Below the pieces are notes generated by a model. The model saw only the letters and a program-made list of their open reading frames with translations. It was not told where the DNA came from and did not search any database. This document shows positions 1 to 64,000 of a DNA stretch of 64,000 bases, one piece after another. How positions within the stretch are numbered: the stretch's first letter is position 1; each line of letters starts with the position of its first letter. Origin of the DNA: Limnochordia bacterium (GTDB lineage: Bacteria > Bacillota > Limnochordia > DTU080). Location: contig JBMNJG010000012.1 of assembly GCA_050951545.1 (NCBI GenBank), positions 192,001 to 256,000 on the forward strand. Direction: 5' to 3'. Position numbers and translations under genes: made by a program.

Positions 1-139
1 GCCAGCGGTCCAACGCCTCCAAGGCCTGCTCGCCGTCGCCTGCTATACCGACCACCTGCATGTCTGGTTGAGCATCAATGTGTTCTCTCAGGGTGTGGCA
101 GAGCTGAGTGTTATCATCAGCAAGGACCACTCTAATCAT
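1..139 (-). CDS. Response regulator receiver domain, Spo0A-like N-terminus (partial, runs off window edge)
   Basis: Not in ORF track. Manual translation from ATG at 139 gives MIRVVLADDNTQLCHTLREHIDAQPDMQVVGIAGDGEQALEAL, resembling the Spo0A receiver start (ADDN...QEDMEV.G.A.NG). Purine-rich RBS upstream. Confidence 0.75.
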   Translation of the reverse strand, partial: MIRVVLADDNTQLCHTLREHIDAQPDMQVVGIAGDGEQALEALDRW

Positions 140-164
140 GGGTGTCCTCTTCTTCCTGCGTTAC

Positions 165-857
165 CTACTCATCGCGGCTGGCACCGCGTAGAATCAACAG
201 GCGAATCAGCTGGCTGATGGCCACTGCAACTGCAGCCACATAGGTCAAAGCCGCTGCCTGTAACACCGCTCTGACGCCGCTTGCTTCATTACCTTGTACA
301 TATCCCCCATCGGCCAGAAGTCGCATCGCTCTAGAACTCGCGTTAAACTCTACAGGTAGCGTGATCAACTGAAACGCCAAGGCGCCGATGAAAAGCCAGA
401 TACCAAGGGTCAATAGCCCTGTTGCCCCTGTGATCAATCCCAGCAAAACCAAGGGAAAGGCAGCGTTCGATCCAAAGGCTGCTACAGGATATATGCCATT
501 GCGTACCTGCAGCGGCATGTAGTGCTGCTGATGCTGTAGCGCGTGCCCTGTCTCATGGGCCGCCACACCGATAGCAGCGAGTGATGTGCCAGAATACACC
601 TCTGGCGACAAGCGCATCCGTCTTTGACGTGGGTCATAGTGATCGCCCAGGTGGTGGCGAATTGGTTCGACAGGTACGTCATGTAGACCCGCAGCGTTGA
701 GCAGGCTCCTCGCCACCTGGGCTCCGGTTAGGCCGCGCGTCGATGGTACCCGGCTGTAGCGACCAAACGTCGCTTTTACCCGCAGTTGTGCCCACATGGC
801 CAGCAACATGGCAGGAATCAGAACCATAACGGTTGGATCATAGTAGGGCCAGAACAT
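165..857 (-). CDS. Membrane neutral zinc metallopeptidase (YugP / Zn_peptidase_2 family)
   Basis: DHYDP, AAHETGHALQH (HExxH) and TLPVEFNASSRA motifs plus hydrophobic segments. Start moved to ATG 857 after a GGGGAGGT RBS. Confidence 0.9.
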   Translation of the reverse strand: MFWPYYDPTVMVLIPAMLLAMWAQLRVKATFGRYSRVPSTRGLTGAQVARSLLNAAGLHDVPVEPIRHHLGDHYDPRQRRMRLSPEVYSGTSLAAIGVAAHETGHALQHQQHYMPLQVRNGIYPVAAFGSNAAFPLVLLGLITGATGLLTLGIWLFIGALAFQLITLPVEFNASSRAMRLLADGGYVQGNEASGVRAVLQAAALTYVAAVAVAISQLIRLLILRGASRDE

Positions 858-907
858 GATAGGAATAACCTCCCCACAAACTGATGTAATGCTGTTCGGG
901 CATGTCG

Positions 908-954
908 GCGGCCTCGACTTTCGCCCGTAGTTGGCCGTCGACACGCGTACTCCC
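908..954 (-). repeat. Dispersed ~47-bp intergenic element, copy A
   Basis: Sense GGGAGTACGCGTGTCGACGGCCAACTACGGGCGAAAGTCGAGGCCGC; 43/47 identical to the copy at 51496-51542. Confidence 0.85.
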
Positions 955-976
955 GAGACCATATGGGAGAAAAGCC

Positions 977-1915
977 TCAGGTGCGGCCCTGGAAACACGT
1001 GGCGGTTGTCACTCGGTAACCCCGGGCGAATGAAGAAGCAAGCATCCGTTTGCTGTTTTCCGGCTGCAGCTCTTGTACCAATAGTGTACCACGGCCGCAA
1101 GCTACCTCAAGGCCCTCGTCAGAGACGGCGATTACGCAGCCAGGAGACGATTTCACCGAGAAAGACCCAGTGACAGCTCGCCATATTTTGACACGACGGC
1201 CGTCTAACACGGTGAACGCACCTGGCCAAGGTGAGAAGGCCCTCACCTGGTTGGCCACAGTGGCGCTATCCAGGTTCCAGTCCACGCTTCCATCCTCGCG
1301 CTTCAAGCGTTTGGTCACCGAAGCGAGTGAGTGGTCTTGCGGTCGTCGCAAGACGGTTCCAGCGATGACCTGCTGCAGAGTCTCCACAAGGAGACCCGCC
1401 CCTATTGACGCCAAGCGATCGTGCAGTGAACCTGCATCGTCTTCATCGCCGATGGGCGTCGCGACCTGGGCAATTACGTCGCCCGTATCCATTCCTTCAT
1501 CGAGGTACATCGTCGTGACGCCTGTCTCGGCTACCCCATCAAGGATGGCCTGCTGAATGGGACTCGCACCACGGTACAGGGGTAGTAACGACGGATGAAC
1601 GTTGATGCATCCTCTCGGAGGCAAGTTGAGCAAGGCCTTTGGGAGAAACTGCCCAAAGGCGACAACAACAATGGCATCCGGCCTCATCTCGGAGATCGCT
1701 GTCACGCATCGCGAATCGCTGAGGCGCTGCGGCTGTAGAATGGGCAGGCCTAACTCCAGAGCCTTCTCCTTGACCGGAGGTGGGCTGACACGCATGCCAC
1801 GTCCTTGAGGACGGTCAGGTTGGGTGACCACAGCCAAAACCGCAAAGCCCGCCTCTACAATGGCCGCAAGGCTTGGGACAGCAAACTCCGGGGTGCCCAT
1901 AAACACCAGGCGCAT
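977..1915 (-). CDS. fmt: Methionyl-tRNA formyltransferase
   Basis: MRLVFMGTPEFA, VVTQPDRP, NVHPSLLP.YRG, MDTG motifs; follows def. Confidence 0.97.
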   Translation of the reverse strand: MRLVFMGTPEFAVPSLAAIVEAGFAVLAVVTQPDRPQGRGMRVSPPPVKEKALELGLPILQPQRLSDSRCVTAISEMRPDAIVVVAFGQFLPKALLNLPPRGCINVHPSLLPLYRGASPIQQAILDGVAETGVTTMYLDEGMDTGDVIAQVATPIGDEDDAGSLHDRLASIGAGLLVETLQQVIAGTVLRRPQDHSLASVTKRLKREDGSVDWNLDSATVANQVRAFSPWPGAFTVLDGRRVKIWRAVTGSFSVKSSPGCVIAVSDEGLEVACGRGTLLVQELQPENSKRMLASSFARGYRVTTATCFQGRT

Positions 1916-1935
1916 GGCATCACCTTCTATGTCTA

Positions 1936-2388
1936 CTACCCCGACGGGCTGGGCATCATCTTGTCAATGAAGAGAATCCCGTCAAGGTGATCTATCTCAT
2001 GTTGCAGTGCTCGGGCCAGTAATCCAGTTGCCTCGATTCGAGTGGGCCGACCACGAAGATCCAGGGCATTCACCACAATCCAGTCGCTACGGTCCACGTA
2101 GCCCCACACATCAGGAACAGACAGGCAGCCTTCCTTGTCGATCTCTGAGCCCTCCGCCTGTTGTATATGGGGATTAATCAGATGCAATGGGCCGTCGCCT
2201 ACATCAACTACAATCAGGCGTTGAGAGACACCCACCTGGGGAGCAGCCAGGCCTACCCCGTCTGCAGCGTACATAGTCTCTTCCATGTCACGCAGAAACT
2301 TGACTATGCGCTTCGTTACCTTAGGGACTGGCTCTGCCACCAGCCGCAAGACAGGTGCATCAGATAGCTTTATTTCCATCTTCCCCAA
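1936..2388 (-). CDS. def: Peptide deformylase
   Basis: GVGLAAPQ, EGCLS, QHEIDHL motifs. Confidence 0.97.
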   Translation of the reverse strand: MGKMEIKLSDAPVLRLVAEPVPKVTKRIVKFLRDMEETMYAADGVGLAAPQVGVSQRLIVVDVGDGPLHLINPHIQQAEGSEIDKEGCLSVPDVWGYVDRSDWIVVNALDLRGRPTRIEATGLLARALQHEIDHLDGILFIDKMMPSPSG

Positions 2389-2416
2389 TGCACAGCCCTC
2401 CCGTTCGACGACGCTG

Positions 2417-4630
2417 CTAGAGCAGCGAAAAGGGGTCCACGTCGACCACGATGTGGCTTTGGGCGTTTCGGGACTCCTTCACAGCACAGCGGGCGGCCTC
2501 TAGCACGAGAGGCTGGGCCCCCTTAAGTAGGATATGCCAACGGAAGCGATTCTTCAAGCGGCTCAAGGGCGCTGGAGCTGGTCCGATCACCTCGATACCC
2601 TCGCTTGCGCATACACGAGAGATAAGTGCGGCTTCGCGAATAGCGTCTTGTTCGTCCTCCGAGGTGATCAGGATGCGTACTAGGGATGTTAGGGGCGGAT
2701 AGGCGACTCGGCGTCTATAGGCCAGCTCTTGCGCGAAGAAGGTCTCGTAGTCATGTGTTTGGGCCGCGCGGATGCTGTAGTGCTCGGGTGAATAGGTCTG
2801 AATGACCACACGGCCCGGTTCGCTTCCCCGTCCTGCCCGTCCCGCCACCTGAGTGAGCAGCTGAAAGGTACGTTCTGCGGCGCGAAAATCAGGGAAATGT
2901 AGCGAGGTGTCTGCGCTCATCACCCCCACGAGCGTGACTCCTGGAAAGTGCAGGCCTTTGGCTATCATCTGGGTTCCTACAAGCACATCGGCTTGACCGC
3001 GCGAAAAGGCCCTCCAGATAGCCTCATGAGCTCCTTTGCGACTAGTGGTGTCCACATCCATGCGAAGGGTTCTGGCATTGGGAAACAGGCGACACACTTC
3101 TTGCTCTACCCGTTGAGTGCCAGCCCCGAACGGCCGAAGATAGGGGCTGCTGCAATTCGGACACTGGGGCATGAGCCTTCGGGTTGACCCGCAGTAGTGA
3201 CATGTAAGCGTTTGTGGTTCGTGGAAAGTAAGCGAAACCTCACAGTGATCGCACTTCACAGTGGCCCCACACTCGCGGCATAGCACAAAGGAGGCATACC
3301 CGCGCCGGTTGAGAAACAGCAGGGCCTGTTCGTGCCGAGCCAAACAAGCATGCAGCTCCATCTGTAATTCTCGGCTGAACATAGTCCGGTTTCCAGCAAG
3401 TAGCTCTTCCCGCATGTCCACGATGCTGACCTGAGGCAGCGGTTTGTTCTCCACACGATGGGGGAGTCGTAGCAGTTCATACTCGCCGCTTAGAGCTGCA
3501 GAAAACGACTCCAGGCTCGGTGTAGCACTGCCCAAGATCAGCAAACCGCCTTCATGCTCCACTCGTGCCTGAGCAACATCTCGGGCGTGATAGCGTGGCC
3601 CCTCCTCTTGCTTGTAGGCGCCTTCCTGCTCCTCGTCGATTACGATCAGGCCTAGATTGGAGACGGGAGCAAACACCGCGGAGCGAGCACCCAGTACAAC
3701 CTGAGCCCGGCCGTCAGCCGCGGCGTGCCATTGCTCGGCGCGCTCGCTTATGGATAGTCGACTGTGTAACACGGCTACCCGGTCACCAAACCAACCCTTG
3801 AACGCGGCTATCGCCTGAGGTGTCAGGCTGATCTCGGGAACAAGGACTATGGCTGATTTCCTTTGCTCTAGTGCTGCGGCGATGGAGTGAAGATATACAA
3901 GGGTTTTCCCGCTTCCCGTGACTCCAAAGAGCACGAATTGGCCGCTTCCGACAGCCAACGCCTCATTGAGTCGAGTCAGTGCCTTGGCTTGTCCAGGACT
4001 AAGAGGATGATCTTGCTTGCGCCACGTACGCCCCGCCCAGATATCACGCTGTACAAGACGACTTGTCCGTCGGACGAACCCCTTGTCAACAAGGGCTGAT
4101 AGCGCAGACGGGGATAGCCCGGCGCCCGCAACTTCCTTGGCAGTTGCAGTTCCCCCACGGGCGGCGAGCCATTGATACGCTTCGGTCTGCCGCGGCGCTC
4201 GCGCCAGAGCCTCAACCACACCTCGAGCGTCGTCGGCTAATGGTGTGAGGCCGTATACGTTTTGGCGCAAGACGGTGGCGCGGGTTGAGCTGCGCAGAGC
4301 GGTGCCTGGCGGTAGCCAGCATTGGAGTGCTTGTGCCAACACGCACAAATAGCGTTGGCTCATCCATTCAGCAAGTCTCATACGCGCTGCTGATAGAAGA
4401 GGCTTCTCGTCAAGCAATTTGGCTATTGGCTTGAGGTCGGGAATGGTGCTTGTGGCTGGGTAGCGCACCACATATCCTTCCACGTGACGCCCGCCAAAAG
4501 GTACAAGCACGCGGTGCCCCGGTTTCAGAGTGCTGACAAACTCTACCGGGACAGCGTAATCAAAGAGTCGGTCAACATCACGAATGCGCACGTCTACTAC
4601 GACCTGCGCTACAGATGCAGTCACTGGCAA
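2417..4630 (-). CDS. priA: Primosomal protein N' (replication restart helicase)
   Basis: GVTGSGKT, DEEQE, LNRRGY, two CxxC zinc-knuckle pairs, QVAGRAGR. Confidence 0.97.
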   Translation of the reverse strand: MPVTASVAQVVVDVRIRDVDRLFDYAVPVEFVSTLKPGHRVLVPFGGRHVEGYVVRYPATSTIPDLKPIAKLLDEKPLLSAARMRLAEWMSQRYLCVLAQALQCWLPPGTALRSSTRATVLRQNVYGLTPLADDARGVVEALARAPRQTEAYQWLAARGGTATAKEVAGAGLSPSALSALVDKGFVRRTSRLVQRDIWAGRTWRKQDHPLSPGQAKALTRLNEALAVGSGQFVLFGVTGSGKTLVYLHSIAAALEQRKSAIVLVPEISLTPQAIAAFKGWFGDRVAVLHSRLSISERAEQWHAAADGRAQVVLGARSAVFAPVSNLGLIVIDEEQEGAYKQEEGPRYHARDVAQARVEHEGGLLILGSATPSLESFSAALSGEYELLRLPHRVENKPLPQVSIVDMREELLAGNRTMFSRELQMELHACLARHEQALLFLNRRGYASFVLCRECGATVKCDHCEVSLTFHEPQTLTCHYCGSTRRLMPQCPNCSSPYLRPFGAGTQRVEQEVCRLFPNARTLRMDVDTTSRKGAHEAIWRAFSRGQADVLVGTQMIAKGLHFPGVTLVGVMSADTSLHFPDFRAAERTFQLLTQVAGRAGRGSEPGRVVIQTYSPEHYSIRAAQTHDYETFFAQELAYRRRVAYPPLTSLVRILITSEDEQDAIREAALISRVCASEGIEVIGPAPAPLSRLKNRFRWHILLKGAQPLVLEAARCAVKESRNAQSHIVVDVDPFSLL

Positions 4631-4687
4631 CGCTCCCTAGCCTCTTTTCCTATTCCCTCTTCTGGTAGGGAGACGCTTCTCCTGGGT

Positions 4688-4903
4688 CTATCGAACGGGA
4701 CCGCTGCCGCGCGTGCGCTCCCACCCTACCCTATCTTGGGCGATCTCGTTCAGTGCAATGGTCACTGGTCTGTCTGACCCGCAGTTGACCAAAGGCTTGG
4801 CACCCTCAAGAAGCTGGCGCGCCCGCTTGGCGGCAAATGCTACGAGAGTGTAACGGCTATCTACTCTTTCGCGTAGCTGATCCATCGATGGTTGGTTCAT
4901 CAT
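4688..4903 (-). CDS. rpoZ: RNA polymerase omega subunit
   Basis: SRYTLV..AAKRARQL and PVTIALNEI; downstream of gmk. Confidence 0.95.
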   Translation of the reverse strand: MMNQPSMDQLRERVDSRYTLVAFAAKRARQLLEGAKPLVNCGSDRPVTIALNEIAQDRVGWERTRGSGPVR

Positions 4904-5505
4904 AGGCTTTCCCCCCCTTTTCCGAAACCGCCTCGGCTGACGCGCAGACTCTCCGCCCGAATAATGGCTCTGAGATCCTGCACCGCCTCATTGAGGTCGG
5001 CGTTAACAATCCAATAATCGTAGTCGACCACGCTGTGCATCTCTTCTTCGGCTCTGGCCATGCGCGATGCAATTGCTTCTGGGGGATCGGCAGCACGTCG
5101 GACAATTCTCTTGCGCAGTTCATCGAGCGAAGGCGGCATAAGAAAGACAAAAACGCCCTCAGGCACGGTTTGGCGCAGCTGCTGTGCGCCTTGGATATCG
5201 ATGTCGCTGATCACTACCATTCCCTGGGCCAGCATCTCCTCCACGAAGGCGCGGGGCGTACCGTACAAGTTGCCGCAGTAATCTGCCCACTCCAAGAGGC
5301 CATCGTTTTGTATAAGATCGCGGAACTCTTCTGCGCTGAGAAAGTAGTAATCCACCCCGTGTTTCTCACCAGGCCGAGGCGGCCGCGTAGTGGCTGAAAC
5401 GGAGTAGATCATGCCTGGTATCTTTCCCAATACAGCCCCGAGTAACGTATCCTTACCAACGGATGACGGCCCGCTAAGCACAACCAAGAAACCCTGCCTA
5501 CTCAT
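4900..5505 (-). CDS. gmk: Guanylate kinase
   Basis: SGPSSVGK P-loop, SVSATTRPPRPGE..GVDYYF, YGTP. Start set at ATG 5505 after AGGAGG. Confidence 0.96.
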   Translation of the reverse strand: MSRQGFLVVLSGPSSVGKDTLLGAVLGKIPGMIYSVSATTRPPRPGEKHGVDYYFLSAEEFRDLIQNDGLLEWADYCGNLYGTPRAFVEEMLAQGMVVISDIDIQGAQQLRQTVPEGVFVFLMPPSLDELRKRIVRRAADPPEAIASRMARAEEEMHSVVDYDYWIVNADLNEAVQDLRAIIRAESLRVSRGGFGKGGESL

Positions 5506-5522
5506 ACTGCGCCTCCTGGGAG

Positions 5523-5789
5523 TCACAAGATGGTCTCCGAAGCACCATCGCGTGCAGACAGGCGATGCGCTACAGTCTCAGGCAGCACAGCCGAGAGAAT
5601 CACATGTTCAGAGTCACATATGATAACTGCCCGTGTGCGCCGACCGTACGTGGCATCAATCAGCATGCCGCGTTCGCGGGCATCTTGCACGATGCGTTTG
5701 ATCGGTGCAGACTCGGGACTCACGATGACGACAATGCGATTCGCGGCGATAATATTCCCAAACCCGATGTTGATCATTTTGATCTGCAT
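5523..5789 (-). CDS. remA: RemA/YlzA (DUF370) regulatory protein
   Basis: [30 protein letters not shown]; canonical position upstream of gmk. Start approximate. Confidence 0.92.
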
Positions 5790-5837
5790 GCCGAAAGAAC
5801 GGTCTCCTCCCACGAAAGCCGCTAAAATGCTTGTTTC

Positions 5838-5883
5838 TGAAACATAGGCGCCCCTAAGTGTACGGGCATCTGGGCGCCTATGT
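5838..5883 (-). terminator. Stem-loop downstream of mIHF-like gene (possible terminator)
   Basis: Perfect 12-bp inverted repeat ACATAGGCGCCC(5842-5853)/GGGCGCCTATGT(5872-5883); only a short T run follows. Confidence 0.5.
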
Positions 5884-5906
5884 AGATGCGTGACGCCACT
5901 GCTAAC

Positions 5907-6212
5907 TCAGAACTTCTCCAAGAGAGCGTCGATCTGTCTCTTCCCTAGCCCCTGCACGCGGCGGCTTTCATGAATGCCAATTTCGCCCATTATTCGGCGA
6001 CTCGTAACCTTGCCTACCTGCGGTAGGGACTGAAGCAGATAGACAACGCGCATTTTCGCTACGACCTCATTCTCGGACTGCGCAAGAACATCTCTCAAAG
6101 AGAGCTTTCCAGACTTTAGGTCTTCGCGAATCGCCGCCCGCTGACTGCGCATGTTCTGGGCTTTCTCCAATGCCCTTCGTTTCTCCTCTACGGTCAACTT
6201 GGGTAGTGCCAT
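5907..6212 (-). CDS. Actinobacterial-type integration host factor (mIHF/sIHF-like, H2TH) nucleoid protein
   Basis: MALPKLT.EEKRRALEKA...R.....LKSG, LL.SLPQVGKV, RRVQGLG.RQ..AL; strong AAGGAGGT RBS. Confidence 0.88.
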   Translation of the reverse strand: MALPKLTVEEKRRALEKAQNMRSQRAAIREDLKSGKLSLRDVLAQSENEVVAKMRVVYLLQSLPQVGKVTSRRIMGEIGIHESRRVQGLGKRQIDALLEKF

Positions 6213-6330
6213 TCCTGGTCACCTCCTTATCGCGTGTATTCCAACGAGGGACTAACCGCATAGGTGCTTGTATTCGTAGCCAGAGAACTGGCGTGACGAA
6301 CGCTCCGCACTATGCGCTACGTGATGGCCA

Positions 6331-7200
6331 CTACTCTATGTTCTGTGCCTGCTCGCGTATTTTCTCGAGTTCGGCCTTGATATCCACCACTATCGCAGCA
6401 GCTTGGCTATCAGCTGTTTTGGAGGCCATCGTGTTGACCTCTCGATTGAGCTCTTGGAGCAGAAAGTCGAGCTTGCGGCCTACTTGACCGTTGGTGGTGC
6501 ATGCCTCGCGAAAATGCGTAATGTGACTTCTTGCTCGGACGAGCTCTTCGCTAATGCAGCAGCGATCTGCGAAGATGATCATCTCTGCGGCCAGGCGGTC
6601 TTCAGTGATCGAAGGTGAAGCAACGAGTTCGGCAAGCCGAGCTCCAAGACGTTCCCTGTATTCGGCTACGATACTAGGAACTCGCTCCGCGATGTCATCT
6701 AGCCATTGTTCCACCAAGTGCAGGCGCTGTAGCATGTCTTGCTGCAAGCGCTGCCCCTCAGACTGCCGCATGTTGACCAGACTGTCCAAGGCCATGGATA
6801 GAGCTTGTTCGATTAACGGCCACAGATCGGCGTCTTTTTTTTCCGTTACCACAAACATGTCAGGAATGAGGAGCAGCGATTCTAGTGTTACATTCAGCGG
6901 TCCCACAACGCGAGTCGCTTCAGAAAGGGTAGCCGCGAAGCCTTCCAAAAGGCTCTTGTTAAGTCTGACCGTTCGCTCTGCTAGGCCAAAATCCTCTATG
7001 ACGACAAAGAGTTCTACGCGGCCTCTATGTAGCCGTTCGTGGACGATCTGCCGAATGCTTTCTTCCCACCCAGCATGCGGGTGCGGTGTATGTATCACGA
7101 CGTCTCGGTAGCGGTGGTTCACAGTGCGTATTTCTACTCGTATCTGTTGCTTCTCATCACCAGACACACCAGTACCGAAACCCGTCATGGAGACCAGCAC
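6331..7200 (-). CDS. yloC: YicC/YloC family endoribonuclease
   Basis: SMTGFG, EIRTVNHRY, GRKLDFLLQELNREVNT, EKIREQAQNIE. Start set at GTG 7200. Confidence 0.93.
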   Translation of the reverse strand: MLVSMTGFGTGVSGDEKQQIRVEIRTVNHRYRDVVIHTPHPHAGWEESIRQIVHERLHRGRVELFVVIEDFGLAERTVRLNKSLLEGFAATLSEATRVVGPLNVTLESLLLIPDMFVVTEKKDADLWPLIEQALSMALDSLVNMRQSEGQRLQQDMLQRLHLVEQWLDDIAERVPSIVAEYRERLGARLAELVASPSITEDRLAAEMIIFADRCCISEELVRARSHITHFREACTTNGQVGRKLDFLLQELNREVNTMASKTADSQAAAIVVDIKAELEKIREQAQNIE

Positions 7201-7328
7201 GTCATTACCCCCAATCTGAGGCAGCTGGGGCCTGGGCCATAGCTGCCTCAGATAGCCAGGATGTGAGTTCATTGTATCGCGATCATTGGCTCATGTAAAC
7301 CTGCGAACCAATAGTGCTGCTGGGAGGG

Positions 7329-10070
7329 TCATGAAGTGACACGGATCAAGGACACGCGTCGGCCCCAATAAAGGCGTATGAGGCGCAAGGTTCCCTCCAT
7401 GATGATAGACCAACCGCTGAAGGTCAGTACCACCAGCCAATCCGTCAGGGAAAGAGGCACGGTATGAAAGATAGGCCGAGTAATCGGCCAGTAGATGACG
7501 AGGAGGTGCATAGCGACAGAGACTGACACAGCAGCGACAAGGTAGCGGTTCTTGAGAAGACCTACCTCAAACACCGAGCGAAACTCGCTACGGCACTGGA
7601 AAACGTAGAACAGCTGAGCCATGACGAGAGTTGTGAAGGCGAGGGTCTGAGACCACTCCAGATCTGACGGCCTCAGTGTGGTGGCGATTCTAAAGACCGC
7701 TACGGTGCAAAGTCCTATGAGAGTACCACGCATCAGAATCTTTCGGTGCAGCCCTCTGGCAAAGATGCTTTCGTTAGCTTTGCGGGGAGGGCGCTGCATC
7801 ACATCATCGTGGGGAGGATCGACGCCCAAGGCAATGGCGGGCAGCCCATCGGTGATTAGGTTCATCCACAGAATCTGAATCGGCACGAGCGGCAGCGGCA
7901 TGCCTTGGACCGTGGCGAGAAGCATGGTCAACACTTCACCTACATTACACGCTAACAGATAACGGATGAACTTGCGGATGTTGTCGTAGATGCCGCGCCC
8001 CTCCTCAATCGCTGCTACGATGGTGGCATAGTTGTCATCAGCCAATACCATGGCGCTAGCGTCCTTGGTGACATCTGTTCCAGAAAGTCCCATGGCGATG
8101 CCGATGTCGGCCTCCTTGACTGCAGGAGCATCGTTGATGCCGTCACCTGTCATGGCGACGACCTCTCCCTGGCTACGCAGCATCCGCACAATGCGCAGCT
8201 TGTGTCTCGGGGAGACACGGGCGAAAATCGATGTTTTGCGCAACAGCTCAGCCAGCTGTCTGTCGTTGAGGGTATCGAGATGGTCACCCGTGGCAGCTCC
8301 TGCTGTGTCGGAAAGCCCGAGGCGACGCCCGACCGCCAGGGCTGTATCCTTGTGGTCACCTGTCACCATGATGGTGCGAATCCCTGCCCGTTTTGCGATG
8401 GCGATGGCCCGACGTACCTCCTCCCGGGGCGGGTCCATCATTGCTGCCAAGGCCACGAAGACAAGACCTTGCTCCACCAGTCTTTCGGCGGGCGGATCTG
8501 AGACCTGTGATACTGGAAGCGGGCGGTAGGCCAGAGCCAAGACGCGTAGTGACTCTTCGGCCATAGATGTGACTCTCTCTCGCAGAAATCGACGTTCTGC
8601 AGAGCCAAGAGGGCGTGGCTGGCCCGAACTCAGCACATGGGTACAGCGCTCAATAATCACATCGGGGGCGCCCTTGACCATGCTACGCAGACCTTGCCAA
8701 CGGACAACGACGCTCATCCGCTTGCGGTAGGAGTCAAAAGGCACCTCGGCTACGGCCGGGTACCGTAAGCGCACGGAGTCGGGATCCATGCCGCCTTTGG
8801 CAGCCAGTATCGCCAGTGCCGCTTCCGTAGGATCGCCTATGATACCCAGGGTTCTGGAGGGATCACCTTTCTTATCTCGCAGCAAGCGGGCGTGATTGCA
8901 TAAGGCCGCAATAGCCAATGCGGTTCGCCAGTCGGGGTCGGCGGCCGGGTTGACCAAGCGCCCGTGTTCGCGAAACTCACCACTGGTGCTGAAGCCCGTG
9001 CCGCTGACATCGAGCTGCCGACCCGCGGTGACCAAGCGAACCACTGTCATCTCATTCTTGGTAAGCGTTCCGGTTTTGTCGGCGCATATGACGGTGGCGC
9101 AGCCTAGTGTCTCTACGGCGGGTAGACTACGGATAATGCCCCGTCGGCGAATCATTCGTTGGACACCGATAGCCAAGGCAATGGTTACGACGGCAGGGAG
9201 CCCTTCCGGGATAGCAGCTACAGCCAGACTAACTCCAGTCAGAAACATCTTGTACACTGGCATGCCCTGCAGAATACCTGCGGCAAAGACCAAACTGACT
9301 AAACCCAGGCACACGGCGACCAACGACTTACCTAGTTGCTCCAAGCGGGCCTGCAAAGGTGTGGCCCCCGCATCAGCGTCTTGGATGAGGCCCGCTATCT
9401 CTCCGATCTGGGTGTGCATTCCCGTGGCCACCACGATACCCCGACCTCGGCCTCGGACAGCCGTCGTGCCCATGAACAGAGTATTTCGCCGATCGCCAGG
9501 GCCCTCCCGTCCGCACCCCACCCATGTGGTGCTTTTGGACACAGGCAGGGACTCACCAGTCAGTGGACTCTCATTGGTCGCTAGCGAACTCGCAGAGAAC
9601 AGCCGCAGATCGGCGGGGATGCGATCGCCACTCTCAATCTCTACGAGATCGCCGGGAACCAACTCTTCTGCACGCATGTCCGTGATTCGTTGGTCACGGA
9701 CTACCCGTGTTCGAGGTGCCACTAGCTGTTTCAGGGCTGCCAACGAGGCTTCTGCCTTTGCCTCTTGCATGTAGCCCAGGACAGCGTTGACGAGCACAAT
9801 CGCGGCTATCGCAATGGAGTCCGCCAGCTCACCCAAGAGTGCGCTGATGGCGGTTGCAGCCAGAAGGACCATGACCATAAAATCCTGGAATTGCTGAACG
9901 AAAAGGCGCCACTTTGGCTTCTTTGGTTTTTCTGCCAGCTTGTTGGGGCCGAAGCGCGCCAAACGACGGCGCGCTTCAACCGTCGACAGGCCTAGGCTGC
10001 TATCAGTATGGAGGATCCGTTCTATTTGGTCTTTACTCAGTGTATGCCACTGGTGAGCCTGATGCATCAT
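7329..10070 (-). CDS. P-type IIA (Ca2+-transporting) ATPase, YloB-like
   Basis: TGES, PEGL, DKTGT, KGAPD, TGD, GDGIND, QILWMNL motifs. Confidence 0.95.
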   Translation of the reverse strand: MMHQAHQWHTLSKDQIERILHTDSSLGLSTVEARRRLARFGPNKLAEKPKKPKWRLFVQQFQDFMVMVLLAATAISALLGELADSIAIAAIVLVNAVLGYMQEAKAEASLAALKQLVAPRTRVVRDQRITDMRAEELVPGDLVEIESGDRIPADLRLFSASSLATNESPLTGESLPVSKSTTWVGCGREGPGDRRNTLFMGTTAVRGRGRGIVVATGMHTQIGEIAGLIQDADAGATPLQARLEQLGKSLVAVCLGLVSLVFAAGILQGMPVYKMFLTGVSLAVAAIPEGLPAVVTIALAIGVQRMIRRRGIIRSLPAVETLGCATVICADKTGTLTKNEMTVVRLVTAGRQLDVSGTGFSTSGEFREHGRLVNPAADPDWRTALAIAALCNHARLLRDKKGDPSRTLGIIGDPTEAALAILAAKGGMDPDSVRLRYPAVAEVPFDSYRKRMSVVVRWQGLRSMVKGAPDVIIERCTHVLSSGQPRPLGSAERRFLRERVTSMAEESLRVLALAYRPLPVSQVSDPPAERLVEQGLVFVALAAMMDPPREEVRRAIAIAKRAGIRTIMVTGDHKDTALAVGRRLGLSDTAGAATGDHLDTLNDRQLAELLRKTSIFARVSPRHKLRIVRMLRSQGEVVAMTGDGINDAPAVKEADIGIAMGLSGTDVTKDASAMVLADDNYATIVAAIEEGRGIYDNIRKFIRYLLACNVGEVLTMLLATVQGMPLPLVPIQILWMNLITDGLPAIALGVDPPHDDVMQRPPRKANESIFARGLHRKILMRGTLIGLCTVAVFRIATTLRPSDLEWSQTLAFTTLVMAQLFYVFQCRSEFRSVFEVGLLKNRYLVAAVSVSVAMHLLVIYWPITRPIFHTVPLSLTDWLVVLTFSGWSIIMEGTLRLIRLYWGRRVSLIRVTS

Positions 10071-10174
10071 CCCATGGTCCTTTCCGGGGGGACTGGCGTT
10101 GCACTGACCTCGCAGGTCATGCCTATTCCCGCAGGAAGGAGTTCATGCGTATGAGACACAGGCAGACGACTAGT

Positions 10175-10945
10175 TCACCGATGTAGTCGCTGCAGACCCT
10201 CCTTGGCAGCCTGTGAATTCGGGTCAAGCTGGAGAGCTCTCTCGTAGAGGTGAACGGATTCGGCGAGGAGCCCGTTTTTCTCGTATGCCATGGCGAGCAT
10301 CAGATGCATCCCCGGGTGGTGCGAGTTGAGTTGAGTTCCCACTTTGAGCACCTTCTGTGCCTCAGCAGGTCTATCGTCTGCCAGATAGAGCCGCCCCAAA
10401 TGGTAGTAGGCGTCTATCATCGGAACATATAGCTCCGCCTCGTCACCAGAAGGAGGTTCAATGAGCTGTTCGAGATGTTCGATAGCGCCATTGAGATCGT
10501 CCTTCTTCTCTGCGATCATGGCCAGACCGAACCGGGCCTTAGCGGCGCGTGGAAGGGTTGCTAGGGCGCGTTCATAGGCTGCTTGAGCTCCGGCGATATC
10601 GCCTTGGTGGAACATGACATCGCCAAGAAGACTGCTGGCCGCTTCTTCACCCAAAGCCTCAGCCTCTCGCCACAACTCAATGGCCTGCATCTCTTTCCCG
10701 ATGACATACCAAGCCATACCACCGAGCAAGCGAGCTTCAACGCTCTCAGGAGCCGCCCTCGAGGCATCTTGAAAGGCGGTAGCTGCCCACTGGGTCATGT
10801 TACCTCCAGCCAACCGGTACGCTATATCAAGGGACGATTGTGCCACCTTACTCAGCGGCTGGGCAATTCCGGTGCTAGTGGCAATCAGTATTCCCAACAA
10901 GGTGAAGAGGGTCGCCGTCTTGAACAGCGAAAGACGTGTGGACAA
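10175..10945 (-). CDS. Exported tetratricopeptide-repeat protein
   Basis: N-terminal signal-like hydrophobic stretch and several TPR-like helical repeats (AYYHLGRLY, YERALQLDP); TTG start after AGGAGG. Confidence 0.8.
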   Translation of the reverse strand: MSTRLSLFKTATLFTLLGILIATSTGIAQPLSKVAQSSLDIAYRLAGGNMTQWAATAFQDASRAAPESVEARLLGGMAWYVIGKEMQAIELWREAEALGEEAASSLLGDVMFHQGDIAGAQAAYERALATLPRAAKARFGLAMIAEKKDDLNGAIEHLEQLIEPPSGDEAELYVPMIDAYYHLGRLYLADDRPAEAQKVLKVGTQLNSHHPGMHLMLAMAYEKNGLLAESVHLYERALQLDPNSQAAKEGLQRLHR

Positions 10946-11037
10946 TGGAGTACCTCCTGTGGGTCTGAGGTGGCAAGACGTGTGAACACTTCTCCCCCAG
11001 GGCGCTGTCTCCTGCGAGCGAAATGGAAGTGAAGACT

Positions 11038-12804
11038 ATGGGTATGGATGGTCTGGTTGTTCACAGGCTTGTAGAGGAGTTGAACGAGTTGCTGCGGAAT
11101 GCGCGTCTCCATCGCGTTCTGCAGCCCAGTGCGACAACGGTGTTGCTGTTGTTGCGCCAGCCCGGCACCAATCATCTGCTTGTGCTGTGTGCCGATCCTA
11201 CGGAGCCGCGAGTGCACTTGACAGCGGGCGAGCCTCCAGCTAATCCCCCGGCGGCCCTGGGCTTTTGCATGGTGTTGCGCAAGCATTTGGAGCCTGCGCG
11301 GCTGCTCGCTGTCGAACAGCCCGGACTTGAGCGTGTCGTCACTCTTCGATTTGAGATGCGAGACAGTTCTGGCCAGCGCGCCGAGCGTCTGCTGACTACC
11401 GAGCTGATGGGGCGTCACAGCAACATGCTGTTGGTGGATCCTACGGGGCCAACGATTCTCGATGGAATACGACGTGTAAGTGCCTCGCAATCGAGATATA
11501 GGGAGGTTTACCCTGGGCGACCGTATTTGCCACCGCCGCGTCAAGACAAGGAGCATCCTTTCACGATCACAGCTGAGCGATTCTTTTTCAACTTACGGCA
11601 CACTCCGGCCCCCACGCAGATTGCCCGCGCTCTGGTCGAAGGCTACCATGGCTTGGGGCCCGACGCTGCCCGCGAAATCGTCGCGCGTGCGGGACTGCCA
11701 GTGACTGCTACTCGGGCCGAGGTGAACGCCAGCCAAGCTGAGGCACTGTGGGGTGCACTGCAGGAGATCGTGACTGGTGTAGAGACGGGGAAGGTTGAGC
11801 CTTGGGCTGCCTGTGATCCCAACGGTGGGCCTGTCAATTTCTGGGTCTTTCCCTTGACCCACGGGCCACAGGACGAGTCGGCTAAGTGCTTTGACAGCGT
11901 GAACGCTCTTCTCGACTGGTACTTCACCAAGAGGCAGCAAGAGGCGGAGCTCGAAAGAACGCGCAGCGAGCTACTTCGTGTTGTAGAGGCTGCTTTGGCT
12001 AAGGCTGAGCGGCGCGTGGGGGTTCATGAAGCGTCTTTGATGGCCTCTGAGCGTGCAGAGGAATATCGCTTGCGGGGTGAGTTACTTCTCTCCCAGCTAC
12101 ACCAGATACCAGAAGGAGTGGCCACAGCCACAGTGGCAAATTACTACGAGGAGGGAGCCAGCATACGCATAACTCTGGACCCCTCTCTGTCAGTCGCGGC
12201 TAACGCAGAGGCGTACTTCCGAAAGTACCAGAAGGCCCGCAGGGCCCGCCAGCAGGCAGAGATGCAGCTAAAGGCGTCTCGAGAGGACACTGCATACCTG
12301 CGAGGCGTTCTCGACGCCGTGCAAAGAGCGACGAACCAAAAAGACATCGATGAGATTCGTGAAGAACTGCGAGTACAGGGACTTATACCCGTCGCTCAGC
12401 GCACGTCAGCCACGCATCCACAAACCTCAGGTCACCTACGTGTACGGGCTCACGATGGAACGGAAATCCTTGTAGGAAAGAACAACAAGCAAAACGATGC
12501 CATCACCATGAAGCTTGCCAAGCCTGACGACCTATGGTTGCATGTGAAAGACGCCGCTGGAGCGCACGTTGTCGTGCGCAGCACTTCGCCGGAGATCGCA
12601 CCTGACACACTGGCCCTTGCCTTACAGCTGGCTGCGCTCCATAGCCAGGCTCGTCACTCGAGTCTCGTTCCTGTCGACTACTGCCTGCGGCGCTATGTGC
12701 GTAAACCCAGAGGAGCTAAGCCTGGTTTCGTGATCTACGACCACCACAAGACTGCTTACGTGACACCTGACAGCGACGAGGTCAAGAGGTTGCGGGCCTA
12801 TTGA
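11038..12804 (+). CDS. rqcH: Ribosome quality control protein RqcH / NFACT (FbpA/YloA) family
   Basis: MDG N-terminus, FCMVLRKHL, ELMGRHSN, YFRKYQK, VGKNNKQND, WLHVKD..GAHV, KPRGAKPGFVIY. Confidence 0.93.
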   Translation: MGMDGLVVHRLVEELNELLRNARLHRVLQPSATTVLLLLRQPGTNHLLVLCADPTEPRVHLTAGEPPANPPAALGFCMVLRKHLEPARLLAVEQPGLERVVTLRFEMRDSSGQRAERLLTTELMGRHSNMLLVDPTGPTILDGIRRVSASQSRYREVYPGRPYLPPPRQDKEHPFTITAERFFFNLRHTPAPTQIARALVEGYHGLGPDAAREIVARAGLPVTATRAEVNASQAEALWGALQEIVTGVETGKVEPWAACDPNGGPVNFWVFPLTHGPQDESAKCFDSVNALLDWYFTKRQQEAELERTRSELLRVVEAALAKAERRVGVHEASLMASERAEEYRLRGELLLSQLHQIPEGVATATVANYYEEGASIRITLDPSLSVAANAEAYFRKYQKARRARQQAEMQLKASREDTAYLRGVLDAVQRATNQKDIDEIREELRVQGLIPVAQRTSATHPQTSGHLRVRAHDGTEILVGKNNKQNDAITMKLAKPDDLWLHVKDAAGAHVVVRSTSPEIAPDTLALALQLAALHSQARHSSLVPVDYCLRRYVRKPRGAKPGFVIYDHHKTAYVTPDSDEVKRLRAY

Positions 12805-12813
12805 GCTAGCGTG

Positions 12814-14082
12814 TCACCCTAGCGCCCTGCGCGCAATGTCACGACGGTAGTGAACGCCGGGGAAATGGATAGTACTCGCGGCGTCATAGGCCATACCAAC
12901 TGCCTGTTTGATGCTGTCACTCCAGGCTGTCACTCCCAGCACCCGCCCACCTGCTGTGACGACCCTATCGCGGTCGAGGCGTGTGCCAGCATGAAAGACC
13001 TGTACTGATGGCTTGCTGGCAATTGCCGACAAGCCACTGATTGGCAGGCCGACTTCGTAGGAGCCAGGGTAACCAGCGGAGGCCAGCACTACGCAGACTA
13101 CGGCATGCTTGCTCCAGCGCACCTGTACTTCCGAGAGGCGGTTTGAGGCCACAGCCCAAAGTACTTCGAGCAGGCTGCTCTGCAGGTTGGGGATGATCAC
13201 CTGTGTTTCGGGGTCACCGAATCGACAGTTGAACTCCAGCACCTGAGGACCGCTGCTGGTAAGCATAAGCCCAGCGTAGAGCACTCCGGTGTAGGGCCTT
13301 CCCATCTGCGCCATGGCGTGAACTGCTGGTACCAAGACGCTCTGGCGTACGTGAGTCAGCATGGTCTCATCTACTCTGGGAACAGGCGTGTAGGCACCCA
13401 TGCCTCCGGTGTTGGGGCCCTGGTCTCCGTCCCATGCCGCCTTGTGGTCTTGTGAAGCCGGCATCACTACCACATCCTCCCCAGACACAAAGGCTAGCAC
13501 ACTCACCTCCTCGCCAGTGAGATACTCCTCTACGACGATGCGCTCGCCAGCCTCACCATACAGACGATCTTCCATCATCGAGGCGATGCAGGCCTCCGCT
13601 TTGGTCATGCTGTGGCAGATGCTGACCCCTTTGCCAGCAGCCAGTCCGTCGGCTTTGATCACTACGGGCACTCCGAGTTCTCGGACAGCGCGCCTGGCCT
13701 GCGCCGCACTATCACAGACGATGAAACGGGCTGTTGGAATTCCTGCGCGCATCATCATCTCCTTGGCAAAGGCCTTGCTGCTCTCTAGTTCGGCAGCTTG
13801 ACGAGTCGGGCCCATGATCGTGAGATCCCTGGCTCTGAAGGCATCAACAATGCCCTCAGAAAGAGAAGCTTCAGGTCCTACCACTGTCAGGTCTATCTGT
13901 CGGTCTTTTGCCCAATCCGCTAGCCCATCAACACTCTCTCCCACATCGCCTATGTAGCGAGCCAACTGGTTGATGCCCGCGTTCGTGCTCGTCGTCCACA
14001 GTTGCTTGACGTCTTGACTCTTAGCGAGACCCCAAGCAAGCGCGTGCTCTCGGCCACCGCCTCCGACTACCAACACTTGCAT
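12814..14082 (-). CDS. purD: Phosphoribosylamine-glycine ligase
   Basis: GGGGREHAL, KADGLAAGKGV, QDHK, GPNTGGMG, EFNCRFGDPE. Confidence 0.97.
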   Translation of the reverse strand: MQVLVVGGGGREHALAWGLAKSQDVKQLWTTSTNAGINQLARYIGDVGESVDGLADWAKDRQIDLTVVGPEASLSEGIVDAFRARDLTIMGPTRQAAELESSKAFAKEMMMRAGIPTARFIVCDSAAQARRAVRELGVPVVIKADGLAAGKGVSICHSMTKAEACIASMMEDRLYGEAGERIVVEEYLTGEEVSVLAFVSGEDVVVMPASQDHKAAWDGDQGPNTGGMGAYTPVPRVDETMLTHVRQSVLVPAVHAMAQMGRPYTGVLYAGLMLTSSGPQVLEFNCRFGDPETQVIIPNLQSSLLEVLWAVASNRLSEVQVRWSKHAVVCVVLASAGYPGSYEVGLPISGLSAIASKPSVQVFHAGTRLDRDRVVTAGGRVLGVTAWSDSIKQAVGMAYDAASTIHFPGVHYRRDIARRALG

Positions 14083-14134
14083 GGACGGCTGTGCCCCCTC
14101 TGCAAAAAATGATGTGACGCTGTGCGGGTATATC

Positions 14135-15682
14135 TCAGTGTTTGAAATGTCTCAGCCCAGTAAAGACCATGGCTATCCCTGCCTTATCGGCAGCAGCAAT
14201 CGAATCCGCATCCCGTTTGGATCCCCCAGGCTGAATGATTGATGACACGCCCGCGGCGGCTGCAGCCTGTACCACGTCATCGAACGGAAAGAAGGCGTCG
14301 GAGGCCAATGCCGCCCCACGAGCCTGCTCTCCAGCCTGGTTGATAGCGATTTGAGCAGAGAGAATGCGGCTCATCTGCCCTGCCCCTACCCCGAGTGTCT
14401 GCTGGTCACGAGCTACCACAATGGCATTGGACTTAACGTGCTTGACCACGGTCCACGCAAAGCGCAGGTCGCGCCATTCTGCGTCAGTAGGTTCTTTTGC
14501 AGTAACCACTTGCAGTTGATCGGGATCGAGATCCACAAGATCAGCATCCTGCACCAGCAAACCGCCCGGGACGCGCTTCATGTCGAGCCACAGCTTAAGC
14601 GGCTCTGCAGTGAGTTCCACGAGTCGCAGACTGGGTTTTGCACGCAGAATCTCGAGGGCTTGCGGAGTAAAAGCAGGTGCGATGATCACCTCAAGAAAGA
14701 TCTGCTTCATGAGGCTGGCGGTCTGCTCATCAACGGGACGATTGCAGGCCACAATCCCTCCGAAGATCGATACGGGGTCGGCTTCATAGGCCTTCTGATA
14801 CGCTATACTGAGCTCCTCCGCCACAGCCAGTCCACAGGGGTTCGAATGCTTCACTGCAGCCACAGCTGGCTGACTAAAACACCGAATCATCTCGACGGCA
14901 GCCGCGGCATCATGGATGTTGTTGAACGAGAGTTCCTTGCCGTGGAGCTGGCGGGCATTCGCCAGGGTGTTGCCGTTGTTCCATCCTTCTTCTCTGTAAA
15001 ACGCGGCTTTCTGGTGGGGGTTTTCACCATAGCGAAGATGCTGCTGCAGGCTGAAGCGCAGCTGGAGCTTTTGCGGGAAAGCCTGATCAGCTTCCTTAGG
15101 CGGCAGTTTCCCCTCGAGATAGGCGCTAATGGCGACATCGTATTGGGCCGAGTGGGAGAAAGCTTCCTGAGCCAGCATCAAGCGTTCAGATGACGAAGGA
15201 CCGCCAGCGCGGAGCCACGAAAGCACCGTTTCGTAGCGATCAGGATTGACTACTACCACGACATCAGGATGGTTCTTGGCCGCGGCGCGCACCATGGCTG
15301 GCCCCCCAATGTCGATGTTTTCGAGAGCTTCTTCCAGGGTTGTCTCGGCTCGGGCGACCGTGGCAGCAAATGGGTAGAGGTTCACCGCTACGATGTCAAT
15401 CGGAACGATGGATTGCGCTGCCAGGGCTTGCGTGTGTGCCGGAACGGAACGCTTGGCCAGAATACCAGCATGAATCGCTGGATGTAGTGTCTTGACGCGC
15501 CCCTCGAGGATTTCCGGAAAACCCGTCACATCGCTGACGTATTTCACTGCTACTCCTGCATTGCGCAGGACCTCGTAGGTGCCCCCCGTGGAGACTACCT
15601 CAAAGTCCATATCCGTCAGACCTCTCGCGAAATCCACAACTCCCCGCTTGTCAAAGACACTGATTAATGCTCTTCGTTTCAT
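14135..15682 (-). CDS. purH: Bifunctional AICAR transformylase/IMP cyclohydrolase
   Basis: GRVKTLHP, NLYPF, DIGGP, LRYGENPHQ, KHVKSNAIV, SDAFFPF, RHFKH. Confidence 0.97.
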   Translation of the reverse strand: MKRRALISVFDKRGVVDFARGLTDMDFEVVSTGGTYEVLRNAGVAVKYVSDVTGFPEILEGRVKTLHPAIHAGILAKRSVPAHTQALAAQSIVPIDIVAVNLYPFAATVARAETTLEEALENIDIGGPAMVRAAAKNHPDVVVVVNPDRYETVLSWLRAGGPSSSERLMLAQEAFSHSAQYDVAISAYLEGKLPPKEADQAFPQKLQLRFSLQQHLRYGENPHQKAAFYREEGWNNGNTLANARQLHGKELSFNNIHDAAAAVEMIRCFSQPAVAAVKHSNPCGLAVAEELSIAYQKAYEADPVSIFGGIVACNRPVDEQTASLMKQIFLEVIIAPAFTPQALEILRAKPSLRLVELTAEPLKLWLDMKRVPGGLLVQDADLVDLDPDQLQVVTAKEPTDAEWRDLRFAWTVVKHVKSNAIVVARDQQTLGVGAGQMSRILSAQIAINQAGEQARGAALASDAFFPFDDVVQAAAAAGVSSIIQPGGSKRDADSIAAADKAGIAMVFTGLRHFKH

Positions 15683-15696
15683 GAACTCACCCCGTC

Positions 15697-16314
15697 TTAG
15701 TCATCGCCACGAGGCAGGATCCATACACGGCGATTCCTGATGTGAAGTTGCCCTGCGGCGTACAATCGAATACAGGCTGGCAATAGCTTGTGCTCTTCCT
15801 CTAGGATACGAGTCGCCAGACTCTCTTCTGTATCATCAGGATAGACTGGCACTACCCTTTGATCGATAATGGGACCACTGTCGACGCCTTCATCGACGAA
15901 ATGAACTGTACAGCCGCTGAAGCGCACACCGTAGTCAAGCGCTTGACGCTGAGCCGCCAGGCCCGGAAACGCTGGGAGCAAAGACGGATGAATGTTTATC
16001 ACACGTTCGGGATAGCGAGCCAGGAACTCTGCAGGCAGAATACGCATGAACCCAGCTAAGACAACCAGCTCTACGCGCAGCTCTTGCAGCTTCTGAGCTA
16101 AGATGCCGAAAAAGGCGTGTCTACTCCCTGCTTGCGCCGGATCAAGCTCGAAAGTCGCTACATCGTAATGCTTGGCCGTAGCGATAGCGGGCGCTCCCGG
16201 ACGGTCTGTCGCCACCACAGCAATCTCGACAGGCAACTCACCTGCCGCCTTGGCTTTCAGCAATGCCTCCATATTGCTACCTCGCCCAGAAACGAGTATG
16301 GCGCAGCGCAACAT
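15697..16314 (-). CDS. purN: Phosphoribosylglycinamide formyltransferase
   Basis: SGRGSN, LAGFMRIL, NIHPSLLP, VDSGPII. Confidence 0.96.
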   Translation of the reverse strand: MLRCAILVSGRGSNMEALLKAKAAGELPVEIAVVATDRPGAPAIATAKHYDVATFELDPAQAGSRHAFFGILAQKLQELRVELVVLAGFMRILPAEFLARYPERVINIHPSLLPAFPGLAAQRQALDYGVRFSGCTVHFVDEGVDSGPIIDQRVVPVYPDDTEESLATRILEEEHKLLPACIRLYAAGQLHIRNRRVWILPRGDD

Positions 16315-16332
16315 CGCGTACATCCCTCACTT

Positions 16333-17376
16333 TCATGAGAAAAGTAAGCTGGAGTCGCTATCTGAGGCTTTCACGATCTCACCGATGACGAAGGCGGGAT
16401 GGCCGCTGGCTTCGATTAGCTCACAAGCACGAGCTGCCTCTTCCTCTGGAACTAGCACCACCATAGCTACGCCCATGTTGAAGGTGCGGTACATCTCCTG
16501 CATGCTAACCCCCCCACCTTTTTGGAGAAAGGCGAAGACAGGTGGAATGGGCCAACTCCCCTTTCGCACAACTGGTCGCAGACCCTTTCTCACCGAACGG
16601 GGTAGGTTCTCCGGTAGGCCGCCCCCGGAGATATTGGCGATACCATGCACCGAAACTTCGCTGATGAGCTTCATGATGGCATCGGCGTAGATTCCGGTAG
16701 GTGTCAGAAGTACCTCGCCGATGGTGGCCCCCAGTTCCTCAACGTAATGATCTACATCAAGCTGCATGGTGTCAAAAACGATACGGCGTACCAGTGAGAA
16801 TCCGCTGCTTTGCAGCCCTGTGGAGCCTATAGCGACGATCTTGTCGCCAGCTGCTACTGCTGACCCATCGATGACGTCACGCCGGTCGACGACGCCGACA
16901 GCGAAGCCAGCCAGGTCATACTCACCTTCTGCATAGAATCCTGGCATCTCGGCGGTCTCTCCGCCAATCAGGGCGCATCTTGCCTGCCGGCACCCGGCGG
17001 CCACGCCCGAGACAATTTCCTCGATCTGCGCAGGTGTGGCCTTGCCTACGGCGAGGTAGTCCAGGAAAAACAGGGGCTTGGCTCCTTGGCAGATGATGTC
17101 ATTGATGCAGTAGGCCACCAGGTCAATGCCCACGGTGTCGTGGCGATCTGCCATAAAGGCCACTTTCAGTTTCGTACCCACGCCGTCTGTGCCTGAGACT
17201 AACACGGGTTCTTTGAGATTCGACGTATCCAATGCGTAGAAGCCACCAAAGGCGCCGATATCATTGAGGACCTCTGGTCCATAGGTGCTTTGGGCGAGGG
17301 TCCGAATGCGCCGCACGGCTTCGTACCCAGCCTCAATATCCACTCCAGCGGCTTTATAGGTCATCTCATCGGACAT
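16333..17376 (-). CDS. purM: AIR synthetase (phosphoribosylformylglycinamidine cyclo-ligase)
   Basis: YKAAGVDI, GTDGVGTK, FFLDYLA, GGETAEMPG, TFNMG. Confidence 0.97.
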   Translation of the reverse strand: MSDEMTYKAAGVDIEAGYEAVRRIRTLAQSTYGPEVLNDIGAFGGFYALDTSNLKEPVLVSGTDGVGTKLKVAFMADRHDTVGIDLVAYCINDIICQGAKPLFFLDYLAVGKATPAQIEEIVSGVAAGCRQARCALIGGETAEMPGFYAEGEYDLAGFAVGVVDRRDVIDGSAVAAGDKIVAIGSTGLQSSGFSLVRRIVFDTMQLDVDHYVEELGATIGEVLLTPTGIYADAIMKLISEVSVHGIANISGGGLPENLPRSVRKGLRPVVRKGSWPIPPVFAFLQKGGGVSMQEMYRTFNMGVAMVVLVPEEEAARACELIEASGHPAFVIGEIVKASDSDSSLLFS

Positions 17377-17381
17377 TGGCC

Positions 17382-18764
17382 TCACTCCTCATCTTCCAGT
17401 ACGTCTAGCGTTGTTTGGGGCTCTCTTACCCCAACGGGATACTTGGCTGTAAAGCAAGCCGTACACAATTCTTCACCTGCCACCTGTACCGCCTTGTACA
17501 GGCCAGTAATAGACAGGTAGTGCAGACTATCCGCACCGATAAGCTGACGCACTTGCTCTTGCGTGCGGTGGGCAGCGATGAGATCATCAGCACTGGCGAT
17601 GTCGATGCCGTAGTGACACGCATGCATGAAAGGGGGCGACGCGATGACCATGTGTACCTCGCGCGCACCAGCGTCTCGAACCATCTCCACAGTTTTCCCA
17701 CTGGTGGTGCCCCGCACAATAGAATCATCGACCACGATCACGCGCTTGTTCTTCAGAAGTGCGCTGACAGGGTTGAGCTTAATGCGTACACCTTTTTGGC
17801 GCAAGGCAGGAGTTGGTTGAATGAAGGTTCTTCCTACGTAACGGTTCTTCATCAAGCCGAAATCAAAGGGCAGCCCAGATTCCTCTGCATAGCCCAGTGC
17901 TGCCGACGTACCTGAGTCAGGCGCTGGAATCACCAGGTCAGCCGCGATGCAGGTCTCTCTGGCAAGTTCGCGACCGATTGCCTTGCGGACCAGGTGTACG
18001 TTTCGCGCTCCGAGATAGCTATCAGGTCTGGCGAAGTAGATGTACTCAAAGACGCAGAACGCGGGCTGGGCTTGCTCCAACTGCCGGCTATGTATTCCTT
18101 GCGCGTCAACAACTACCAGCTCGCCAGGCGCCACATCGCGAACTGGCTCGGCACCAATGGTGTCGAAGGCGGCCGACTCAGAGGCCAGAATCGTTGCCGA
18201 ACCCTGCCTACCGATACTTAGAGGCCTGATACCTGCATGGTCTCGAAATCCGATGAGCTGCTTGTTGGTCATCAAGACCACGGAAAAGGCGCCTCGAAGA
18301 GAACTGATGGCCCCCACCACCGCCTCCTCAAACGGATCGCCAGGATGACGAGCTATGAGGTTGAGAATAAGCTCGCTGTCAGTCGTCGTCTGGAGTACCG
18401 AGCCCTCAAGCTGCAGTTGCTGGCGCAAGGAGGGTGCGTTTATGAGGTTGCCGTCATGCGCTAACGCCAGTTGGCCGTGTTGGGTGAACCCCAATAGAGG
18501 TTGAGCGTTGGCCACGTGAGGCTCACCCGCTTTGGAGTAGCGGACATGGCCGATGCTGATTGACCCAGGCATCTGAGCTACTATGTCGTCAGTGAGCACC
18601 TGAGTAACCAGGCCCATCCCCTTGCGGATACGGATGCGACGGCCATCAGATACCGCTAGACCAGCGGACTCTTGGCCTCTGTGCTGCAGGGCATAGAGGC
18701 CAAGGTAGGCGGTCTCAGCGCCCTCGTTTCCTTCAGGTGAGAAAAAGCCAATCACGCCGCACAT
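17382..18764 (-). CDS. purF: Amidophosphoribosyltransferase (Fe-S type) with altered glutamine-site residues
   Basis: Starts MCG at ATG 18764; QHRGQE, VDDSIVRGTT and Fe-S cysteines present. Has RYSKAG and AHDGNL instead of RY.TAG and AHNGNL. Confidence 0.95.
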   Translation of the reverse strand: MCGVIGFFSPEGNEGAETAYLGLYALQHRGQESAGLAVSDGRRIRIRKGMGLVTQVLTDDIVAQMPGSISIGHVRYSKAGEPHVANAQPLLGFTQHGQLALAHDGNLINAPSLRQQLQLEGSVLQTTTDSELILNLIARHPGDPFEEAVVGAISSLRGAFSVVLMTNKQLIGFRDHAGIRPLSIGRQGSATILASESAAFDTIGAEPVRDVAPGELVVVDAQGIHSRQLEQAQPAFCVFEYIYFARPDSYLGARNVHLVRKAIGRELARETCIAADLVIPAPDSGTSAALGYAEESGLPFDFGLMKNRYVGRTFIQPTPALRQKGVRIKLNPVSALLKNKRVIVVDDSIVRGTTSGKTVEMVRDAGAREVHMVIASPPFMHACHYGIDIASADDLIAAHRTQEQVRQLIGADSLHYLSITGLYKAVQVAGEELCTACFTAKYPVGVREPQTTLDVLEDEE

Positions 18765-18766
18765 AG

Positions 18767-21037
18767 TTACCTCTGCCCCCCATGGGCACGCTCGGAATGG
18801 AAGCCCTTCATGGTGTGGCGCAGGCTGTTGTTGTAGCGTTCTGCCATCGCCTCCACTGTCCAGCACAAAGGACTGCTAGCGGAGGGGTGTGTGCCTTTTT
18901 GTAGCGTAATCGTCAGCGAGTTGCCGCCTACGCGTCCAAGGGCTTCACAAGGTACAGCGTGCTGACTGGCGATCTCCTGCAGACGTGATAGATGCCTTTC
19001 GGGCAAAGAGAGCACGATGCGCGATGGCGACTCACCAAAGAGAACGGCATCAGGCCGCAGATCTTGCACTAGATCGATAGTCGCTCCTTTGCCACTCAGA
19101 ATGCAGCACTCTGCCAAGCTGACTGCCAAGCCGCCTTCCGAGCAGTCATGTGCTGAGGCGAGTAGACCCTCTTCGGCTGCAGTCAGGACAGCAGCTTGCA
19201 CTCGTTTCTCGAGATTCAGATCAAGCTGCGGGAGTTGGCCTCCCTCCAGTCCATAAACAACGGCTAGGTATTCACTTCCACCTAGCTCGGCTTTAGTGTC
19301 TCCCACAAGCGCGATCACGTGACCCTCTTGTTGCCAGCCAGCCTGTAGGTGACGCTGAGCATCCTCCAGCAGCCCCAGCATACCGATGATGGGTGTGGGA
19401 TAGATCGCCTGGCCATCAGTTTCGTTATAGAGGCTCACATTCCCCCCGGTCACTGGTATATCCAGGGCCCGGCAGGCTGCGGATATTCCCTCGACAGCTC
19501 TTCGCAATTGCGAGAAGGCCTCCGGCTTCTCCGGATTCCCGAAGTTGAGACCGTCAGTGATGCCCAATGGCTGCGCTCCCACGCACACCACGTTGCGCGC
19601 TGCTTCTGCTACAGCCATGGCAGCTCCCACGTAGGGGTCGAGGTAGCAGTAGCGAGAGTTGCAGTCAAGGGTCAACGCGATGGCTCTGCGGCTACCAGTA
19701 ATGCGTATGACCGCAGCATCACCAGCGCCGGGTCCGACGAGCGTGTTTCCTTGTGCTTCGCTATCGCACTGATCATACACCCAGCTCTTGCTGGCGATAG
19801 AGGGGCTAGCCAACAGTCGCAGCAGGCATGCATGGAGATCGTCTGTCACTGGTGGTACAGGCTGTGCCGCCAGTTCGTCTTCCCAGGCAGGTCTGGCTTC
19901 TGCAGGATAATAGCGCGGTGCTCCCTCACTGGAGAGCGAGGCTGCGGGTACCTCCGCCACCACCACATCGCCTTCACGTACGCGGAGCACTCCGTCGTCC
20001 GTGACTCTGCCGATTAGCGTAGCCTCAACACCCCATTTGGCGAAAATGGCCATAGCTTGCTTCTCGCTTCCTTTTCTGGGGATGATGAGCATCCGCTCTT
20101 GAGATTCGGAGAGCATGATCTCATAAGGTGTCATGCCCTCGTCCTTGCGCGGTACGAGAGCCACATCCAGCTCAATACCAGTACCTGCTCTAGCAGCCAT
20201 TTCTGAAGAGGAGCTAGTTAGCCCGGCGGCACCCATATCTTGGATACCCTCTACGACACCGCTAGCGATGACTTCAAGGCACGCTTCGATGAGACGTTTT
20301 CCGGTATCGGGATCACCAATGGCTACTGCATGGCTTTGCTCATGAGAGGCCTCATCCAGTTCGGCTGAGGCAAAACTAGCCCCCAAGATGCCGTCTCGTC
20401 CCGTGCGGCCGCCGGCTACTAACACTGGGTTGCCCACTCCGCGAGCACTAGCGGTGGCGATGTGTCGGTGTTCCACGACACCAACACCCATGGCATTCAC
20501 CAGGGGGTTACCTTCATAGCAAGGGTGGAAGTAGATCTCCCCACCTACGGCAGGGACATTGGCTGTGTTGGCATAGCTGCTGATACCCTCGGCAACACCG
20601 GCTACGAGAGCGCGAACGCGTTCGATATCTGGGCTACCAAAACGCAGTGAGCTCAATACGGCTATGGGCCTGGCTCCCATGGCGAAAATATCCCTTAGAA
20701 TACCGCCTACGCCAGTAGCTGCAGCAAGCACTGGCTCTATTGCAGATGGATGATTGTGGGATTCGACCTTAAAGCAGACAGCGAGTCCGTCACCGATGTC
20801 AATAATCCCTGCATTTTCCCCTAGGCCTTCGAGCAACCGATCCGACTGGGTGGGAAAGAGATGAAACAGCGTTCTGGAGTGCTTGTAGGCACAGTGCTCA
20901 GACCATAGTGCTGCGTACATACCAAGCTCTGTCCAATTGGGATCACGCCCAAGGGCATCCACTACCATCTGATATTCTTGGTCAGTGAGTCCCATCTTCC
21001 GCCAGATCCTGCCGGCCTTGATTTCCCCTACATCCAT
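18767..21037 (-). CDS. purL: FGAM synthetase, small-type PurL subunit
   Basis: WSEHC, KVESHNHPS, DMGAAGL, SESQERM, GGNVSLYN; 756 aa, no fused glutaminase domain. Confidence 0.96.
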   Translation of the reverse strand: MDVGEIKAGRIWRKMGLTDQEYQMVVDALGRDPNWTELGMYAALWSEHCAYKHSRTLFHLFPTQSDRLLEGLGENAGIIDIGDGLAVCFKVESHNHPSAIEPVLAAATGVGGILRDIFAMGARPIAVLSSLRFGSPDIERVRALVAGVAEGISSYANTANVPAVGGEIYFHPCYEGNPLVNAMGVGVVEHRHIATASARGVGNPVLVAGGRTGRDGILGASFASAELDEASHEQSHAVAIGDPDTGKRLIEACLEVIASGVVEGIQDMGAAGLTSSSSEMAARAGTGIELDVALVPRKDEGMTPYEIMLSESQERMLIIPRKGSEKQAMAIFAKWGVEATLIGRVTDDGVLRVREGDVVVAEVPAASLSSEGAPRYYPAEARPAWEDELAAQPVPPVTDDLHACLLRLLASPSIASKSWVYDQCDSEAQGNTLVGPGAGDAAVIRITGSRRAIALTLDCNSRYCYLDPYVGAAMAVAEAARNVVCVGAQPLGITDGLNFGNPEKPEAFSQLRRAVEGISAACRALDIPVTGGNVSLYNETDGQAIYPTPIIGMLGLLEDAQRHLQAGWQQEGHVIALVGDTKAELGGSEYLAVVYGLEGGQLPQLDLNLEKRVQAAVLTAAEEGLLASAHDCSEGGLAVSLAECCILSGKGATIDLVQDLRPDAVLFGESPSRIVLSLPERHLSRLQEIASQHAVPCEALGRVGGNSLTITLQKGTHPSASSPLCWTVEAMAERYNNSLRHTMKGFHSERAHGGQR

Positions 21038-21070
21038 GAGTTAGCTCCCCTCGGAAATGTTGATGGCCCG

Positions 21071-22474
21071 TCAAGATGGACAGGCTAGCTGAAGCGTTCT
21101 TTCCCAATGATCGGCTACTTTTAGGGCCTTATCTGCCGCGATCCCTACATAGAGCTCTGGACAGTCGAGCACTTGGCGTTGACTCTTGCTCATGCGATTC
21201 AGGTATGGGGCCAGTTCTTTGCTTTCCTTCACGACGGTGCGCAAAGACTGACCTGTCTGCTCAGCAACTAGGGTGAGCTGACGGACGGCCTCGTGCGCAT
21301 GAGGATGGCCCTGGGCAGCGAGCAACATGTACAAGGGCTCAGCAACTACCATCTCCTTACTGAGCACGAAATTCTCCTTCATTCGGCTAGGATCGACAAC
21401 GACTTTGCGACACACACGCACCAGACGCTCGCTAGCTGCGACAAGGGTGGCGGCCAACTCCGGGACAAAACGACTGGAAGCAGAGTTAGTGAGATCACGC
21501 TGATGCTCCGATATCTGGTCCATGTAGAGAGTCATCATGCGTGGGCAGAACGCTTTCCACATACTCTTGACGTGCTCGAAGTTCCAGGGATTGCGCTTAT
21601 GAGGCATTGTCGACGAGCCGACCTGCAGCTCCTCAAAGCGCTCCCCCACCTCGGCGATCTCACTGCGTTGAAGATGCCGCAGATCATCACAGAAGTTCGC
21701 CAACACTCCAAAGGTGGAAACCAATGCATGCGCCCAATCTAACACGTATTCCGGCTCTACAATCTGTGTGGAGTGCGTTGACGGAGCCAGCCCCAGCTCG
21801 GCCAGTACCTCTCGTTCAAAGGCCTCTGGATCGGCGAAGAACAAGGCACTGGCGTTGTAGGCGCCCACGGCACCAGCCATCTTTCCGCGCAGAGCGGCAG
21901 TGGTCTGCTCTATAACGACCAGGCGGTTGCCCAGACGGCTGGTATACTCTGCCATCGCAAAACCAAAGGTAATGGGTACCGCATGCTGTCCATGGGTGCG
22001 CCCTATCTGTAGGGTGCATGCTTCACTGCGGACGATCCGTATCCATATCTGCATGAGCTCCCTGAGCTGAGGGATGATCATCTGCGTTGTTACGTCGCGA
22101 TACTGTAAAACCCGTGCTGTGTCTGTGATGTCACATGAGGTGGCGCTGAAGTGCACGAATGGCTTTGCCTCGGGGCTGATCCTTCTGTTAATGCAGTTTA
22201 CGAGGGCTCGGACGCTATGGTGGGTGATTGCCTCTTCGGCATAAACCTCTTCGGGTGTAAGCGCTCTGATCGCTTGCGACACTTCTGTGGCCACACTTGT
22301 TGGGCACAGACCGCGTCGTGCTAAGACGGTTGTCAGCGCCTCTTCTACTCTCGCTTGATACTGTATGTAGGCATTCTCGGAAAGGTAGTCGCTCAATCTC
22401 GCGAAAAGATCTGGGGCAGAGGCGTAGTAACGATGGTCTAGAGGGCTGATGGAAGCGAAGACGTCTCGTTGCAC
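21071..22474 (-). CDS. purB: Adenylosuccinate lyase
   Basis: ISPLDHRY, GRTHGQHA, GSSTMPHKRNP signature, in pur context. GTG start after AGGAGA. Confidence 0.93.
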   Translation of the reverse strand: MQRDVFASISPLDHRYYASAPDLFARLSDYLSENAYIQYQARVEEALTTVLARRGLCPTSVATEVSQAIRALTPEEVYAEEAITHHSVRALVNCINRRISPEAKPFVHFSATSCDITDTARVLQYRDVTTQMIIPQLRELMQIWIRIVRSEACTLQIGRTHGQHAVPITFGFAMAEYTSRLGNRLVVIEQTTAALRGKMAGAVGAYNASALFFADPEAFEREVLAELGLAPSTHSTQIVEPEYVLDWAHALVSTFGVLANFCDDLRHLQRSEIAEVGERFEELQVGSSTMPHKRNPWNFEHVKSMWKAFCPRMMTLYMDQISEHQRDLTNSASSRFVPELAATLVAASERLVRVCRKVVVDPSRMKENFVLSKEMVVAEPLYMLLAAQGHPHAHEAVRQLTLVAEQTGQSLRTVVKESKELAPYLNRMSKSQRQVLDCPELYVGIAADKALKVADHWERTLQLACPS

Positions 22475-22487
22475 GCTGCAATCTCCT

Positions 22488-22593
22488 AATGTTCGTGTTT
22501 TGCCGACCCACGTCCATTCTAGCAAAGGCAAAAGGGCATGGTCAAGGCCTAAAACCGAACGTTACAGCTATTATCCGCATATCGTTCGTGTCC
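22488..22593 (-). promoter_or_regulatory. SigA promoter for purB-purD with PurR PurBoxes
   Basis: TTGACC(22545-22540)-18nt-TAGAAT(22521-22516). Inverted PurBox pair GAAC-N23-GTTC (22551-22593) upstream and AAACACGAACATT (22500-22488) downstream, matching the Bacillus-type AWWWCCGAACWWT consensus. Confidence 0.75.
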
Positions 22594-22595
22594 AC

Positions 22596-23099
22596 TCATT
22601 TTTGGCGCCATTCCTTGGCCAGCCTGGCATCTTTGGCGAGGACTTCTGCGGCCATTTCCTGTCTGTAGGCCAGCAGACGTTCGCGCATGCTGGGATCTGT
22701 GAGCGCCAGCAACTGAGTTGCGAAAAGAGCAGCGTTATGGGCCCCGTCAATGGCCATTGTCGCCACTGGGATCCCCGAAGGCATCTGCACGATGGCGTAT
22801 AGGGCATCGACCCCTGCTAGCGCTCCGCCGCGAATAGGGACTCCGATGACTGGCAGAACTGTGTAGCTAGCTAACACTCCGGGTAAGTGGGCCGCTCTGC
22901 CAGCACCAGCAATGAGAATGCGAAGCCCCCGTCCTTCTGCTTCCTTAGCGTAGCAAGCAGCTGCTTCGGGCGTGCGATGGGCGGAAAGCACCCGTACTTC
23001 AGCAGGTACCTGAAGATCGGATAAGGCATGCGCAGCCTTCTGCATCACTTCCCAGTCCGAATCACTTCCCATGACAATCCCTACAAGCGGCTTGTTCAT
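22596..23099 (-). CDS. purE: N5-CAIR mutase / AIR carboxylase PurE
   Basis: [37 protein letters not shown]. Confidence 0.96.
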
Positions 23100-23142
23100 C
23101 TGCCCATACGTCCTTCCCCGAATCGTGTTGACATGCTGTAGA

Positions 23143-24372
23143 CTAGCTGACGGCTCGGCGACTCCCCAGGGTATCCAGTTCACCAGAATGACGGCAGCGA
23201 AGAAACGTCAGCCCGGGCATCGGTGGATGTGTTAGAAAGCTGGGGTGTGTCACTCGATTGCCGATCAGAAACACCATGACAAGATAACCAGAACGACGCA
23301 ACGAGAACAATGCTTCGACGATCTCAGGTGTATCCTCAGGGGTGATCACGAGAACAGTTGATGCCCACGGAAGCTGTCTGCCTTCGTCCGAAAGGCACTG
23401 CGCAAAAGGTTTGCCGCGTTGCACCTGCACACGTGCCAGGGCCTCCATGACCTTCATCAACTGGGGACCCCCCTTGCGGCTTGATATCCGAATGGGTGCC
23501 GTATCGGTGATCCCAACCACCGGAGGTCCATCGCGACCATTGGTCACTAGTCCGACTGGTTGCCTTTGCCTATGCAAGTAATAGGCCAGTGACGCTGCTA
23601 CTTCGATAGCAAACTCGCTCATGTGGTCGATCGATTGCACGTCGTACTCCCCGTCACTGAGGTTCAGGAACACGGTGGTCTCCAAAGCAATGGTTGGCGA
23701 GAACTCCCTTACGTGCAATCGTCCACTGCGAGCGCTCGCTTTCCAATGCATACGCTTGAGAGGATCTCCGGGTTGGTACTCCCGTACTCCCGACGTGCGA
23801 GCTGGATCCTCGTAGAAGCGTTGTTGGGCATGAAGTTCACCGATGGGCAAACTCGACGGGAGACCGATGCCAGATAACGGGTGCACCTTCGGGTAGACCA
23901 CAACCTCATCAAACAGATCGATCCGTCCTTGCAGGATCTCTAGGCCCCAAGGGTCGCCAGCTTCAATATGAAGTGGTCCGATGCGAAACACGCCACGAAA
24001 GCGTCCCTGTGTGCGGTAATCAAACGCCACACGTTGGCCGGGGGCCAGAGCGTACACTGCCTTTCGTGGAGAGAGGGCGAATAGACCCGTAGGCAGCTCG
24101 TCTGTTGTCGAAACCCAAACCAGGGGTGCCCAGCTTGTGTTGTGTGCCTGTAACGTGACGGTGAACTCTTCACCTCGAAACAGATGGCTGGTACTGACCT
24201 TGCGCTTTACGACCAATTTTCCGAAACCTTTTCTGGTTACGAAGCGAGCGCCCCAATACACGAGCAAAAGGGAATAAAGTATGACGTAAATGACCTTACC
24301 AGTGAAAAACAGGGCAATAGCACCTATCGCCCACAGACACTGTCGCCAGTATCGGCGCATCATGCGGCACAC
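23143..24372 (-). CDS. DUF58 domain membrane-anchored protein
   Basis: N-terminal TM helices, RG.F.IGP, VYPK, VREYQPGDPLKRMHWKASAR, EVAASLA. Confidence 0.88.
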   Translation of the reverse strand: MCRMMRRYWRQCLWAIGAIALFFTGKVIYVILYSLLLVYWGARFVTRKGFGKLVVKRKVSTSHLFRGEEFTVTLQAHNTSWAPLVWVSTTDELPTGLFALSPRKAVYALAPGQRVAFDYRTQGRFRGVFRIGPLHIEAGDPWGLEILQGRIDLFDEVVVYPKVHPLSGIGLPSSLPIGELHAQQRFYEDPARTSGVREYQPGDPLKRMHWKASARSGRLHVREFSPTIALETTVFLNLSDGEYDVQSIDHMSEFAIEVAASLAYYLHRQRQPVGLVTNGRDGPPVVGITDTAPIRISSRKGGPQLMKVMEALARVQVQRGKPFAQCLSDEGRQLPWASTVLVITPEDTPEIVEALFSLRRSGYLVMVFLIGNRVTHPSFLTHPPMPGLTFLRCRHSGELDTLGSRRAVS

Positions 24373-24378
24373 CCCCAG

Positions 24379-24954
24379 TTAGTGATGCAGGTGTCGACTG
24401 CCGCGGCTGGTGAATGGCTGGTTCGCTGCACACAAAGGGCACTGATCTGCAGACCATGCCTGTGCTTCGAGGCGCATAAGAGGCTCGGCTCTCACCCCGA
24501 ATTCGGCCTTGCCGCCGCTGCGATCCACCAAGTAGCCGACTCCAACGATGTCCCCTTCGCAGTCCTTGACCAAGTTGAGGACCTCAAGAACTGAGCCGCC
24601 TGTTGTCACCACATCCTCGACAATCAGCACCCGTTCACCTGGGGCTATAGCGAAGCCACGACGAAACGTCATGCGGCCGTCCTCACGTTCCGAGAATATG
24701 GCCCTGGTGCCGAGGACTTTGCCTACTCCGTGAGCTAAGAGAATGCCACCAGTAGCTGGTCCCACTACGACCTGTACCCTGTCATCCGCAAAACGAGCCG
24801 CGATCATGTCACACAGCTTCTGAGTCAAGTCAGGATACTGCAGTGCTGCGAACTTCTCTAAGTAGGTGTCGCTGTGTAGGCCTGACGTAAGGACAAAATG
24901 CCCAGAAAGCAGGGCTCCGGTCTGAAGGAACAGATCACGTACCTCGTCACTCAT
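24379..24954 (-). CDS. pyrE: Orotate phosphoribosyltransferase
   Basis: GHFVLTSGLHS and VLIVEDVVTTGGS PRPP motif. Confidence 0.95.
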   Translation of the reverse strand: MSDEVRDLFLQTGALLSGHFVLTSGLHSDTYLEKFAALQYPDLTQKLCDMIAARFADDRVQVVVGPATGGILLAHGVGKVLGTRAIFSEREDGRMTFRRGFAIAPGERVLIVEDVVTTGGSVLEVLNLVKDCEGDIVGVGYLVDRSGGKAEFGVRAEPLMRLEAQAWSADQCPLCAANQPFTSRGSRHLHH

Positions 24955-25033
24955 CTCGCTGACTCCTCCAAGCATCGTTCTGCGCTAGATCATTGCCATG
25001 AGCCCAGATTCCTGGTTCTGGCTACATCGGCAA

Positions 25034-25972
25034 TTATCCCACATGTGCCGCTCCCACAAGCTTGCGAATAGGAAGGCCCGTCTTGTCGCAATAGGCAGCT
25101 AGACCCTGAATAATTTCCACAGCTGCGAGAGGGTTACGGAAAGTGGCAGTTCCCACCGCCACGGCCGTCGCACCAGCGAGGATGAACTCGATCGCATCAC
25201 GCGTAGTCATGATGCCCCCCATGCCGATGATGGGCACATCGACACTCTCATAGACTTGCCAGACCATGCGTACTGCGATGGGACGGATAGCCGGACCAGA
25301 CAGTCCGCCTACCACATTGGCTAAGACTGGTTGGCGTTTTTCGACATCGATGTTCATGCCAAGCAAGGTGTTGATCAGGCTGATGATATCAGCACCCGCA
25401 GCCACAACCGCTTTGGCTATTGCTACGATGTCCGTCACATTGGGTGAGAGCTTCACAATAACCGGTAGGTCGGTTGACTCCGCAACCGCAGCCACTACCG
25501 CAGCAGCAGCTTGGGGGTCAGTTCCAAAGGCAATGCCACCTTCCTTGATGTTGGGGCAGGAGATGTTAACCTCTACAGCGGCGACACCGCGGGCCTGGCT
25601 CAGTTTGGCTGCCACGGCAGCGTACTCCTCAACGGTCTTCCCTACAATGTTGACGATGGTGGCCAAGCGGTGCTCAGCCAGCCAGGGCAGATCACAAGCA
25701 AGAAAATGGTCTACCCCAGGATTCTGCAGACCGATTGAATTAAGCATCCCAGCAGGCGTCTCCGTGATGCGCGGGGGCGGGTTCCCTGGCCAGGGGTCAA
25801 GTGACAAGCCTTTGACAACAAGCGCTCCCAGCGCGTTTATGTCAAAGTACTCGGCGTATTCCCGACCATAGCCGAAAGTACCCGAAGCCACCATGACCGG
25901 GTTTTGCAGGGCTAGGCCCGCCAGTTCCACCTGAAGATTGTGTCGGCTCGCCGAATCAGCACATGACATCAA
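25034..25972 (-). CDS. pyrD: Dihydroorotate dehydrogenase family 1B catalytic subunit
   Basis: [43 protein letters not shown]. Confidence 0.96.
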
Positions 25973-26747
25973 ATGCTACCTCCAGACCGTCGAAAACCGG
26001 ACCTTCCCTACATACCCGTTGCCAGCTCCATTCCTCGCTACCGGTGGGCCGAATCGGGCAGACGCATGAAAGGCAAGCACCGACACCACAGGCCATGCGT
26101 TCTTCGAGCGAGACCTGACAACTCAGGCCGCGTCGCCTACACCATTCCACCACTGCGTGCATCATATGGAGCGGTCCACATGTGTAGACTGGACCGGACC
26201 CCTGCCAGGTTTGCAGAAGGAAGGTGACAGGTCCGCATTGGCCCCAGGAACCATCGTCAGTGGCCACCTCAGTATCAAGGGCCAACGCTTCAAACGCGTC
26301 AACACAGATGACCTCTGCGCCTGTGGAAAAGCCTAGCAGCACGTGAGGTCTCCATCCAAGTGAGTGCATTCTCTGGGCGAGGAACACAAGAGGCGCTGCC
26401 CCCAGTCCACCTCCGACTAACAGAGGCTGTTTCTGTGGTTGTGGCAGCTCGAACCCGTGTCCTAGAGGACCCAAGACGTCCAGAGAAGCGCCTTCCTGAA
26501 GTGAAGCCAGGGCTTCTGTGCCAACTCCTTTGACTCTGAAAAGCACTGACCAGCTGCCATCCTCTGCCACGGAGGAGATGCTCATAGGGCGGCGCAGGAA
26601 TGGATCAAGCGCGTGTGTTGCCGAAAGATGCACGAATTGGCCTGGTTGTGCCTTGGCCATGGCCCAATGGTGTTCCAGGACGAGTTCGTGGATTTCGGGT
26701 GCTACTGCGTGGCTGCGACGGACACTTACCTGAAAGGAACTCTTCAT
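25956..26747 (-). CDS. pyrK: Dihydroorotate dehydrogenase electron transfer subunit
   Basis: [37 protein letters not shown]...VCREGPVF (2Fe-2S). Confidence 0.95.
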
Positions 26748-26759
26748 GCTTTGCGCTCC

Positions 26760-27836
26760 CTACGCCGACCTCTGCAGCTCGCTTAGAAAGCGATCGACCA
26801 GGCAACACTCTGGTAGCGAGTCTGGAGAGGTCAGGGGATCATATTGTACCGAGGAGACGTTTAGATACTTGTGCCGCAAACCCTCTATCGTTTCGTCATG
26901 AAGGCTCCTGTGCGTGATGACTAGCTCACTGGGAAGACCTCGTTCATCCACAGCGAAGCCATGGTTTTGAGAGGTGATCAAGACGCGATTGGTCTGCAGG
27001 TCCATGACGGGGTGGTTGGCGCCTCGATGGCCATGTGTGAGTTTGAAGGTGTCGGCGCCAAGAGCGAGAGCCAGTATCTGGTGCCCCAGCCCAATGCCGA
27101 GAAGAGGCACAGCCCCTATGAGTCGGGCGGCCGTCTCAATGATACCCTGAGAAGTCTTTGGGTCCCCTGGGCCAGAGGTGAGCAAAACCCCGTCTGGGCG
27201 AAGGGCCAAGATGGCCTCGGCTGACGTGGATGCCGGGACTACGGCGATGCGACAGGCCTTCGTCTTCAGGTGCTGCAGTATGTTTCGTTTCGCCCCAAAA
27301 TCGAAGATCACAATGCGTTTCCCGTCGCCTCTGTGCTCCATGAACGGTTGGGTGGTTGTGACTGCGCTGACGAGATCCTGACTGGAGATATCGGGAGCGG
27401 CGACTATACGTGCCAGCAACCCGGACGAGTCTACGTCACCGCTAGCAATGGCTCCCTTCATAGTACCCTGATCACGCAGCATGCAGGTCAGCGCTCTGGT
27501 ATCTAGACCAGAGATTCCGACCATGTCATGCTTCTGCATGAAGCTGGCGAGCATACCTCCCGATTGCCAGTGGCTAGGGGTAGAAGACGCTTCGCTGACC
27601 ACGAGGCCGCGAGCGTGCGGTCGCTCAGAGGTGAGGACTGCTTTGCTGATTCCATAGTTGCCGATCAGCGGGTACGTCAGCATCAGAATCTCACCGTGGT
27701 ATGAAGGATCGACAATGATATCTTGGTACCCTGTCATGCTGGTGTTGAACACGACCTCGCCGTGTACCTCACCAGGGACTCCCAAGGTCTGTCCTTCCCA
27801 AACGGCTCCATTTTCTAGCATCAGAATCGAGCGCAC
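26760..27836 (-). CDS. carA: Carbamoyl-phosphate synthase small subunit homologue lacking the glutaminase catalytic triad
   Basis: GEVVFNTSMTGYQ, DPSY, TYPLIGNYG, DTRALT, GPGDP, SQNHGFAVD are intact; GIGLGHQ and QYDPL replace GICLGHQ and QYHPE. Start may be 27845. Confidence 0.93.
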   Translation of the reverse strand: MRSILMLENGAVWEGQTLGVPGEVHGEVVFNTSMTGYQDIIVDPSYHGEILMLTYPLIGNYGISKAVLTSERPHARGLVVSEASSTPSHWQSGGMLASFMQKHDMVGISGLDTRALTCMLRDQGTMKGAIASGDVDSSGLLARIVAAPDISSQDLVSAVTTTQPFMEHRGDGKRIVIFDFGAKRNILQHLKTKACRIAVVPASTSAEAILALRPDGVLLTSGPGDPKTSQGIIETAARLIGAVPLLGIGLGHQILALALGADTFKLTHGHRGANHPVMDLQTNRVLITSQNHGFAVDERGLPSELVITHRSLHDETIEGLRHKYLNVSSVQYDPLTSPDSLPECCLVDRFLSELQRSA

Positions 27837-27892
27837 ACCTATCACTCCCAGGAAATCGTGTTACGCTGTGCGGGCATGTCGGAGGCTATGAC

Positions 27893-28825
27893 CTAGGCTC
27901 GCCTCAGCGCCCTATTGATGGACTCCTTGGCCATCGATGCGGCTTGTCTGGCCGCTGCAGCAAAACCTCGAGCATCACCGGAACGGCGGTAGGCGAAGAG
28001 GATGTCACGGCTGGAGTTGACCACCGCACCCATGCCCTGTCGGTCAAAGGCCCCTGCCACGTCATCTGCCCGCGCCCCTTGTGCTCCGAAGCCTGGTAGC
28101 AGAAAGACAGTGTGCGGCATGGATTCGCGCAGCACCCGGATAGCTTCCGGGTGTGTGGCCCCAACCACTGCACCAAGCGCGCTGTAGCCTGCGCGACCTA
28201 GACACGACCTACCCCACATGTCGACGAGACGGGCCACTTCAGTGTACAGAGGTTTGCCATCTACGTTTAGGTCCTGGATCTGCGTGGCACTGGAGTTTGA
28301 AGTGCGTACCAGGGCAAAAACGCCTTTTCCCCTTCCCCATCGTTGAAGGAACGGTTCAATACCGTCACTGCCCAAGTAAGGATTGACCGTGATCGCGTCT
28401 GCTTCCCCCGGTCCGCCGTCTGCATCGCCCGAGCATGGTCCGAGGAAACCTGCCGCATAACCTTCGGCAGAAGAGCCGATGTCATTTCGCTTGGCGTCTG
28501 CAATGACAAGCAGATCGTGCTCTAATGCAGTCTGCACCGTGGACTCGTAGGCGCGCCATCCCGGGGCGCCCCACTGTTCGTACAGGGCTAGTTGTGGTTT
28601 CACGGCCACGGCGTGATCCACTACCGCCGCGATGATCTCTCGATTGAACCGTAACGCCGCATCCGCCATCTGCACACGTAAGTCGCCTTCACAGCACTTA
28701 CGCGCATTCTCTACCAAGTGCTTGGGTAGCAGCCCTGCATGTGGGTCTAGACCAACCACCAACCGGCTGTTCTTATCGGCACAGGCGTCAAGCAGGCGAT
28801 CGGCAAAATGTCGACTCTTATTCAT
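27893..28825 (-). CDS. pyrF: Orotidine-5'-phosphate decarboxylase (subfamily 2)
   Basis: VGLDP, KPQ, DAKRNDIG, RTSN, GAVVGAT, PGFGAQG, NSSR; ATGA overlap with the pyrC stop. Confidence 0.95.
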   Translation of the reverse strand: MNKSRHFADRLLDACADKNSRLVVGLDPHAGLLPKHLVENARKCCEGDLRVQMADAALRFNREIIAAVVDHAVAVKPQLALYEQWGAPGWRAYESTVQTALEHDLLVIADAKRNDIGSSAEGYAAGFLGPCSGDADGGPGEADAITVNPYLGSDGIEPFLQRWGRGKGVFALVRTSNSSATQIQDLNVDGKPLYTEVARLVDMWGRSCLGRAGYSALGAVVGATHPEAIRVLRESMPHTVFLLPGFGAQGARADDVAGAFDRQGMGAVVNSSRDILFAYRRSGDARGFAAAARQAASMAKESINRALRRA

Positions 28826-30108
28826 TGAGCATCCCCCCATGCCAGTATCCCGTTCACGAATGTAGCGATCGGCCAACCCCGCAGACGTTGTCCTAGTAGG
28901 GGGGTGTTCTTGCCTTTCGAAACAAGATTTGCCGCCGTTACGACCAGTTCTTTTTTGGGGTCTACTAAAGTAAAATCGGCTGCAGTTCCCGGTCGAAGTG
29001 TGCCAGCGCCATCTGCCAATCCCAGCAACTCAGCTGGTCGGGTGCTCAGTACCTGTACCAGTCGTGAGAGGCTCACGCGGCCAGTAGAGACGAGGTGGGT
29101 ATAAAGTAACGCCAGAGTAGTCTCCAGAGCCACGGCTCCCCAAGGCGCTCGAGTGATCTCCACATCGGCCTCCTCAGCGGTCCAGGGTGTGTGATCGCTG
29201 GAGACGCAGTCAATGATCCCCTTGGCTAATCCTTCGACAAGGGCTTCTACGTGATCGACGGATCTGAGGGGCGGCAGAAGCTTGCATGCAGGGTCAAAGC
29301 TCTCTAACGCTTCGTCGGTCAGTACGAGGTGATGGGCCGAAACGTCGCAGCTGACAGGGATGCCAGCTGCCTTAGCCTGCGCCATGAGCCGGACCGAGTT
29401 GGCTGAACTAATCCGAAAGAAGTGCACTGGGCAGTCCGTCTCGGCCGCGAGTAACAGATCACGTGCGAGGGCTGTCTCTTCAGCCACAGCTGGTATGCCC
29501 TTCAATCCACACAACGTCGAAACCGTACCCTCGTGCATCAGTCCATCCATGACAAGCGCTGGATCGTGTGGTTGCACGCCAACAAGAGGCACCATTCCTT
29601 TGAGATACTGAAGCGTGCGCCGAAACAGGGCAGCGTTCGTGATAGGGCCATCCGGCTGCACAAAAGCCTGAGCACCTGCTTCTGCCATGGCCGCAAACTC
29701 TGGCATGGTCTCTCCAGCTAGTCCGGTGCTGAGAGCCCCCGCCACCAGAACACGCACACGGCCCTTCTTAGCTCCATGCACGAGCGCCTGGGCCACTGCC
29801 GATGGGGTATCTAGGGCGGGGTGTGTGTCAGGCATCATCAGCACTGTAGTATAGCCGCCGCGAGCAGCCGCCTGGGATCCACTCTCTACGGTCTCTCGCT
29901 CTTCGGCCCCCGGTTCGCACAGGTGAGTATGTAAGTCCACAAGTCCGGGCAGAAGCAGCAGACCATCGGCCTTAATAAGGCGTGCACCGCTGCTGGCGAC
30001 ATCGCTGCCGATCTGCGCGATGCGTCCGTCGATCACCAGAAGATCCTGCTGTGAATCAAGATCATCTGCAGGGCTCACCAGGCGAGCTCCCTTAACTAGC
30101 CAGTTCAT
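28822..30108 (-). CDS. pyrC: Dihydroorotase homologue, probably inactive PyrC'-type
   Basis: Type I DHOase fold (DLHTHL, AARGGYTT, PPLR, SDH) with several metal and substrate ligands replaced (see findings). Confidence 0.88.
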   Translation of the reverse strand: MNWLVKGARLVSPADDLDSQQDLLVIDGRIAQIGSDVASSGARLIKADGLLLLPGLVDLHTHLCEPGAEERETVESGSQAAARGGYTTVLMMPDTHPALDTPSAVAQALVHGAKKGRVRVLVAGALSTGLAGETMPEFAAMAEAGAQAFVQPDGPITNAALFRRTLQYLKGMVPLVGVQPHDPALVMDGLMHEGTVSTLCGLKGIPAVAEETALARDLLLAAETDCPVHFFRISSANSVRLMAQAKAAGIPVSCDVSAHHLVLTDEALESFDPACKLLPPLRSVDHVEALVEGLAKGIIDCVSSDHTPWTAEEADVEITRAPWGAVALETTLALLYTHLVSTGRVSLSRLVQVLSTRPAELLGLADGAGTLRPGTAADFTLVDPKKELVVTAANLVSKGKNTPLLGQRLRGWPIATFVNGILAWGDAQ

Positions 30109-31021
30109 TGCGCTCACCTCCCGATAGGAGATACAAGACAGCCATGCGTATGGCTACACCATTACTAACCTGATCGTGTATGACTGAACGAGGATCCTCT
30201 GCCGCCTCCTCGGTTATCTCAACTCCGAGATTGGCTGGACCCGGATGCATGAGAACGATGTCTTGCCCTAGTGCATCGAGACGCTCCTTGGTAATGCCGT
30301 AGCGTCGTGAGTACTCCCGCAAGGAGGGGAAAAGACCAACCTTCTGGCGCTCGAGTTGCACGCGCAGTACATTGACGACTTCTGCTCCGTGCAGAGCCTT
30401 GTTGAGGTCAGTGTAAACCTCGACGCCCAACCCCTCCAACCCCGGAGGCAAAAGCGTCGCTGGTCCACACACGGCGACTTGAGCTCCCATCTTGATCAGG
30501 CCCCAGATGTCGGAGCGAGCTACTCTGCTATGCAATATGTCACCAACGATTAGCACACGTCGCCCGGAAAGCGAGCCCAGGCGTTGTCTGATGGTGAACA
30601 GATCGAGCAACCCCTGTGTCGGATGCTCGTGTGTGCCATCACCAGCATTGATGACTCCAGCGCGGATGGTACGGGCGATCAAATGCGGGACGCCAGGTGA
30701 GGAGTGCCGGATGACCACGAAATCCGCGCCCAGCGCCTCGATGGTGCGCACCGTATCTTTGATGCTCTCTCCTTTGGTTACGCTGCTTGTGGCCACAGCG
30801 ACACTCATGACTTCAGCCGAGAGCCACTTGCCTGCCATCTCGAACGACATCCGAGTGCGGGTGCTGGCTTCGTAAAAAAGGTTGACCAGGACTTTGCCGC
30901 GCAGCGTCGGTACTTTGCGCACAGGTCGGGACAAGATCTGTTTGCAGGCATCAGCCGTGTCTAGCACCAGCTCGATGTCTTCTTTGCCCAGCGATCTGAG
31001 ATCAAGCAGATCCTTGCGCAT
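30092..31021 (-). CDS. pyrB: Aspartate carbamoyltransferase catalytic subunit
   Basis: EASTRT, KGESIKDT, NAGDG..EHPTQ, HSRVARS, RVQLER, MHPGP. Confidence 0.97.
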   Translation of the reverse strand: MRKDLLDLRSLGKEDIELVLDTADACKQILSRPVRKVPTLRGKVLVNLFYEASTRTRMSFEMAGKWLSAEVMSVAVATSSVTKGESIKDTVRTIEALGADFVVIRHSSPGVPHLIARTIRAGVINAGDGTHEHPTQGLLDLFTIRQRLGSLSGRRVLIVGDILHSRVARSDIWGLIKMGAQVAVCGPATLLPPGLEGLGVEVYTDLNKALHGAEVVNVLRVQLERQKVGLFPSLREYSRRYGITKERLDALGQDIVLMHPGPANLGVEITEEAAEDPRSVIHDQVSNGVAIRMAVLYLLSGGERNELAS

Positions 31022-31081
31022 GCACGCCCTCCTCTTGTGTATCGTGCCCTGCTATCGCACAGCACCTACCCCGTATCGCGA

Positions 31082-31111
31082 CGGTGGGGCAACCACTTGG
31101 CCGCCCCACCG
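31082..31111. other. GC-rich stem-loop between pyrR and pyrB
   Basis: CGGTGGGGC/GCCCCACCG inverted repeat with no U tail. Confidence 0.45.
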
Positions 31112-31121
31112 AAGCAAATGC

Positions 31122-31834
<713 letters not shown>

Positions 31835-31857
31835 CGCAATGCACTCCATCCTTTAGG

Positions 31858-31886
31858 ATGATACACAACCCCTGCGCCGCGGTCAA
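31858..31886 (-). promoter_or_regulatory. SigA promoter of pyr operon
   Basis: TTGACC-17nt-TATCAT directly upstream of the PyrR loop. Confidence 0.7.
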
Positions 31887-32890
31887 GTGCTTCTTTGCGT
31901 TGCGCGTAATTTGGCGAGCAACTCCGCAAAGCTGCTTGGCAGCGGTGCCACACAGCTCATCGGCAGATGACTCCCCGGATGAGTGAACGAGACCTGCCAC
32001 GCGTGCAGAACTTGTCCGTCAGAGACTACTGCTCGCCGCTCCCGGGCATATAAAGGATCCCCCACAACCGGGAAGCCGATATGAGCCATATGCACCCTGA
32101 TCTGGTGGGTACGACCAGTCTCTAGGCCAACCTGCATGAGGGAGTAAGGCCCAAGGGATTCCAGCCGACGAAAATGTGTTACCGCGTGGCGCCCTGTGGA
32201 CACGACAGCCATCTTGACCCGATGCACTGGATGACGTCCAACAGGCAATCGCACACTACCCTCAATGGGCGGAGTGCCATGGACGAGTGCCACGTAGATT
32301 CGGCGCATGCGGCGTTCCCTCAGCTGGTCTGCTAGCGCTTGGTGAGCTTGATCGTCTCTGGCCACAACCAGGCAGCCAGAGGTGTCTTTGTCTAGCCTAT
32401 GGACGATACCGGGCCTTTGAGGGCCTCCGCATATTGACAAAGAGGTACCGTAGCGATAGAGCAAGGCGTTGACTAGGGTGCCTGAGCTATGGCCGATACT
32501 CGGGTGCACAACCATTCCTTTTGGCTTGTTGACCACCGCGATGTGCGGGTCTTCGAAAATGATATCTAAGGCGATTGGTTCTGCCTCAAAGGAAAGGGTG
32601 TCATCCGGGGCAGGCGGCAGTAGGCAGGTAAGGCGTTCATTTCCCGCTAGGCGTAGGCTTGTGCGCTGAGCGAGTCGACCGTTGATGGCCACTCGACGGT
32701 CTGCGATCAGCTTCTGCGCGACGCTTCGCGATGGCACATAGGCAGCAAGAAAACTGTCAAGGCGTTGCCCCGCTGCCGTAGGTGGGACAACAAGTGTCAT
32801 GATGTGTCGCGGCCCAGGCAATGGGATTTTGGATCCTGTTAACAGGTGGGGCTGTCTGCCGGTGTTGTGATGGAAGTGCATCTGCTCCAA
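31883..32890 (-). CDS. rluD: RluA-family 23S rRNA pseudouridine synthase with S4 domain (RluD/YlyB-like)
   Basis: RLDSFLA S4 start, NKPKGMVVHP, GIVHRLDKDTSG, LETGRTHQIRVH; lspA-rluD-pyrR synteny. Confidence 0.92.
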   Translation of the reverse strand: MEQMHFHHNTGRQPHLLTGSKIPLPGPRHIMTLVVPPTAAGQRLDSFLAAYVPSRSVAQKLIADRRVAINGRLAQRTSLRLAGNERLTCLLPPAPDDTLSFEAEPIALDIIFEDPHIAVVNKPKGMVVHPSIGHSSGTLVNALLYRYGTSLSICGGPQRPGIVHRLDKDTSGCLVVARDDQAHQALADQLRERRMRRIYVALVHGTPPIEGSVRLPVGRHPVHRVKMAVVSTGRHAVTHFRRLESLGPYSLMQVGLETGRTHQIRVHMAHIGFPVVGDPLYARERRAVVSDGQVLHAWQVSFTHPGSHLPMSCVAPLPSSFAELLAKLRATQRST

Positions 32891-32906
32891 CTTTCCCTTT
32901 GGGATT

Positions 32907-33341
32907 CTACGAGGTTGGTCCCTGCAGTTGCGACCAGAGAATCAACCCACAGCCGATGACGATGCAGCTGTCAGCTATGTTAAACACGGGGAAAAGACGC
33001 AGGTCCAAAAAGTCTATGACGCTCCCCTGACGGACACGGTCTATCAGATTCCCCATGGCTCCTGCGAGGCCTAGAGCCAGACCCCAGCGAAACATTCGGT
33101 CCTGGCGGGCGACAATGGCTCGGTTTGCCCAAGCCAAAAGCACGAAGCCTGTGGCCGCCGTGACAAAAAGCCAGCGCTGGCCAGCAAAGAGGCTAAAGGC
33201 AGCTCCTTGGTTCTCTACATGTGTGAAGTAAAGCCATGGCGGAAGTATCGCGTGAGGCTCGCCCAAGGGGAGCGTGCGCTGCACCCAGAGCTTGCTTGCC
33301 TGATCAATGATGAGCAGCAAGACAGCGAGCGCCAGGTGCAC
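32907..33341 (-). CDS. lspA: Lipoprotein signal peptidase II
   Basis: DQASK, ENQGAAFS, GAMGNLIDR, VIDFL, FNIAD. Confidence 0.96.
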   Translation of the reverse strand: MHLALAVLLLIIDQASKLWVQRTLPLGEPHAILPPWLYFTHVENQGAAFSLFAGQRWLFVTAATGFVLLAWANRAIVARQDRMFRWGLALGLAGAMGNLIDRVRQGSVIDFLDLRLFPVFNIADSCIVIGCGLILWSQLQGPTS

Positions 33342-33469
33342 GTGATCGTCTCCTTCCCATGGCGAGCCTGTTACAGTGCATGGTTGGGCGAGGCTCGAGG
33401 GTAGCGCTGGTGACCACGGTCTGCGCTACCCTTGCATTGTTCGGTCCTGCTAGCAGATTCCCCTGCTAC

Positions 33470-34132
33470 CTAAGACCTCCGGGTGCCGTCCCGGTGCGCC
33501 CGATGGTACTCGCGGGCGATCTGCTTGATATCCTCAGGAGTGAGCTCCCCAGCCATCTCTATCTCGGGATTGCCAGGGAAATCCCTCACCAAATCGAGCC
33601 ATAGGCTCTCCGGGATATCCTCAGGGGCATCTTGCGGTGAGTTGGCCGTGCCGAAGTTGGCTAGGTCATCCCAGACATCCTCACCATCAATACCAGGAGT
33701 GGCTGTGTCTTTAGCCATAGGAGGTGACAGAACTGCCTCCTCCACTGGTCTTGAAGACACTTTACCTTTCTCGCGTCGTGTCTTGCAGGTAAGGCAGAGC
33801 GTGGCGGTAGGAAGGGCCTGCAGGCGCTCTGGGTCGATCGCCTGTGCACACTCTTCACAGGTACCATAGGTGCCTTGCTCTAGTCGGTCCCTTGCCTGCA
33901 AAACCTGTTCAAGCTGCATGTAGGTGCTCAGCAGCAATCCCAGGTCCTTCTCCCGCTCAAACGTCTCAGCCCCCTGATCGGTTGTGTGTTGATCGTAACT
34001 GGAAAGCTCGCCGACAGCATCGGTCTCTGACATCCCCAGTCCTCGTTCCCGTAATCCATGCGCTAGGCTCCAAAGACGCGTGTACTCTATCTCCAAAGCC
34101 TCATATATCTCACTCGGGCTAAGTGATGCCAA
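33470..34132 (-). CDS. TraR/DksA C4 zinc-finger protein, YteA sporulation family
   Basis: ELSSYDQH..D.GAETFEREKD, GTYGTCEEC...ERLQALP...LCLTC, RPVEEAVL, DGEDVW. Confidence 0.88.
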   Translation of the reverse strand: MASLSPSEIYEALEIEYTRLWSLAHGLRERGLGMSETDAVGELSSYDQHTTDQGAETFEREKDLGLLLSTYMQLEQVLQARDRLEQGTYGTCEECAQAIDPERLQALPTATLCLTCKTRREKGKVSSRPVEEAVLSPPMAKDTATPGIDGEDVWDDLANFGTANSPQDAPEDIPESLWLDLVRDFPGNPEIEMAGELTPEDIKQIAREYHRAHRDGTRRS

Positions 34133-34158
34133 TGTCTCCCCGCCTTAGGCAGTGAGCG

Positions 34159-34458
34159 CTAGCGCAGACGCAACTCGTTTTGCACGATGCGAGCCACGTC
34201 TGCCACGAACTCACCGATGATCGGAAGGTTGAACGTAGCCAAGCGGGCCAGAATCAGAAGAAAGACAGCACCTATTACTGTAAACCCAACGGCCATACCG
34301 AAGCCTCTGGCGAGACCCGCGATGAAGTTGAGCCACAGCATACGTCGGGGTCGACGGTAGAGCTCAACATAGTCGGCCATGCCAGACTTGGCAAAAGCGT
34401 CGGTGGCTTGCTCCAATTTCTGAAGGAGCTTGTTGTTCTGATCGGTGGCTTCACTCAC
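34159..34458 (-). CDS. DUF5665-type small membrane protein
   Basis: DYVELYRRPRRMLWLNFIAGLARGFGMAVGFT...NLPIIGEF; AGGAGG RBS. Confidence 0.8.
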   Translation of the reverse strand: MSEATDQNNKLLQKLEQATDAFAKSGMADYVELYRRPRRMLWLNFIAGLARGFGMAVGFTVIGAVFLLILARLATFNLPIIGEFVADVARIVQNELRLR

Positions 34459-34520
34459 TTACGCCAACCTCCTACTGTAGGTTCCCGAGGCGATGACGGC
34501 GGTATCCTGTCCTGCCTGAG

Positions 34521-34547
34521 GCAGGTATGGCTGCGCGTTCCGTCGAA
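34521..34547 (+). promoter_or_regulatory. Putative SigH-type promoter upstream of hemL
   Basis: GCAGGT-N15-GTCGAA; similar motifs at 39374-39399 and 49189-49215. Confidence 0.4.
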
Positions 34548-34597
34548 GGTCGCAGCTGGATATACGGAAAAAAAGCAGATCTAAAGGAGAACACCCA

Positions 34598-35902
34598 GTG
34601 AATCAGCGGACACACACGCAGTCTAAACGTTTGTTTGCCAAGGCTCAACACTGTATCGCGGGCGGCGTCAACAGCCCATCTCGTTCGTTTGCCGCGGTAG
34701 GAGGCGGCAGTCCTGTATTCATGGAGCGCGGTGAAGGTGCCTATCTCTACGATGCCGATGGCAATCGCTATGTCGATTACCTTTGTGCTTTTGGTGCCCT
34801 CATCTTGGGGCATGCTCACCCAGCAGTGGTGGCCGCCGTCTCAGAAGGACTGCCTCGCGGTACGGTTTTTGGCGCTCCGACCGAGCTGGAAGTGGAGTTC
34901 GCGGCTAAGCTCTGTGCGATCGTGCCTACCCTGGAAATGGTTCGGTTCAATGTCTCAGGTACTGAAGCGGTGATGACGGCGATCCGCTTGGCCAGAGGTG
35001 CTACTGGCCGCTCCAAGATTCTCAAGTTCAGCGGAAGCTATCACGGCCACAGTGATCTTGTGCTTGTGTCGGCGGGCTCGGGCTCGTCAACACTTTCTAT
35101 CGATGAGAGTCTTGGCGTTCCTCCATCGGTCAAGGATGAAGTGGTAGATGTGCCCTTCAACAATCCGGAGGCCTTACGTCAAGCTGTAGTGCTGTACGGA
35201 CACGAGCTGGCAGCAGCGCTTGTAGAACCTGTTGTAGGCAACTTCGGCATTGTTCCACCAGAGCCTGGTTTCTTGGAGCTGCTTCAGCAGCAGATGCGCG
35301 CCTGCGGCGCTCTCGTCATATGGGATGAAGTCATCACTGCGTTTCGGTTTGGCTATGGCTCTATCCAGAACATCTTCCAGTTGCAGCCCGACATCATTAC
35401 CCTGGGCAAGGTGATTGGCGGTGGCTTACCCATTGGCGCCTACGGAGCGCGGCGCGAACTCATGCAATACGTAGCTCCTCTTGGTGGAGTCTATCAGGAT
35501 GGTACCATGGCAGGTAACCCTCTTTCAATGCTGGCTGGTATGACCTGCCTTGATCTCCTCAAGGAACCTGGATTATACGAGCGCCTCGCACGACACGGCC
35601 ACACGCTGGCTACCGCAGCTCGCACAGCGTCTGAGAAACATGGGATCGCGACACATGTGGGCGAGTTTCGAGGAGCGGTGTCGATCCAATTCACGGACGA
35701 ACGTGTCATTGACTTTGCTGGGTGCAACCGCTCTAGCTCGGAGAGGTTTGCTCGCTTCTTCCATCTCATGCTTGAGCAGGGTATTCTTATGCCTCCTTCT
35801 AAATACGAGGCCATGTTCGTATCGGCTGCTCACAGCGATGCCGATATCAATTACACCGCCGAGTGCATCGACCGAGCACTTGCCACAATGGCTGGAGAGT
35901 AG
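34598..35902 (+). CDS. hemL: Glutamate-1-semialdehyde 2,1-aminomutase
   Basis: GGVNSPSR, SGTEAVM, YHGHSD, EPVVGN, DEVIT, LGKVIGGGLP (PLP Lys). Confidence 0.94.
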   Translation: MNQRTHTQSKRLFAKAQHCIAGGVNSPSRSFAAVGGGSPVFMERGEGAYLYDADGNRYVDYLCAFGALILGHAHPAVVAAVSEGLPRGTVFGAPTELEVEFAAKLCAIVPTLEMVRFNVSGTEAVMTAIRLARGATGRSKILKFSGSYHGHSDLVLVSAGSGSSTLSIDESLGVPPSVKDEVVDVPFNNPEALRQAVVLYGHELAAALVEPVVGNFGIVPPEPGFLELLQQQMRACGALVIWDEVITAFRFGYGSIQNIFQLQPDIITLGKVIGGGLPIGAYGARRELMQYVAPLGGVYQDGTMAGNPLSMLAGMTCLDLLKEPGLYERLARHGHTLATAARTASEKHGIATHVGEFRGAVSIQFTDERVIDFAGCNRSSSERFARFFHLMLEQGILMPPSKYEAMFVSAAHSDADINYTAECIDRALATMAGE

Positions 35903-35905
35903 ATG

Positions 35906-35934
35906 GAAAGCCCCCGAATGGGGGCTTTCGTTTC
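35906..35934. terminator. Intrinsic terminator between convergent hemL and ileS
   Basis: GAAAGCCCCC-GAAT-GGGGGCTTTC hairpin. Confidence 0.75.
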
Positions 35935-38712
35935 CTACTGCATAACTACCTCAAAGCAGCGTTCACATAGTGAGGGATGCTCCTTATGCTCTCCAACACC
36001 TTCGCTGTAGCGCCAACAGCGCTCGCATTTCTCACCGGCGGCTTTCTCGGCTACCACTCGAATGCTGTCTTGTTGCTCGCTCAAACCAGAGACTGGGTTC
36101 TCTTCGCTATCATGGATGTGCACGTCGGAAACCATAAACAGAGCTGGTAAATCCGTAAACGACGCCAACCGCTGCCTGACCTTTTCGTCGGCATAGATGT
36201 GTATTGTCGCCTCGTTGCTGCTTCCAATAAGCTTACTGTTACGGCCCTGCTCCAAGACTCGGGCGACAATCCTGCGCACGTTGAAGAAGTGCTCCCAACG
36301 CTGGTCAAGCTCGGTGTCTAGAAGGTCGGTGCGTACTGGCCGCCACCGCGACAGATGCACACTCTCTTTCTCCTTAGCCTCCTGCGGCAGGTACTCCCAG
36401 ATCTCCTCCGAGGTAAACGGCAGCACGGGCGCGATTAGCTGCACAAGAGTGAACAGGATATCATAGAGGGCAGTCTGCGCGGACCGCCGGCGGAAGGAAT
36501 CCGCTTCGTCGCAGTATAGGATGTCTTTTATCACGTCCAGGTAGAATCCACCCATGTCCACCGCGCAGAAGTTGTGTACCGCTTGGTGCAGTACGTGAAA
36601 CTCGTACTCCCGGTATGCTTGCACCACGCGCTGATGCAGGCGTTCGGCGCGCATCAGTGCCCAGCGCTCTAGTTCTGGTAACTCCGCATAGGGCACGGCA
36701 TTCTCCAGATGAAAGCCGCTGATGTTGGCCAGCATGAACCGTGCTGTGTTACGGATGCGGCGGTATACTTCGGCGATTTGGTCTAGGATGCTCTCGGAGA
36801 CACTGATATCAGCCCTATAGTCTGCCGAAGCGACCCAGAGTCTGAGGATATCGGCCCCATACCTGCTGATAATCTCCTCCGGAGCGATGACATTGCCAAT
36901 GGACTTTGACATCTTGTGCCCTTCAGCATCCACGATAAAGCCGTGGGTCAACACGCTGCGGTAAGGAGGTTGCCCGTAGGCAGCCACAGAGGTCAGCAAC
37001 GAGGACTGGAACCAGCCTCTGTGCTGATCTGAACCTTCAAGGTACAGATCCGCGGGCCAGCGAAGCTCCGACCGCTGGCCGCATACGGCCGCATGACTCG
37101 AACCTGAGTCGAACCAGACATCCATGATGTCGGTCTCCTTGCGAAAAGCCTGCGCTCCGCAAGCGTCACAGGTCGTTCCCGCAGGCAGGATCTCTTCAGC
37201 CTCATAGATCCACCAAGCGTCAGCACCTTCTCTTCGGAAAAGAGACGACACTGCGGCGATGCTCTTCTCGGTTACGAGGTGCCTTCCGCACGATTGGCAG
37301 TAGAATATGGGGATCGGGACACCCCACAGCCGCTGACGCGAGATGCACCAGTCGTGTCTCTCCTTGACCATTCCGGTTATCCTGTCAATGCCCCACTGTG
37401 GAATCCACTCCACCTGCTGAATGGCAGTCAGAGCTTCTGCTCGGAAGCCCTCTACCGAGGCAAACCACTGCTCAGTAGCCCGAAAGACGATTGGATGCTT
37501 GCAGCGCCAGCAGTGTGGGTACTGGTGTGTAAGTTTGGCGGCCTTCATCAGACTGCCAGCTTGGCGCATATCGTCTATAATCACTTGGTTGGCTTCTGAG
37601 AGTAGCATGCCGGCATATGGTCCCGCTTCCGACGTAAAGCGCCCTTTGCTGTCTACAGGGGCGTACACATCAAGACCGTAGCGCAGGCCCACCTCATAGT
37701 CTTCCAGGCCGTGCCCCGGCGCGGTGTGTACGCATCCGGTGCCAGCCTCTAGAGTCACATGCTCACCAAGAATCAGCGGCGAAGAGCGCTCAATGAACGG
37801 ATGGCGAGTCACAATCCCCTCCAAATCAGAGCCGAGAAAGTGACGTTTGACATGGTAGTCGGACCACTGGAGCTCTTTTGCCACCTCACCAAGGAGCTCT
37901 TCCGCCACCACGTACTGCTCGCTTGCTGTCTCGACCAGAACGTACCTTAGCTGAGGATGCAACGCAATCGCTAGATTGGCTGGCAGAGTCCAGGGTGTCG
38001 TGGTCCAGACTACAACATAGGTTTCTTGGTCAGCTGCCCCTAAGAGCCCCAGGTCATCAGTGACCAAGAAACGGACGTAGATGGAGTAGGAGAGGTGATC
38101 GTGATACTCGATCTCGGCCTCGGCCAGGGCGGTTTCGCAATCTGTGCACCAGTACACAGGCTTTCGGCCCTTGTAGATAAAGCCTTTGAGAGCCATCTTG
38201 CCGAATATCTCAATCTGTTTGGCTTCGTACTCTGGGGTCATAGTGATGTAGGGATCATCCCAGTCTCCCCACACGCCTAGACGCCGAAACTCCTCACGCT
38301 GAATATCCAGATACTTTAGCGCATACTCGCGGCAACGGCGGCGGAACTCGATAGGTGACATGGAGTTCAGGCTCAATCCGACAGCCTTCATCGCCTTCAG
38401 CTCTACGGGCAGGCCGTGACAGTCCCAGCCCGGAACGTATGGCACCAGGTAGCCATCCATCGAACGTGAGCGGATGACCATGTCCTTGAGCACTTTGTTG
38501 AGGGCCGTGCCCAGATGTATGTGCCCATTGGCGTAGGGCGGTCCATCGTGGAGCACGAATAGGGGAAGGTCCGCCTCCCGTCCCTCCTGCTGTAGCTTGT
38601 CGTATACGCCTGCCGCCTGCCATTGGGCCAACCGTTGCGGTTCGCGTTGCACAAGATTGGCCCTCATGGGAAAACGCGTCTTGCCCACGAGCACCGTGTT
38701 CCGATAATCCAT
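35935..38712 (-). CDS. ileS: Isoleucine--tRNA ligase (type 1)
   Basis: LHDGPPYANG.IHLG, WTTTPWT, GTGCVHTAPGHG, DWCISRQR.WG, KMSKS, C-terminal CERCW...CERC zinc finger. Confidence 0.98.
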   Translation of the reverse strand: MDYRNTVLVGKTRFPMRANLVQREPQRLAQWQAAGVYDKLQQEGREADLPLFVLHDGPPYANGHIHLGTALNKVLKDMVIRSRSMDGYLVPYVPGWDCHGLPVELKAMKAVGLSLNSMSPIEFRRRCREYALKYLDIQREEFRRLGVWGDWDDPYITMTPEYEAKQIEIFGKMALKGFIYKGRKPVYWCTDCETALAEAEIEYHDHLSYSIYVRFLVTDDLGLLGAADQETYVVVWTTTPWTLPANLAIALHPQLRYVLVETASEQYVVAEELLGEVAKELQWSDYHVKRHFLGSDLEGIVTRHPFIERSSPLILGEHVTLEAGTGCVHTAPGHGLEDYEVGLRYGLDVYAPVDSKGRFTSEAGPYAGMLLSEANQVIIDDMRQAGSLMKAAKLTHQYPHCWRCKHPIVFRATEQWFASVEGFRAEALTAIQQVEWIPQWGIDRITGMVKERHDWCISRQRLWGVPIPIFYCQSCGRHLVTEKSIAAVSSLFRREGADAWWIYEAEEILPAGTTCDACGAQAFRKETDIMDVWFDSGSSHAAVCGQRSELRWPADLYLEGSDQHRGWFQSSLLTSVAAYGQPPYRSVLTHGFIVDAEGHKMSKSIGNVIAPEEIISRYGADILRLWVASADYRADISVSESILDQIAEVYRRIRNTARFMLANISGFHLENAVPYAELPELERWALMRAERLHQRVVQAYREYEFHVLHQAVHNFCAVDMGGFYLDVIKDILYCDEADSFRRRSAQTALYDILFTLVQLIAPVLPFTSEEIWEYLPQEAKEKESVHLSRWRPVRTDLLDTELDQRWEHFFNVRRIVARVLEQGRNSKLIGSSNEATIHIYADEKVRQRLASFTDLPALFMVSDVHIHDSEENPVSGLSEQQDSIRVVAEKAAGEKCERCWRYSEGVGEHKEHPSLCERCFEVVMQ

Positions 38713-38768
38713 CCGAATGGACCTCCCCGAAAAGGCTTCTGTTCCTGGCCTGTTCTGCTAGTTTGGCG

Positions 38769-39035
38769 AAAAAAGAGAAAGCCTCTCATCCTTGTGAGGA
38801 CGAGAGGCACGATCCCGCGGTACCACCTCAGTTAGACCGGGGCGCCACGGCGCACCCGCTCTCGGCTTGTGTCAATAACGGCGACAACCGTCTTCCACTA
38901 CTTGCGCTGCTTTGTGCAGATGCTTTTGCAGAGGAGGCTCTGGGGGGATAGCCACTAAGCGACGGATTCCGGGCTCACACCTAACCCCGGTTCTCTGTAC
39001 CCTAGTCGTTCTTAGGACCTGCCCCTTCATCGCTA
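38769..39035 (-). ncRNA. T-box riboswitch (Ile specifier)
   Basis: T-box AACTGAGGTGGTACCGCG (38833-38816); terminator GCCTCTCGTCCT-CACA-AGGATGAGAGGC-TTTCTCTTTTTT; stem I with AGAGA and GGTGTGA loops and an ATC specifier at 38949-38947. Confidence 0.93.
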
Positions 39036-39078
39036 CGATGATTGATAAGGCGGACTTGGGGCCGCCTGTATTGCCATT

Positions 39079-39108
39079 AGTATATCTAAGCATGACTGCT
39101 GTAGTCAA
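39079..39108 (-). promoter_or_regulatory. SigA promoter of ileS leader
   Basis: TTGACT-18nt-TATACT. Confidence 0.7.
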
Positions 39109-39128
39109 CCAGCCTGTGGGAGCTTTTT

Positions 39129-39323
39129 CTACCTACGGCGTTGCTTAGCTACCTCTGCGGACAGATAGGCATCGAGGCGATCCCATAAACTGCCGAATTC
39201 CTCGGAATCTTGAGCGACCTCCAAAAGGCGATGAAAAACAACGTTCATGTCGTCCGCTTGATTCTCTCCCGCCAGTGTTTGGCGGACAGCTTGGGACTTG
39301 CCGATGGCTACGCCTGCAGGCAT
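39129..39323 (-). CDS. Small hypothetical protein (64 aa)
   Basis: Fills the intergenic gap; GGGGG RBS, amphipathic-helix-like sequence, SigH-like motif upstream. Confidence 0.5.
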   Translation of the reverse strand: MPAGVAIGKSQAVRQTLAGENQADDMNVVFHRLLEVAQDSEEFGSLWDRLDAYLSAEVAKQRRR

Positions 39324-39415
39324 GGATCATACCCCCTGTGGCCGGCTTTGCTTTGTGCATACGCACAAGATACTACGACTGCCGTCCACAGATTCCTGCA
39401 TTTGGCCACAAGAAT

Positions 39416-40237
39416 CTATGCAGTACCACGCTCTCCAAGTATCTGCTCCGCATAGACTCGGAAAGTGTCGCCACGCAATCCGGCACGGGTGGCGGCCAAA
39501 GTGATCACGTCACTGGGCTGCACGTTACCGAGGTTGACATTCGATCCAAGCTTCAGAATCAACTGTTGCTGTTGGGAGACCAACGGTGCCTCCCACATCA
39601 CCACCGATGGATCGGTGGTGCCAGCTATGATGAGATCGATGAGCCTATCGTCGCCTCGGCCGTCACTGTCAAAGACACCCACTCCTCGGCCTGAATCTCG
39701 CGCTTCGATGATGACGCGCTCAGCCCCGGATTCCAGGTCAGCCTGTATCTGAGCATGTACATGGTCTGCATCAAAGCGATATCCCTTCTCCTTTTTTCCA
39801 ATCTCTGTTATGACGCGCAGCCCCCGTGAGACCGCGGCCCGAATAAGGCTGTTACGGCGCTGCGGCGTCAAGGGGATGGTCCCGTCTGATACCTCGACCA
39901 CGTTGAATCCCAGGCGGCAGAGCCGCTCGAGCCACGCCTCGGCCACATTCTGAAGCTCCGCCACTTCCAGCAGCGTCCCCCCGGGGTACAAAGCCACGGA
40001 ATAGCGGTGTGCAAGGGCGATCTTCTCCTCCAGCATGCCTCGAGGATACATCATTGAGGTGCCAAATCCTAACTTAAGAAAATCGATGTGCATCGCGGCC
40101 ATGTCAAGCAGATCGGCTAGAGCCGCTAGTCCTAGGCCCTTGTCAATGGCCATGGTAAGCCCGCTGTCTCGAGGTTTGGTCTCAAGGACAACTGGTGGTT
40201 TCACCGTATCTTGCCATCCTAATCCTTTCGCACCCAT
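39416..40237 (-). CDS. comA: Phosphosulfolactate synthase family protein (coenzyme M biosynthesis ComA / YitD type)
   Basis: KPRDSGLTM.IDKG, KLGFGT, PGGTLLE, EVSDG, EIGKK, WEAP, NVNLGNV, GLRGDT. Confidence 0.88.
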   Translation of the reverse strand: MGAKGLGWQDTVKPPVVLETKPRDSGLTMAIDKGLGLAALADLLDMAAMHIDFLKLGFGTSMMYPRGMLEEKIALAHRYSVALYPGGTLLEVAELQNVAEAWLERLCRLGFNVVEVSDGTIPLTPQRRNSLIRAAVSRGLRVITEIGKKEKGYRFDADHVHAQIQADLESGAERVIIEARDSGRGVGVFDSDGRGDDRLIDLIIAGTTDPSVVMWEAPLVSQQQQLILKLGSNVNLGNVQPSDVITLAATRAGLRGDTFRVYAEQILGERGTA

Positions 40238-40449
40238 AAATGGCCTCACTCCCAGAACGTACCTTCTGTGCAGGCTCTCGCCCTCTACAGATTACTTCAT
40301 AGAGCCGTCGCTTTCCTGGCGCGCGCGGAATGATCCAACGCCCTTGGGTACATTCTATGTAGCTACCTCGTTGGCCGTGAGCTACGGCAGGACTTGCTGG
40401 CCCTGCGCGTAATAGCTTGCTTAATGGCAATGATGGATACTTGACCGGA

Positions 40450-40485
40450 GGAGTACGCGTGTCGACCGCGCGGCGAAGTCCAGGC
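40450..40485 (+). repeat. Dispersed intergenic element, shortened copy B
   Basis: GGAGTACGCGTGTCGACCGCGCGGCGAAGTCCAGGC shares both ends with copies A, C and D; central part is shorter; lies directly before the TAAGGAGG RBS. Confidence 0.7.
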
Positions 40486-40502
40486 TTCTAAGGAGGATGC
40501 AT

Positions 40503-41645
40503 GTGTTGCGGCACTATGACTGCATCGTTGTCGGGCTAGGGCCCGCGGGTTCTACGGCCCTAAAGGATATTAGCACGGCGGGCGTACGCGCCTTGGGCGT
40601 TGATAAGGCAGCCTTTCCGCGCGACAAGTGCTGCGGTGGGGCGCTCTCAGCTGCTGCGGAAAGACAGCTCCAGGTGCCCGAATGGAAACAGGCGGTGGAG
40701 GCTGAGATGCACACAGTGCGCGTGGCCCTTCGTTTGGGCCAGGAAATGACACATTCTACCCCAGAACCCATATGTCGCTTTGTCATGCGTGATCAGTTCG
40801 ATCACGTTCTTGTGGAAGCAGCCATAGCCTCTGGCGCTGAGGTGTTGTGTGGAGAGCCTATCGTCTCTTTGGAGATAGCGCCGCCTGGGGTGATTGTGCA
40901 AACGCCCACGCAGAAGCTGACAGCACGATGCCTAGTTGGGTGCGACGGTGCCCATAGTGTTGTGGCTCGTTCGCTCGGGCTATCACCAGCAGCCAGCGGA
41001 GCGGCTATAGAACAGGAGATGGTAGTGCCTAACAAGGTTGTGCGTCAGTGGGAAGGCACTGTGTATGTCTCCTACGGCGATCCGGCATGGGGCTATGGTT
41101 GGGTCTTCCCCAAGAAACACGGATTGAGTGTTGGCGTAGGGAGCTTCTCCCCTCGGAAGGCCCAGTTGCCGCTGCATCTGGAACGTCTGCTGGCCCACTG
41201 CAAGCTGAGTGGATATCCATCGCGCAGAAGCGGACATCCGATACCCTTGGGCGGTATGCGGAGACAGCTTCACAAGGGACCAGTCTGTCTGGCTGGAGAT
41301 GCGGCATCTCTTTGCGACCCACTCTCGGGAGAAGGCATCTCCCACGCCCTGCTGAGTGGCCATATCGCGGCCCGACACGTCCTGCAGTATCTCACTGGAG
41401 AGACACGAGACTTCGCCGCGTACCAGGCAGAGATCGAACAGCGGATCACTCAAGAAATGGCTTTGGCTCGCTGGATCGCTGGCAAGCTGTACAGGGCTCC
41501 GCGTCTTTTTTTCGGGTTGCTACAGCGTAGTCCATCCACACTAGCCCTTTATTTCCAGTTGATCGGCGGAACAGCAACCTACCGCGACGTAGTCAACCAT
41601 CTCAAACAGCAGTTCAGACGCTTCGCCGTGTTTGGTACTGGGTAG
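40503..41645 (+). CDS. Geranylgeranyl reductase family FAD-dependent oxidoreductase
   Basis: DCIVVGLGPAGS, FPRDKCCGG, RDQFD, GCDGAHS, GYGWVFPK, AGDAA..DPLSGEGI. GTG start 6 nt after AGGAGG (ATG 40497 alternative). Confidence 0.9.
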   Translation: MLRHYDCIVVGLGPAGSTALKDISTAGVRALGVDKAAFPRDKCCGGALSAAAERQLQVPEWKQAVEAEMHTVRVALRLGQEMTHSTPEPICRFVMRDQFDHVLVEAAIASGAEVLCGEPIVSLEIAPPGVIVQTPTQKLTARCLVGCDGAHSVVARSLGLSPAASGAAIEQEMVVPNKVVRQWEGTVYVSYGDPAWGYGWVFPKKHGLSVGVGSFSPRKAQLPLHLERLLAHCKLSGYPSRRSGHPIPLGGMRRQLHKGPVCLAGDAASLCDPLSGEGISHALLSGHIAARHVLQYLTGETRDFAAYQAEIEQRITQEMALARWIAGKLYRAPRLFFGLLQRSPSTLALYFQLIGGTATYRDVVNHLKQQFRRFAVFGTG

Positions 41646-41751
41646 GTTGCCGCCTGCCTGGTATGCCAACGCTCACATAACTGCGCCTATCCCGGGTACC
41701 TTATCATCACCTAGTGCCTGGACGGATTCCATGGTTTTCCTCAGATGGGTA

Positions 41752-41779
41752 TTGACACAGAGAGGATTTCGGCTATATT
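41752..41779 (+). promoter_or_regulatory. SigA promoter of groESL
   Basis: TTGACA-16nt-TATATT just upstream of CIRCE. Confidence 0.7.
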
Positions 41780-41787
41780 AGGACGTG

Positions 41788-41814
41788 GTAGCACTCGCGG
41801 GCCGCGAGTGCTAA
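41788..41814 (+). promoter_or_regulatory. CIRCE element (HrcA operator)
   Basis: GTAGCACTC-N9-GAGTGCTAA; one mismatch to TTAGCACTC-N9-GAGTGCTAA. Confidence 0.95.
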
Positions 41815-41860
41815 CAGACGGTGAACATAGTGCAGTGAATCACACAGGAGGGAGCATTGT

Positions 41861-42148
41861 ATGACGTTAAAGCCGTTAGGAGACCGGGTTGTTGTCCGGG
41901 CTATTGAGGAAGAGCAGCTAACTGCGGGTGGTATCGTGTTACCGGATACAGCCAAGGAGAAGCCGCAACAGGGCGAAGTAGTCGCCGTGGGCACTGGTAA
42001 GTTGCTCGACAATGGCGAGCGTGTGCCGCTCGAGGTGAAAGACGGAGATCGCATTATCTTTGCCAAGTATGGTGGTACTGAAGTCAAAATCAAGGGTGAG
42101 GAGTACCTGATTCTGCGCGAGAGCGACATCCTGGCCATCGTAAGCTGA
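41861..42148 (+). CDS. groES: Co-chaperonin GroES
   Basis: [36 protein letters not shown]. Confidence 0.98.
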
Positions 42149-42161
42149 CATTTGCCTCTGA

Positions 42162-43841
<1,680 letters not shown>

Positions 43842-43863
43842 GCCAGCAACTGTGGCTGTAGCT

Positions 43864-43902
43864 GTGCGTGGGGTGGGATTGAAAAGCTTCCCGCCCCCGC
43901 AC
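43864..43902 (+). terminator. GC-rich hairpin after groEL
   Basis: GTGCG.GGGGTGGGA...TCCCGCCCCCGCAC; weak U tail. Confidence 0.45.
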
Positions 43903-43910
43903 TCTAGCCA

Positions 43911-43940
43911 TTGACAAGCGCCTGTTCTCTCGCTTATACT
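43911..43940 (+). promoter_or_regulatory. SigA promoter of tRNA-Leu(GAG)
   Basis: TTGACA-18nt-TATACT, 13 nt before the tRNA. Confidence 0.75.
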
Positions 43941-43953
43941 GAGGCAGTAGATG

Positions 43954-44038
43954 GCCCGGGTGGCGGAACTGGCAGACGCGCACGTTTGAGGGGCGTGTCC
44001 CGCAAGGGGTACGAGTTCAAGTCTCGTTCCGGGCACCA
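43954..44038 (+). tRNA. tRNA-Leu (anticodon GAG)
   Basis: Acceptor GCCCGGG/TCCGGGC-A-CCA, D arm TGGCGGAACTGGCAGACGC, anticodon loop TTGAGGG, long variable arm, GTTCAAG T loop. Confidence 0.96.
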
Positions 44039-44041
44039 CGT

Positions 44042-44080
44042 ACAAGGTCCCATTTTCATAGTGGGGCCTTGTCTGTTCTT
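44042..44080. terminator. Terminator between tRNA-Leu and convergent URO-D gene
   Basis: ACAAGGTCCC...GGGGCCTTGT hairpin followed by a T-rich tract. Confidence 0.55.
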
Positions 44081-44103
44081 ACTGCAGAAGCGCACATCGC
44101 CGC

Positions 44104-45072
44104 TCAGAATGGGTAGTCACGATGCTTCCTCCATACGTCCAAGATTAGGCGGTAGCGCTCGGGAGGTAGCCCGGCAAAGGGTACGTTGCTTGTGCAGAAA
44201 ATGTAGCCTCCACCCGGTTTGCCATGCTCAATGCAGTATTCCGCACTGGCTATGACCTCATCTTCACTCCCCGTCTGCATCAGTGCGCAGTTCACATTTC
44301 CACAGAGGCAAAGCCTATCCCCCACCAGCTGCTTCACTTCCTTAATGTCTACGCCAGCCATAGGGTCAAGGGAGTGCAGTCCGTCAGGTTCACATGCCAC
44401 CAACTGATCGAGAATTGGCATGATGTTTCCATCCGTGTGCTTGATGCAGTAGGCGCCGGCTCTTTTCGTTTCGGAGATGATCTGATGCAGATAAGGCGTC
44501 ACGAATTCCGAGAACATCGCTGGCGACATGAACGGTCCGGCGTTGAAGCAGTAGTCTGAGCAGAGGATAAACGAATCCATACCAGCATCAATGAGCCTCT
44601 TGTTGCGCTCGATTGCCCGGCGTGCGAGTTGAGCCGCATGGTAATGCGCATCTTGCGGTGTGTCTGCCAACCAGAAATAGAACTCCAGTAGATGGTCGCC
44701 GTCGGGTATGCTGAAGGTCCCGTCACCGTGAGTGGTAAGCATCATCGTGTCGCCGACAATCTGTCGTAAGTAGCGGGTACTGTGTTGTAGATCATCCCAG
44801 TTTAGGTAGTGGACTGGGATGATGGAGTATTCGAGATTCGTGTAGACCTCAACCATATACTCTGCATTCACCTGCAACAGGCGTTCTCTTTTGCTACCCG
44901 CAATATGACTGATGGAGTCGCTGCGCACGAATCTGCGACCAAAGAACTCCTCTTCCAGCTGAAACTCGAGTTCGAACGTCGGAATCTGGTCAGGAACCTG
45001 AAGCGTGAGAGCAGCTTCTGCTCGCTCTTTCGGGGTCATTGAGCGCTGTTGGTTGCTGGTCTCCATGCACAT
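44104..45072 (-). CDS. Uroporphyrinogen decarboxylase / methylcobamide:CoM methyltransferase superfamily protein
   Basis: MTPKERA, PDQIP, SDYCFNAGPFMSP.MF.EFV.PY, KHTDGNI, CGNVNC, GGGYIFCTSN. Confidence 0.85.
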   Translation of the reverse strand: MCMETSNQQRSMTPKERAEAALTLQVPDQIPTFELEFQLEEEFFGRRFVRSDSISHIAGSKRERLLQVNAEYMVEVYTNLEYSIIPVHYLNWDDLQHSTRYLRQIVGDTMMLTTHGDGTFSIPDGDHLLEFYFWLADTPQDAHYHAAQLARRAIERNKRLIDAGMDSFILCSDYCFNAGPFMSPAMFSEFVTPYLHQIISETKRAGAYCIKHTDGNIMPILDQLVACEPDGLHSLDPMAGVDIKEVKQLVGDRLCLCGNVNCALMQTGSEDEVIASAEYCIEHGKPGGGYIFCTSNVPFAGLPPERYRLILDVWRKHRDYPF

Positions 45073-45225
45073 GTGATGCCATCACCTCGTCCTGGATCGG
45101 CTACAGTAGACTTCCTCTGTCCTGTTGTTCTGTCCTGCACAGATCCAGTGGCCCGAATTGCGCCGATCAACTGCATATGCTACGCTGTCAACAGCAGAAG
45201 CAATGACGAGAACGGGGGATGTGCC

Positions 45226-45615
45226 ATGGAGTACACGGAGCAAAGTGCCCCTGATGTATGCGAGGAGTTCCTGATCGATGGCACTCGCGTTGGACAGCTG
45301 AGGGCTGATCTCGAGCGGGTGGGCGGGGTCTCCGAGATCTTTAAGGTGCTGGGTGATGAAACACGCACGCGCATCGTTTGGGCGCTCTCTTGTTGCGAGC
45401 TGTGTGTCTGTGATATCGCGGCCTTGCTTGGCGTCTCTAGCTCTTCTGTCTCGCATCACCTGCGGCTACTGCGTAGTTTGCGCCTAGTCAAGTACCGTCG
45501 AGAAGGGAAGATGGCCTACTACAGTCTTGACGACGACCATATCGTACAGCTTATCCGGGCTGCCCTGGATCACTATGAAGAGCAGGGCTCATCGGCCTCG
45601 CGGGGGAGCCGCTAG
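45226..45615 (+). CDS. ArsR/SmtB-family metal-sensing repressor (CadC/ZiaR-like)
   Basis: N-terminal DVCE, FKVLGDETR, ELCVCD, SVSHHLRLLR, alpha5 site DDH...HYEE; ATG 45226 after a GGGGG RBS. Confidence 0.92.
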   Translation: MEYTEQSAPDVCEEFLIDGTRVGQLRADLERVGGVSEIFKVLGDETRTRIVWALSCCELCVCDIAALLGVSSSSVSHHLRLLRSLRLVKYRREGKMAYYSLDDDHIVQLIRAALDHYEEQGSSASRGSR

Positions 45616-47526
45616 GCCGCCGCCTGCTGGGCAACGGCCTCACGATCAACCGTGAGCTGTTGAGTACTGCCAGAAGCGCTACTCCAACGTCAGCGAACAC
45701 CGCTTGCCACAGGCTGGCTATGCCCAGACCGCCCAGGGCCAGGACGGTGCCTTTGACGATGAAAGCCAGAAGGATGTTCTGCCACACAATCAGCCGAGTG
45801 CGGCGGGCGATCGTGATGGCTTCAGCCAGACGCGAGGGCTCGTCGGTCATCAGCACGATGTCAGCCGCCTCAAGTGCTGCCTCGGCACCCAGGCCTCCCA
45901 TGGCTACACCTACGTCTGCCCTAGCTAGTACAGGAGCGTCGTTCAGCCCATCGCCGACGAAAAGAACGCGACCCAAGCTACCTTCTTTGAGTTGTTCGAG
46001 GTGAGCCACTTTCCCGTCAGGTAGCAGCTCTGATCTGACTGTGTCGATGCCCAAGCGCTCCCCTATCGCCTCTGCTACTGTCCGCCGATCGCCTGTCAAC
46101 ATGGCGATCTCGCTCTACTCCCAGTTCGCGCAGTTCTTCAATCGCCCGCGGGGCATCAGGCCGCAGGCGATCGCTGATCACGATGTGCCCCATGTACCGC
46201 CTGTTGCGCGCTACATGCACCAGGGTAGCCGCGTCGCCTCCGGTTTCGGTGATCTGCACTCCCAGGTGCGCCATGAGGCGACTGTTGCCCACTGCCACCT
46301 CGTCGGCGCCGATACGACATGTAACCCCTTCGCCAGCTATCTCGGAGGAGTCGGAGACGTTCTGATCGATGACGGGTTCTCCATAGGCCTGACGTAGCGA
46401 CTCTGCAATGGGATGCAAAGAATGCTGCTCTGCCAGTACGGCCAGCTGCAGCAGCTCATCAGCAGACGTACCGGGTTGGGCTCGCACTGCGGTCACAGAA
46501 AAGACGCCTTCAGTCAACGTACCGGTCTTGTCGAAGGCTACAGTGTGAATGCTATGAAGCCCTTCTAGGAAGCTGGCACCCTTAATCAGGATACCGCGGC
46601 GGGCAGCTGCTCCCTAAGCCAGCGAAAAAGCCCAGAGGCACTGACACGACGAGGGCACATGGGCATGAGATAACCAAGAACAACAGTGCTCTGTATCCCC
46701 AGGTTTGCCAACTGCCCTGAAAAAGTAACGGTGGGATGAGCGCGAAGATGGCGGCCATGGCCACCACGGCAGGGGTGTAGAAGCGGGCAAAGCGGGAGAT
46801 GAATCGCTCCGTCGGGGCCTTATGCGCTCCTGCATCTTCCACCAGTCTGAGTACGCGGGCTACGGCACTTTCGCTGAACTCAGTGCTGACCTGTATCGTC
46901 AGCAACCCGGTCTGGTTGACAAAACCACTGAGTACGGTGCTGCCGGGTCCTACCTGCCGCGGTACGGACTCACCTGTTAGAGCTGCCGTATCGACAAAGG
47001 AGCGTCCTTGCATGATCTCACCATCAAGGGGGACGCGTTCGCCCGGCCTCACGATAATTCGCTGCCCAGGCACGATCTGTTGGGGTTCAACGACGCTGAC
47101 TGTGTCGTCAGATTCCAAAAGGTTTGCGTATTCGGGACGCACGTCAATCAAGGATTTGATTGAACGTCTCGAACGACCCGCGGCGGCCTCTTGAAGCATC
47201 TCCCCAATCTCGTAGAACAACATCACGGCCACTGCCTCCGGATACTCTCCGATGGCAATCGCCCCCATAGTAGCCACGCTCATGAGAAAGCTTTCACTGA
47301 AGAGACGCCCTCTGCTACCGCCGCGTATGGCGTGCCAGAGTGTAGGTCCACCTAGAGTGAGGTACGCGGCCATGTACAGCCAAGGATCCCAAGGCCCGCG
47401 GCCAAAGATGGCGGCACCAAAGAGCACTGCTCCAATAGCGAGACGCACGATTTGCAGCTGAGACGAGGCCGCGTTAGCATGATCGTGTGCACATGCTCTG
47501 CAGCTTTCTGGCGATTCGTGTTTCAC
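45551..47526 (-). pseudogene. cadA: Heavy-metal (Zn/Cd/Pb) P1B-type ATPase CadA/ZntA, split by two +1 frameshifts (pseudogene or sequencing error)
   Basis: Three ORF pieces join into ~657 aa carrying TGES, ISCPCAL, DKTGTLT, SLHP, MLTGD, GDGLND. Extra bases at ~46612-46614 (GGG) and ~46109-46112. Confidence 0.88.
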
Positions 47527-47554
47527 AAGGGCCTCTTCCACGCAACTCACCCCG

Positions 47555-47584
47555 CAAACGTATGAACAATTGTTCATACGTTTG
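47555..47584. promoter_or_regulatory. Perfect 30-bp palindromic ArsR/SmtB-type operator of cadA
   Basis: CAAACGTATGAACAA|TTGTTCATACGTTTG lies between the -10 box and the cadA RBS; TGAACA-AT-TGTTCA core resembles SmtB/CzrA/CadC boxes. Confidence 0.88.
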
Positions 47585-47593
47585 ATCAAGGTC

Positions 47594-47623
47594 AGTATAC
47601 GTTGGCGGACTAGGCCTTGTCAA
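47594..47623 (-). promoter_or_regulatory. SigA promoter of cadA
   Basis: TTGACA-18nt-TATACT. Confidence 0.8.
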
Positions 47624-47639
47624 CATCGAAAACACATTC

Positions 47640-49145
47640 CTACAGTGAGGCTACGGCTACCTCGGACTCGGCATCCACAAGCATCCGCCGGAGGATCTTG
47701 CCGCTGGAAGACTTGGGGAGCTCGTTGACAAAGGTCACCGTCTTGGGGATCTTGTAGTTTGCGAGGTGCTGCCGGCAGTACATGATCACCTGAGACGCGG
47801 CTAGAGTCTCACCCGGCTTGGTACTGATCACAGCCTTTACGGATTCGCCACGAATAGGGTGCGACACACCGAAGACGGCCGCCTCTTTGATCTTCGGGTG
47901 AGCGTACAAGATCTCCTCGACTTCACGAGGATACACCTTCAGCCCACCGACGATGATCATATCCTTCAGTCTGTCTATGATGGTGATATAGCCATCATCG
48001 TCTAGTGTAGCGATGTCACCAGTATGAAGCCATCCGCCACGCAGGGCTGCCGACGTGGCCTTCGGTAGCCCAAAGTAGCCAGTCATGACATTCTCGCCTT
48101 GCACCAGAAGCTCCCCAGGATGGCCAGGAGGCTGATCACGTCCCTGTTCATCTACGACGCGGACCCTGACCCCCGGTATGGGTGGACCAACGGTTCCAGC
48201 CTTTACTTGGTGAGGTACGTTCACCGAAACGACTGGCGAGGCCTCAGAGAGGCCATAGCCTTCTCTGATCGGGATACCGTAGGCCCTCGAGAAACCCTCC
48301 AGCACAGCCACAGGTAAAGGGGCGCCTCCTGACAAGCACACGCGCACGCCTGCCATCGCTTCCTGTGGCACGTTGGCTGTAGTGAGTACCACAAACATGG
48401 CCGGTACGCCCACAAGCACGCTGATTCGATAGTTGCCGATGGCCGCCACGACGGCATGAGGCACGAACTGCTCCATCAGCACAATCTCGGCGCCAAGGCG
48501 CAGGGGCACGAGCATCGTCACCGTGGCTGCTAGGCAATGGAACAAAGGCAGGACACACAAGAAGACGTCCTGATCATGTACCTCGATGGCCTGAATCGTA
48601 GAGGCTACGTCATGAACCAAGTTGCGATGTGTGAGCATCGCTCCCTTGGGTTTTCCCGTGGTACCCGACGTATAGATAAAGACAGCCAAATCGGTCTCCT
48701 GTACAGGAGTGCTGAGTGGAGAGGCGTCCCCTGTCTTCAGAATGTTCTCCCAGGTCTGAGCTTGTGGACCAGCGGTCGCCAGGCACGAGATGTCCGTTTC
48801 TGCCAAAGCGCCTGCTACGCTGGGCAGGGCGGTGGCAATGACATAACGGCAGCGAGCATCGCGAAAGACGAAGCTCAGCTCTTCCGCTGTCCAGACAGGG
48901 TTGATGGGCACAGCTATGGCACCAATGCCGGTGACGGCAAAATAAGCGAAAATAAAAGCAGGGCTATTGGGAAGGACTAAGGCAACTCTGTCACCAGGTT
49001 GAACACCACGTTTTTGCAGGTAGTGCCCGATTCGATTGACAATCACATAGATCTGGTGGTAGGAGTAGCTGTTGCCCTCAAAGCGCAAACAGACTCGCTC
49101 TGCTGCCTGGGCGGCGGAGTGTGCGAGAATCTCGTAGAGGGTCAT
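47640..49145 (-). CDS. Long-chain fatty acid--CoA ligase (AMP-binding family)
   Basis: YTSGTTGKPKG, LPLFH, EGYGLSEASP, WLHTGD, DRLKD, GKILRR. Confidence 0.92.
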   Translation of the reverse strand: MTLYEILAHSAAQAAERVCLRFEGNSYSYHQIYVIVNRIGHYLQKRGVQPGDRVALVLPNSPAFIFAYFAVTGIGAIAVPINPVWTAEELSFVFRDARCRYVIATALPSVAGALAETDISCLATAGPQAQTWENILKTGDASPLSTPVQETDLAVFIYTSGTTGKPKGAMLTHRNLVHDVASTIQAIEVHDQDVFLCVLPLFHCLAATVTMLVPLRLGAEIVLMEQFVPHAVVAAIGNYRISVLVGVPAMFVVLTTANVPQEAMAGVRVCLSGGAPLPVAVLEGFSRAYGIPIREGYGLSEASPVVSVNVPHQVKAGTVGPPIPGVRVRVVDEQGRDQPPGHPGELLVQGENVMTGYFGLPKATSAALRGGWLHTGDIATLDDDGYITIIDRLKDMIIVGGLKVYPREVEEILYAHPKIKEAAVFGVSHPIRGESVKAVISTKPGETLAASQVIMYCRQHLANYKIPKTVTFVNELPKSSSGKILRRMLVDAESEVAVASL

Positions 49146-49337
49146 TCAGTCAACGTGCTCCTCTCCAACTGCGAGTTAAACTATAAAGTTCGACTGTAGC
49201 AGCTTCTCATCCTGCTATGAACCCTTCGCCTTTGGTGCCCGTCTTCCCCTTGGGAAGTGACACCGAGAATGCCTGAAAATGCGATTTCAGGGCATGACTG
49301 CGGCGCATTCGCTTGGGCGACACCGATGCTCAGTCGT

Positions 49338-49372
49338 AGAGAAGAAGAGTGCCATATGCGAAGATGGCACTC
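49338..49372 (-). terminator. Intrinsic terminator after PmoA-family gene
   Basis: GAGTGCCAT-CTTCGCAT-ATGGCACTC followed by TTCTTCTCT. Confidence 0.65.
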
Positions 49373-49401
49373 AGCGTTCCATCGTGCTGGGAAGCACAAG
49401 G

Positions 49402-50529
49402 CTAGCTACACTTTAGCACTGCTTTCGCTGGATTGGCATAGTCATGGTACCGCGTCGCAACATGGGCTCTGTCGCAGTCACCAGCATGAAACAAGACTCG
49501 GTAGCGATACGTGACACGTTCACCAGCCTCTAAACTGCGCTCCCCGAGAAAGTGGAAATTGTTCCCTGAAAAAAGGCCATAGTCTCTTACGTGCCAGAAA
49601 GTGGGGTGGTCTTCGTTCTCAGCATGGTCAAAGATCGCTATGCCGACCGCGTGTCCATCCACTGTACCTGAGTAGTCGCACCAGGGAGAGCGTCTACCCC
49701 AGCACTCTGCTTCATTAATGGCACCAAAGGCGTTGACTACTCTTCCGCCGCTCTTGACGGTCATTTCCGGAGCGACCCGCACTCCAAGAGGTCCGGCTTC
49801 CTTAGTGGCCCCGAGCTTCACGGGGCCGTAGGTGGCCCGCAGGGTCAAGGAGAGATCCATCATCCGTTGGCCTTCCCAGAGGTTGTAAAGAGCCATACTA
49901 CGATGATCATCCATAAGAGGCTGTCCTGCGAAGTCTGTCCACGTGTTCTCTGACGCGAAATAGCCGACAACACCGCCATCTGTCTGATGCGTAAACGATT
50001 GGTGGATCTCCTTGCCGTAGCGTTCTGCAGGCTCATTCCAGCAATCGATGCCGTTGACGTCGCCATGTGAGAACCAGAGCGATCTCTGGTGCGGGTGCTC
50101 CTTTGTTTGCAGATCGAGGCGGGTGATGGAGCTATCAACCCCCGGGGCAGCAATGGGACCCCAGAAAGGCTTCGCGTATCCCCCGTATACATACTCTGTG
50201 AACAACCTGTCTTGTATGCGAAGCTCCAGGCTTTTTCCTCTGTCTATGAGCCTGACCCCAGGGATGTCGGCCTCGCCAGGAACGAACTCACAGACGCTTT
50301 CGCTACCCGCTTCCATCCAAGGGACTGTCAACACAAGGAACTTCCCCTCTTTGGTCGAGACCACCTGTGCAGGCAGCGTGGCGCCTTGGCAGCTGACCAA
50401 GCCCGTTCCATAGCCTGCATCAATCCGCCCTTGCCAATCCTCGGGGAGACCAGCAGGTTTCTCCGCCAATGGGATCCAGACCGGAGCATAATAGCGATGA
50501 TGATGACCAGCTTTCAGCAGCAAATGCAT
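49402..50529 (-). CDS. PmoA-family / DUF6807-type hypothetical protein (sugar-metabolism associated beta-protein)
   Basis: KPFWGP, HPHQRSLWFSHGDVNG.D.W, WCDYSG, IAIFDH..N..PT.WHVRDYG, YRYRVLFH; AAGGAGG RBS. Confidence 0.75.
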   Translation of the reverse strand: MHLLLKAGHHHRYYAPVWIPLAEKPAGLPEDWQGRIDAGYGTGLVSCQGATLPAQVVSTKEGKFLVLTVPWMEAGSESVCEFVPGEADIPGVRLIDRGKSLELRIQDRLFTEYVYGGYAKPFWGPIAAPGVDSSITRLDLQTKEHPHQRSLWFSHGDVNGIDCWNEPAERYGKEIHQSFTHQTDGGVVGYFASENTWTDFAGQPLMDDHRSMALYNLWEGQRMMDLSLTLRATYGPVKLGATKEAGPLGVRVAPEMTVKSGGRVVNAFGAINEAECWGRRSPWCDYSGTVDGHAVGIAIFDHAENEDHPTFWHVRDYGLFSGNNFHFLGERSLEAGERVTYRYRVLFHAGDCDRAHVATRYHDYANPAKAVLKCS

Positions 50530-50578
50530 CTTTGACCTCCTTGAAAATTATGTTACGCTATGGCGAACACCTGCCGCA

Positions 50579-50624
50579 GCCGCCTCGACTTCCGCGCGTG
50601 ATTGGCGGTCGACACGCTACTCCC
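50579..50624 (-). repeat. Dispersed intergenic element, copy C
   Basis: Sense GGGAGTA-GCGTGTCGACCGCCAATCACGCGCGGAAGTCGAGGCGGC. Confidence 0.85.
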
Positions 50625-50641
50625 ATGGCATAACGACACCG

Positions 50642-51466
50642 TCAGGACCACGCCTGACGTAGTGTACTCAGTGCAAGCGGAGCTTCTGCTTTGAAGTCCT
50701 GCCACATACACTCCACAGAGACGCCACCTGCATAGCCACTTGCTTCCAGGTAGGTGCGTAGCAGACGATAGTCGAATTGCCCCGTACCTGGTGCGCGTCG
50801 GTCAGTGTCCGCCACGTGTACATGGCGTAGGAAACTGCCCAGGGTGGCCAGCACCTTCGGAGGTTCACCCTCCATTTCCATGTGATAGGTATCTGCCAGG
50901 GCGCGTACACTCTGCATGCCAAGCTCTTGAGCCAATTCAACCGCTTCGCTCACTAGGTGTATGAGATTGGTTTCCCTTTTGTTGAGTGGTTCTACCACGA
51001 TTGTGATTCCGTAGGGAGCTGCAGTTTTCCCCGCCATGGCCAGGAAGGCCACTAGTTCTGCCCTGGCTGTCTCCATGCTGTAGCCGTGGGGTACACGGCG
51101 AGCTCCGCCGCTGCCCAAGACGATCACGCGCCCACCCAGTCGCGCAATTCGTGCACAGGCCTCTGACACATACTCCTCCAGAGCTGTGAAATCACGCTCA
51201 GGTCCCACCAGGGGTAAGGTGGGTGGGATGAAGCTGTTGAAGGCGTCGACGGGCATAGCAGCTGTGCGAACAGCATCGACAAGCGCTTCAAAATCCCCTT
51301 GCGGAGGGTTCATGGCAAGTCCCACTGTGAACTCGGCAAAGTCGAAGCCCGTATCGGACAGAAAACGCAAGGAATCTGCGACACTGTCGGCCGTAGTCTG
51401 GGCCTTGGCTTCACCAGCCACTTGCGGTACAAACGAACCAAGATTGATACAGCAACCAAATCGCAA
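50642..51466 (-). CDS. Sugar phosphate isomerase/epimerase family TIM-barrel protein
   Basis: GFDFAE, GSGGAR, VEPLN..ETN, DTYHM, HVHVAD..R..PG.G, SVEC. TTG start after AAGGAGG; the frame stays open to GTG 51532 inside repeat D. Confidence 0.88.
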   Translation of the reverse strand: MRFGCCINLGSFVPQVAGEAKAQTTADSVADSLRFLSDTGFDFAEFTVGLAMNPPQGDFEALVDAVRTAAMPVDAFNSFIPPTLPLVGPERDFTALEEYVSEACARIARLGGRVIVLGSGGARRVPHGYSMETARAELVAFLAMAGKTAAPYGITIVVEPLNKRETNLIHLVSEAVELAQELGMQSVRALADTYHMEMEGEPPKVLATLGSFLRHVHVADTDRRAPGTGQFDYRLLRTYLEASGYAGGVSVECMWQDFKAEAPLALSTLRQAWS

Positions 51467-51495
51467 AGTGCAAGCCTCCTTTGAAAGCCTACGCT

Positions 51496-51542
51496 GCGGC
51501 CTCGACTTCCGCGCGCAGTTGGCCGCCGACACGCGTACTCCC
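51496..51542 (-). repeat. Dispersed intergenic element, copy D
   Basis: Sense GGGAGTACGCGTGTCGGCGGCCAACTGCGCGCGGAAGTCGAGGCCGC, 4 nt after the upstream stop codon. Confidence 0.85.
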
Positions 51543-51546
51543 TAGT

Positions 51547-51948
51547 CTATGGGTTCTTGTCGTGGCGGGCCAGCTCACTCCTGAGAAGTCTCCAGGTGAA
51601 GGCGGCCACAGCCGCATCGTCGAGCCATCCCAATAAGGGGTAAATTGCCCCGGGCAACACATCAATCGGACTGATCACGTACAGCACCCCTAGGAGTATG
51701 GCTGCCTTACGCCACTGCGGGATGCCCGGGTCTGAGAAGTACCGGATGACAGCTGGTAGAATGCCAAACACTCCCTCGCTGCCCCGCGTCTCTTGACGTG
51801 ATACGCGTCCTTTGAAAACACCTTCCACACGAGAGGTCTGTTCCTTTGTGGTCTCTTCATCGCTACTCTCGGCTGGCCTGGCTCGGCGTCCACAGTATGG
51901 GCATACCTTGGCAAGCGCGATTTTCTGCCCACAGTTCAGGCATCTCAC
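51547..51948 (-). CDS. YkvA/DUF1232-family membrane protein with N-terminal zinc-ribbon
   Basis: CLNC...CPYC; P.WRKA....LYVISPIDVLP....LGWLDD motif. Confidence 0.82.
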   Translation of the reverse strand: MRCLNCGQKIALAKVCPYCGRRARPAESSDEETTKEQTSRVEGVFKGRVSRQETRGSEGVFGILPAVIRYFSDPGIPQWRKAAILLGVLYVISPIDVLPGAIYPLLGWLDDAAVAAFTWRLLRSELARHDKNP

Positions 51949-52006
51949 AAGAAGTCGCCTCTTCCCTACCTGCCCATCCGGCTTCAAGGGATCTCGTTGC
52001 CATTGG

Positions 52007-52399
52007 TCAGGCGTCTACCTTTTCACAGTAGCTGATTTCTAAGGCAGTCCGAATGCCTCGAGTCTCAAAGACTTGCTCGTAGCGGACCACTGGGCTGTCC
52101 GTCGCGATGCGCAGGCTGCGAGCAACATCGGCCACTACCACTTCTAGGTTGCGCTACACGACCTGTGTAATACCTGGCTTCTTGAGTCTCAACAACGCTA
52201 CCAACGACCCGTCGCTGGCCATGCTACGAGCGTGGTCGCGACGTAGCTTAGCTAAGGAGACGCCACGTTCCGAGAGGGCGGTGCGCACATAACGCGGTGT
52301 CGTCTTGACCACCGCAGCAGTGTCCGAGATACGCACAAAAGGATCGACATGCGCCAGCCGTAGTATCTGCTCTTTCTTGGTGGCTGGCACGGTATTCAT
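52007..52399 (-). pseudogene. HTH + UTRA-like regulator interrupted by in-frame TAG at 52154-52156
   Basis: 81-aa ORF (KKEQILRLA..DPF.RISD.A..V.TTPRYVRT.LS, HTH-like) continues in the same frame for 48 codons that look UTRA-like (VARSLRIATDSPVVRYEQ...ALEISY) to TGA 52007. Confidence 0.55.
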
Positions 52400-52510
52400 G
52401 ATGTCGATGTTCCCTCATATGAGCTCGCCCTGGGCATGCTATAGCTATGTAGGCGGCACCAGGGTCTTTCTGCAGGAGACAGGGAAATCCTGCCTCAGTT
52501 CAATGGAGTT

Positions 52511-52900
52511 CTAGGCCAGTCCCTTCGCCTGGACAGCCTCTGCGAGCTCGGTGACGATAAGCTCTGCTGTGGCAATGTTGGTGGCTAGAGGTACATCGTG
52601 GACATCGCAAACACGTAGGAGAGCTGTGATGTCAGGTTCGTGTGGCTGTGCTGTTAGCGGATCGCGCAGGAATATGACCGCACTAATGAGGCCTGCGGCG
52701 ACTTCAGCACCAATCTGTTGATCGCCACCATAGGGGCCCGATAGCATCCTGTGTACCGTAAGGCCAGTCGCGCCCTGTATCACTTTCCCAGTGGTACCAG
52801 TAGCCACCAGCTGAAAGCGGCTCAGTGTCGTGCGATGACGGTCACAGAACTCAACCATGGCGGCCTTTTTCTGATCATGAGCGATCAATGCAATACGCAA
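52511..52900 (-). CDS. mgsA: Methylglyoxal synthase
   Basis: [43 protein letters not shown]. Confidence 0.96.
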
Positions 52901-52912
52901 TCAACTACCCCC

Positions 52913-53536
52913 TCAGTGGTCTGCAGGTGCGTCTACGTCTCCAAGAAGTCGTGTCCAGAGCCCTCGCACTTGAGACTGCGTGGCAACCAACGAGCAAGAG
53001 TTGTCTATCACTGCGTCGGCCAAACGCCTCTTCTCATCCAAAGGCATCTGAGCCCTTATGCGTTGTAGGGCGTCCTGCCGAGAGAGACCATCGCGGTGCA
53101 TGAGACGATGGATCTGCAGCGATTCCGGTACCCAGACTACAATCGTGTAGTCACATAGGTGAAGAATCTCCGGTGTCTCAAATAACAGTGGCACGTCGAG
53201 GACGACAGGAAAGGTCTGGTTCTGTGACTCGAGGGCATACAGCTGCTCCCGCATCCTCGCTACGATGCGGGGATGGGTGATCTCCTCGAGGCGACGTCGC
53301 TTAGCAGGAGATCCAAAGACGATTCTGCCAAGAGCGGCACGGTCGAGGCTGCCGTCGGGGTTGAGTACTGGTGGCCCAAACTCTTCAGCGATCTCTGCCA
53401 GAGCTTCTCTCCCCGAAGCTACCACTTCGCGAGCCAGTTGGTCAGCATCAATGACCTGTGCACCATAGGCAGCAAGCATGCTGGTCACTGTACTCTTGCC
53501 AGAGGCGATGCCTCCAGTAAGCCCTAAGACGAGCAT
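52913..53536 (-). CDS. coaE: Dephospho-CoA kinase
   Basis: GLTGGIASGKST, IDAD, LDRAALG, THP, DVPLLFE, RI.AQM; start overlaps the mutM stop. Confidence 0.95.
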   Translation of the reverse strand: MLVLGLTGGIASGKSTVTSMLAAYGAQVIDADQLAREVVASGREALAEIAEEFGPPVLNPDGSLDRAALGRIVFGSPAKRRRLEEITHPRIVARMREQLYALESQNQTFPVVLDVPLLFETPEILHLCDYTIVVWVPESLQIHRLMHRDGLSRQDALQRIRAQMPLDEKRRLADAVIDNSCSLVATQSQVRGLWTRLLGDVDAPADH

Positions 53537-54354
53537 CACAGTTGACAATGCGGGCAGAATGTAGTGCCGCGCCCGGCGACTTTCAGGCGTTCGAGAACGC
53601 TTCCGCAACGCAGACAGGGCTCTCCAGCCCGTCCGTAGACTAGCAGATGGTGCTGGTTTGCACCAGGCTGCCCGTCCCCATCCATGAAATCACGCAATGT
53701 GGTACCTCCGTTCTCTAAGGCCGTCATCAGTGAAGACTGTATAGCCAACCACAGGCGCTCTACTTCGCTGCTGTTGAGTTCACCGCAGGATCGTTGAGGA
53801 TGAAGGCTGGCTCGAAACAGGCTCTCATCACAGTAGATATTGCCCAGGCCGGCGATTCGTCGCTGATCGAGCAAGGCCGCCTTGATCTGCATCTTCCTTC
53901 CCTGGAGGATGGTAGCCAGGGCCTCGGGAGTGAACCCAGGAGACAGAGGCTCTATTCCGACATCGGCAATGCTTACCCATTGCGCTTCATCCTGCGCCCA
54001 GAAGACTCTTCCAAACTTGCGCTGATCGACAAAACGCAGTTCGTGCGCGTTGTCTAGCCCTATAGCGAGGCGCAGATGCCCATCGCGAGGCATCTGCACG
54101 GGATGGACCGACAGCCTTCCGGTCATGCGCAGGTGGACCACGAGATAGCTGGTCTCGTCTAGTTGCAGGCCCAGAAACTTGCCGCGTCTGGCGGCTCCAG
54201 TGAACCTAGCGCTTACCAGATGACTGCGCAGGTCAACGGGCGCGATTCCAGCGAGGGTTTTTTCCCAGAAGACCTCTACAGAGGTGACTGAACGGTTCAG
54301 GAGATGAGGTAGAAGCGTGAGCCGTACACACTCGACCTCAGGAAGTTCCGGCAT
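53536..54354 (-). CDS. mutM: Formamidopyrimidine-DNA glycosylase
   Basis: MPELPEVE, RRGKF, HLRMTG, LLDQ..IAGLGNIY, C-terminal CLRC...CPHCQ zinc finger. Confidence 0.97.
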   Translation of the reverse strand: MPELPEVECVRLTLLPHLLNRSVTSVEVFWEKTLAGIAPVDLRSHLVSARFTGAARRGKFLGLQLDETSYLVVHLRMTGRLSVHPVQMPRDGHLRLAIGLDNAHELRFVDQRKFGRVFWAQDEAQWVSIADVGIEPLSPGFTPEALATILQGRKMQIKAALLDQRRIAGLGNIYCDESLFRASLHPQRSCGELNSSEVERLWLAIQSSLMTALENGGTTLRDFMDGDGQPGANQHHLLVYGRAGEPCLRCGSVLERLKVAGRGTTFCPHCQL

Positions 54355-57043
54355 GCGGTATCTCCCCAGTATCAAGCCAGTTTGGGCCAGCCCCTATGTC
54401 GACCGCCAACGGCACTCGCAGTGGATAGGCTGTCTCCATTTCCTCACGAATAAGGGCAGTTGCCTCGTGGACCTCATCTTTGGGTGCCTCAAAGACGAGT
54501 TCGTCGTGAACCTGAAGCAACATGCGTGTGCCAAGACCCTCGCTTTCTAGTCGCGAGTGGATCTTGAGCATGGCCAACTTGATGATATCAGCGGCAGATC
54601 CTTGGATAGGGGTATTCATGGCTGTTCGTTCAGCAAAGCTGCGTTCCTGCCAGCGTCGACTCCGTATTGCCGGAAGATAGCGCCGCCTCCCCAAGATTGT
54701 CGTGACGTATCCGCGACTACGTGCTTCAGCGACCGTCTCTTGCATATAGAGCTTGACTCCCGGATAGCGCTCAAAGTAGCTATCGATATAGGCCTGGGCC
54801 TCTTTGCGAGTCAGACCTGTGCCTCTAGCCAACCCGAAGCTGGAGATGCCATAGACGATGCCGAAGTTTATCGCTTTCGCGGCACTACGCATCTCTGGGG
54901 TTACCTCTAGAAAGGATACTCCAAAGACTTCAGCAGCGGTTTTGGTATGAATGTCTGCCCCTTCGCCAAACGCAGCTACCAGATTCTCATCGCCTGACAA
55001 GTGAGCCAAGACTCGCAATTCGATCTGTGAATAGTCAGCTGAGATCAGCAGCGCATCTTGCCTCTCTGGGACGAAGCAACTCCTGATCTGACGCCCCATA
55101 GCAGTGCGAATGGGGATATTCTGCAGGTTTGGGTGCGTGCTCGAAAGACGCCCGGTGGCTGCTATGGCTTGGTTAAACGTGGTGTGGATGCGGCCAGTCT
55201 GCTCATTGATCTGAGTAGGCAGCGCATCAACATAGGTGCCAGTGAGTTTCACCAGTTGCCGGTAGTCCAGCACTAGTCCAGGCAGTTCGTGGTAGTCAGC
55301 CAGTTCCTCTAAGACTTCAGCAGACGTAGAACGGCCTGTCTTTGTGCTCCTTACTACGGGGAGCTGCAGGCGGTCGAACAGGATCGCCGCAAGCTGCTTC
55401 GGAGAGTTGATATTGAACTCTCCGCCCGCGGCTGAGTAGATGGCGTCGGTGAGTTGGGCGATCTCAGCCGCCATTTCCTTTGACATTTCGGCAAGGCGTT
55501 GGCGATCCACTCGAACGCCTTCTCGTTCCATGTGGGCTAGGACCACAGTCAGTGGTATCTCGAGATCGCGGTAGAGCCCTTCGAGTGCCCGATCAGTCAG
55601 AGCTTCGGTTAGTGCAGGTTGCACAGTACGTAGCAAGTTATGGTACTGCTGGACGGCAAAGAGAGACTGCTCCGGTGACTCAGCGAAGTCCCAAATCGGG
55701 TCAGAAAGCGCGGAAGACCACTCCAGTCCATGGCGCGTAGCGATGTCAGCTAGTGAGTGGTCTCCCTGCGATGGATTGACCAGATAGGAGGCGAGAAAAA
55801 GATCGTCTATCGCCTGCATGTCGGCGGGTTGAGGCAGAGTTCCGCCCGCTTGCGCCATGGCCAGAAGTTGCGACTTCAGGTCGTGCGTGTGCATGCCTCG
55901 ACCCGAGACAAGAAAGGCAAGAAACTCTGACGGGTCGCTGGCGTCTCCCCAGAGAAAGCGCTCCCTGTCTGAAGCAGTATAAGCGAGGCCACCGTCTGAG
56001 ACCGACAGGACGAGAAAGGAAATCGGCTCTTGCAGTGAAGAGGCGTGACGGACCCACTCGCCCTTACCTACGAATGTATGGGGAAGCTCGCATGCCTGTT
56101 GAGAATCTACTGTCACGATCTCGCCTGGCAGGGAAAGCTGCTGAGGTCTAGCGCTACCTTGATCTTCAATTCCGAGACGTCGATGCAGCTGGTCAAGAAG
56201 AGATCGAGCCTCTAGTTTCATGAACAAGTCAGTGAGTTTGGCCACCTGAGGGGACTTGCGCTCGGAGGCATCCCAATCGATGGCGATTGGTACCTCAGTC
56301 TCGATGGTCGCGAGGGCCTTGCTCAAGACAGCTGTATCTCGGTGGCGGCGCAACGCTTCGCCTGCTCTTCCGGGCAGTGTGGCGGCCTTGTCCAGCAGCT
56401 CCTCAAGAGAGGCGTGTTCTTGCAGGAGCTTCGTGGCTGTCTTTGCTCCGATACCAGCGACGCCGGGAATGTTGTCAGACTTATCGCCCACGAGGGCCTT
56501 CCAGTCAGGCACTTGCTGCGGGGTAACGCCCATCGTCTTCTGCACCAGCTCGGGGTTGAAACGCTCCATGTCGGTGATGCCTCGACGGGTAATAAGCACT
56601 TCGATGCCTGGACGCACCAACTGCAAAGCGTCTTTGTCTCCTGTGACAATAACCACCGGACAACCAGCCTCATGCGCCTGCCGGGCGAGGGTCCCGAGAA
56701 TGTCGTCGGCCTCGTATCCCTCGAGTTGACTACTGCCGATATTATGCGCTTCCACGAGTTCGTGCACAATGGGTATCTGGGTGCGTAGTTCCTCGGCCAT
56801 CGAGGGTCGGGTTGCTTTGTAGGCCTCAAAAGCAGCATGACGAAAAGTAGGTGCTGCGCAATCGAAGGCGACCACAACATAGTCTGGTTGCTCATCATCG
56901 AGTAGACGATTGAGCATGGTGGCAAAACCGTAGACCGCGTTGGTGTGCATGCCAGACGACGTTGTCATCGTCGGGAGAGCGTGAAACGCCCGATGTAGTA
57001 GACTGTGACCATCAATCAGCATGAACTTTCCTTTTTTGTGCAC
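54338..57043 (-). CDS. polA: DNA polymerase I
   Basis: LIDGHSL..RAF, EADD, GDKSDNIPGV, TGRLSS..PNLQNIP, DYSQIELR, AKAINFG.VYG, LQVHDEL; GTG start 57043 after GGGGGAG. Confidence 0.97.
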   Translation of the reverse strand: MHKKGKFMLIDGHSLLHRAFHALPTMTTSSGMHTNAVYGFATMLNRLLDDEQPDYVVVAFDCAAPTFRHAAFEAYKATRPSMAEELRTQIPIVHELVEAHNIGSSQLEGYEADDILGTLARQAHEAGCPVVIVTGDKDALQLVRPGIEVLITRRGITDMERFNPELVQKTMGVTPQQVPDWKALVGDKSDNIPGVAGIGAKTATKLLQEHASLEELLDKAATLPGRAGEALRRHRDTAVLSKALATIETEVPIAIDWDASERKSPQVAKLTDLFMKLEARSLLDQLHRRLGIEDQGSARPQQLSLPGEIVTVDSQQACELPHTFVGKGEWVRHASSLQEPISFLVLSVSDGGLAYTASDRERFLWGDASDPSEFLAFLVSGRGMHTHDLKSQLLAMAQAGGTLPQPADMQAIDDLFLASYLVNPSQGDHSLADIATRHGLEWSSALSDPIWDFAESPEQSLFAVQQYHNLLRTVQPALTEALTDRALEGLYRDLEIPLTVVLAHMEREGVRVDRQRLAEMSKEMAAEIAQLTDAIYSAAGGEFNINSPKQLAAILFDRLQLPVVRSTKTGRSTSAEVLEELADYHELPGLVLDYRQLVKLTGTYVDALPTQINEQTGRIHTTFNQAIAATGRLSSTHPNLQNIPIRTAMGRQIRSCFVPERQDALLISADYSQIELRVLAHLSGDENLVAAFGEGADIHTKTAAEVFGVSFLEVTPEMRSAAKAINFGIVYGISSFGLARGTGLTRKEAQAYIDSYFERYPGVKLYMQETVAEARSRGYVTTILGRRRYLPAIRSRRWQERSFAERTAMNTPIQGSAADIIKLAMLKIHSRLESEGLGTRMLLQVHDELVFEAPKDEVHEATALIREEMETAYPLRVPLAVDIGAGPNWLDTGEIPHAGTS

Positions 57044-57311
57044 CGCAACTCCCCCGCTGGTGTGGCCTTCCAAACACACAGTGATATGGAAAAGCCCATT
57101 TCCTGCTACGTACAGTATAATGACAGCCGTGACATACGTCCACTCGATCAGTTGCTCTTCCAGTGATGTATGCTTCTGGTCTGGGCGGGAGAATCCCACA
57201 ATGGTGCCTTTCATTACCGCAAGGCAACCACGCGGTGGCGTCGAACAGAGCTGTGAGTATGGTACATTCCGGCACTGCGCCGATTCAGATTATGAGAAAG
57301 GGGTATGCTAC

Positions 57312-58511
57312 ATGCGCCGATCCATGAGTGCCGCAATCATCGGGTGCGCTGCAGTGCTGCTGTTGAGCTTCGGGCAGCTGGCCAGTGCTGCTCAAGGCTT
57401 CAAGGATCTCTCTGGCAATTGGGCTAGTGAACACGTGTTGGCCTTGGCGCGCAAAGGCGTTATAGGGGGGTATCCTGATGGCACGTTTCGCCCTAACGCC
57501 ACTGTTACTCGCGCCGAACTGGCAAAGATGGTTGTCAAGGCGCTCGCATTGCCGACAGCATCGAAGCATAGTTTTCGAGATGCACAGAGGCACTGGGCCA
57601 GCAATGATATAGCTGCCATGAGAGAAGCTAAGCTGATCAACGGCTACGAAGACGGTACCTTTCGGCCTGATCAGAAGATCAACCGTGCTGAGATCACTGC
57701 CATAGTAGTGCGCACGCTCAATATCAGCGATGTGGTGGAGGCACAAGAGCTGGAGAACACTGCTTTCTCTGACATCGCTGTCACTCACTGGGCGTCCCGA
57801 GTCATCACTGCTGCCAATAGGCTGGACATTCTCCCCCCATACTTTAAGGGTCGTTTTCGTCCGAACGAACGGGCCACCCGTGCCGAAGCGGCTGCGCTAA
57901 TCAATGGTGCACTGCGTCTTCAGGTTGTGGAGGGGCAGATCGACTATTCAGATCCGACCAGGTATGTGATGAGCGTCAAGACCGATGACAGCACACTGCG
58001 GGATTTTACGATATCTCCGTCGGTAACGGTATATCGTAATGCTAGGCTGACCGAAGCAGATGCTCTAAAAGATGGCGACACGGTGCATTTGGTAGCAGAT
58101 CGCTTTGGTACCCCTGTATACGTCAAGGCACGCGGCACAGCGACTCGCGACGAAGTGGTGGCGCGGGCCAGCGACCTAACGAGAGGTCTCCTCACGCCCG
58201 ACCAACTCAAGGCCGTGATACGACGTGATTGGGGAGCCGTAGCCAGTGGATTCCAGACTACCTTGTACAACCAGCTTTTGGAGGCTGGGGCAACCCCGCC
58301 AGAGGCTGAAGCCATCATGCAGCAGGACTGGCAGTCGCTCGGAGACATGGGGCGTTCACGTCTTGCTGAGGCTCTATCCAGTTCGCTGGGCATCTCAAAA
58401 GAGCTAGTTGTGACGCTATTTGCCAGGGATTGGCAGCGAGCCAAGGAGCTGGCTCAGACTGAGGCTACAGAGCTTTTGCTCAGTCAGTTGCTCTTCGGTC
58501 CGAACGTCTAA
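57312..58511 (+). CDS. Exported S-layer homology (SLH) domain protein
   Basis: Signal peptide and three SLH repeats (GYPDGTFRPN..TRAE, GYEDGTFRPD..NRAE, FRPN..TRAE). Confidence 0.88.
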   Translation: MRRSMSAAIIGCAAVLLLSFGQLASAAQGFKDLSGNWASEHVLALARKGVIGGYPDGTFRPNATVTRAELAKMVVKALALPTASKHSFRDAQRHWASNDIAAMREAKLINGYEDGTFRPDQKINRAEITAIVVRTLNISDVVEAQELENTAFSDIAVTHWASRVITAANRLDILPPYFKGRFRPNERATRAEAAALINGALRLQVVEGQIDYSDPTRYVMSVKTDDSTLRDFTISPSVTVYRNARLTEADALKDGDTVHLVADRFGTPVYVKARGTATRDEVVARASDLTRGLLTPDQLKAVIRRDWGAVASGFQTTLYNQLLEAGATPPEAEAIMQQDWQSLGDMGRSRLAEALSSSLGISKELVVTLFARDWQRAKELAQTEATELLLSQLLFGPNV

Positions 58512-60127
58512 GAGCTATCGCTTGGTGACTCCCGGGCGTCTCGCAGACGCCCGGGTCCGACATCTAGAGGGGCTCCCTGTGTGTGCAGTTCCAGGGTAGC
58601 GGAGAGATCGTCCCACAGAGTGGTTATCTCTGGGAAAAGGGCCAGCACCCTAGCCTGGGCTGCGTAGACCCGTCCGCCTTGCAGACATCCAGGTATCATG
58701 TTCTGGCCGAGGTAGACTTGGCCCTCTACTCGATCCCAGATGGGCGTCAGACCTAACCCTTCGGCTACCAGCCTAACGGGAAGCCAGACCTCGTCCTCAT
58801 ACCATAGGCCTGGGCTCGAATGCGTGCCCAGGCTAACCTGTGGACGACGCAACTCGGCCGTAGTGCGCCCGAGTTGCCATTCGATGCGGACTCCGAGTGC
58901 TGCAGCAAGGGTTGCATAAGGGGCGTAGGCTCTATCTGCTAAGATGCGACAATCTGAGATGGGGGTTCCACTTACGCGTGGAGCTCTTAAGGAAGCGTCC
59001 CAGCTTACTGGTACTCCCACGATAGATGCTAGAGCTTCCACTGAGACAAGGAGAGTCTCGGCTGCCAGGTAGGTACTCACTGCCAGGGATGCGCCGTTGC
59101 GCATAAGCGTCACGGGTACAAGTCTCCCCAGCTCTGTGTCCACCATCAGCCCAAACGCTGCGGCAGCGGACTCGAGCGGGGCGTACCCCTCGGTTCTGCC
59201 CGCTACCCTGCCTGTATCCCCTTCCCTGTCATCGAGTGTGCTCTTTCCTCCAAGAAGCCCTGCCAGGGCCTGTAAAGAGACAAACGTGTCACTATGGGTC
59301 TTGTAGGCTGGAATGCTGCCGTGGTCTACCACGTCAACCTCGGTGAGGATGGGCACGGGCATAGGCTCAGACATGGGGTGTGAGAGCATCCATGCCAAGG
59401 CTTCCATGTGGATGGGCTCATCAACGCCAAGTTGCTGCAGCCGTTCTAGGGCGCAGTTGGTGTCTATGCCACCATGACGGTAGATGTCCGGAAACACGTG
59501 CACCATAGGCCATTGAGCAACCGGATCATACCATATCAGCAGGGGCTGGTAGACAAAAGTGACAGGAGTCCCTACGGGAACAATCTTGGCCAGGTGCTCC
59601 ACGTCTTGGTTATGCATACGTATGCATCCAGCCGAGGCGGCACTGCCGATAGAGGACGGGTTGTTAGTACCGTGAATTCCATAGCCTTTCTGAGCAAGGC
59701 CCAGCCATCGGGATCCCACAGGGTTCCTAGGCCCCGGAGGGATGGGTTTCAGCCCCTTCTTGGCCCAGTCTGGCGGATAATATGTAGGGTTCTCAACCTT
59801 GTTGGTGATCCGGGTTGTAACGAGAACAGAGGGCGATACTTCCTTGCCTATGGCGATGGGATAGCGGCGAAGCAACTGACCGTTCTGGTACAAGAACAGC
59901 TGGAACGACGGAAGGTTGATCAGGATCTCATAGCCATCTTGACGCTCTCGTGAATCGCCTAGAAAGCGATACAGCGGGTCATTGAGCGATGGTGTAGGGT
60001 GAGCTGTGGCGGTCTTGTCTGGAAGTATGGGTTCAGGCGCCATAGCGAAGATAGCCCAGGATCGAGCAATAGCCATCAGTAGGCAAATGAATGTGAAGCA
60101 GTAACACTGACGGTCCCTGCAGAGCAT
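58508..60127 (-). CDS. L,D-transpeptidase (YkuD family) with C-terminal copper-amine-oxidase-N-like cell-envelope domains
   Basis: INLP...L.LY, YPIAIG, PPGP.NPVG.RW, YGIHGTN..SIG..S.GCIRM; C-terminal LPVR.VAEGLG...WD repeats. Start uncertain. Confidence 0.85.
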   Translation of the reverse strand: MLCRDRQCYCFTFICLLMAIARSWAIFAMAPEPILPDKTATAHPTPSLNDPLYRFLGDSRERQDGYEILINLPSFQLFLYQNGQLLRRYPIAIGKEVSPSVLVTTRITNKVENPTYYPPDWAKKGLKPIPPGPRNPVGSRWLGLAQKGYGIHGTNNPSSIGSAASAGCIRMHNQDVEHLAKIVPVGTPVTFVYQPLLIWYDPVAQWPMVHVFPDIYRHGGIDTNCALERLQQLGVDEPIHMEALAWMLSHPMSEPMPVPILTEVDVVDHGSIPAYKTHSDTFVSLQALAGLLGGKSTLDDREGDTGRVAGRTEGYAPLESAAAAFGLMVDTELGRLVPVTLMRNGASLAVSTYLAAETLLVSVEALASIVGVPVSWDASLRAPRVSGTPISDCRILADRAYAPYATLAAALGVRIEWQLGRTTAELRRPQVSLGTHSSPGLWYEDEVWLPVRLVAEGLGLTPIWDRVEGQVYLGQNMIPGCLQGGRVYAAQARVLALFPEITTLWDDLSATLELHTQGAPLDVGPGRLRDARESPSDSS

Positions 60128-60342
60128 ATGTGTCAGGCGCTCTCTTCTGAGAATCCTTCCACGTTGCATCACCGACGTGAGCGCCCCTCTATGCAGTGGT
60201 TGTAGCGGGTAGTCGGGGCCCACTCGCGGCCGTGGTTACCTGATCTTACTCACGCGGCCTGGCTGTCCTGCGTAGAAGAGAGTCGAACATCAGCGTTTTG
60301 TGGGGAGTGCTCTTGCCCAGGTAAAACAAGTGGAAGCGGAGC

Positions 60343-60371
60343 TTGTCACAGCAGCGTGACTGTGGTAGAAT
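60343..60371 (+). promoter_or_regulatory. SigA promoter of tRNA-Leu(CAA)
   Basis: TTGTCA-17nt-TAGAAT with extended TG. Confidence 0.75.
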
Positions 60372-60386
60372 TCCTCTAGGGTCTAG

Positions 60387-60473
60387 GCCGAAGTGGCGGA
60401 ATGGCAGACGCAGTCGACTCAAAATCGACCGGGGCGACCCCCCGTGAGGGTTCGACTCCCTCCTTCGGCACCA
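60387..60473 (+). tRNA. tRNA-Leu (anticodon CAA)
   Basis: Acceptor GCCGAAG/CTTCGGC-A-CCA, anticodon stem GTCGA/TCGAC with loop CTCAAAA, long variable arm, GGTTCGACTCC. Confidence 0.96.
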
Positions 60474-60485
60474 GACGACAGGCAG

Positions 60486-60520
60486 AACAGGGCTTCACCA
60501 GAGGCCCTGTTTTGGTTTGT
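60486..60520 (+). terminator. Intrinsic terminator after tRNA-Leu(CAA)
   Basis: AACAGGGC...GCCCTGTT-TTGGTTT. Confidence 0.7.
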
Positions 60521-60552
60521 CTACATGGGCTCTATAGGACACAGTACCTGAG

Positions 60553-61482
60553 TTAGATTCCGTGCTTGTCAATATGCAAGACTGCGGCCAGGGTCGCTTG
60601 CGTGGCCATGCGCACGTTGGCGATGTCGACGCGATCTGGAGTATCTCCCTCTAAGTGATACTGGCGGTCAGCGTACGGGTACGAACCGATGTTGCAGACT
60701 GCGCATCCGTAACCTGCTCGAACAAAGGACCCGTCGTCATCACCTGGAGCAGGTCGTTGGTACGACTCTTGCTCGAGGCCAATGGCATAGTACAGATTGA
60801 CCTCGGCGATGAGGTCAGCTACACGCTTTCCTTGGGGTTCTGTGTAGAGGGTGACATTGGTCTTCTTCTCTTCAGCGATGGCTTCATCGGACTTGCCACC
60901 CAGTGAATCGAGGTTGATCACACTGATTAGGTGGTCGTTTCTCTCTCGCGCCCGGCGAGCGGCGGTGATGCTGGTCCACGGGGTGTGCTCTTCATTGCAG
61001 AAAAGGAAGCGGACAGTTCTTTTGGTGGGATAGGTGGCGAGTAGCCGGGCTAGTTCCAGCAGAGCCACGGTACCCACTCCGTTATCATAGGCTCCAGGTG
61101 AGTCAATCCAGCTTTGGGAATCCTTATGGGCCAGTAGCAGGATGATCTCATCAGGAATTCGCTGTCCAGTCTTGTGTCCATAGAGGTTGAAGACGGTATA
61201 GGCAGGGCTGTCTGGCGGAGGGGGCGCATACTGGTGACGTTTGGGCTTGTGTAGGTCACGGCCAAACGGCTTGACGAGACACGGCTCGCGCCCCACGCAG
61301 TACCCGTAGCCTGTGAGCTGGGTGACGATATATCTGTCTGTCTCTTCTAGGGTGGGTACACTGCGGCCAGGGATGGTGTAGTTGACCTTGCGGAAGGGCA
61401 ATGGGTGCCGAGCGATGTAGAGCAGATGACTATTCATCCTGGCCTCGTCAACTTGTGTAAGCATCTGGCTGACATGTATCAT
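60553..61482 (-). CDS. M28-family zinc peptidase
   Basis: AHKDS, PGAYDNGVG, FCNEE, INLDS, YHLEGDT; ATG after AAGGAGG. Confidence 0.85.
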   Translation of the reverse strand: MIHVSQMLTQVDEARMNSHLLYIARHPLPFRKVNYTIPGRSVPTLEETDRYIVTQLTGYGYCVGREPCLVKPFGRDLHKPKRHQYAPPPPDSPAYTVFNLYGHKTGQRIPDEIILLLAHKDSQSWIDSPGAYDNGVGTVALLELARLLATYPTKRTVRFLFCNEEHTPWTSITAARRARERNDHLISVINLDSLGGKSDEAIAEEKKTNVTLYTEPQGKRVADLIAEVNLYYAIGLEQESYQRPAPGDDDGSFVRAGYGCAVCNIGSYPYADRQYHLEGDTPDRVDIANVRMATQATLAAVLHIDKHGI

Positions 61483-61560
61483 GCCAACCCCTCCTTCACT
61501 GAGCATCACGTCTCAGTTACTGTTCGTCGCGTGATCTTTATCGCCCTTGGATAAGCACAT

Positions 61561-61590
61561 CTGCCGCCTACTCACGTGGGTAGGCGGCAG
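61561..61590. other. Strong stem-loop downstream of solute-binding protein gene
   Basis: CTGCCGCCTAC/GTAGGCGGCAG perfect 11-bp stem. Confidence 0.55.
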
Positions 61591-61672
61591 TGTCTGTGCA
61601 GGTGGAGGGGAGTTGCTGAAGGCTTGCCGTAGAGGTGTTCTCCAAGGCGTGCCTTCCTTCATAGAGCCAATG

Positions 61673-62912
61673 TCACTTCTGTCTGGCCCAGTACTCATCT
61701 AGCTGAGCGTTCGCCAAGCGAGCCAGTTCGGGGACTCCGTTGGCAGCAGGTAGACGGCCGGAGCTGATTTCCCGCCAGGGGGCCATCGACTCGAAGACAA
61801 TACCAGCAGGGTGCGCCCACTGGCTGTTTTTCCAGTAGCTTAGCATGTCAGTAAAGGCACGCAGATTCGCGGGTTGCTTGGCGTTGAGGAATGCCCGAAC
61901 TGCTACGCTGGGCTGGGTAGGGAACCACTGCTCCAAGCTTACCAAACTGCATCATCTGCTGCTTCTGCAACAGGAAACTTAGAAACCGCTTGGCTTCTTG
62001 AGGATGCTTCGTGTAGGCGCAGATGCCCCAAGTCTCTGGGCTAAAATAGGCGGACCGATAGGATTTCCCATCGACCACGAGCTTCGGATACATGATCACG
62101 TCCCAGTCAAAGGAGACCGTATCTCGCCAGATGGGCAGATCAAATACTCCACGGTTTCCCATCGCCAGTTGACCATTCAGTAGGGCTGGTTGGTTGTTGG
62201 TAGCCATTGAGTTATTCTGTGCCACGCCAGACGTACCGTTGAGCAGATCAGCGATCACCTGCATGCCCTTGATTGTGGCAGGGTTGTTGATCATGACTTC
62301 GCGCCCATCGGGACTGAATACGTCACCACCGTAGGTGATCGCATGCAAGCGATCGATTAGGGTAAGCCCCCACTGGTCGATTTCGCCGTCCCCATCTTTG
62401 TCTTTCGTCAACTGCTTGGCCATAGACACAGCTGTGTCCCAGTCCCAATCCCGTGGCATAACGAGTCCTGACTCTGCCAAGAGATCCTTGTTGTAGAAGA
62501 TCGTGTGGACATTCACCCCAAAGGGTACGGCGATAATGTTACCTTTCCAGCGGAAAGCTTCCCTCATTATGGGCAGAATCTCCTGGAAGGCGGGGTCACT
62601 CTCGTAAAGGTCATCTACCGGGAGAAGGAAGTCAGCAAAACGCCACACAGCAATCCCCGACCAGAAAACGTCGGGTGCGGCTCCAGCGGCTACAGCAGTC
62701 TGCAATACAGTGTTGTAAGAACCCGCCGGAAACACGTTCTTGATCTGGATGTCTGGGTTCTGCTCCTCAAACTCTGTCGCCCATGCGTTGAATATGTCGA
62801 GACGTTCCTGTTGATGGCAGCAATGGTACCATACGAGTTCGACTTTCTGGCCGACGGCCACACCTGATACTAGCAACACCAGCAACGCTGCTACTATTGA
62901 CCGCTTCATCAT
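61673..62912 (-). CDS. ABC transporter sugar-binding protein (family 1), split by one +1 frameshift
   Basis: Signal peptide, FEEQNPDI, AGAAPDV, FYNKDL, DWDWD, DKDGDGEIDQW, TKHPQEA. Removing one base at 61920-61922 joins ORFs 61848..62912 and 61673..61945 (LGAVVPTQPSVA...). Confidence 0.85.
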
Positions 62913-62975
62913 GCACCCCTCTTCGTTTTTTTCGTCAACGATCTCCTGGTTCAGTGCTTTGGCTTGTGCATTCAG

Positions 62976-64000
62976 TCATGGTAACTTGGCGGGGGGCCAG
63001 TCTGGCGCTTGGCCGTCTTGAACTAACGAACCAAAGACCAGACTTGCCGCACCGATGATGCCAGCGTTTCTGCCGAATGAACTCAAACGGGTCTCCACTC
63101 CATGCAGTCGACCGACGAAGGTATTTCCATCGAGGTATTCCTTGATGATCTGAAGAGTCCCCGGTGCCTCGAACATGGGTCCCACAAGAATGATGGCCTC
63201 GGGCTCCAATACGTCGACTATCGGCGCACAGGCGGTGGCGACAGTGTGCGCTGCACTTGTGAAAACAGACGTCAGAAACTGATCCCCTTCCCCTGCAAGC
63301 GCTGCAGCGGAGAAAAGATCCGGAATACCGTTCCCGATCCGCTGCAGTAGTGTACGGCGGCTTACGAAAGCCTCTAAGCAACCTCGTTTGCCGCAGCTGC
63401 ATAGCGGACCATCTGGGCTGACTTGAACATGCCCCATGGCGCCAGCATGACCCTGACCTTGATGAATATACCCCCCCAATACTACAGCTGAGCTCACACC
63501 GTGATGCGCATGTACCAGGAGGAAATTCCTGTGCTTGCCCCCAAACCAACGTTCTGCCACCGCCATGGCTCGAGCCTTGGTCGCCATGTCTACTGGTTTC
63601 GGGAAAGAACGAGATAGCATCGAAGCAGTAGCTATGGGAATGGTAGTGATACGGCCTCCCGAGGTTTGGTAGCGGAATTCAATCCCCCACTCTGTGTCGG
63701 AAGCACCTATGGTAGCTAGGCCCGCTCCAAGCACCTTCTTCAACTCGATACCTGTCGCAGCCAAAAGGCGCGTAATTGATCCGCCAACCGCTTGCATGGT
63801 CTGTTCGGTGCTATCTGAAACCGCAAATTGCTCGTTGGCAATCAGCCTGCCCCTGAAATCGACCAGACCGACTTCGACTTCATTGCGCATGCTGTGTATA
63901 CCCACGGCATAGGCGCCATCTGGCGCAATGCCCAGGAGCCGAGATCTGCGACCCGGTCCGATCTGTCCGTCATCTTCACCCGTCTCGCGTATCAGCCCCG
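62976..64000 (-). CDS. ROK-family transcriptional regulator (5' partial)
   Basis: Frame is open to the window edge (GLIRE...GPGRR...AYAVG); G..G.AG.MGH, CSCGKRGCLE, AGIIGAA motifs. Confidence 0.9.
   Translation of the reverse strand, partial: GLIRETGEDDGQIGPGRRSRLLGIAPDGAYAVGIHSMRNEVEVGLVDFRGRLIANEQFAVSDSTEQTMQAVGGSITRLLAATGIELKKVLGAGLATIGASDTEWGIEFRYQTSGGRITTIPIATASMLSRSFPKPVDMATKARAMAVAERWFGGKHRNFLLVHAHHGVSSAVVLGGYIHQGQGHAGAMGHVQVSPDGPLCSCGKRGCLEAFVSRRTLLQRIGNGIPDLFSAAALAGEGDQFLTSVFTSAAHTVATACAPIVDVLEPEAIILVGPMFEAPGTLQIIKEYLDGNTFVGRLHGVETRLSSFGRNAGIIGAASLVFGSLVQDGQAPDWPPAKLP

Follow-up and report, generated by a model that had tools for sequence, protein, structure and literature searches.

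Candidate ammonia-fed carbamoyl phosphate and purine synthesis in a Limnochordia lineage with altered or missing glutaminase partners

Ammonia channelling is classically illustrated with amidotransferases, and in bacteria their glutaminase partners are usually assumed to be needed in vivo. Ammonia-only alternatives to glutamine-dependent enzymes are also established, AsnA versus AsnB being one such pair. The same principle, in which a synthetase without a glutaminase uses ammonia, is described for single-domain, NH3-dependent NadE as opposed to the glutamine-dependent form (PMC3376133). NadE and AsnA/AsnB are long-established separate families; in the Limnochordia lineage considered here, in contrast, the enzymes appear to have been converted in place, and several at once.

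The closest described counterparts of the enzymes at this locus include two forms of carbamoyl phosphate synthetase (CPS). Escherichia coli CPS II (1JDB, 1C30) belongs to the same family as the CPS of the source genome (G000), with the same two-domain small subunit and the same large subunit, but it possesses the Cys-His-Glu triad that G000 CarA lacks. Vertebrate CPS I (5DOU, 6UEL), found among the PDB homologues of G000 CarA at 177.7 bits, resembles it in retaining a glutaminase-like part that is inactive, in G000 as predicted from sequence. CPS I is a single fused chain of 1500 residues that needs N-acetylglutamate and belongs to the urea cycle, whereas G000 has separate carA and carB genes in pyr and arg operons and, unlike CPS I, has all three triad residues replaced. 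As far as the relevant sections of a 2018 review go, CPS accepts externally supplied ammonia, CPS I is ammonia-only, and bacterial CPS is listed only as glutamine-dependent CPS II (PMC6022934).

For FGAM synthetase the reference is the Bacillus subtilis complex of small PurL, PurQ and two PurS; G000 PurL is full-length and of the same type, but PurQ and PurS are missing. Altered PurF recalls the archaeal PurF' paralogues, which lack the N-terminal cysteine and for which ammonia-dependent activity was proposed by Brown et al. 2011 (PMC3261824). PurF' proteins occur in addition to a normal PurF, whereas the altered PurF described below is the sole copy and lies in the pur operon in G000, G001, G002, G006, G007 and G008. 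The same paper, citing its reference 22, relates that E. coli PurF loses glutamine-dependent activity and retains ammonia use when Cys1 is changed to Ala or Ser. Our literature search returned no description of a bacterial CarA without its triad, of PurL without PurQ and PurS, or of their combined loss.

A pyr-pur block with altered or missing glutaminase parts

Family assignments were made across the whole genome as profile matches against curated cut-offs (TIGR, NF and PF models), in an assembly of 16 contigs that is 93.9% complete. The window, the entire 64,000-nucleotide stretch analysed, carries on its minus strand an 18-kb pyr-pur block in which each gene is an intact ORF and all except purB pass the family cut-off. 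Upstream of carA (26760..27845) lie pyrB, pyrC and pyrF (27893..31021), and downstream lie pyrK, pyrD and pyrE (24379..26747), all with family matches and with no carB between carA and pyrK. Between the pyr and pur genes stands a DUF58 gene (23143..24372), which occupies the same place in G001, G002 and G004 and is outside the nucleotide pathway. There follow purE (22596..23183), purB (21071..22531), purL, purF and finally purM, purN, purH and purD (12814..17385), the last four intact and all above family cut-offs. The adenylosuccinate lyase encoded by purB scores 276 bits against TIGR00928, just below the cut-off of 326; its counterpart in the relative G009 scores 294 bits. An Rfam scan of the window gave one tRNA as its sole match, with no riboswitch or PyrR element at threshold.

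CarA, encoded by the only carA in the genome, is a full-length match to TIGR01368 (407.5 bits, cut-off 307.35), with both the PF00988 (CPSase_sm_chain) and PF00117 (GATase) domains recognised. The motifs SGPGDP, LGHQ and QNHGFAV, which in the E. coli protein presumably form the walls of the glutamine pocket, are kept despite the replaced triad. Alignment with E. coli structures bears out the reading of the initial annotation that Cys, His and Glu are gone: Cys269 corresponds to Gly252, within GIGLGHQ (codon 27090-27092), His353 to Asp336 (codon 26838-26840) and Glu355 to Leu338 (codon 26832-26834). With these residues gone, CarA almost certainly does not deserve the label ‘glutamine-hydrolysing’ under which it is annotated. 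The single carB (TIGR01369, 1518 bits) lies 110 kb from carA in an argC-argJ-argB-argD-carB operon, all five genes of which are intact. Since the genome yielded no carbamate kinase (the best match, at 42 bits, is ArgB), CarA-CarB is the sole visible source of carbamoyl phosphate. We propose that CarB of the arginine operon would use NH3, bicarbonate and ATP to form carbamoyl phosphate, and that the triad-less CarA may be kept as its structural or allosteric partner, much as vertebrate CPS I keeps an inactive glutaminase-like domain.

The small FGAM synthetase subunit PurL (18767..21037) scores 943.5 bits against NF002290 and 863.8 bits against TIGR01736, both over cut-off, and its 756 residues, compared with 760 in G009, include no N-terminal extension able to replace PurS. 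The usual order in relatives such as G009 is purS-purQ-purL-purF; where G009 and G008 have purS-purQ, the source genome has a 33-bp purB-purL spacer (21038..21070) that carries a ribosome-binding site and is located inside a 429-kb contig. Likewise, purB abuts purL in G001, G002 and G007. Neither missing gene was found anywhere in the 93.9% complete assembly: there is no match to TIGR01737 or PF13507 for purQ, none to TIGR00302 for purS, and no purQ-like or GATase_5 match even at E 0.1, and phmmer, run against all six-frame ORFs of at least 40 aa, found nothing for G009 PurQ and gave a best E-value of 0.29 for G009 PurS. The earlier remark that purL has no purQ or purS neighbours thus extends to the entire assembly, in which no intact carA was found either. 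We suggest that PurL would act alone on NH3. Isolated small PurL reportedly shows NH3-dependent activity, as described by Hoskins et al. in 2004. In B. subtilis, however, purine synthesis reportedly requires PurS (PMC3261824), and a PurL without partners may therefore perform poorly.

The amidophosphoribosyltransferase PurF (17382..18764), a single copy and the sole GATase_7 match in the genome, scores 505.8 bits against TIGR01134 (cut-off 350; model positions 1-432, PRTase domain included) and 455 bits against B. subtilis 1AO0. Its true start is the ATG at 18764, two bases past the purL stop and with a ribosome-binding site ahead, so that the protein begins Met-Cys and retains the nucleophile Cys1. 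Its glutamine site differs from the canonical one at the two positions first noted in the initial annotation, as comparison with B. subtilis and Arabidopsis confirms: RYSKAG (Lys78, codon 18531-18533) replaces RYATAG and RYSTAG, respectively, and HDGNL (Asp104, codon 18453-18455) replaces the HNGNL of both. Going by the E. coli PurF and GlmS structures, we take these positions to be the Thr of the RYxT loop and the Asn of the Asn-Gly oxyanion pair. Cys/Thr/Asn is found in 91 of the closest 120 PurF homologues; the nearest ones carry Cys/Lys/Asn (87% identity) and Ser/Lys/Asp (85% identity), and G000 carries Cys/Lys/Asp, states that appear to trace a stepwise decay of the glutamine site. With Cys1 in place G000 PurF may still split glutamine, and the Lys and Asp might permit some glutaminase activity. 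In the mechanism we favour, PurF would be losing its glutamine site, with two residues changed in G000 and Cys1 gone in sister species, and its PRTase domain would then be fed by NH3.

Only four class-I GATases were matched in the genome, namely GuaA, PyrG, CarA and a PuuD-like protein. GuaA and PyrG have intact Cys-His-Glu triads, so the nucleotide pathway is not wholly ammonia-fed and any shift is partial; these enzymes, together with an encoded glutamine synthetase, indicate that glutamine is made and used, with no general block on glutamine chemistry. The earlier suggestion of an ammonia-fed pathway is therefore upheld in part: it agrees with the altered CarA and PurF and the partnerless PurL, and less well with the GuaA and PyrG triads and the Cys1 of G000 PurF. 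No GlmS was found in the genome, which does contain NagB, and no HisH- or TrpG-type GATase. The reported absence of purK was also borne out, the best genome-wide match to TIGR01161 being another ATP-grasp protein at 32 bits. PurE itself is class-I-like (N5-CAIR mutase type), scoring 130-181 bits against class I structures versus 60 against the class II structure 3RG8, and 48-52 bits against PurE domains from bifunctional enzymes of animals; by these similarities it appears to be of the class that normally needs PurK. PurC, like PurB, scores below its family cut-off. The missing GlmS (with NagB present) and missing PurK (with a class-I PurE) would fit a cell with plentiful NH3 and CO2.

Distribution and selection among relatives

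The class sample comprises 41 genomes, G000 included, nearly all of them metagenome bins; G004 and G005, each with about 5% contamination, have both canonical and altered gene sets. Genome size is 2.0-2.6 Mb in many relatives. The cysteine is missing from every CarA copy in 13 of the 24 CarA-bearing genomes of this sample. For comparison, Cys-His-Glu is present in 60 of the 61 CarA sequences in a distant control set from other phyla (39-51% identity to G000 CarA), the single exception being truncated, and in 112 of the closest 120 homologues from a large protein collection. With the PurF counts given above, these figures indicate that the altered states do not reflect mere chance. Triad-less carA adjoins carB in four relatives (G005:C84, G006:C381, G013:C80 and G018:C30). 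In a quick tree of CarA, built with every third control sequence and without the short sequences (G003, two G004 fragments, L127 and L130), well-supported branches force at least three separate inactivations, and the triad-less proteins of G007 and G010 fall beside the intact ones of G009 and G011. The idea that the triad-less CarAs form one old paralogue family was rejected, since G000 carA occupies the same pyr-operon position as the intact G009 carA and the tree splits the triad-less proteins.

The other two enzymes are affected as well. PurL is over cut-off in 33 of the 41 genomes, 21 of which lack both purQ and purS; in the sample these two genes pass their cut-offs in an identical set of 12 genomes. 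PurF Cys1 is replaced by Ser, Gly or Ala in the sole copy of eight genomes (G001, G002, G006, G007, G008, G013, G014 and G018), and the replacement is Ser in G001 and G002, which belong to the same genus as G000. The altered positions are thus common to relatives rather than private to this assembly, and the domains that carry them are under purifying selection. For the triad-less CarA GATase domain, dN/dS is 0.105 between G001 and G002 (dS 0.70) and 0.11-0.158 between these congeners and G000, and selection on it is as strong as on the CarA N-terminal domain. For the PurF glutamine domain the values are 0.053-0.075, with 0.053 obtained between the two Ser1 species.

The initial annotation had described the losses as coordinated, which holds as an association between CarA and purQ, both in the class and in other Bacillota classes. 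Within the class sample, a clear purQ is lacking in 12 of the 13 genomes with only Cys-less CarA, versus 2 of the 11 with intact CarA. Elsewhere in the phylum, purQ and purS are missing in 8 of 89 genomes with a clear PurL, or 10 of 89 if two with a fragmented purL are counted. These 10 purQ-less genomes, drawn from seven families and with PurL intact in eight and fragmented in two, have CarA in none and an intact PurF ‘RYST’ loop in two, versus 9 of 10 and 10 of 10, respectively, among 10 purQ-bearing controls; the missing CarA may simply mean that these genomes have no CPS at all. The coupling between glutaminase losses is nonetheless loose, not strict. Despite having purQ and purS, G008 combines a Cys-less CarA with a Ser1 PurF; conversely, CarA is intact in G014 and G031 although purQ is missing; and G012, G017 and G026 have triad-less CarA and no purQ, with near-canonical PurF and GlmS present.

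Nitrogen donors and rival explanations

Considered together, these gene states suggest that CPS, phosphoribosylamine and FGAM synthesis moved from glutamine to free ammonia in this lineage, a reading to which we give a probability of roughly 60%. An alternative is that glutamine is still the donor, with a working, if altered, PurF and with an unrecognised glutaminase feeding CarB and PurL, either the PuuD-like GATase (C11:313936-314787) or a protein of another fold. PurF does keep Cys1 and the Arg-Tyr of its RY loop, and the PuuD-like protein has intact Cys, His and Glu residues in a genome that encodes glutamine synthetase. The gene for this protein is, however, not near carB, purL or the pyr-pur cluster, and its score of 112.8 bits falls below the cut-off of 266; nor did the search at E 0.1 bring up a purQ-like candidate. 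Moreover, a functioning PurF glutaminase sits poorly with sister species that lack Cys1 while the domain evolves at a dN/dS of about 0.05, and the recurrence of the losses in unrelated lineages would not be explained by a lineage-specific replacement partner. On balance we hold continued glutamine use to be unlikely.

More doubtful still is the view that the de novo pathways are decaying, with the genes becoming pseudogenes in cells that cover their needs by salvage of bases, nucleosides, arginine and amino sugars. The lack of HisH/TrpG-type GATases, GlmS and PurK, the below-cut-off scores of PurC and PurB and the small genomes of many relatives would be expected of such a lifestyle. Decay is made less likely by the intact ORFs of the 18-kb block, all but one of them above cut-off, and by dN/dS values of 0.04-0.16 for carA, purF, purL, purB, purM and purE at dS > 0.7. 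The state is also common to genus, family and order, and triad-less carA remains beside carB in four relatives.

Of equally low probability, and compatible with ammonia use, is a re-purposing of the triad-less CarA, and perhaps of the PurF N-terminal domain, into a regulatory subunit that senses glutamine or nitrogen instead of serving as a passive scaffold. The retained pocket motifs of CarA and the undiminished selection on its GATase domain would suit a sensor, but the same motifs are also core elements of the fold, and they have drifted in the distant triad-less CarAs of G012, G013 and G018. Finally, it is scarcely credible that the pattern is an assembly or binning artefact, with genes hidden in unassembled parts and odd residues due to sequencing errors, for although the assembly is incomplete and in 16 contigs, and two relatives carry contamination, the clean 33-bp spacer lies inside a large contig, its junction recurs in three relatives, and the substitutions are found again in assemblies made independently and in four protein clusters from the large collection.

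Ammonia as a possible donor in Limnochordia and other Bacillota

If the move to free ammonia is real, glutaminase partners would be dispensable in nature under some conditions, as would be illustrated by a class with PurL alone in most members, selection on triad-less CarA and ongoing loss of the PurF nucleophile, and bacteria would offer several independent counterparts of the transition from CPS II to CPS I. Practical consequences concern annotation. Public records give triad-less proteins the name ‘glutamine-hydrolyzing’, a systematic error, and tools that assess pathway completeness would count purine synthesis in such genomes as incomplete.

The possible link to an ammonia-rich habitat, raised in the initial annotation, draws on the taxonomic label and on papers about the class. 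Two such papers give the class a prominent place in biogas reactors with high ammonia (PMC11932165, PMC12663870), and the trait may accordingly have to do with tolerance of ammonia, a matter of practical concern in anaerobic digestion.

We tentatively extend the proposal, at lower confidence than the ammonia reading itself, to a recurrent syndrome in anaerobic Bacillota that has gone furthest in Limnochordia. Modules that secure nitrogen and carbon when these are scarce, namely PurQ/PurS, GlmS, PurK, the CarA glutaminase and the glutamine site of PurF, would here be shed or inactivated together, central biosynthesis would run on free NH3 and CO2, and CarA and the PurF N-terminal domain would persist as structural or regulatory pseudo-enzyme domains. 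Were this so, an ammonia-only CPS resembling CPS I would have evolved several times independently in bacteria, and the gene set would mark, at the genome level, a life at high ammonia, for example in biogas digesters, and would perhaps be one of its causes.

The pyrimidine-purine block and its glutamine sites

Family matches (NCBIfam and Pfam) define a pyrimidine-purine biosynthetic block on the minus strand at window positions 12814-31021, in the order pyrB, pyrC, pyrF, carA, pyrK, pyrD, pyrE, a DUF58 gene, purE, purB, purL, purF, purM, purN, purH and purD. The source genome, G000, comprises 3.64 Mb in 16 contigs (completeness 93.9%, contamination 1.6%), and the window corresponds to C12:192001-256000. 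Each block gene is an intact ORF with a family match, and all except purB exceed curated cut-offs. This purB (window 21071-22531) scores 276 bits against a cut-off of 326, similarly low to that of the class relative G009, and the sole purC-like gene of G000 (C4:45012-45644, locus L167) scores 98.5 against 189.9; both are divergent family members. The DUF58 protein (409 aa; window 23143-24372, minus strand) lies between pyrE and purE, a position kept in the congeners G001 and G002 and on G004:C21 of a class relative; an NCBIfam search returns no match for it, and no obvious tie to nucleotide synthesis was seen.

The initial annotation proposed a coordinated loss of glutaminase function in this block. 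Alignment to E. coli CarA structures confirms that CarA lacks its catalytic triad (Cys269 to Gly, His353 to Asp, Glu355 to Leu), while the alignment otherwise spans residues 6-357 with a score near 300 bits. The whole genome encodes this one carA and one carB (1518 bits). The latter lies 110 kb from carA and closes an argC-argJ-argB-argD-carB operon that has no carA (C12:329829-337655, L166), with an ADP-dependent sugar-kinase homologue directly downstream; in four relatives carB adjoins a triad-less ('dead') carA. Given that dead CarA is the sole small subunit and that a genome search finds no carbamate kinase, arginine and pyrimidine synthesis both rest on a carbamoyl phosphate synthetase (CPS) whose small subunit is predicted from its residues to be incapable of glutamine hydrolysis by the known mechanism.

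PurF carries the proposed substitutions when aligned to the B. subtilis and Arabidopsis enzymes, namely Lys for Thr in the RYxT loop and Asp for Asn in HNGNL. The start of this purF, the only one in the genome, lies two bases past the purL stop with a ribosome-binding site ahead of it and reads Met-Cys. Its nearest homologues form a series from Cys/Lys/Asn (87% identity) through Cys/Lys/Asp (G000) to Ser/Lys/Asp (85% identity), a sequence pattern suggestive of a glutamine site decaying step by step. Among class relatives, Cys1 is replaced by Ser in G001, G002, G006, G007 and G008, by Gly in G013, G018 and the second copy of G004, and by Ala in G014. The Gly1 genes of G013 (L154, C80) and G018 (L155, C30) are divergent and PurF-like (297-299 bits, under cut-off) and sit directly beside a dead carA-carB; both genomes also hold a 948-aa PurL-like ORF next to a weak purQ-like gene, and purS was not found in them.

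PurL is a normal small PurL that starts 33 bp past purB. It had been described as lacking purQ and purS neighbours, and this extends to the whole genome, where profile searches for purQ (two models) and purS find no match and a relative's PurS and PurQ recover nothing from all six-frame ORFs of at least 40 aa (phmmer, best E 0.29); profile searches likewise find no intact carA elsewhere. In G001, G002 and G007 purB abuts purL exactly as in G000, and G008 and G009 retain purS and purQ at this spot. PurE (window 22596-23183) is class-I-like, of the N5-CAIR mutase type, and PurK, as first claimed, was not found genome-wide. Judging from this gene content, N5-CAIR would have to form non-enzymatically, a reaction feasible at high CO2.

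Recurrence, selection and coupling of the losses

Among CarA homologues from other phyla the triad is present in 60 of 61, the sole exception being a truncated sequence, and it is present in 112 of the closest 120; of the closest 120 PurF homologues in a 5.8-billion-protein collection, 91 are canonical. With these controls and the residue and genome checks above, each of the three parts of the observation is real and unusual. Nor are the substitutions private to this assembly, for many of its class relatives share them (41 genomes with G000). CarA occurs in 24 of the 41. Every copy is Cys-less in 13 (Gly, or Ser in G010), mostly without His and Glu as well; nine have intact copies only, and G004 and G005 have both kinds. 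PurL exceeds its cut-off in 33 genomes and purQ and purS in an identical 12, so PurL stands alone in 21 of 33. As to taxonomy, NCBI gives the label 'Limnochordia bacterium' to CarA homologues at 70% and 52% identity and to a PurF homologue at 61%, and 'Limnochordales bacterium' to a PurF homologue at 57%.

In G004, a syntenic block (L135, G004:C21:8000-27000) has dead carA and Gly1 purF and lacks purL at the purB-purF junction, while another contig (L134, G004:C126) holds an intact carA fragment and purS-purQ-purL-purF in canonical form; G005 is similar. The double set of G004 could stem from a transferred replacement or from contamination of the bin (about 5%).

In a quick maximum-likelihood tree, where G000 falls among Bacillota, dead CarAs do not form one clade, and the well-supported branches cannot be explained with fewer than three changes of triad state: the dead G007 and G010 forms neighbour intact ones from G009 and G011, and that of G006 neighbours the intact G014 form. 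Within the operon, carA of G000 stands where G009 has its intact copy. Nei-Gojobori estimates place the altered domains in the purifying range, with dN/dS for the dead CarA GATase domain of 0.105 between G001 and G002 (dS 0.70) and 0.11-0.16 against G000, and for the PurF glutamine domain of 0.053 between the two Ser1 species and of 0.06-0.075 in comparisons with G000; dN of the latter approximates that of the PRTase domain, and purL, purB, purM and purE give 0.04-0.11. By these estimates the genes measured encode conserved proteins and are not pseudogenes.

Within the class, purQ is found in 9 of 11 genomes with intact CarA versus 1 of 13 with solely Cys-less CarA. Since class relatives are not independent, the association was also examined outside the class, in an even phylum sample of 151 genomes, among them G000 and four class relatives. 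A clear small PurL is present in 89 genomes outside the class, and purQ is missing from eight (G047, G048, G170, G130, G139, G151, G176 and G168), or ten counting two with fragmented purL. About 10% of the sampled Bacillota genomes with small PurL outside the class have PurL without purQ, and most of these genomes are small (1.5-2.5 Mb). We compared these ten (seven families) with ten purQ-bearing genomes, taken in list order from the top. CarA, scored alone without carB, is present in 0 of 10 versus 9 of 10, all nine controls reading Cys-His-Glu (one genome has an extra copy reading Cys-Tyr-Lys); PurF Cys1 is kept in 9 versus 10, and the RYST loop is intact in 2 versus 10. Independent recurrence is thus seen for the purine-pathway side of the association. 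The coupling among the traits is loose, as G008, G014, G031, G012, G017 and G026 show.

Other amidotransferases and amino-sugar synthesis

Three of the only four class-I GATase (PF00117) domains in G000, those of GuaA, PyrG and a PuuD-like protein, retain intact triads. No HisH-, TrpG- or PabA-type domain is among the PF00117 matches; branch steps towards histidine, tryptophan or folate are possibly absent, or possibly run without a glutaminase as well. Glutamine synthetase is present. GlmS was not found in G000 and 18 more of the 41 class genomes, and its distribution complements that of NagB: NagB exceeds its cut-off in each of the 19 genomes without GlmS, and GlmS is present in each of the ten that lack a clear NagB. 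G000 has five NagB-family matches (C4:328644-329288, C5:45360-46076, C7:302279-303007, C10:48864-49598 and C7:267200-267778), and its murA implies a need for GlcN-6-P. The pattern fits ammonia-dependent GlcN-6-P synthesis, and amino-sugar salvage accounts for it equally well.

Free ammonia as a candidate nitrogen donor

The best-supported reading is that CarB and PurL of this lineage would take free ammonia in place of glutamine, that PurF would be shifting increasingly to it, and that dead CarA and the PurF N-domain may be kept for structure, stability or regulation. The biochemical premises of this reading are established in other systems. Isolated small PurL has NH3-dependent activity. According to excerpts of the cited papers, E. 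coli PurF that lacks Cys1 is no longer active with glutamine yet remains active with ammonia (PMC3261824), and CPS accepts external ammonia, which CPS I uses exclusively (PMC6022934). Against ammonia use stand GuaA and PyrG, which remain glutamine enzymes, the nucleophile retained by G000 PurF, the loose coupling of the traits, and the essentiality of PurS reported in B. subtilis (PMC3261824, excerpt).

Limnochordia (MBA03, DTU010) are abundant in high-ammonia biogas reactors, according to excerpts of PMC12663870 and PMC11932165 that make no mention of purine, pyrimidine or amidotransferase genes; an ecological link to high ammonia is plausible. A full-text literature search, supplements aside, found no description of the combined trait. 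Ammonia-only amidotransferase relatives are already known in CPS I and NH3-dependent NadE, with archaeal PurF' proposed as a third. The apparent novelty lies in the combination, in which most of the class has altered several enzymes at once, in place and repeatedly, and keeps the dead domains under selection. Ammonia use by these enzymes is directly testable with three enzyme assays.
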